Shown piece after piece: positions 1 through 64,000 of a DNA stretch of 64,000 bases. This DNA comes from Callorhinchus milii (taxonomy: Eukaryota). The notes beneath the pieces were generated by a model. It saw only the letters and a list, made by a program, of their open reading frames with translations, made no database searches and was not told the DNA's origin. How positions within the stretch are numbered: position 1 is the stretch's first letter; each line of letters starts with the position of its first letter. The stretch is from the NCBI RefSeq assembly GCF_018977255.1, contig NW_024704772.1, forward strand, positions 558,001 through 622,000. The letters are read 5' to 3'. Both the position numbers and the translations under genes were made by a program.

Positions 1-355
1 TGCTATAAACATTGCTGGCTCGTGAGGTTAGGGTTGAAGATAGAAAATCCTTCAGGTTCGTTCATTACTTGGCTGTGATGCAGTCCCTCCTGCCCTGGGA
101 GAAATGACCTGCCAACACTCGCTGTCAAGTGTCGCACATGATTGACAGCCAAGGGCAAGGCACTAGTTTCGCCCACAAAACACACAGTCACTGCACTTTA
201 CGGAACATGGTGTGAAGCGCTTTGAGACGTCTCGATGACGTGGTAAGGCGCTGTATCAAATGCAAGGCCAGCCCTGACTCTACTCCTAATTACAACCCCC
301 AAGATAAAATCCCTCACGAAGGGGGAAAGATTGTGTGACTGGGAGAGATACTCAC

Positions 356-410
356 ATGGACCCAGCAGGTAACCTGCACTGTTTAATGTCCACCCTCGCT
401 TGTCCTTGGC
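356..410 (-). CDS. GAL: Galanin-family exon encoding AKDKRGWTLNSAGYLLGP (55 nt)
   Basis: tttttcag acceptor and GTGAGT donor; exact galanin(1-13) after KR. Confidence 0.96.
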
Positions 411-893
411 CTGAAAAACAGGTTACATTTCAACATTAACTCTCTTTCCCCAATTTCTTTCTTTCTCTCTCTCTTTCTTTCTGAATTTCTTTCCTCTTGT
501 TTCCTCTTTCTTACTCTACTTATTTTTCTTTAATAGCATTTTTCTTAATTGTTTTACTTAAGCCACTTAAGCGCTCTGCAAGTTGTTGTTGACTTGGAAT
601 GAAAACTGAGATTTTCCTGCCTCATGGACTCACAGGATAAATCACTGAGCCATGGGGGTAGGGATCATTGTCAGGATATTACAGGAGAAACCTTGAACTC
701 AATCTGACTCACACTCACTCAATACATATTCACTTGTCTACAACAAATGGACAAAACCCCTCACAATTTACTGAGCATAGACAATGCTTTCAGGAACAAA
801 TATTCACATTACCATCACGCCTAATCCAAAACATTCGGTCACCAAAACGCAAAGGATCATGGAAATGCAGAACAGCTTTCTCGAGGCTTGCAT
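356..893 (-). CDS. GAL: Galanin-family prepropeptide, 5' part (GAL architecture; GALP-locus candidate); continues beyond the window start
   Basis: Exons 893-813 and 410-356 splice in phase 0 to MQASRKLFCISMILCVLVTECFGLGVM-AKDKR-GWTLNSAGYLLGP: signal peptide, KR cleavage site and the invariant galanin(1-13). The family is certain; GAL versus GALP is not. Confidence 0.93.
813..893 (-). CDS. GAL: Galanin-family signal-peptide exon (81 nt)
   Basis: ttctgtcttcag|ATG ... ATG|gtaatg; hydrophobic 27 aa resembling fish preprogalanin leaders. Confidence 0.9.
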
Positions 894-1093
894 CTGAAGA
901 CAGAAGAAGAAAAAAAGAAATAATTTATTGCATATAAAAGACAGGGAACAAGGAAAGAACTGGCTGATGTGCAACTCTGTCAGAATGCCTTTCAGGAGCG
1001 AGAGAATCAAGGGATTAGAATTTGAGAGAATAATTGTTTTTTTGTTTTAATAGGATACAACTGCTCAAAAAGAGCAAAGTCATAAGAGTCTTG

Positions 1094-1468
1094 ATAATAA
1101 TAATAATAATCCTGGCATTTGACGCAGCGCCTTATCAGGTCTTCGAGACATCTCAAAGCGCTTCACAGAATATACTGTAAAGTGGATTGTCTGTGTATTC
1201 TGTGGGCGAAATGCAGCAGCCAATTGCACACAGTTGGTGTCCCATTAACAGTCATGGATTGAGTGAACATTATTTTATTTTTGAAGGGATTATTAACCCC
1301 GTAAAGCGATCCGCCAATCAAATAACAACCAGGTTCCTACTTACTGCTGAGTAAACAGAGGTGTTGGGAGTAAGGAAACTTGCTTAAGGTTTCATCCTGA
1401 CTGGAAATCAAACCAGGGTCCCCTCGCTTGAGAGGCGAGTGCTTCAACCACTTCGCTACAGGAACTCC
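1094..1468 (-). mobile_element. tRNA-derived SINE, near full length
   Basis: Pol III A/B-box head, shared body and (TTA)n tail; same family throughout the window. Confidence 0.9.
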
Positions 1469-1583
1469 AAATAACGAAACATGTCCTTGCGCTGCTATTA
1501 ATCTGGTATTTATGATACTCTGTAAATTAGCGACGGCGGTAATCTCAACAATAATAAAATTACAAAACAAAATTGGTTCTTAC

Positions 1584-1760
1584 CGTGATCCGGAAGCAGA
1601 CAAAAAAAAGTTTGAAACAACTAGAAACTGTTCAAATAAGCCAGCTACTGCTTTTTAAATTAATAAAATTTTCGAAAATAAAATTAAACCATTGGACTAA
1701 GGATGACAGCAAGCTCCCCTGAAAGACAAATAGCCGAGTGTCGGAGAGAAGCGTGGCAAG
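1584..1760 (-). other. Possible non-coding first exon of the galanin-family gene
   Basis: Good - strand donor (CACG|gtaaga) at 1584/1583, about 0.7 kb upstream of the ATG exon; the 5' end is a guess. Confidence 0.3.
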
Positions 1761-3065
1761 GATGGCTATTTATCTGGGAAAGAAAACAATATAAGCCCTT
1801 TTTTTTTCATTTCACGTACATCTACCCAGATTGTGTGAAGCATAAAAGACTTTTCGGTAAACAAACTCGATTTTTTCAGCTGTATTTTTTGTCAGGAAAA
1901 TGGCTCTGATGGAGGTAATTATTGATAATTGACTCCAGGATTACTGTGAAGGTTAACAGGAGAGTGCGATATGTTGTTTTTTTTTGCCTAAGTGTTTTTT
2001 TTCCCACTGTTTTTACAGTGAGGAGGAGGAGGAGGAGGAGGAAAGGATCAGAAGTCGGAATTGTGCCAGAACTGCCCACAAAACACCCAGCCGCCCCCCC
2101 ACCCCCCCAAAAAAAAAATCGAGCTACAATGTTAAGAGATTGTAATGAAGGGTGCGATCATGTGGAATTTAATTGAATTTTGAACCTCGGGTCCTCTCAG
2201 TTCTTGCTGGCATCTGAACTGCACGAGTTTTCTAGCATTGTGTTCTGCCATTATTACATTTCAAAAGGCATCAGTGACCACAGCAGCGGTAAACAAAACC
2301 CTAAAGGTTGACTTTCTCTCCATGAAAGTACATTTCTTTTAAGAGTAATGGCTGCCTCTTTACTCCATTAGAACATTTGTTCGGTAATAACTATAATTAT
2401 ACATGAATTATCCTCATGTGCTTCTAAAGGCCTTCCACTGTTACCAGGTAATTTGACAGCATTAATGATAGCTAACAGGGAAAGGGACCCAGGTTCGGTT
2501 CAGTGGCTTGGAATAATTACACAGAGACGTTTACAGAGGAACATTTAACCTGAGAAAGAATGAGTAGCCTGAAGGTCTTTGCAAAAAAAAGTAAAGTAAA
2601 ATATTTGAAACAAAGATTATAGTAATAAAAAGTAATCCTTGCATTTGACGTAGAGCTTTACCACATCGTTGAGACGTCTCAAAGCGCTTCACAGAATATA
2701 CTGTAAAGTGGATTGACTGCAATTGGGAACTGGTGCTTGTCAGGGTTATTCCCCCGGACTGGGAGAAAGCTGTTTAGTGTCCGACTGTAAATAGGAATAG
2801 GCGGAAGCACTCCTGTTACCTGTCACATTCTGACACACCATTAGAACAACATGTTCAATCGTATTGGCTTTAGATGACAGGGATTTTGAGAGGCAGTTGA
2901 TGAAATTACCGGGAGGTAATTGGGTGCTAGGATCTAAACCCTTTCCTGTGCACAAACTCACTCGCACGGACACATGTGTTTCTAGCTAGCACCTTTGGCA
3001 CCATCTCAGAGGCAAGGTTTATTTATAGGCCAGCATGACCAAGAAAGAGTTGTTGATTGACTGAG

Positions 3066-3488
3066 AAGCGTTGTGGTTAGAGCGCTCACCTCACAAGCCA
3101 GAGGATCCGGGTTCAATTTCCGGGCAGGACGAAACCTCAGGCTAAGTTTCCTTCCTTCCTCCACACACACACACACACGCACACACACACACGCACGCCC
3201 CTGCTTAACCAGCAGTAAGTCAGAACCCGGTTGTTAGTCGATTGGCAGATCGCTTTCCGGGGGTAACAATCCCTCAAAAGAATAATGTGGTCACTTAATC
3301 CACGCCTGTTTGTGGAACTGTTAGCGCCCGACTGTAAATGGGACTAGGAATAGGCGGACTACAGCGCGGAGTTGGCTGCTGAGTTCTGCCCACAGGTCAC
3401 TTCACTTCACAGTGTATCCCGTGAAGCGCTTTGAGACGTCTCAGCAATGTGATAAGGTGTTGTATCGAATGCGAGGATCATTATTATA
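3066..3488 (+). mobile_element. tRNA-derived SINE
   Basis: tggttagagcgctcacctcacaag head ... gcgctttgagacgtctc ... ggatcattatta tail. Confidence 0.9.
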
Positions 3489-5091
3489 ACTTGCATACGA
3501 TGTTTTAACGTGGGACCGTGTGCATGATTTCAATACCGTGTGCTGCCTATCCAACTTCATCCAGTTGCCTGTGCTTCCACCCCACTTAACTCTCATTAAG
3601 GGCGAGGGCTGAGCACATTTCTAACTTGGTGAGATCAGCGCATCGCCGGGCAAATCAACATAATGGACAATGGAGCCCTTGTGTACGAAATATTTTGGCC
3701 ACCCACAAGAAGATCTCACGAACTGGGAAAATGCTTTCAAAACAACTGTAAAAATGGCCATGTGAAGAGAGCCCGGGACGAGAGGGGTTAGAACGAAAGC
3801 GAGCGTCTTTTTTTTTTAAAAAAATCTTTTCTTGCACAGTGGTCAAGAGCGAGACAGAAGATTCGGACGCTAGGAGGGGTAAGCACAGCGGCTGTAGTTA
3901 TGGATTGTTTCATTTCGATTGACTACAAGGGCTCTGAGACACCGCCCTGCCCTGCTTGAGGGGCGCTATGCAAATGCAAGTTGTCGTTGTCTTTATCTCC
4001 CTCTCTGTTTGAGACTCTGGTTCTCTGCTCCAGTCGCTCTCTTCACTTCGCGCACTGTTGAGATGTGTGTTCGGATACCTAGTTGCCTTTTACCCATCTT
4101 GTGTGTGCGTACGTGAAATGAAAGGCAAATCGATGTGTCCTTAATTTGGGACTAAATCGTCTACCGTACGTGGGAGAGGACCACAGGGATGCCTGGGCTG
4201 GGGAATGGAAAAGTATTACACCCATAAGTAGGGATTGATTGCTCTTATGTGTTTGCTGGTCATAGCCAGTGAATAATAATAATAATATCTTCGAGACGTG
4301 ATAAAGCACTATATCAAATGCTTTGGGGAATGTGTTCAGTAAAGGAAAATGTACCGATTTCCAGCAATAATATCTCAGTATATAGAAAAAAATTCATTCT
4401 TTATCTTAAGACGTAAATGAGGTGGAGAAGGAACGAGTTTCTCTTGGCCAACAATTCTCCAGATAAATCTGTCATTCACTTTGTGGCTTGTTTGCGGGAC
4501 TTTGCTGTGAGTAAACTTGCTGCCGTGTTCGTCTACGAATACACAAACGCTGACATTAACTGGGCAGCACGTTGGGATGTTTCGATGTCAAAGGCACTAT
4601 GTCAAATGCAAACATTATTACTGTTATGCATGAGTTTCAGATGGGAGTGAATCCCAGCTTTTATCTGGTCTGCGTGAGTGTACGTTGTACTTGCATTTTT
4701 GTTTTCTGATGTTTTGTTCATCAATGCACAAACAATGTTTAGTTATTTCCTAAATAAAGCCAGGAAAATAAATGATTAGCCCAACGCGGAGACACAGGAG
4801 CAGGAACCGTTCCAATATAATCAACCAACCTCCCGTTTCGAGCGGTTAGAGATGGGGTGGTAAAACTCTCTCCCATCTGTAGTGAGAATTAATACACTGG
4901 TGCTAAAATGATGCAATTATCTAACTATCAGTGCTAAAAGAGTAATGTTGGTTTAATGTGGTACGTTTCCATGTGTGATACTACTCTACACCTCAGAAAT
5001 TAAGGTTTCAATATCCCTGACTTTGCTGCAAAAGTGAACCCAAGTCCCTTTTTGTGATGTTCTTGAACACTAGTGCTGGATATACCAGCCT

Positions 5092-5290
5092 ACAACAACA
5101 ACTTGTATTTATATAGCTCCCCTCACGCAGTGGGGAGGGTTGGGGGGGCGGGGGGGGGGAAGGTGATGGTATTCACGGTCGAAGAGGAAGGTCTTCAGGC
5201 ACGAGCTGAAGATGGGGAAGGAGGGGGCGAGGCGGAGGGAGGGATGGAGGAAGAGCGTTCCAAAGTTTCGGGGCGTAGTGGCTGAAAGCG
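5092..5290 (-). mobile_element. L2-type LINE 3' fragment
   Basis: Degenerate ...SSCLKTFLFD ORF2 end plus (TTG)n tail. Confidence 0.65.
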
Positions 5291-5994
5291 CCACTTCCTG
5301 CAGAGTACGTCAATGTCAATGGGGTCCCCTCAACTTATGATGGTGAACGTGTTAGTTACGACCGAAAGGAGAAGAATATTGGTTGAGATACCTTGGCCTC
5401 CCAGAACATAAAGAGAAAGACTTATTACACAGAGTGAGAAAAGCACTGACATTTTAAAAGGCTACTATTACGGCATTCTATTCATTCTGTCTAATTTACT
5501 GTAGTGCACAATCGGGTGAAACAATATAATTGCAGTATTAGCCACAGGAGCGGAATGAATGGGCTGAATATTTATTAACTTGGGTATTATTATAAAACAA
5601 AGATGGAGCTAACTTTCAACCTCAAACCACTGATAATCACAGCAATCAATAATTAGAGTGACAGAACGCCTTTCACCAAGCGAGAGTCTTAGAAAGATTC
5701 ACAAACAAAATATTTCAGTGGGATGGACCTATCACACCAGGTTAGAGCATTGTCACCGAGTCTGAAAACAACCGGGAATAACGAGTTCAAAATCTAACCC
5801 CTTTCACAGATCACATCATGAGCCCAATCAATCCTTCCAGAATATTAACTCTACTGTCTTTCCATTCCAGGATCAAACCGTTTCTTAAATAAGTCCCGCT
5901 AGATAACGTCAGCAAGCCATAATCAACATGTGTGTGTATGTGTGTGTTTGTGTGTGATGAGCACAGCACTGAAACCTTTTTATTGTTCCATCCC

Positions 5995-6232
5995 CCAGAA
6001 CTCCATCCCACAGTCCCTTCGCCTCTCCTCCTCCCTCGCCTCCTTCAAGGTCCGTCTCAAGACCCTCCTCTTCAACTGTGCCTTTAGTCGTCACCCTCCT
6101 ACTCCTACTCTCCCTGCCCTCCACCCCTCCTGATCCCAAACCCCAGCTCAGGTCCAAACCCCTGACTGTCCAGCGCCTTGGGACGTCCTCCTGACGTAAG
6201 AGGCGCTACACAAATGTAATTTATTGTTGTTG
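5995..6232 (+). mobile_element. L2-type LINE 3' fragment
   Basis: NSIPQSLRLSSSLASFKVRLKTLLFNCAF, a typical L2 ORF2 C-terminus, followed by a stem-loop tail and (TTG)n. Confidence 0.8.
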
Positions 6233-7412
6233 AAGAAGAGGTTCAAACAGAACACGTGATGAGGACAAATACATGGCATAAAGTTGCTAAATGCACTTTT
6301 GTCAAAAACAAATCTTGTTGAGAGGGGAGGGAAAGATTTATCAGACGGAGTATTGCTAATCGGGCAAGAAATGTATGAGATGGAAATTGAACAGTAATAC
6401 TGCGCTGGATCCGTGAATGTTACCTTTGACAGGCAGAATTATTCATACATTTTTCATAATGTATTTTTTAATTTTAATGTGCCTTTGATGCAGAGAGAAA
6501 AAAAACCTGAACTAGCTAACAACGCCCAAGAAACATGCCTCGTTTCACAGATAATGAAAGACTGTGTTCCATAATATTTCTGTGCTTTTCATCGCATGCA
6601 AACTGTACTGAATTATTCATGAAACATAATATAGAGGAACACAGTAGCCACGGCAGTACCCAACAGTTGTGACTCGAGTGCCAGTGCGTGTGACACTTGA
6701 ATTTGCAAGCGCATAATTTTAGGTGAGATTACACACCGACAATCTTATTTCCCAGAAAACAAGTATGGATTATTATCATTCGATACACTTGGAAGAATAC
6801 AATCACCACTGTTAAGACTTTAGCGTCGGCTTCAACAGTAAAAGAAAACATACCAGCCTTCAGCCTCTCCCATCACCCCCACTAACATCAGCGAAAACAT
6901 CATATATTAGAAAGCAACGGGCATGTGGCAACAAGAACTTGCATTTACACTGCGCCACTCACAACCTGAAGATGGGGAAGTGGTTTAAAGCTGTCATTTT
7001 ATCTCTGGGTAAACCACTCAACCTTTGCTCTTGCGCTTTCTTTGGGATAACTCAATGAATTGAGTTGGTCGCCTTTTTCACATCGCAGGCATCGTTTGCA
7101 CCAGTGGTTAATGCCCTGACTAAGCACCGCTATCAGAACAGTGAGCAGGCGTCCTCAGTGCTCTCAGGAGTAAATGAGGTTACTGATCGAGTGAAGTGTC
7201 TCACTGTTAAGACTAGGCTTGAAAGAAATTATTTTCTTTCTGCCCTTCTTATGCCCCACTGGACCACAAATCTGACTCCAACATCTCCAGAAACACTCAA
7301 TGTGAGTGTTCTGTACAATCGTAACATAAAAAACATACTTTCCACCTGCTAAGTGCTTTGTATTCTGGTGTTTAAGAGGGAGAATTTCAGCAGGAGAGTC
7401 AATATAAGCCAT

Positions 7413-7592
7413 TTTAATAACAACAATAACAATAATCCCTTCATTTGATACAGTGCCTTATCACTTCTTCTAGACGTCGCTAAATGCTTCACAGAAAACA
7501 TTGTAAAGTGGATTGACTGTGTATTTTTGCGGGTGAAACGCGGCAGCCAATTGGGCACTGCAGTGTCCCACAAACGGTTGTGGATTGAGTAA
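7413..7592 (-). mobile_element. SINE 3' fragment
   Basis: Family tail and body. Similar tail-only pieces at about 165-268, 2628-2720, 8157-8287, 11535-11645, 17056-17260, 19165-19270, 27860-28032, 36755-36866, 47616-47785, 48392-48500, 49833-49950, 62782-62892 and 63256-63360. Confidence 0.85.
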
Positions 7593-8785
7593 CCAAATTT
7601 TTTAGATTATTTTTTCACACAATTTCCTGAAAATCAGCTTCCAGACTGCTGGCACCAGAGGTCTGACCACAATTCCTCAGCAGAAAGACTCTGCTTTGAA
7701 AACACATTTTTTTTAAAAAAAGGAAAAAAACGTTCAGCAAATCTGTACTGGTAAAACCCCCATCATATGACTAGTAACACACTTGACATTTAGAGAGTTC
7801 CAGCTATAAAACCCACACAGATCGTTGTAACAATAGGTTCCCAAAGCAAATTCAACCAAGGGACTTGTTCATAAACTTAGTAGAAAAGGCTAATTCAAAG
7901 AGAGAAAGCTGAGCAGCACTTGAGAAAATTAAATCATATTTTAGTCTTCTTGATCTTATTCTGCATACGTGAGCCTATTGTGCGATCTGCAATGGCAACT
8001 GGGTTTTACTGGAGGTCAATATGGAATCTTACAGGCAATGCAACGTCCCTAACAGATGTACGGAATGTGGTTCCAACGTTGTGAGAAACAGCTTCGCAAC
8101 TCGACAACTAAACCGTTTAAAAGCAACGGGGAATTCAGCCTTCCTCAATCTTCCAACCGGCTGCCGCATTTCGCGCACAAAATACAGTCACTACACTTTA
8201 CAGTGTATCCCGTGAAGCGCTTTGAGACGTCTCGACGACGTGATAAGGCGCTGCATCGAATGCAAGGATTATTATTGTTATTATTATCCTGTACTGCAGC
8301 TGGCACACCTCCCCACTACTAAAGCTATGGTAAGGAGATGGTTTGTGGAATGCTGCTGCTCTCTTGTGATGGCTCCTGGTATTATTCCTGACGCAACAGC
8401 TTGCGGATAACTCAGGGCATCGCAAGGCAACTCTTTGTCACACTGATTAGGTTTGCGTGGCTAAACAGGTACACGCCTCTGACACGCCCCATCTCACCGA
8501 GTACAACTTTCTGTCTTGAACTGAGGTCATTCTTACAACTTGTATTCGACGCCGGTGAAGCGACGAACCATTTCATACCTCATTTATTCGCCTATGTTCG
8601 GCGACGTGCTCGTAGCAATAACAGCAGCTGCTGCATAGAATTCCCAGCAGAGGGATGGGAATTCCTGTGTGATGTCCTTCAAAGGCAAATCCCAAAGATA
8701 AATAAGAATAGCGGGGGGAGGTGTTACCGCCTCACACGCACTCCATGACCCCTAGAGTGCATCCTCCAGCCCAGAGTTGGTGGAA

Positions 8786-9072
8786 GGGAGCCCTGCAAGC
8801 TCAGTGGTTAGCACACTCACCTCGCAAACGCGAAGACCTAGGTTTGATTCCTGGGAGGGGCAAAACCTTTAGGCAGGTTTCTTTGCTCCACTCGCCTCTG
8901 CTTACCTAGCAGTACGCAGGAACCCGGTTGTTAGTTGACTGGCGGATCACTTTCCGGGGATAATAATCCCTCCAAACATCCACGGCTGTTTGTGGTTCAT
9001 TGCTGTGCGTAATTGATTGCCGCGTGTCACCCACAAAACACAGTCAATCCAATTTACAGTATTTTCTGTGGA
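8786..9072 (+). mobile_element. tRNA-derived SINE, 3' truncated
   Basis: gctcagtggttagcacactcacctcgcaa head plus body; another 5'-truncated copy at about 9270-9505. Confidence 0.88.
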
Positions 9073-12000
9073 ACAACCTTTGCAACTACCTTTATAGATC
9101 GTTTTACGCGGGAAATGGACTCAAAACGCTTCACATAAAATGGACTGGTAGGCCGGGCAGGGCAAGAGACGGTGGGGAGTAGGTTGATGACGGAAGCTGC
9201 TTTATTATTGATCAGCACCGAGTTACTGAAATTGAGCAATATTTGTGTTAATTGCTAACTGGTACAAGAGCAGTAAACCCAGCTGCTTGTCGATTGCTGG
9301 ATCGCTTTCAGTGTAATAATCCCTCCAATAGAAAATGTGGTCACTCAATCCACAATTGTTTGTGGGACACCGCTGTGCGTAAATGGCTTCCACGTTTCGC
9401 CCGCAAAATATACAGTCAATCCACTCTACGATATATTCCTTGACGTGCTTCGAGATGTCTCAACGACGTGATAAGGCGCAATATCAAATGCAAGGTTTAC
9501 TATTGTTGTAAAGTGACATTGTTTTGTGGGAAGGGGCTTAGAAACATGCTGATTTGGTTCAGTTTCACACACGTGGCATTGACACACACCCAACATTAAC
9601 CATTAGTAAGTAACCTACACAAGTCTGCCCATCGCTTTAAAGGGCCAGTGCTTTAAAATACAACAGAGGTTTGAAGGACTGACTGACTGCTGCACGTTGC
9701 TCATTTTTGCCTGCCTGCCTGAATTTCCTGTTGTCTCATCTATTAACGCAGGATCCAGATTTCATTTTTGTTATGATCCCAAATGAACCGAAGATATATA
9801 TATATATTAAAAAAAGGACAAACCACATTCAATATTATCATCGATATGGTTAAACATAACTCAGGCACTTCCAAAGACAACTCTTGCCTATCAGGAGGAG
9901 CCTCAGTGTCTTTACCTGAAAGAAGTCCTGCCTCTGTTGGCCGTTGATTTGAGGACTTGTCCGGGCTTGGGTTGACTGTATTGGTTCACAGGGCAGACTG
10001 TCAATGCCTTTGGAAGCACTTCCTTTCTAGACTGCTACACCGCATCTGAGACAGGGAGGGTGGGGGGGGGGAGGGAGAGAGAGGAAAGAAAGTGCTAAAA
10101 TGAAATTGGCAAAAAAGAGACAAACTACCGCTTTTGTTTCAGTTTAAAACACAAAAGGATTGATACAGATGCATCGGCGTAGACATCCCCTAAGATTGGC
10201 CTTTTGAAAGCAGGAATATCTCGGGAGAAAAAGCAAAAACAAGGAAGATTTTACATTGTGTCTGACTGGGTAAGTTATACACACACCCTATTGTGCTATT
10301 TCCCTCTCTTGCCTTTTTTTTTCCTTTTTGGAACCATTTCCCTCGTCTCCTTTTATATTTAAAATACACATTCTCTCCTGACACTCCCGTGCCTTTCTGT
10401 CGGGAGGGTGAGAGTCTGTATTCTGAGTTGCTCTGTGCTGTGGTCATGTCTTCCTTGACTGTTAAGGTGTGTGTGTGTGTCTTGAGTTTGAGCTCCATCA
10501 CTGTGTCACTACGTTGCTCTTCTTCTCTGAAATCTTTTAACATTAGGAAATTTAAAGACGCTTTCACAATCTCAACCCGGCAACAATCCGCTTTGGCGGA
10601 GTCCGTTCCGTAGCCCCATCGGTGACGACAGAGCAAGAGATTGTTCGTAAAACGTACTGCTGCCATTCAATTTCGCGCAAGATCTTTGGAGCACAATGTT
10701 GTACTGACCACCAAGTTGCTGCTTTACATTACTGTCGACCCACCTCACAGATCACGCGTCAGAAGCTGAGGAAAACTGGTCTGACGAGTACAATAGATGA
10801 AACTGCTGTATTGAACCTTACTTTTGTGTCCTGTCTATGAGCTAGCGTTAAATTTGCTTACAATTGTGGCTTGTGCGCACCCTAATACATTTCAAAAAGT
10901 GCACTGTCACATTACAAAGGGAAGTTTCAGTTAATCTGAGTTCCTGGCACACACCTAGGATCATTTACTCAGACACCAAAGTTCACTCAAGGAGGAGCAG
11001 GTGTTCGTTCAGTTGCGTCTTTGTCCTCTTAAAAATAACGTACGTTAAAAGGTGAGAAAAAAAATCTTTGTCGCTGCGGGTGGTGGGATTGTGGACTGTA
11101 AATTATTTTAAAATTGCGATTTTTTAAAAAAAAAGATGGAATGAGATCAGGTGGAACAGAGAAACACTCGATGGGCCAAATGATCCATTTCTGTTCAGCA
11201 ACGATGACGGTTTGGTATTAAATCTCTCAGGTATAGTCGGTGACTGATTTGACAGTGAGAATGCCTGCCGCCTCTCTCCACGTCTGTAAAGCTGTCGACG
11301 TTCCAGCAGTGGGCTTCAAACCAGGAAAGGCAGCGTCCCTTTAAAAGGGGCGGGGTCGCTTGGTCAGACAGGAATCCGTGGGAATAGGCTCCAGGCCAGA
11401 AATAAAAGCACCAACTCTGCATTGCTGACATTATTAATCTCTGCTGTAAAAAAAATATAGATGGAACCAGTTGAGGTCACTTGGAATTGATGTGAATTCC
11501 CAAATCACCTTGTTTATCTCCGACTCTGTACCAGAAAAACAATACACAGTCACTGTGTGATACAGTACGTCCTGTGAAGCGCTTTGAAAACGTCTCGATG
11601 ACATGATTAGGAACTATATCAAATGCAAGGATTATTATCATTATTTACCAGTTCACCTTCCTAGTGGATCCACTCAGCCCTTCGCTGTTTTTTGGGGTGA
11701 ATAAAATAAGAGCACCATGTGTGCGGTTGACAAGCTTGCCTAGCTCGACGAGACACAGAAGTGTTGACATATCCTCCCAAGTTGTGAGCCAAATCCAGAA
11801 GGAAGGTAGGCAGTCAGGTCTCAGCTGAGCAAGTATGAATCGTACAGTCTCTGTAAGCTAGAAGCTCAGTTACCAGGGCTTTCATGTTTATGTCTATTGA
11901 TCAGACATTGCTAGGGAGAAGTATCCGTTAGAGGTCCTTTTAGAGATGATCTGTTCACAGGCCTCTCTGACTGACAATGCTGGTTGTTAGCATGTCCACC

Positions 12001-12102
12001 TAGAGCGAAACAACAGCAACCTGTGGATGATATCTCCCCGTGATTTTCTTTCCCCGTGCCGCGGGGAAAACACTGAGGAGTGAAGTAACAGAGCATGTCT
12101 AA

Positions 12103-13905
<1,803 letters not shown>

Positions 13906-16900
13906 ACGATGATAGAAGATAGTGCAGGACTTACTCGTGACCCTTTCAACCCAAGGATTGGGCTACAGAGAAGAAATCAAAGGTTGAAGTTTGGCAACTC
14001 TTTGCCCCCCCCCCCCCCCACCTCTGCCCCTGTGCAGACATCCCAAACTGAATAAAGGCAGAACAGTTTCTACTTTTAAAAACGCCCATTTCTCATCAAA
14101 AGTGCAGTGTATTAATGTAAATTACCAACCAAAACAAACTATTAGACCCTGCAACGAACTATTCAGTTTCTGAAACGCTACTCAGAAGCTTCCCCACTCC
14201 CCTGCCTTACAGGAAAATTATACGGATCTTCTCTGTGAGCGTGCGCGAATACCGTGGCAGCAAATAACTTCTGCAATAAGAGGCTGCTGGCTTGGTTAAT
14301 CACTATTCTGGCAGCATCTCGGGGCAGAAACTGATATTGCTGCAGCATCTGGTCTGAAATTTTTGGGACGTCCATCTTCTGCTCATCCCGGCCAGCCCCC
14401 CGTTTCCTCAATGGAAGGAAATACCACCTGTTCTCCCTTCCTCTCTATCGCTCCCTCCCCCCCCCCCCCCGACCCTTTATATAGGGGAGTATCATATCAA
14501 TTGTCCTGATATTGCAGCTTATTAAGCAATCAAGTCCCGATTTGTTATTTCGCCAACAAATTTCACACAAAGTTTGAAGTTTTACATTGAAACATTTGAG
14601 CCATCGAGGACAGGATTGTCAAAGGCACCAGGGATTTTAAAAGCCTTACGGAGCATAGTGATTTTTAAGTCTGTGGTAAATATAGTGATGCTGTTTGTAA
14701 TCTGTTTTTATGCCACATGTGTGAGCTGACTCAGTAGCATTTGGTGACTTCTGGCAAGGTTAGCCTGATCGGTTCAGTAACAGAACTTCTGGACTCTGAT
14801 CCAGTCTAAACACGCCTCTGAAAAGTCATGACTCATGTAACGTGATACTGGATAATGTTGTCAGCTATCAGCTTGGATCCCAGGATCAGAGCAAGACATT
14901 GTACTCTAGGAGGGAGAAACTCCCTTTCCAAACTCAGACTGCAGAAGCCACCCTCCCTATCGAGACATTGCTGTTAGTGGCAATAAAAACTATGGCCCAG
15001 ATTTCTCATCTTCCAAACTAAATGACACAGAACTCCAGCTGATCTGGGATCATGAGATATCTGCTTCTTCTTTGCCAAGAAATCGTCACTATGTCAATGG
15101 AGTCAAAGACGCATGTGGTGTAAGCTTTTGGCTGTGGCAATTCAGTGATGAGAGCTGGAGTTGAGCCACGAATTTCAATAGAAACGAGTGAAAATTATGG
15201 TCCACCAAAAGATCCTCCTCCCCCTCTAATCTGGAACACTTGCTGATTACAAACCCTGGCTTTACAGAGTGAAGTATATTTGTGACTGGGAAATCTGGTG
15301 AAACGGTGTGTCATGTGGATGGACGGGTGTGTAGGGTGTGATCCACGATAGCTCAGTAGCTGGATAGTGAGTTGCATAGTTTGGACATCTAAGAGCAGTA
15401 ATGCAGAGCCCTGGGGGAATAATCCGTAAGGTCAGGGAGGATAAATTATGCAACTTAAAGGGGGGGGGAGGCAGGCAGAGGGAGAGTGTGTCACCACTAT
15501 TATATTTAATGGCTTCTAAATTTATGCTTAGTCGTGGGGAGGTGTGTGGAGAGAAATTGTGCCTATCCCACATTACAGATAGACAAAGCCACCAGTCACA
15601 TTAAGAGACAGTGGTCAAACATACTTGCACACGTCTTGAAGACACACATCTACAGACACTTTTAAAAATACCCTTCGTTGTGTTTGTTTTCCCCTCAAAA
15701 AAAAAATCGAGTCCCCTCATATGTTCTGTGCTTCAGATAATCGAGTCCTGTAACATGCCTGCCTCTATGATCTCCTCCCACATCCAGTGCCATTCAATTA
15801 GTGTTATATCTGTATCTTGCTCCTTGTTGACTCACATGACTTGTGTGCAGTGGTTGCTTAATGTAACTTGCAGATATACATATGTATGATGTGGAGTAAT
15901 CATTTTGTATCACAAATGGACATCGGAACATAGAAGTGCCAATACTTGTGTCTTCACCAAGATAAGTAACCGTTTCTCAGTGTGTGTTTACTCTTGGTAC
16001 CCTACAGCTAACTTAGCCACAAACTAGTCTACACCCATAGTTGAAGATTTTCATGCATATCGCAAATAGTGAAATGCTAAAGGCATTTTAGCCGCTTGAT
16101 ATGAGGAAGCTTCTGCGAGGACAATATTGTGACGTTAACTGTGTTGTTTCCAGTACTTCCTCCCAAAAGGCTTTGTGGGGTACATTTTAAATTTGTGTTG
16201 CATTGTTTAAGAACTCTCACTTAAAGGCGCTCAGCTCATGGAGAAACCATTTAAAATGTCTTCTCGTTCCCCCACCCACATCAACTCCTCTCCCAATAAT
16301 GTGCTTTTCAAATAGCTGTAAAGATCAGCCTCTGTTTACACAATGTACATGTTTATGGGAGCCTTCATCCCCTGTTGCTGTTCTGCCACAATTTGTACAG
16401 TTTTGTCACAGCTGCAATTAAAATGCAAGCTTGGTGCAATTCTTAAAAGTCGCTTGTCTGAACGTCAGTATTTCAGCATGTTTTGAGTTGTTCGCTGGTC
16501 CTAAAAGAACAAGACCGAGAAGTTTTTTCCCCCAAAAAAACCCCCAAGGCCATGAATTCTTCTCGCTTTGCTCAACGATCGACGAGCAATAAATGGTTAA
16601 GTTTCATTCCAATAGGATGTAGGTACCCCCGACCCCAACACACACACACATATATATTCACCATCAGAAAAAGAAATACAATCCAAACTGCTCCAGTATA
16701 AAGTACGTTTGTCACTTTATGCAGTGCCAACTTTATTGGATCCAAAATTTGGGATGTGTTGGCTGCTCCAATGGAAAGGAGCTGCTAACGGTTGCATCTG
16801 ACTGGCTCAGTCAATCAATTACGTACACATTTTGATTTTTTAAAAAATATTAACCTTGGTATTGGACTTGTAAAAAAAATATATATACACACATTGATTT

Positions 16901-16955
16901 TAAAAAAAGTGAATGTGAAGCAACATTAAAAGTTTTAAAAAATTGCAAGTGGAAA
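13906..16955 (+). other. Probable long 3' UTR of the Ras gene
   Basis: About 3 kb with no recognisable SINE; AATAAA near 14051 and 14982; ATTAAA at 16925-16930 followed by a GT-rich tract. Confidence 0.45.
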
Positions 16956-18817
16956 CAAAGGCACTGTGTTTGGTCTAATTCACTGTTCTACATCAAGCAA
17001 CAATGTTATCAAGACATGGAAATAGCCTGAAGCAAGTTATTGTCGAGCTCAGATAATAACAGCATTTGATATAGCGCCTCATCACATCTTCGAGACGTCT
17101 CAAAGCACTTTGCAGGATACACCGTAAAGTGAATTGACTGTATATATTGTGTGGGCGAAACGCAGCAGCCAGTTTGCACACAGCAGCGTCCCACGAACAG
17201 GCGTAGAGCGAGCGACCAGTTTTATTTGGGAGATTGTTGGCTAGGACACCGGGGGAAGACAGAAACCAACTTACTTCTATTTTTAAGGCTGAAAATGGGA
17301 GCTACTCACCCTTTGCGATAACTTTATTCCTCTGGTCTTTCGCCTTTCAATTCCCAGCTTGATTGATGGTCTCAGACTTTTTGCGGCTCGTCTCGATTCC
17401 TCTTTCTCTCTATCTCTCTCCTGTCAATTGCCTCGTCTTCTATCCCACTCATTCTATTTTAGAATTTGTTGCATTTGTGGCTTCCCTCTCTTAGGATTTG
17501 TGACGAACGTCAACTTGCCAGGATCTCAGCCACAGTTAAGTCTATCCTAAGACACTTGACTTGGGTTTTCAACCAAACCTTTAAAAAAAAAGGAATCTCA
17601 CCCCACCCCTCCAAATTAGAGGAGTGGATCCCACCTCAATGGGTGCACTTACCTGTAAGATTTTACAAGAACGGGGGAAGTGGGATTAGTTGGTAGCTTT
17701 CAGAGAACCTGCATGGGCATGAGGGGCCGAATGGCCTCATTCTGTACTGCAAGTTTCTATGATTCTGCAGTGTCAGCTAGTCAGGGGTAGGACAAACTCT
17801 CATCCCACCCTAATAAGCCAGTGCCGTGGTTTTGAATCATTGACCCACACTGTCCTGAAAATAAAAAAAACATTTGTTCCCATCGAATCCGTTCCACATA
17901 AAAAACGTGTCCAACTGACACAGCAAGACACTTAGGACACAGAATCTTTGCTCTTCTGCAAAGCCGAATCAGTTTGGTTCGCCTCCTCTTGAACCAGACA
18001 ACTTTTAAAAAAAAGTAAGTAGCTTCTCTGCCTGCTTAAACTGTTAGCTTTAATGTCAATCAGAAAACCGACCAGATTGTGCAATTAAAACTTTGAATAA
18101 AACAAATGGGTTCTCTAGATCGCTAAACGTTTCCCTATCTACTCTATACAAACACCTGCACAAACACACTGATAATCCGTCTGTGAATTTGGGCTGGAAC
18201 AATGAAAAGACACCACCCATCAAACAAGACGTCAAAATCTAAATGGTAACTTTCCTGATAGCTCACTGGGTGAACTCAGGTTTACTTTGTACAGAAACAG
18301 ACTACATTGCAGCCTAGATTGATATGTCAAAGCCAGGTCTGCAGATTGACAAACGGATACACAAATAAACAAGCATGGATCTGCCTCAAGAACAAACTAT
18401 GGACACATGTAAATGGTTCAGTGCCAGCAACTGTTCTATTAATCTCGTTGGGTTTTGCCTAAGAAACAGGGGAGAAAAAAATATTTTTAAGAGTCTTATG
18501 CAATGTGTATGTAAATAGGGTACATGGTGAGAGATAGAATTTGAATAGAATTCTATTCCTGGGTTTCAGCACCAAGCAGAATATAAACCGATAATGCAGG
18601 TAAATGATACGCTAGAGATTTGGTTATTCACTGAAGGGGATGTCCAAAAGGCTCGAGAGTCTAGCATTCTGAAGAGCCGATCACCAATCTCCAGTTCTGC
18701 CTCTCTGAGCGTTGCTGAACGACATAGTCCAAACGGGAAAGCGTGAAAATAAATGAAATTAAAAAAATTATATATATTATATATATAAATAAATAAAGGA
18801 ACCATAACAACCCTGGT

Positions 18818-19064
18818 TTAAACAGGTGGAGGAGCTCCATGTCTCAACCTAATCTGAGGGCAGAGAATCGCCTTTAAGATTGACCAGACATTGCCATCAG
18901 CAAACGTTGGGAAGAAGTGCTTCTGGCAGCACATGGGGATAAAGGAGAGCAAGTTGATAAACGTCACAAATATCAAGGTTAGAACCACCATAAAGCAGAT
19001 GAGACGTGCATTGTTAACGGCCTGAGAATAAAACCCAGCCAGCAGCTCGGATACGTCTTCAAAC
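18818..19064 (-). CDS. KASH5: KASH5-like last exon: TM helix and luminal KASH peptide
   Basis: ctttgtag|G FEDVSELLAGFYSQAVNNARLICFMVVLTLIFVTFINLLSFIPMCCQKHFFPTFADGNVWSILKAILCPQIRLRHGAPPPV*. Confidence 0.92.
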
Positions 19065-22000
19065 CTACAAAGTAAAAAAGAATAAATGAGATGACCATTT
19101 TAAACAACATTTTAGGACTACACTCTAGCATAGAGCATATATATTATATAATTATATATTGTATAATAATAATCCTTGCATTTTAATACAACACCGTATC
19201 ACGTCGTTGAGACGTCTCAAAGCGCTTCACAGAATATATTGTAAAGTGAAATGACTATTTTGTGGGTGAAACATAAAAACATCTATCTTAAGCTCTAATT
19301 ATAACAATAGTTTTGCTATGCATGGGCAAGATAATAACTCTGAAGATTCAAAGACTGTCACTGGCCTATTCCTCAGATCAAATAACAAATGCAGTGCAAC
19401 ACTTATCATGTACACTGCCCACAGTTCAGTAATTCACTGCAGATTATTCACTAATACATAGCAACAAGCCTTGCATTTTACACAGCGCTTTTTCACATGG
19501 GGAAGATGACTCAAAGCACTCCCAGGATTTACTGTAAAGTGTAGGGACTGCATGTTTTTATAGGTGAACAGAAGAACCCAAATACTGTAGTAATAATAAT
19601 TACCCTTGGGTCTGGGGTATGTGTCCCACCCTAACTGTCCTTTTCCGTGGGACATGATGAAGACCAGACAGTTGGGGGTGTTTCATCTGCACCCTGTTGA
19701 AATGGGGGGGAAATAAATTTAAATTAGGTATAATTCGGATCATCCCACACAGGTTGAATTGGTTCTGAACCACCGGAGGCATACATTATTCTAACAAGAG
19801 CTGTAATATGGCGGTCAGCATTATAAAAGTAATCTCTGCAGCAAAAGATGCAATAGCATGTTAACCTAAACAGATAAATGTGCTTTTTACCAGTGAACCC
19901 ACAAATGGGTAATGCAACAGTACACACTTACCTCATTCTTTCAACTCCTTCACAATTATCTGCCCATTTACAAAGGTTCCCTCCACCACACTTCGGGGTA
20001 ATTTTGGAGTAGGGTTAGGGTTTGCTGTACATCCAATGGCTGCGTAAACTGATAAGTAAATCTATTCAAACACTTACTCCTCCGCTGTTCCCGGCCCTGC
20101 TGATTGTGGCTGCACAACATTCCATCCCACATACTGCTGAAATGAAACAAGATTTAGACGTCATCAGTCAAGGGAACACACAGGCAATCCTGGACAGTTG
20201 TGTGTGAACTACAAATAGGATTCTGGACAACTTTTGAGTGAAATCGCACAGGGTTCAGAAGACATGATAAAACATTGTCATCAGGACAGAACTGGAACGG
20301 TACTTGTTCTGGATAGACACAAATAAGAAGCTGGTTATTCTAATCAAATGAGCCAAAGAGTCAAACTCCTCTGAACCTCTCTTGTGATCTGAATCACAAG
20401 ATAGGCTTGAAATCCTTTCCGAGTGCACGTGCAGAAACATTCCCTTTGTTCACTGCCGGCGTCTCACCTTTATGTTGTCTCCAGTGCCTTCAAAATGAGA
20501 AATAGATGACTTTTCATAGTAGGGTACTAGTGCACGTGCTGAAAAACAACAAGATCTGGTTTTAAAAAAAAGCTTGTGGTTCATGCATAAAGAGTAAGTC
20601 CTTGAGCTAGGTACAGGAAAGTGATAAACTGTACAATACTGCATGATTTTGGAAAGCTTATTCTACCAACCAACATTACAGTATATTACAATTATAGTAT
20701 AACCAACAGTTCTAGGGGAACACAACTACATCAGCCTACCACTCGATGTGCAATTTGGTTTGATAATAACAGGCTCCACAGCCAAGAACATGCAACTAGG
20801 CACAATCTAATTATCTGCTGTTACCACTAAGCAAGTGACTTTGTTACCCATACAAAGCTAGGCTTACGGTTTTTGAGTCACATTTGTACAATGACAATAT
20901 CTGTACAAGTCCGTCAAGTCCTGTGTTATTGAAGAGTTACCAGCATTTCCACAGTTGGGAGGGATTTCGTTCATCCATTTATTGCAATGTTGGATGATTA
21001 TCAAAATACTCTCAAGTTCCTCAAATTCTCTCTCATGGATGTATTTGGTATTGCTGATGTATTCCATCATCGTATTTCTCTTGACAGCGAAATTCTCCTA
21101 TAATGTGAAGAAAACACACTCAACTCAGGCTGTGTGCGTTGTTACTGGAACTCAATACAGTATTAATAATAATAATCCTTGCATTTGATATAGCGCTTTT
21201 CACGTCGGGAGGACGTCCCAAAGCGCTTCACAGAAAACACTGTAAAGTGAATTGACTGCATATTTGTGGGCGAACGCGGCAGCCAATTGCGCACAGCAAT
21301 GTCCCACAAACAGTCGTAGATTGAAAATGACCAATTTATTATTGTTTTTGGAGGGATTATTATTAGGTGTGTGGAGTAAGGAAACTTGCCCAAGGTTTGG
21401 CCCTCTGCCTGAAATTGAACTCAGGTCTCTCACTCACTTGTATTAATCAAGGCTGAACTACAAATGAGACATATTGACATCTTTCTCTAAGGGGGAGGAA
21501 TAATCTGCTGTTACAGTTGACTGCACTTTGTGTTAACTCACTATGGTTTAAAATGAGACCATTTTAAAATCTGGCAGAGTTAAAATATTCCAAAACACTG
21601 GATATTAAGCAGAGCAGCCAGACAACATTTAACAACATAGGAACAGGAGTAGGCTATTCAGCTCCTTGAGCCTGTTCTGCAATAAGATGGTTGATCTGTC
21701 CCTCAACTCCAATTACCCACCTTTGCCCCATATCTCTGGATACCCTGATCTAACAAATATCTATCCACCTCAAGCAAAGTTATTTAACGGTTTTCCATTC
21801 AATCACACTTTTGCAATAAACCTTCATTTAAAAAAGTGGGATTGCATTAATTTTATACAATTGATTAGCCACTAGATCAATCTAAATATGCAAGTTACTG
21901 TCAGAATTCTATAGAATCTGGAACCACAGATTATTTAAGCACTACCAGTATAATAGGGCTCTAGGCACTTACTACGGACTATATTTTACTTACACTGTAG

Positions 22001-25000
22001 CCCCAATACATGTCTTCTTCCGAAACCAGCTCCTTATACAGTCGCTCAAGACTTCCTGATCAATAGGAAAAAAATTGCATCTGAAGTAAAAGCACTGCCA
22101 AAACACATCAATGGGAATAACTAAAATTGGGCAAAATGTGTATATTATATTTTTTCAAAATGCATCATTCAAGAGATCAGAGGCTTAAATTACCTTATAA
22201 TGTAAGGTGTAGGGCAAATGCAAGGTGAGAATACACTGCGTTGTGAAACATTTTGCACACAGAAACACTCGCGTGATAAAGGGTTCCAATGTTTTACAGT
22301 GCTTCAGTCGGAACTTAATGAGTTCAATATTAATAGTGCCTAGGTATCCACTACACTCTCTCTACATAAGCATAAGCTATAGATAGCATCATTATTCTAT
22401 TCCCAAAGTCCAGTCACGTACTTTGTTGCTGACAAAGGCTGCGACTCAAACCGTGCCATGCTTTCTGAAGCTGTACTGCCACCGAGCCGAGGGAACATCT
22501 TGCTCTGTTCTCCTTCAGTGTCGTTTCCCCAAGACAAAAAGGGCAATGCTCTGATGGTACGTCAAACCTGAGCTGCTGCTGGGGAAAGGTAACGGTCAGT
22601 GTAACAGGACTGGTAGCGCTTAGCACCAAACAGCAGAGGTAGCACATGCTAACAGACCAGGCTTGAGACAACCATTCCCATTCAGTAGTCTAGATATTAA
22701 CCCAGCAAATCTAGACAGTTTTCTGATTCATGAGGAACTGCATATCAAGCAACCCATCATATGAATATTACCTGCAGTTCTGTTTGAGTTGCTTGCTCTG
22801 CCACAGTAGTTATTGAAATAGTTTGCTGCACACAGCTCCGAGTCTCCATGATCACTCTGGCAGTTTCTCTTTCCCGCCTGTCAACTCTGGCCTCCGTAAT
22901 TCTCTGACTATTCGGACTTCCCTGGCTTGCCGCTCTCGGAAGCTGCGTCTCTCTAAATAGTCTTCCAGCAGCGCTCAACTCTTCACTGGACTCTTCCTCA
23001 GTGACAGACCTGCCATTCCATTTCAATTTTCTGAGATAGGGCACAGGACTGCCTCGCTCCTCAGGCAATGGGTGTTCAACCTGACCTAGAACCTCCTCCA
23101 AACCATTTCTGAAAGCCAAGAAATGCATCCAAAAAAGAAAAAACAGTTTACATCCTGTTATATCCTCACCAGCTTTGTGAGAGAAGTGCAGCCTGCCTCG
23201 CCCTTCATTCCTGAGGTGAAGAGACCAGACCTCACCAGGCACCACATTGCCATACTCAACAAGATTTATCTCTGCTCTTAGGCACAAAACTGTGTCCTAC
23301 TCTTCATTTACACAAGGGACAACAACTTCTCACAGAAGGTGGTCAAATGGAAGAGGACACAAGCGCTCTGGGACACTGCCCACGTAAAGGGCCCTGTACA
23401 AATGCAAGTTGTTGTTTTATAGCACAATGTACTTATAAGTGAAACTACAAAACAGTGAAATCTGGAGTATTAGAGAAAAATGTGAAATGAAAATAAAATA
23501 CAAGTGCCTGACTTTCCTACAAATTAAATATAATACATCCATAATTGCTGCACCTTAGGCTAACCCAGATAGGTACCTGAAGTGTGGATGTCGTTCTGTA
23601 TGATGGCAGTCCTGTGCAATTGCCCTCAACTCTGCAGCTAATTTACTTTTGTACATGTCCCAGATGATCTTAGTGTGAAACAAGCAGCTGATTTTCTGCA
23701 GAAATATTTTTATCTCCTCTTCAAATTCTTTTTGTAGTACCTGCTTGTAACAGAAAAAGGTTTCTGTTGATAATCAGGAAGCAAAACAACTTTAGCAATT
23801 CTAAAATAGATACATCAGTTTGTCAGCTTTAATACCCAATTGTTATTCCTGGTTCCAAGCTTTCCCAGGATTGGAAGGCAGAACAATCAGCTCCCTAAGA
23901 GTCAGAAGCAAACAGTTTCCCTGACTAAAGCAACCGGATCTACTCAGACACACACAGGGATCTTCAGAGGAAGGGTCCAGGGGATCTTCAAACCACATTG
24001 ATTTGTGGTCAATACTATAATTTCCTCTAAGCATGCATTTTGCTTGAGTAATGCACAGCTGTATGTAAATAGGTCAAACTGAGAAGTTAGTTTTGGGAGA
24101 CATTGCTGTTCCAGCATTCAGCTGGTTCCCAATGAGTTGTTTATTTGCTGACAATGGGGGTCTGATTTGAGGTTGTGTAAAGGGGGGCTCCAGGCGGAAA
24201 CCGATCCATGGGAACATCATTCTTCCAGAACAGAGTTCATGCAGGTGGCTAGGATTTATAACAGGATTAGGGATTAAGGAATATTAAGAAATGCCATTAA
24301 GAAATAACCTAAATTAGACTCTAATATTCTTAATTCATAAGTACCAAAGTGCAGGCTTATGAAATAGACCAGAGCAAGATTATGCTGTGGATCTGAGAGG
24401 GAAACAAGTCAGATAACAAAGCATTCATCGCATTTCTAAACCTAGTTAACAACTGATGTTAGTGCTCCCTTTGCCATGGAAACCTGCCTCAGGTGTTCTG
24501 GTCATCTCTCTGGCGCTAGAGACGTCAGCAAATTGCTTGATGCGAATCATCAAAGCTTCCATCTCCTGCTTAAACTTGCGTGCCTGGAATCAATAGAAAC
24601 ACAACATGAGATCATTCTCCTTCACACACGGTGAGACGGAAATGCTTGCTGTCACTAAAGCATTAAATTAGAACCAGCACCTGCATGTGCAAACTCAAAT
24701 GATGTAAATAAATCAAAAGGAATGAAAGACCTCTAATAATTGGGAAAAATCAAAATGCTTCATTTCTTTGCAAAGTTTAACATCTACGCAAATGTAAGCA
24801 GCCTCCTGTAAATAATGTCAACCATGAGGTCTGAAATGTGACCATTTTCTTTTAACTAACTTACTAGTTCCTGGGTGATTGTCTGAAAATCCATCCAATT
24901 TAGCTGAGAGCACATGTGACCTAGAAGGTCTTCGATTTGTTGAGCTGAGTCACTGAGTGGCATCATACCACATAGCGGTGTGGGTAGGTTATCCACAGCC

Positions 25001-28000
25001 AAGCTGGTCTTCTGCCAAGGGAAAGAGAAATATCACTGCTGTTGTGGTGTAATAATAATCCTTTCATTTGATAGAGTGGCTTATCATGTCTTCTAGACAT
25101 CTCAAAGCGCTTCACAGAATATACTGTACACCAAGCTTGCAGTTATATAGCGCCTCTCATGCAGGGCAGGGTCCCAGGGCGCTAAAGTGAATTGATTGTA
25201 TATTTTGTGGGTGAAACGCGGCAGCCTATTGGGCGTAGCAGTATCCCACAAACAGCCGTTGCCAAATTATTATTATTCGCCAATCGACTAACATCGGGGT
25301 TCCTACTTACTGTTAGGTAAACAGACGTGTAGAGTACGGAAACTTGCACAATGTTTTGCCCTGCACAGCAATCGAACCCAGGTCCTCTTAATCACGAGTG
25401 CTCTAACCACTACGCTACATGACTCCAAAATGTAGCATGTAATATTAGCAGTAAGTCTTCAAACAGTTACATCATTCTTCAGTTTTACTCATTCAACTAT
25501 TGTCAACTGGGAAAGATGGTTGGAACACAGCTTATCCTGCTAAATGTCCTTAACGGCCAAGATGAATCCTACCTGCTGAACCTGCTCTATTTCTAGTTGC
25601 AACGAGTGTTGTTGTGGGGCTCTAATAGGAACAGAGGAGTTCTCTGACTCTACACGCTGGGGGCCACAGCCTCTGCCAGAAAACAGGAGGGGGGGGGAAA
25701 ATATAAACAGATTTACAGCATCATTAAATGAGTTACTGTGAGATTTGAGCAATGGTACACAATTAACTTGAGCAATCTATGTCATACCCACTGCCAGTTG
25801 GAATAAGCAGCATTTTACACTTGACATTTATATTGCCAATGTTTAATCTGTGCCATTACTTTATAGAGGGCAGGGCAGACTTGCTGACGTCAGTCAGAAT
25901 AGTAACCACACACAATCCAGTCTGAATTGCTGAGTGTTTCCTGACTCAGATGTTTGCTTACAACAGACAAAAAGCAGACCGCCTAGCTCACAAAGCCAAT
26001 CATGGGAACGTAAGGATTATGGCTAGGATCCATGGGTTGCCCCACACTGAGATTCCCACTTTTGTTCCAGTATCCTATTTAAGAGCAGTGGAGTTTGGTT
26101 GGGATAGCAAGCCCAAATTTATATGGCAATAAAAATCTGACCTTTCTTTTTACAGACATATTCTCTCTTCATACATAAACCTAGTGTGAGCGTGGGTATT
26201 TGGGCATAATCCTGCATCCTAAAGTGTTTGTTTTCAAACCGGGGTTTCTAACTAGCAAACACAAACCACTGGATGGTGATCAGAAGCAGAAACTCAGGTT
26301 GCTATCTTTGATGTAATTCATAATTTCTGTAACTACACTCTGCTCTAAACGTTCACAAATATCATAGTAATTTCTACTGCTAGAAACTACAGCATCACAA
26401 TATACACACACATACACTTTCCCATTAACCTGGATATAGAATGCATGGTTTTATAATTCCACCCACTCCCAGCTCCTAACAGATCTATGTAAGCGCCAAA
26501 GCCCCATCTGGTGGAAATTTCCATTCCTGCTTATTATAATTTACGACTTACACAGATACATCTTCACACAGTAGTGGGGGATGACACTGTAATCTGCTTA
26601 TTTCTTCTTTCAGTCCCTACGATTGGGGAGAGGGAAAAGGAGGAAGGAGAGGGGGCGGGGGAGAGAGAGTTGGAAAGAAGTGGACAAGTTAATCTTCAGT
26701 TACTCCTGATATTATCACAAAAAGGCCTAGTTCAGAACCCCACTAAGATTACTTTTCCAGCATTCACTTTACCCAAATCTACAAAGTTTGAATGAATTCC
26801 AGCTTTAGATAAAAGTTTTCACAAATTTCGTCTCCACTTTGAATTAATCTCCCCTATTTATTAAAGCCTAACAGTTCTCTCAAAGTTAATTTTTGTTGTT
26901 GTTCATTCAGCTCTGCATGTGCTAATTATAGTAGTGGCTCTGTGAGTGTGGTAGTTGAGGGCCATAGAATTCCAACCAGTGCTACAATGAGGCACGATCA
27001 CAAGTCCTCACTCACTACACATACACAAGACCTTCACATTCTAAAAAAAATTGCCAGACTTCAAGCCGTCACAGCATGTCTCTGATGACACACACATACA
27101 CACACACAGAGGTCAAGCCATTTTTAGTGCGTGAGATGACACAATCTTTTAATCTTTGTTCTAATGTATATGGCGCCCCTTGTTTCCTTTAGAAAGAAAG
27201 TTGTCTCTGGTTGTCATTTTACCTTAATGATATTACAGTATTCATCTACAGTCAATTTCAATTCCTCTGCCTGACTTGTCTTCTGCAACACAAAAGGCAC
27301 ATGACTCAGAAGCTCAAAGGCATAAACACTGGGAGGTTTATAACGGATTAGCAATTACGTTGATTTAAGTGAGTTCCCGAGTATCACAAATAACACCAAC
27401 TAATTTCTCTAATCTGCAATATAAATCATCTCCGTGCTCTGTGCTTTCCTGTCTAAGAACATCTCACCATTCACTCAAATTCTTAGTTAATGTCCTATTC
27501 TGCAAAGTTCTTTCTTTGAGCTCCATCTTAATAATAACTCACCCAAATCTTGATAAAAGCAGCACAAATTAGCCACAAAGTCACGTCCGTCAGGGTTACA
27601 ACCTTTGAAAAGACTGCATTAATTTCCTTCATATTGATGTTCTTTCACCCAGTTAATGCCAAAATATTAGGAAACTGCACAAAGTAATTGGCAGATTCAG
27701 TGTAATTACAAACATACTTGTCAGTCAAAACTTGTGTTGTTCATACATACCTCAGTCAATAACACATCTTTAGTGGAGACAAGCCTCTTGATTTCATACA
27801 TCTGATTCTATAAAACAGAATTAGCATTTTTGACACTAATAAAATAGAACACCAAATAAAATTGGTCACGCACTTCATAGTTGTTGTGGGACACTGCTGT
27901 GCGCAAACTGGTTGCCACGATTCACCCACAAAACACACAGTCAAAACCACTTTATAGGGTATCCTGTGAAGCGCTTTGAGACGTCTCAATGACATGATAA

Positions 28001-31000
28001 GGTGCTATATCAAATGTAATGATTATTATTATACTTCACCAAAAGCATCTGGAGACGAGAATTTATTTTTATAACAGGAAACCTTAAAGAGCTAAAGTGC
28101 ATTTACCCTCAGGACATTAACAGTTTACCATTGTCACATCCTGAACCTATGCACTATGATAAATTAATATAATGGAGTTCACAACAGTTTTAAACATGAC
28201 TAATTCTAACCTCAATACTAAAAAGTTCCAGTAATACGGATGTGAAATTTTCTTTAATGCCTTTGCTTCTAGTTTCGGCAGAGGGAACAGAGTGAAAAGA
28301 CTGAAAGGAGGATCATCCTTTGATGGTTAACCTTAGAACAACCTTGTCACAATACATCAAACCTGGAAGAGACAGAACACTTCACAGCAATTTCTCTGGG
28401 AACAGTAATAAAGCACAGAGACAAGCAATTTTGTGTAAGTTGCTCAAGCACTTTGCTAACGTACCTTCAACTCTGCCTTCTCTGACACGAGTTCTTCAGT
28501 TCTCCAGTTCACATGGTCCTTCTCTGCTGCCAGCTTTCCATTCTACATTAGATAGTATACTTTCACTATTGGGTGATATCTAATGGTACATTCTGTAGGA
28601 TATTGCTGTGTTCCATTTTTAAATCTCTCTACCACCCCCCACCCATCCACTCCCAAAGGAAACTAGTTTAGATTAAGGAATGCATTTTAAAAAAAACTCA
28701 CTCCAAGGGAGTGATAAATCATAACATAACATGTAGGAGCAGGAGTAGGCCATTCAGCCCTTCGAGACTGCCCCGCCATTCAATCATGGCTGATCTTCTA
28801 ATCTAATTCCAGCTAATAACATAACCCTGCCTTATCCCCATATCCCTTAATCCCTTTTACAATCACCTCTTCCTGAAGCTCGTGAATCCCCATGGCCAGG
28901 TTCTGATGCTCCTTTTCCTTTTAAGAAAACACAATAAAACTTTAGGATGTCAAAAATATGTTTTTCTATTAGATTTCTTTAAGTTGTAATATTATGAGGT
29001 GAAAGGGGAGGAATTGGAGGCTAAAAAAACAAAACTGCTTATTGTCCTTCAATCTCCCTAACTATCTCAATGTATTCCTTTGAAACACAAAATAGATTAA
29101 CAACATTAAGTTTGGACCAGAAGGTCCAGAATGTAAAGAGTGAATGAACTCTACAACTTTGGTTTGAAGGCCTTTCTGTGAGTAGTTGACAGAATGGATG
29201 GGCCAGTTTTCGATCTCTGTGCTGTTCATCTCATGAAGCAAAATTACAACCGATGGAATAGTCTCGGAAAGCCCAAGGACTCAATAGCTCCTGACAGGAC
29301 TACAGCAGTGTTAAATCAGAATGTTGAGTCAGTGTTCGCATAAACGATTAACCTTACACCTAATTGTTTTCTTATGGACGTACCAATTGGCGGTTTTGTG
29401 CCTGCAAATTATAATTTTGATCTTCGAGATTCTTCACGATAGTCTTTAGATCTTCCAGTTCATCCTCCAGTAATTTAGCATGTAGCAAAGCCTGCTGAGA
29501 GCTGCAGAGAGTAACAGGCATCAGTGTTTCACAAAGATCATCTCAGGAAAAGTGTCACCTTCCTACTGCTGTTCCTATTAAGATCAGCTAAATCAACATA
29601 ACCCAGGGATCAACATTTGTCAAACCTTTATACAACAAAAAGATTACATTTGTAAAGCGCTTTTCACGTCGAGAGGACGTCCCAAGGTGCTGAAATAGCA
29701 TGTTTCACCCACAAAATAGAGTCAATTCAAGCGCTTTGAGACGTCTCAAAGACGTGATTAGACGCTATGTGTTCTTATATCAAATGCAAGGATTATTATT
29801 ATTACGGGGCAGCTTGTCAACTGAGGCATTACAGCACTGAACCATGAGACTGTCAGACATTTTAACAATCTGGTAATTGTATGAATCCTAAAACAATAGG
29901 AATCGGCAATGAGAGAAACCTCTCGAGGCACCCAGAATTGCTACAATCACAGACTTTTATCTGAACACCCTGGATATAGACCAAGGAACCTTTCCGTCCT
30001 GCAAGGATCAAAACCTTTTATAGCAATTCTCTTTCATGTTACCTTTTGAGTTTGCTTTTCAAGTCAAAGATTTCCTCAGTTAGCCGTGTATTCGCTTCCT
30101 CAAACCCCTCAACCGTTCTTTGTAGTTTTGCACTCTGATCCAGCAGCTTTCTGTTAGTATACTCTAGGCACTCAATATTATTGATCAGTTCTGTGATCTC
30201 TCTTGAGGTGGTGGGGCAGAAGAGAAAGAAAAATTAAGAGAAACAATCACAGGTTTCTCGGGCAAGATTACAAATGCTCAGACAGAACGATTACCTTATA
30301 CACTCACAAAAAGCATATACCAACAGTCATTTAGGAATAAATTGCCTCCCAAAAATATATTCCTGCCAAGTACCGTAGAAAGTGAAACATTGGTGTTATT
30401 AAATAGATTTACTGCTTAGTGTGGTCTAATCTTTCAACCACTGTCACTCTTATATTGCCAAACCTACTGGCCTCAGTCTTAATTCAACCCTTGAAATAGC
30501 TAAAAGATACTTACAGGTTGCCCCTGTTTATGTCGCCTCCATATCCCTCCAGCTGCCCTGGAGTTGTGACAGATCTCTTATCTATCAAAACAACATGTTT
30601 TGTTAAGAAAAGCCAATGAACCGCGAACATAATATGAAAGAAAATTAGGAACAAACTTTGAATACTATTACATGATAGTGAAGACTCCACTGTCTCAGGG
30701 TCCCAGAGATTACTTGGTGGGGTAAATTTTGCTCATTTTCTTGTTTTCCATTGTAAACAGAGTTTCAAGATTACTCTCAGCTCTATTAGTTTTGCTTTCT
30801 AATAATTTTTTAATTCAATTTTAAATTCACCAATGCACACAGGTAATTTTTTCCTGTTCTGGACAGAATATCAAGGTTATTCCCCAGAGGAAACCAACCC
30901 ATGAACAGAAAATATGAGCCATAGTTACACTCCCAATGTCCACCCAATAGACTGACATGTGTACCAACCTGATTGCAAAATGCAAATGTTTTCTATGCAC

Positions 31001-32622
31001 ACGAAATCTTCGTTCTGCTCACTTGAAAGTCTGTATTTTAAAAAAAGTCATTAGTCCCCTGCAACATTTGAAACAGAGCAGGATTGCTATTTTCACTTTA
31101 GTGCATCCCCCATGTTTGCTTGTTTTTCTCCTCCTCACAGACTGAACTGGAGTTCTTATCACAAAGGGGAAGGTTTCCAGCCATATTTAATTCCTGTTAT
31201 CCCTTTCAACTCAGATGGATTAGTTGCATTGGCAGTTTTCAGTACCAGTGCAAATAAGTGGATTAATTAAACTTTTAAACACTGTTTTAATAATCATATA
31301 TATTGCTACTTCACAATGTCCTGCAAACAGACCGTTTAATTACGAGGTTTTTTACCCCTCCTGTCTGCAATCAGCTATCCATGTCTTCATTATGGTGTGG
31401 AAGGTTTCCAGATCCACAGCAATGCCTCTTTCTCCAGGATCCAGCATGTTGTGCAATAACTTCAGTTGTCCCTTCTCACAGCTTTGACTTGTTACATCTT
31501 CCAAATATTCAATAATTCGAGATACGGATACTTTTCCTACACAGAGGAACTCAATTAAGGGCTAAAAAGGGCGCTTTTCAATTACAAATGATATTCTGAA
31601 TAACAATTTACTTAGTGTATTCATATTGGCTAGCAACATATTCAACAGATGTTGGTTTATCTGAGTTAGGCCATTAACTAGTAAACAAACCTTGTAGAGG
31701 AGCAGCTTTCCCATACACTCAATACAGTAGAACAATGCACTATCCCCTATACCCGTGATGACCAACATGTAGTGCAGGAGCCACAAGGCCATCAAGAGGC
31801 CCCCTGAACACTGGTTTGAGTTGAGGTAGGTCCATGTTCGATCTGTAGTGTGCTTTCATTTTTTTCTTGATTGAATATTTCTTGATTTATGGCATATACA
31901 CTGCTCTATACAGTAACACAATGTAAGATGTTACCTTTGCCTTCTGTATCACAGGCTTCAAATGTGCAATTCAACACATCCTCCTCCGTACAGCTACTTA
32001 TCTCACTGGAGTTCTCAACTGTGTCTTTTGTTAAAACCGTAGACATCAATTCTGAAATGACATGGAAAATATCTTCAATTACAGCCACACTTAAGCACAC
32101 ATTGCCAAGTGTTCACCAAAGTTATCCACTACATAAAGTAGCATCCCTGAGCTCCGTAACTATCTCGTCCAATTAAAAGTTGGTGTTCTGTTGGTGATAT
32201 AAACATATTGTGTGTCACAAATACTGCCGCGTTTACCTACAAATACCCAGTCATTATACTTCATTGTAAAGAGCTTTGAAACGTCCTCCCAAAATGGAAG
32301 GCGCTATACCAAATGCAAAGATTATAATTATTAAATCATTATACTTCACATCTCTCCTTCACAACGTATAAAAATAACCATTTGCTTGGGAAAGCGTACC
32401 ATGTGGTGCAATAGATGGGAATGATGAAATCCTCTTTTCTGGCACATAAAGTAAGGTTGAGCACCGTTCCTTGTTATGCATCACGCTATCCACACTGTAG
32501 CGCCATTTCGCATGTAATCCATTCGACTCACATGCCAACCTGGCCTGGAAAAAGCTCTCTACGGAGTAACTCTTTGTAAGATGACACAGAATTGTATCGT
32601 TCCTCCCATTTCCCGAATCCAT
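18818..32622 (-). CDS. KASH5: KASH5/CCDC155-like outer nuclear membrane protein (EF-hand region, coiled coil, TM, KASH), more than 20 exons
   Basis: Exon chain matches recalled KASH5 motifs (EEDVLNCTFEACD; LDPGERGIAVDLETFHTIMKTWIADC; LEGYGGD; SQQALLHAKLLEDELEDLK; NGKLAAEKD; SLQLEIE; LPTPLCG) and ends TM + RLRHGAPPPV*. No MRVI1/IRAG domain seen. Next to DKKL1-like and TEAD as in human. Some middle exons are unresolved. Confidence 0.88.
19932..19990 (-). CDS. KASH5: KASH5-like penultimate exon (acceptor uncertain)
   Basis: Strong donor GAG|gtaagt at 19932 in phase 2, matching the last exon; CGGGNLCKWADNCEGVERM. Confidence 0.45.
20468..20538 (-). CDS. KASH5: KASH5-like middle exon (putative)
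   Basis: gtttttcag acceptor, AAG|gtgaga donor; open frame RALVPYYEKSSISHFEGTGDNIK. Confidence 0.5.
20941..21097 (-). CDS. KASH5: KASH5-like middle exon (putative; alternative donor at 20868)
   Basis: ttatag|ENFAVKRNTMMEYISNTKYIHEREFEELESILIIIQHCNKWMNEIPPNCGNA|gtaact; phases fit both neighbours. Confidence 0.5.
21163..21433 (-). mobile_element. SINE (internally deleted subfamily with L2-type tail)
   Basis: Nearly identical to the copies at 32810 and 35102. Confidence 0.9.
21633..21770 (-). mobile_element. CR1-type LINE 3' fragment
   Basis: acataggaacaggagtaggctattcagc... motif, repeated at about 28727-28860 and 55865-56160. Confidence 0.7.
21994..22055 (-). CDS. KASH5: KASH5-like middle exon (putative)
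   Basis: tttcctattgatcag acceptor, |gtaagt donor; SLERLYKELVSEEDMYWGYS. Confidence 0.55.
22422..22689 (-). CDS. KASH5: KASH5-like middle exon (putative)
   Basis: Open frame TTEWEWLSQAWSVSMCYLCC...LCQQQ; phase 0 in and phase 1 out fit the neighbours; weak acceptor. Confidence 0.4.
22772..23108 (-). CDS. KASH5: KASH5-like middle exon
   Basis: ctttcag|A NGLEEVLGQVEHP...AEQATQTELQ|gtaata; 337 nt open. Confidence 0.65.
23577..23740 (-). CDS. KASH5: KASH5-like middle exon
   Basis: VLQKEFEEEIKIFLQKISCLFHTKIIWDMYKSKLAAELRAIAQDCHHTERHPHF; AG/GT flanks; phase 2 out fits the next exon. Confidence 0.6.
24484..24583 (-). CDS. KASH5: KASH5-like middle exon (donor uncertain)
   Basis: gattccag|ARKFKQEMEALMIRIKQFADVSSAREMTRTPE. 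Confidence 0.55.
24865..25011 (-). CDS. KASH5: KASH5-like exon
   Basis: cttggcag|KTSLAVDNLPTPLCGMMPLSDSAQQIEDLLGHMCSQLNWMDFQTITQEL|gtaagt. Confidence 0.75.
25050..25427 (-). mobile_element. tRNA-derived SINE interrupted by a short L2-type tail fragment
   Basis: Head and tail present; insert at about 25130-25183. Confidence 0.85.
25573..25672 (-). CDS. KASH5: KASH5-like exon
   Basis: tttctggcag|A GCGPQRVESENSSVPIRAPQQHSLQLEIEQVQQ|gtagga. Confidence 0.8.
26552..26616 (-). CDS. KASH5: KASH5-like coiled-coil exon
   Basis: Long pyrimidine tract then ag|GLKEEISRLQCHPPLLCEDVS|gtaagt. Confidence 0.8.
27223..27282 (-). CDS. KASH5: KASH5-like coiled-coil exon
   Basis: gttgcag|KTSQAEELKLTVDEYCNIIK|gtaaaa. 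Confidence 0.85.
27751..27807 (-). CDS. KASH5: KASH5-like coiled-coil exon
   Basis: ttttatag|NQMYEIKRLVSTKDVLLTE|gtatgt. Confidence 0.85.
28465..28542 (-). CDS. KASH5: KASH5-like coiled-coil exon
   Basis: atgtag|NGKLAAEKDHVNWRTEELVSEKAELK|gtacgt. Confidence 0.88.
28867..28917 (-). CDS. KASH5: KASH5-like coiled-coil exon
   Basis: cttaaaag|EKEHQNLAMGIHELQEE|gtgatt. Confidence 0.85.
29384..29501 (-). CDS. KASH5: KASH5-like coiled-coil exon
   Basis: ctctgcag|C SQQALLHAKLLEDELEDLKTIVKNLEDQNYNLQAQNRQL|gtacgt. Confidence 0.92.
30043..30201 (-). CDS. KASH5: KASH5-like coiled-coil exon
   Basis: cctcaag|A EITELINNIECLEYTNRKLLDQSAKLQRTVEGFEEANTRLTEEIFDLKSKLK|gtaaca. Confidence 0.92.
30515..30581 (-). 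CDS. KASH5: KASH5-like exon
   Basis: ttttgatag|KRSVTTPGQLEGYGGDINRGN|gtaagt; a further small phase-2 to phase-1 exon must lie between 30582 and 31355. Confidence 0.85.
31356..31536 (-). CDS. KASH5: KASH5-like EF-hand region exon
   Basis: gtgtag|KVSVSRIIEYLEDVTSQSCEKGQLKLLHNMLDPGERGIAVDLETFHTIMKTWIADCRQE|gtaaaa. Confidence 0.93.
31935..32051 (-). CDS. KASH5: KASH5-like EF-hand region exon
   Basis: atttcag|LMSTVLTKDTVENSSEISSCTEEDVLNCTFEACDTEGK|gtaaca. Confidence 0.9.
32400..32622 (-). CDS. KASH5: Putative first coding exon of the KASH5-like gene
   Basis: ATG at 32622, 74 open codons, CATG|gtacgc donor in phase 1 matching the next exon; ETS motif CCGGAAGT at 32669-32676 just upstream. Confidence 0.55.
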
Positions 32623-32809
32623 CACCGAGCCAAGACGTTAACGTCCAGCTCAACGTCGTTGGTGCTTGCCGGAAGTCATCCACTCAACTCGCTCCGGTGT
32701 GAGAGGCAGCTGTATGCAAAACCGATTTGCAATAAACTAAAATGCAAATGAACAAAGGGAACACGGGGTGAGACGCTTAAAAGCCGACTACCACCAACGT
32801 CCTTTCCTA

Positions 32810-33119
32810 CAGTGGTTAGAGCACTCGCTTTGCAAGTGAGAGACCTGAGTTCAATTCCAGGCAGAGGGCGAAACCTTGGGCAAGTTTCCTTACTCCACAC
32901 AGAGCCTAATAATAATCCCTCCAAAACCAAAAACAATAATAAATTGGTCATTTTCAATCTAGGACTGTTTGTGGGATATTGCTGTGCGCAATTGGCTGCC
33001 GCATTCGCCCACAAATATACAGTCAATTCACTTTACAGTGTGTTCTGTGAAGCGCTTTGGGACGTCCTCCCGACGTGAAAAGCGCTATATCAAATGCAAG
33101 GATTATTATTATTATTATT
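32810..33119 (+). mobile_element. SINE (young subfamily)
   Basis: A/B-box head, deleted body, (TTA)n tail. Confidence 0.92.
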
Positions 33120-33677
33120 GTTCTGCGGCTGATTTCGAGACTGCGAGTGGCTGCTTGCCCGTTAAACGCGTGCTGCCGGGAACAAACACTCGCTCGCGCA
33201 CGACAGTGTAATAAGCGCACGGCCATCGTATACACGATGTGCAGTATTCCTGGCCCTTTTTTTTTTTGCGCATTTTTTCCTTCTTCCTGAGGCCTAACTC
33301 CGCAATAGGTTCCAAACTGACACCGGAATCGTGAGTCGCCCAGGAAAAAGCGCAAAGGTGGGTTAGATGGTCCCCCCCTCCACCACCACCACCACCACCA
33401 CCCAGCCCCATCGCCACCCGCCCCAACTGTGCGCTCCAACTGCACACGTCCACCCCAAATGTGGCGAATGCAACACGCGCACCCCAAGGGCGCACACACA
33501 CACACACGCTACCCACACGGATCACCCCCACCCACAAAAAAGAACGCTCAATGGCTTTACCCTTTAAACCGTCCCATTATGTTTTTAAACAAAACGTAGA
33601 AACCCCCCCCACCCTCACACCCAACATAAGCACCACCTGGACACACACACACACATATATATATAACTGCCCATCTA

Positions 33678-33809
33678 NNNNNNNNNNNNNNNNNNNNNNN
33701 NNNNNNNNNNNNNNNNNNNNNNNNNNNNNNNNNNNNNNNNNNNNNNNNNNNNNNNNNNNNNNNNNNNNNNNNNNNNNNNNNNNNNNNNNNNNNNNNNNNN
33801 NNNNNNNNN
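33678..33809. other. Assembly gap (N run)
   Basis: N bases. Confidence 1.
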
Positions 33810-33829
33810 CCCAACACACACGCCCTCAA

Positions 33830-34700
33830 ACCCTGGTGGTTCCCTCCTCACCGCAGCCCCCGCGCCTCCCGCCCCCGCAGACCGCCACCTCCATCCCCCG
33901 CCTCAGACGTCGACCGACGGGGCCCGTGGGGAGGGGGGGGGGGGGGGGGAGAGGCCCGAATGCGCGCGACTCTCGGTATCTACAACAACAACAATAATAA
34001 TAATAATAGAAACTCCGCTATTGACGAGAAAAAAAAAGCGCCGCCTCGTCACCCACCTCACCGCCGCCTCAGGGCCACGCGAACGACGACGACCACCGCC
34101 GCGCCTCAAGGGCGTCAGTGCCGGCGGCTGGCGGGCGGGCGGCCGGAGCAGGAAAATGGCGCCAACCGGAAACGGGCGGGCGGGTGGGTGGGCGGTGCGT
34201 TGAGTGACGGCAGCGCCGACCAATGGGAGCTGAGAGCCGAGCCCGCGTGGCGTGGTTTAGACCAATAGGAAGAGAGATCGGTGGGAGGCGCAGGCGCAGC
34301 CCCACCCCCGCCCCCTCCCTCGCGCCCACCGGATGAGGCCGGAACAGGAAAATGGCGCCAACCGGAAACGGGTGGGTGGGTGGGTGGGAGGTGCATTGAG
34401 TGACGGCAGCGCCGACCAATGGGAGCTGAGGGCCGAGCCCGCGTGGCCTGGTTTAGACCAATAGGAGGAGAGGTCGGTGGGAGGCGCAGCCCCGTCTCCT
34501 CCCTCACGCCCACCGGAGGAGGCCGCCAAGTCGTCAAAAGTGGTGGCTTTTCCGCTTGAGGTAAGTGTACCGTCGCTTCTTCGCCCGCGGTGTAAAGTCC
34601 GGCTCCGTGACTGGCGGCGGGTGGAGGGGGACGAACACCGCCACACGTCGTAACGTTTATTTATACAACGCTTTGCGGGTCCAGAGGACGACCCCTCCCC
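33830..34700. promoter_or_regulatory. CpG-island promoter with a tandemly duplicated YY1/ETS/double-CCAAT module
   Basis: Very GC/CpG-rich. The unit at 34141-34336 repeats at 34337-34525. Each has AAAATGGCG, CCGGAA and two CCAAT boxes (34220/34262 and 34416/34458). A + strand donor GAG|GTAAGT lies at 34560/34561. Confidence 0.8.
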
Positions 34701-35101
34701 CCCCCCCCCACACACACACACCCTCTCCCAACCCTTGGTGGTGGGGGGGGGCGGTGAAGGGGATGTGGGGGGAGAGATTACTATAATAATCCTTGCATTT
34801 GATATAGCGCCTTATCGCGTCGTTGAGGCGCCTCAGAGCGCTTCACGGAACAATACTGCGAGGTGTTAGTGACTGTAATTTGCGGGGGGGGGGGAAACAT
34901 GGCGGCCAATTGCCGCCAGGAGTTGGGGGGGTAAAGCGATCCGCCCGCCGAGCGACTTAACAACCGGGTTCCCGCTCACCGGTTGGTAAGCGGTAAGTGT
35001 GTGGAGTAAGGAAACTCGCCTCAGGATGAACACGGCTTTGACGGTGATGATAATAATTATTATTAATAATAACGAGTCTCGCCTTTCGCGAGATTACTAT
35101 T

Positions 35102-35428
35102 GGGAGTCCTGTGGCTCAGTGGTTAGAGCACTCGCTTTGCGAGTGAGAGACCTGAATTCAATCCCAGGCAGAGGGCCAAACCTCGGGCAAGTTTCCTTAC
35201 TCCACACAGAGCCTAATAATATTCCCTCCAAAACCAAAAACAATAATAAATTGGTCATTTTCAATCCACGACTGTTTGTGGGACATTGCTGTGCGCAATT
35301 GGCTGCCGCGTTCGCCCACAAATATACAGTCAATTCACTTTACAGTGTGTTCTGTGAAGCGCTTTGGGACGTCCTCCCGACGTGAAAAGCGCTATATCAA
35401 ATGCGAGGATTATTATTATTATTATTAT
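35102..35428 (+). mobile_element. SINE (young subfamily), full head
   Basis: gggagtcctgtggctcagtggttagagcactcgctttgcgagtgagagacc... to (TTA)n. Confidence 0.92.
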
Positions 35429-36269
35429 TCGCGACGTCGGGGAGGGCTTCCCCCCGAAGCGGTTTGCAGGATTTATTTGCGCGGTGCAGCGACCGACCGG
35501 GCTTGACCGCTGCGCGTTTGCGGGCGAGTTCCATGGCCCGCAATGTGGCGGAGGACCGTTTGAGGCGATGCGGCGGCGGCGGCGGATCGGCGGAGCTCCC
35601 GCGACGATCGGGTCGAAGCACTGAAATTTAGCTCATCTCGGCCGGGGCGGCATTTAAAATAAAATCGAGCCCCTCGCGCACGTTGGTCAAGCTGTGCATT
35701 TAATTAACGGGTTTGGTAGCCGCGACTCACGTTAAGAATAAATTCCACCCGTGATGCCTTTTTTTTTCTTGTTTCTCTGTCGATTGTCGCGATTACTGAC
35801 GTGAGGCAAACTTAGTAATAAATATCTAAAACTTTTGTACGTAGACCGTTGGATTGATTGCCTTCTTGAAAACGAACGAGTTCAACAAGTGCCTCTGAAT
35901 TATTCATTTGCCCACTGGGGGAAAATCACCTTAAATTTGAAATACTCCTTACTTAAAAGTTACTTAAAAGTGAGGCAGAATTTCACATTGAAAGCATCCC
36001 CCCCCCACACCCCATCTCCGAATCCCCTGAAAGGTTTCTCCCCCTAAATATGTTCCAAATCTAGCACGATGCTATCAAGTGATGCTCAGCTTAAAAAAAA
36101 CACCTCAGAAACAAAGCTCGTGCAAGCATCTTGTCTCCTGAACAGAAATGCACTAAAGCTTCATGCTCAACAAACTTCAGGACTGAAGTAGTTGTGATGG
36201 TGATGTACGCTAGGGCTGATAGCCGCCTGAAATCATATTTTTATAAGCCTGTTTGAAAAGACAAGTCAT

Positions 36270-36657
36270 TTAGAAATATTCTGGTCTGAAGTGAAGGCCA
36301 ATATCGTCTGCCAGCCGTTTCAGCTCTTTGTACTCAGCTCGACTGAGATCCATCTTCTCTTTCTCATCATTCAGGCCAAGGATGAAGCTTTTCCCTTCGT
36401 CTACAACTCCGCGAATGTCGTCATCTATTCTCGGGTCACGGTCGGCCTCTTGGTTCTCTGCGTACAGGTAAGCCATCTGCGGGATGTTCTCAACAGCTAG
36501 GTCGTGCTCTTCGTCTCTTGGTAGTATATCCGGGTAATAATCTAGGTTGTTAGCTCTGCGGACCACCGACCGCAGGAGCGGTACTCTGTTCTCCTCCATG
36601 GAATCGATGCCAGTGATTATCTCGTCAGAGTACACACATGCAGAATCTAGGTCAAGG
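36270..36657 (-). CDS. DKKL1: DKK3/DKKL1-like last exon (last Cys and acidic tail)
   Basis: ttcccacag|[27 protein letters not shown]...[23 protein letters not shown]. Confidence 0.88.
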
Positions 36658-39600
36658 CTGTGGGAAGAAAAGGAATTTGTGAACTTTAGTAGGTTTTGTT
36701 AACCCGCAAGGGCTTACAGGAGCAAGATCCGAATCAAACCCCAGTGAAGCCAATAAATAATAATAATCCTTGCGTTTCATATAGCGCCTTATCACGTGTT
36801 CAAGACGTCTCAAAGCGTTTCATGAAATATACTGTGAAGTGGATTCACTGTATATTGTGTGGGCGAATAAAGGGCAACAAAGCAAAAAAAATTACTGTTG
36901 GCTTGAGCTGTTGTCAGTATTTATAAGACTGATAGACACAGATGGACAACTGGTCACTAAAATCAGATAGTCTGTCCATATCTGACTGGACCTCAGATCC
37001 CTACACTTTACATACTCTTAAAATGTCTGAAGTCAGGTTGCGTTTTAGCAAAGTATTTATGAATTTTTTTATTGCATGAAATCGTATTTTAATAAATGCG
37101 CTTTCTTCCAATTTACGGTTCTATTTTATCATTTAAATGTGGAATAATCTCTGGGTTTATTAAGAATTTTTCACAATTCTTAATTTTAAAACAAAAAGAA
37201 GTGCTTACAGACTAAGACCAGGTAGAATTTCATCCCTCAGATTCTCTCTCTCCTTACCGTGTGGAGACGCAGGTCAGTTCACCAGCACAGGGACAGAAGT
37301 CCTGAGGGTCATTGAACTTCAGTTCCCAGCCGATCAAACCCAATAGACCACTATCGGGTTGATAACATCTCTCCCCTTCTGTTGCCATTGGAGAGCACAC
37401 AGCAAATGGCAAAGCTTTAAAAATCAACGTAAACACATCAGGGACACATTACTGTACAGTGCATGAATTTCTATATATAACCTAGTGTTATGAAAGAAAC
37501 CATATTGACTTCTTATATTCCTTCAGCCATTACGCCCCGACCTCTGGAATTCCACCTTGCCTCCTCTTTGCCCGTCTTCAAATCGGCAAAAAGAAAGGGG
37601 AAAAATGAACAAGTTTTCACTTACAGATGTGATTGGCACAGCACAGGCCTGAATTGCAGTCACGCTGTCTGGTGCAAATCGTTCCCCTCTCGCCTCTGGA
37701 AAAGCCATCTGTGCACTTTCCCCACACACACAGATATCCTGGGCAGCACTCAGCTTCCCGGGAACACGCCTAACAGAGGGTGGGAACACGAAATAAAGGC
37801 AACAAATATTTAACGGATCACCTCTCTATGTGAGATGCCTCACTTGCCACACAATTAGTGTTCAGGCTGCCAATTGTAGCTAGCATTAGGTAGAAGGCTC
37901 TTTCTCTTGTCAAGTCACTGAAGCCAGGATGAGGCCTGCTATACATTTTGTGAAGGTGCCCCTGAGGCCTGGCCATCAGTTTCTTAAATGGTTTTGGTTG
38001 ATTGATTGAAAAGAATATGGCATTGCCTCACATGGGAAACAAAGCCATTTGTATCTCATACTTACAGCATTGATTAGTTTGCATTGCTGGCATTTTAATG
38101 TAGTCAGGGATGAACAGTATTCATTCTCTCCACAATCCGTGTCCATCAAGCATACCTACAAGAGGATAGCACTACTATTATAAGGCATCACAACTCTATG
38201 GATACCCACAAACACACCATACATACATTTACACACAACAAACTACAGAATATGCACCATACACACACAAATTATCCACACCATACACATCATACACACA
38301 CCTTACACATCACGCTCGCACACACATGGCATACATATGGGAAAACAGACAAAGCGTGTGTCAGTGTCTTCAGGGTAGTTAGGAATATAACTGATAGGGA
38401 GACTTTGGGGGAGAAGAGGTTTACTGTATATGCACAAAAATCCCAATTTCAGAATTATCCGTGTATATGGCATTGCAATGGTATCTGTTGCTGTGTAACA
38501 GGGAGAAAAAGCTGAAAGAAAAACATAAAAATGTTGGAAATGTACAACATGTTGATCATCATATGAAAGGTAAAGAGAGTTTAATTGGTCATTAAGCTAG
38601 AGAAACCCAGATACTATATTTAGGATTGAGAAAGTCAAGTGGGATCTGACCCAAACTTTAGAAAGAGATCAAAACTTCATAGCCTCTACCTACATTCACA
38701 GTACAGCTAAGTGGTGAATGAGGTCCTCATTAGCTAAATAGTTGTGATATCAGTGCAATAGTTGTGATTAAAAACAGCATACTCTGATGTCTGACGTCTC
38801 TGCTATGTGCTCCCAGGGCCATGAAGTAAATAACTAATATTTTTTTACCTGAGGGATGATGGGCAGGACATCAGGAGAAACTTCCTTCTCTTTCAAAGTC
38901 CTTACCTGGGACTTGAACCTACAGCCTTCGACTCAGAAGCAAGAGTGCTACCAACTGAGGCAGGCTACCACCTTGCTTAGAAACGTAAACGGGTCTCTAT
39001 CAGAGTATTCATTCATTTCATATTAGTCTCATTCTAAAACGTGCTTTGAGACATCTTTTACATGAGACGCTGTGTAAATGTAAGTTACTGTTGCCTGCAG
39101 GAGAGGAGGGAAGAAGATCGACGGAACAAATAAAAAAGAAGCAATGCAACAAACGCATAGAGGTGTCAAGGGAAAAACAGAAGAGCATCGATGGGCCCAA
39201 CACTTCCTTTTACTAGTGTTTCTGGTGAGTGTTGTGTTTTATCGCAATAATCCGTCTTATTCTGGTTCCGAATTTACTGTGTTAGTTTACTATTCGGCAC
39301 TGAGTCCTTTCAAACAATGTAAATGTTTCTAGCTATAACTAGTTGTTTTATTTCAGAACCTTCTCACGCTCAGTGTAACAGGCAATTCAGTGTGGCTCAG
39401 TTGGCTAAAATAGATCCAGAGTATGGTGGTCAATTATGAGGGAAGGATAGAATTTTCCTCTTTTAACAAGCTGACCCGAAGGTTTATCAGATGTCCATAT
39501 AGCCATACCTTTGGACTTTACTGTACTCGGAGCTTTTTTGCTAAATATTATTGCTGCATCTTAATGTTCTCTATCTTGTCTCATTTGCTGCTTTATCTTG

Positions 39601-64000: not shown

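What the first reader, a model, noticed from the sequence alone, without database searches (positions are those of the whole stretch)
356..893. Hidden galanin-family gene at a TEAD2/DKKL1/KASH5-type locus: candidate non-mammalian GALP ortholog
Seen: two small exons encode a signal peptide, KR and GWTLNSAGYLLGP; the ORF track misses the peptide exon. Known: human GAL sits with PPP6R3/CPT1A on 11q13, whereas GALP, usually described as mammalian, is on 19q13, the same arm as TEAD2/DKKL1/KASH5. Mammalian GALP has an N-terminal extension instead of a KR directly before GWTLN. Inference: this may be the genome-duplication paralog that became GALP, still processed like galanin.
Basis: partly seen in the sequence, partly recalled or inferred. 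Interest (0 to 1): 0.75.

Follow-up and report, generated by a model that had tools for sequence, protein, structure and literature searches.

The report
Elephant-shark galanin-2, likely GALP forerunner
This is a real, already annotated second galanin neuropeptide gene of the elephant shark, belonging to an old vertebrate 'galanin-2' lineage that likely, but not provably, became the mammalian appetite peptide GALP.

Summary
Two minus-strand exons (893-813, 410-356) join in frame to a signal peptide, KR and galanin 1-13, and the splice appears in 3 of 3 presumed-RNA runs but not in the DNA-like run. The gene is not hidden: it equals RefSeq NP_001279504.1, Callorhinchus milii 'galanin peptides-like'. 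The species has a separate canonical GAL (NM_001292769.1). The window gene groups with Xenopus gal.2 and shark, bichir, lungfish, lizard and turtle genes (GAL2; 99/100 support against GAL1). It lies beside KRASBL, KASH5, a Dickkopf gene and a TEAD gene, a block already drawn with 'galanin' in a published figure. GAL2 is therefore very likely a genome-duplication paralog of GAL. Orthology to GALP was proposed in 2014 for frog and coelacanth and disputed in 2016. My tests lean towards it: GALP falls on the GAL2 side in 8 of 9 trees and shares a 39-residue spacing with GAL2. They do not prove it: AU tests reject no alternative, profile scores are at noise level, and the human 19q13.33 block lists no galanin gene. 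About 70% likely. The scan's index showed no earlier galanin note.

The parts
813..893 (-). First coding exon: residues 1-27, hydrophobic signal peptide
   Evidence: 100% match to P0093 1-27; mean hydropathy up to 3.0 over 11 residues; covered by spliced contigs
411..812 (-). 402-nt GT-AG intron, phase 0
   Evidence: joint in 3 of 3 presumed-RNA runs, absent from X1; splice dinucleotides
356..410 (-). Second coding exon: residues 28-45, dibasic KR site followed by galanin 1-13; phase-1 donor
   Evidence: Pfam PF01296 E 1e-7; 100% match to P0093 28-45
1..355 (-). Start of the next intron (holds a dispersed-repeat copy at about 164-268); remaining coding exons lie left of the window
   Evidence: no match to P0093 46-121 in the window; self-BLAST repeat mask
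12151..13905 (+). Context: KRASBL, four coding exons (12151-12261, 12714-12892, 13099-13258, 13789-13905), 188 aa, CaaX ends CIIL; divergent to the galanin gene
   Evidence: Pfam Ras; exon join; C-terminal 29 residues same as C. milii KRASBL NP_001279499.1 printed in PMC9882654 suppl. file 1
18824..31561 (-). Context: KASH5/CCDC155-family gene (EF-hand, coiled coil, C-terminal PPPV end); limits approximate
   Evidence: EF-hand_9 E 1e-10, KASH_CCD E 8e-15 and 2e-10; PPPV-stop frame at about 18832 (no Pfam hit on it)
36270..46582 (-). Context: Dickkopf-family gene (DKK3-like/DKKL1), head-to-head with TEAD; upper limit by eye
   Evidence: Dickkopf_N E 5e-4, below cut-off, and a second Cys-rich exon; labelled dkk3l/dkkl1 in PMC9882654 Suppl. 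Fig. 7
62274..62520 (+). Context: TEAD exon with start of the TEA domain; the TEAD2 subtype rests on position and the published label, not on a tree
   Evidence: Pfam TEA E 8e-9

Best explanation
These two exons are the spliced 5' coding end of the elephant shark's second galanin gene (GAL2, RefSeq 'galanin peptides-like'), which likely arose from GAL in the early vertebrate genome duplications, is predicted to release a 29-residue amidated galanin acting on galanin receptors, and is likely the lineage that became mammalian GALP. Shown: exons, splice, identity with NP_001279504.1, separate GAL1 in the species, GAL2 grouping, neighbours. Inferred from established neuropeptide processing: signal cleavage, convertase cuts at KR31-32 and GKR62-64, amidation from Gly62. 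Inferred history: in the therian line the gene would have left the KASH5-PTH2 interval (which also lacks KRASBL in mammals), lost the KR before the core (so the 8-residue linker stays on as GALP's 'extension', with no insertion needed) and let the downstream part drift.
For: Exact match to P0093/P0013. Splice in 3 of 3 presumed-RNA runs. Separate C. milii GAL NM_001292769.1 printed in PMC6753867 supplement; other sharks and frogs also carry both types. Tree without GALP: 25 GAL2 rows versus 15 GAL1 rows, one branch, 99/100. 'galanin' is listed with krasbl, ccdc155, dkkl1/dkk3l and tead in 3 of 5 labelled krasbl rows of PMC9882654 Suppl. Fig. 7. TEAD2 marks the Kiss3/HSA19q paralogon (PMC4015844). 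For GALP: 8 of 9 trees place it on the GAL2 side with GAL1 intact. Basic site to last-exon boundary is 39 residues in 51 of 62 GAL2-class and 4 of 78 GAL1-class proteins (32-37 in 72 of 78), and 39 in human GALP; lamprey and C. milii GAL1 give 36, counted by eye. The core starts at residue 33 in GAL1, GAL2 and human GALP alike; a dibasic pair precedes it in 242 of 246 non-GALP and 0 of 30 GALP proteins. No protein of GAL2 type carried a mammalian name, and all named GALPs were therian (searches capped). GMAP similarity fades within GAL2 itself (41.9 bits Xenopus, 15.8 Anolis, 12.1 Danio, none in C. milii), which weakens the published objection that GMAP excludes GALP orthology.
Against: The full-length tree with mammalian GAL1 puts GALP beside mammalian GAL1 (branch 94/98). 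AU tests reject nothing (p 0.43, 0.28, 0.31). GALP's attachment inside GAL2 wanders (turtles, lizards, bowfin, sharks) and long-branch warnings were raised. Post-core profile scores of GALP (best 5.6 bits) overlap shuffles (max 4.4-4.5), and hhalign E is 0.14. The window gene itself has 36, not 39, residues in that spacing, and marsupial GALP about 41 (by eye). The human 19q13.33 interval with TEAD2-DKKL1-CCDC155-PTH2 lists no galanin-type gene, and PMC4992253 rejects the orthology for lack of synteny. No peptide or receptor data exist here.
Confidence: 0.7

Rival explanations
1. It is the GAL2 genome-duplication paralog, but mammals lost GAL2 together with KRASBL, and GALP arose separately from a duplicate of mammalian GAL that landed on 19q13.4.
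For: Full-length tree joins GALP with mammalian GAL1; this grouping is not rejected without the signal peptide (p-AU 0.28); no galanin gene in the human KASH5-PTH2 interval; KRASBL next door is lost in mammals and birds; argued in PMC4992253.
Against: The join vanishes when the signal peptide or the two mammalian GAL1 rows are removed; those signal peptides share an Ala/Pro/Gly/Arg-rich, Cys-poor make-up; spacing of basic site and exon ends in GALP fits GAL2 better.
Confidence: 0.2
2. GALP is a third ancient galanin paralog kept only in mammals; the window gene is GAL2 and only its sister or cousin.
For: GAL2 held together without GALP is not rejected (p-AU 0.31); GALP's place inside GAL2 is unstable.
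Against: Needs repeated losses in all non-mammalian lines; no third galanin type appeared among the hits; GALP is assigned to the same linkage group as KISS3.
Confidence: 0.07
3. It is the canonical GAL gene moved to a new place, or a chimaera-specific duplicate of it.
For: Its predicted peptide is 29 residues like GAL1, not 26 like bony-vertebrate GAL2; it is a long branch (0.79).
Against: Shark GAL2 also has 29; alignment scores 297-321 to shark GAL2 versus 181-214 to shark and ray GAL1; separate GAL in the species; same neighbours in other vertebrates.
Confidence: 0.03

Closest known systems
Callorhinchus milii galanin peptides-like precursor (NP_001279504.1, UniProt K4GL38/V9LKZ7)
   Same: Residues 1-45 are identical; it is this gene.
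   Different: Nothing seen; the annotation does not say GAL2 or GALP.
Vertebrate GAL2 group (Xenopus 'galanin prepropeptide, gene 2' NP_001137371.1 / XP_004916350.1; the Xenopus and coelacanth 'galp' of Kim et al. 2014; zebrafish-type si:rp71-1c10.8)
   Same: One clade against GAL1; similar signal-peptide end; KR-core-GKR layout; krasbl/ccdc155/dkkl1/tead neighbourhood.
   Different: Cartilaginous-fish GAL2 keeps 16 residues between core and GKR (29-mer) where most bony-vertebrate GAL2 have 13; the chimaera gene has Tyr at position 14 and no Pfam GMAP hit.
Canonical galanin (GAL/GAL1; C. milii NM_001292769.1; human galanin in PDB 7wq3)
   Same: Identical residues 1-13, dibasic sites, predicted 29-mer.
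   Different: Separate gene and clade; different neighbours (GAL1 neighbourhood recalled, not tested here).
Mammalian GALP (human P0236; marsupial P0253, P0311)
   Same: Identical core at the same precursor position; collinear exon-length pattern; no GMAP hit.
   Different: No dibasic site before the core (0 of 30), 60-residue mature peptide (PMC9764007), no significant similarity after the core, not in the KASH5-PTH2 interval.

Membership tests
Galanin family precursor | Conserved 13-residue galanin core (Pfam PF01296) | tested here: met
Galanin family precursor | N-terminal signal peptide on its own coding exon | tested here: met
   hydropathy and exon match; no dedicated signal-peptide predictor was run
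Galanin family precursor | Spliced transcript | tested here: met
   joint in 3 of 3 presumed-RNA runs; RNA status is the tool's guess; RefSeq NP_ record
Galanin family precursor | Mature peptide activates galanin receptors | not testable with these tools
   inferred from identity with residues 1-13 of receptor-bound human galanin
Canonical GAL (GAL1) ortholog | Groups with GAL1 in a tree | tested here: not met
   99/100 split; scores
Canonical GAL (GAL1) ortholog | GMAP domain after the peptide | tested here: not met
   no PF06540 hit on P0093 at E up to 10
Canonical GAL (GAL1) ortholog | Flanked by PPP6R3/TESMIN/CPT1A (recalled) | tested here: inconclusive
   upstream side holds KRASBL and KASH5 instead; downstream side outside window, no genome held; published figure lists kiss1/pth2 in the row that fits this window
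Vertebrate GAL2 group | Clade with Xenopus gal.2 | tested here: met
Vertebrate GAL2 group | KRASBL/KASH5/DKKL1/TEAD neighbourhood | tested here: met
   row-to-species mapping in the figure text is my inference
Vertebrate GAL2 group | Coexists with a separate GAL1 in the same species | tested here: met
   NM_001292769.1 in PMC6753867 supplement; its map position not tested
GALP as a peptide type | No dibasic site before the core, N-terminally extended mature peptide | tested here: not met
   window gene has KR; 0 of 30 GALPs do
GALP as an orthology group | Common clade in a precursor tree | tested here: inconclusive
   8 of 9 trees on the GAL2 side, 1 with mammalian GAL1; AU p 0.28-0.43
GALP as an orthology group | Shared immediate neighbours with human GALP | tested here: not met
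   human TEAD2-DKKL1-CCDC155-PTH2 interval lists no galanin gene; PMC4992253 says synteny is lacking
GALP as an orthology group | Same paralogon / chromosome arm | tested here: inconclusive
   literature only; GALP at 19q13.43, some 6-7 Mb away, is recalled
GALP as an orthology group | Synteny in monotremes and marsupials | not testable with these tools
   no vertebrate genomes available

The most novel reading that the evidence does not exclude
GALP is not a mammalian invention. [quoted passage not shown] Sharks, frogs, lizards and turtles would then carry the unremodelled GALP ancestor.
Probability: 0.7. Interest if true: 0.42.

Novelty: already known. Interest (0 to 1): 0.3.

Why it matters
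The gene is annotated and the GALP idea is in print, so a specialist would not be surprised. The origin of GALP is still a small unsettled dispute, though. A chimaera member dates GAL2 to the jawed-vertebrate ancestor, and the marsupial GALPs, spacing pattern and KRASBL block give concrete handles to settle it. If true, zebrafish, Xenopus and lizard gal2 become models for the ancestral role of GALP in feeding and reproduction, and GALP becomes an example of a new hormone made by losing one cleavage site.

Tried and rejected
A full-precursor GAL1/GAL2 profile over 1.84 billion representatives gave 117 hits at E up to 0.001, none a GALP by eye; GALP was reached only with a core-motif profile (best 120 of 809 listed, 8000 candidates scored). 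A marsupial GALP query found 3 proteins and no monotreme; this is weak evidence of absence. Profile scoring of GALP on GAL2 versus GAL1 (higher on GAL2 in 25 of 29, 17 of 29 with anamniote GAL2 only) stayed within shuffle range and the rows are related, so I do not count it as support. The ESM Atlas search with human GALP gave only generic prohormone neighbours. No run was on record as RNA. The 5' non-coding exon could not be placed: spliced contigs continue beyond 898 with unmatched letters, and candidate donors at 1584, 6970 and 9920 are untested. A motif scan found no kisspeptin or spexin in the window (motifs recalled). Rooting on the partial hagfish protein was unreliable (branch 3.3); no spexin was included in any tree. 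Kim et al. 2014 is not held and is known only through citing papers. One zebrafish atlas preprint was seen only as a search listing. Earlier scan notes had nothing relevant.

Full report
Observation. On the minus strand, exon 893-813 (81 nt) and exon 410-356 (55 nt) have canonical splice sites and join in frame to a signal peptide, a KR pair and galanin 1-13. Pfam Galanin hits the second exon at E 1e-7. Contigs of three runs guessed to be RNA, from three study codes, skip exactly the 402-nt intron; the best holder X1 covers the intron and shows no such joint.

Identity. A protein search with the peptide-exon frame returned 92 galanin-family proteins. One, P0013, and its cluster mate P0093 match the 45 spliced residues exactly. 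They are Callorhinchus milii 'galanin peptides-like precursor', NP_001279504.1 / K4GL38 / V9LKZ7. The gene is annotated, not hidden. The 121-aa precursor has the peptide at 33-61 followed by GKR, predicting a 29-residue amidated peptide. Its last 76 residues are encoded left of the window. No genome is held.

Two galanin genes. Its map position was not tested. A maximum-likelihood tree of 41 hand-picked precursors without GALP splits 25 GAL2-type from 15 GAL1-type rows at 99/100. GAL2 includes the window gene, sharks, rays, sturgeon, bichir, bowfin, some teleosts, lungfish, amphibians (Xenopus gal.2), lizards, snakes and turtles. Pairwise scores agree: 297-321 to shark GAL2, 181-214 to shark and ray GAL1.

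Neighbourhood. The nearest gene is KRASBL (four exons, 188 aa; the C-terminal 29 residues printed match NP_001279499.1 in PMC9882654), a RAS paralog reported lost in mammals and birds. Then come a KASH5-family gene, a Dickkopf gene and a TEAD exon. The text of Suppl. Fig. 7 of PMC9882654 lists 'galanin' with krasbl, ccdc155, dkkl1/dkk3l and tead in 3 of 5 labelled krasbl rows, two also with kiss and two with pth2. The PDF text does not keep rows and species together, so assigning them to shark, frog and lizard is my inference. TEAD2 marks the Kiss3 region, which is 19q in human (PMC4015844). A 162-kb human 19q13.33 interval lists CD37, TEAD2, DKKL1, CCDC155 and PTH2 but no galanin or RAS gene (PMC13431349). 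That GALP lies at 19q13.43, several Mb away, and that GAL lies beside PPP6R3/CPT1A is recalled, not tested.

Is it the GALP ortholog? I retrieved 30-odd eutherian GALPs and two marsupial ones. On 38 of 50 curated rows, the full-length tree puts GALP beside mammalian GAL1 (94/98). Those signal peptides share a skewed make-up, and holding GAL1 together costs only 1.2 log-likelihood units (p-AU 0.43). With the signal peptide removed, GALP joins turtle GAL2 (100/97), or lizard GAL2 when turtles are dropped (93/99). Six more variants under a simpler model all keep GAL1 intact and put GALP among GAL2 rows, at shifting places. That is 8 of 9 trees. AU tests reject neither GALP with mammalian GAL1 (p 0.28) nor GAL2 without GALP (p 0.31), and post-core profile scores are at shuffle level.

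Spacing gives a partly independent hint. From the basic site to the last-exon boundary there are 39 residues in 51 of 62 GAL2-class proteins, 32-37 in 72 of 78 GAL1-class proteins, and 39 in human GALP. Classes there came from profile scores; weak hits, long-insert isoforms and rows without the anchor, including the window gene, were dropped; boundaries are inferred from isoform pairs; related species are not independent. Against it, the window gene has 36 and marsupial GALP about 41, by eye. The core starts at residue 33 in GAL1, GAL2 and human GALP; a dibasic pair precedes it in 242 of 246 non-GALP and 0 of 30 GALP proteins. GALP's extension is thus most simply a lost cleavage site. GMAP similarity fades within GAL2 and is absent in the chimaera gene.

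Mechanism. Shown: a spliced gene encoding a secretory precursor layout. Inferred from established prohormone processing: cleavage at KR31-32 and GKR62-64 with amidation, giving a 29-mer whose first 13 residues equal those of receptor-bound human galanin, so it likely signals through galanin receptors. Inferred history: duplication of an ancestral galanin gene in the early vertebrate genome duplications (about 95%), with GAL2 later remodelled and moved in therians to give GALP (about 70%).

What is known. PMC4131245 and PMC9174643 (passages) report, after Kim et al. 2014, that galp and kiss3 share a chromosome in coelacanth and Xenopus. PMC4992253 (passages) calls these genes GAL2 and rejects the GALP label because they keep GMAP and lack synteny. 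PMC6971688 (passages) names si:rp71-1c10.8 as zebrafish's candidate galanin-like peptide. Kim 2014 itself was not available and may already include elephant shark. Ten library searches showed no paper that places the chimaera gene in GAL2 or tests marsupial GALP; subscription journals and most supplements were not covered. Papers seen: passages of PMC4992253, PMC4131245, PMC5207463, PMC9174643, PMC4015844, PMC7044129, PMC6971688, PMC9764007, PMC3516677, PMC13431349; passages plus two supplements of PMC9882654; passages, one section and one supplement passage of PMC6753867; PMC4772642, PMC6309708 and PMC7144826 gave nothing relevant.

Verdict. A real, known gene of a known paralog group. Interest 0.3.

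Noticed in passing
   Followed up: yes
window 36270-46582 (-): The Dickkopf gene at the DKKL1 position appears to keep cysteine-rich exons (DKK3-like), which human DKKL1 is recalled to lack; Pfam hits are below cut-off.
   Followed up: partly
window 18824-31561 (-): KASH5-family gene with EF-hand, coiled coil and PPPV end; a published figure labels both ccdc155 and irag2L here, so one gene may be split in annotation or two may be present.
   Followed up: partly
proteins P0160, P0249 (not in window): Stingray GAL1 precursors are unusually divergent; in Hypanus sabinus even the core's first and last residues are changed.
   Followed up: no
proteins P0253, P0311 (not in window): Marsupials (Dromiciops, Macrotis) have annotated GALP, although PMC4992253 suggested it may be limited to some eutherians; the bilby core begins with Glu instead of Gly.
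   Followed up: partly
window 894-12150: Spliced contigs continue upstream of the first coding exon with letters not matched in 1-1900, so a 5' non-coding exon lies further up, possibly near KRASBL; candidate donors at 1584, 6970, 9920.
   Followed up: partly
window 33678-33809 and 51560-51804: Two assembly gaps (runs of N); the region 34141-34922 next to the first holds locally repeated GC-rich sequence.
   Followed up: no
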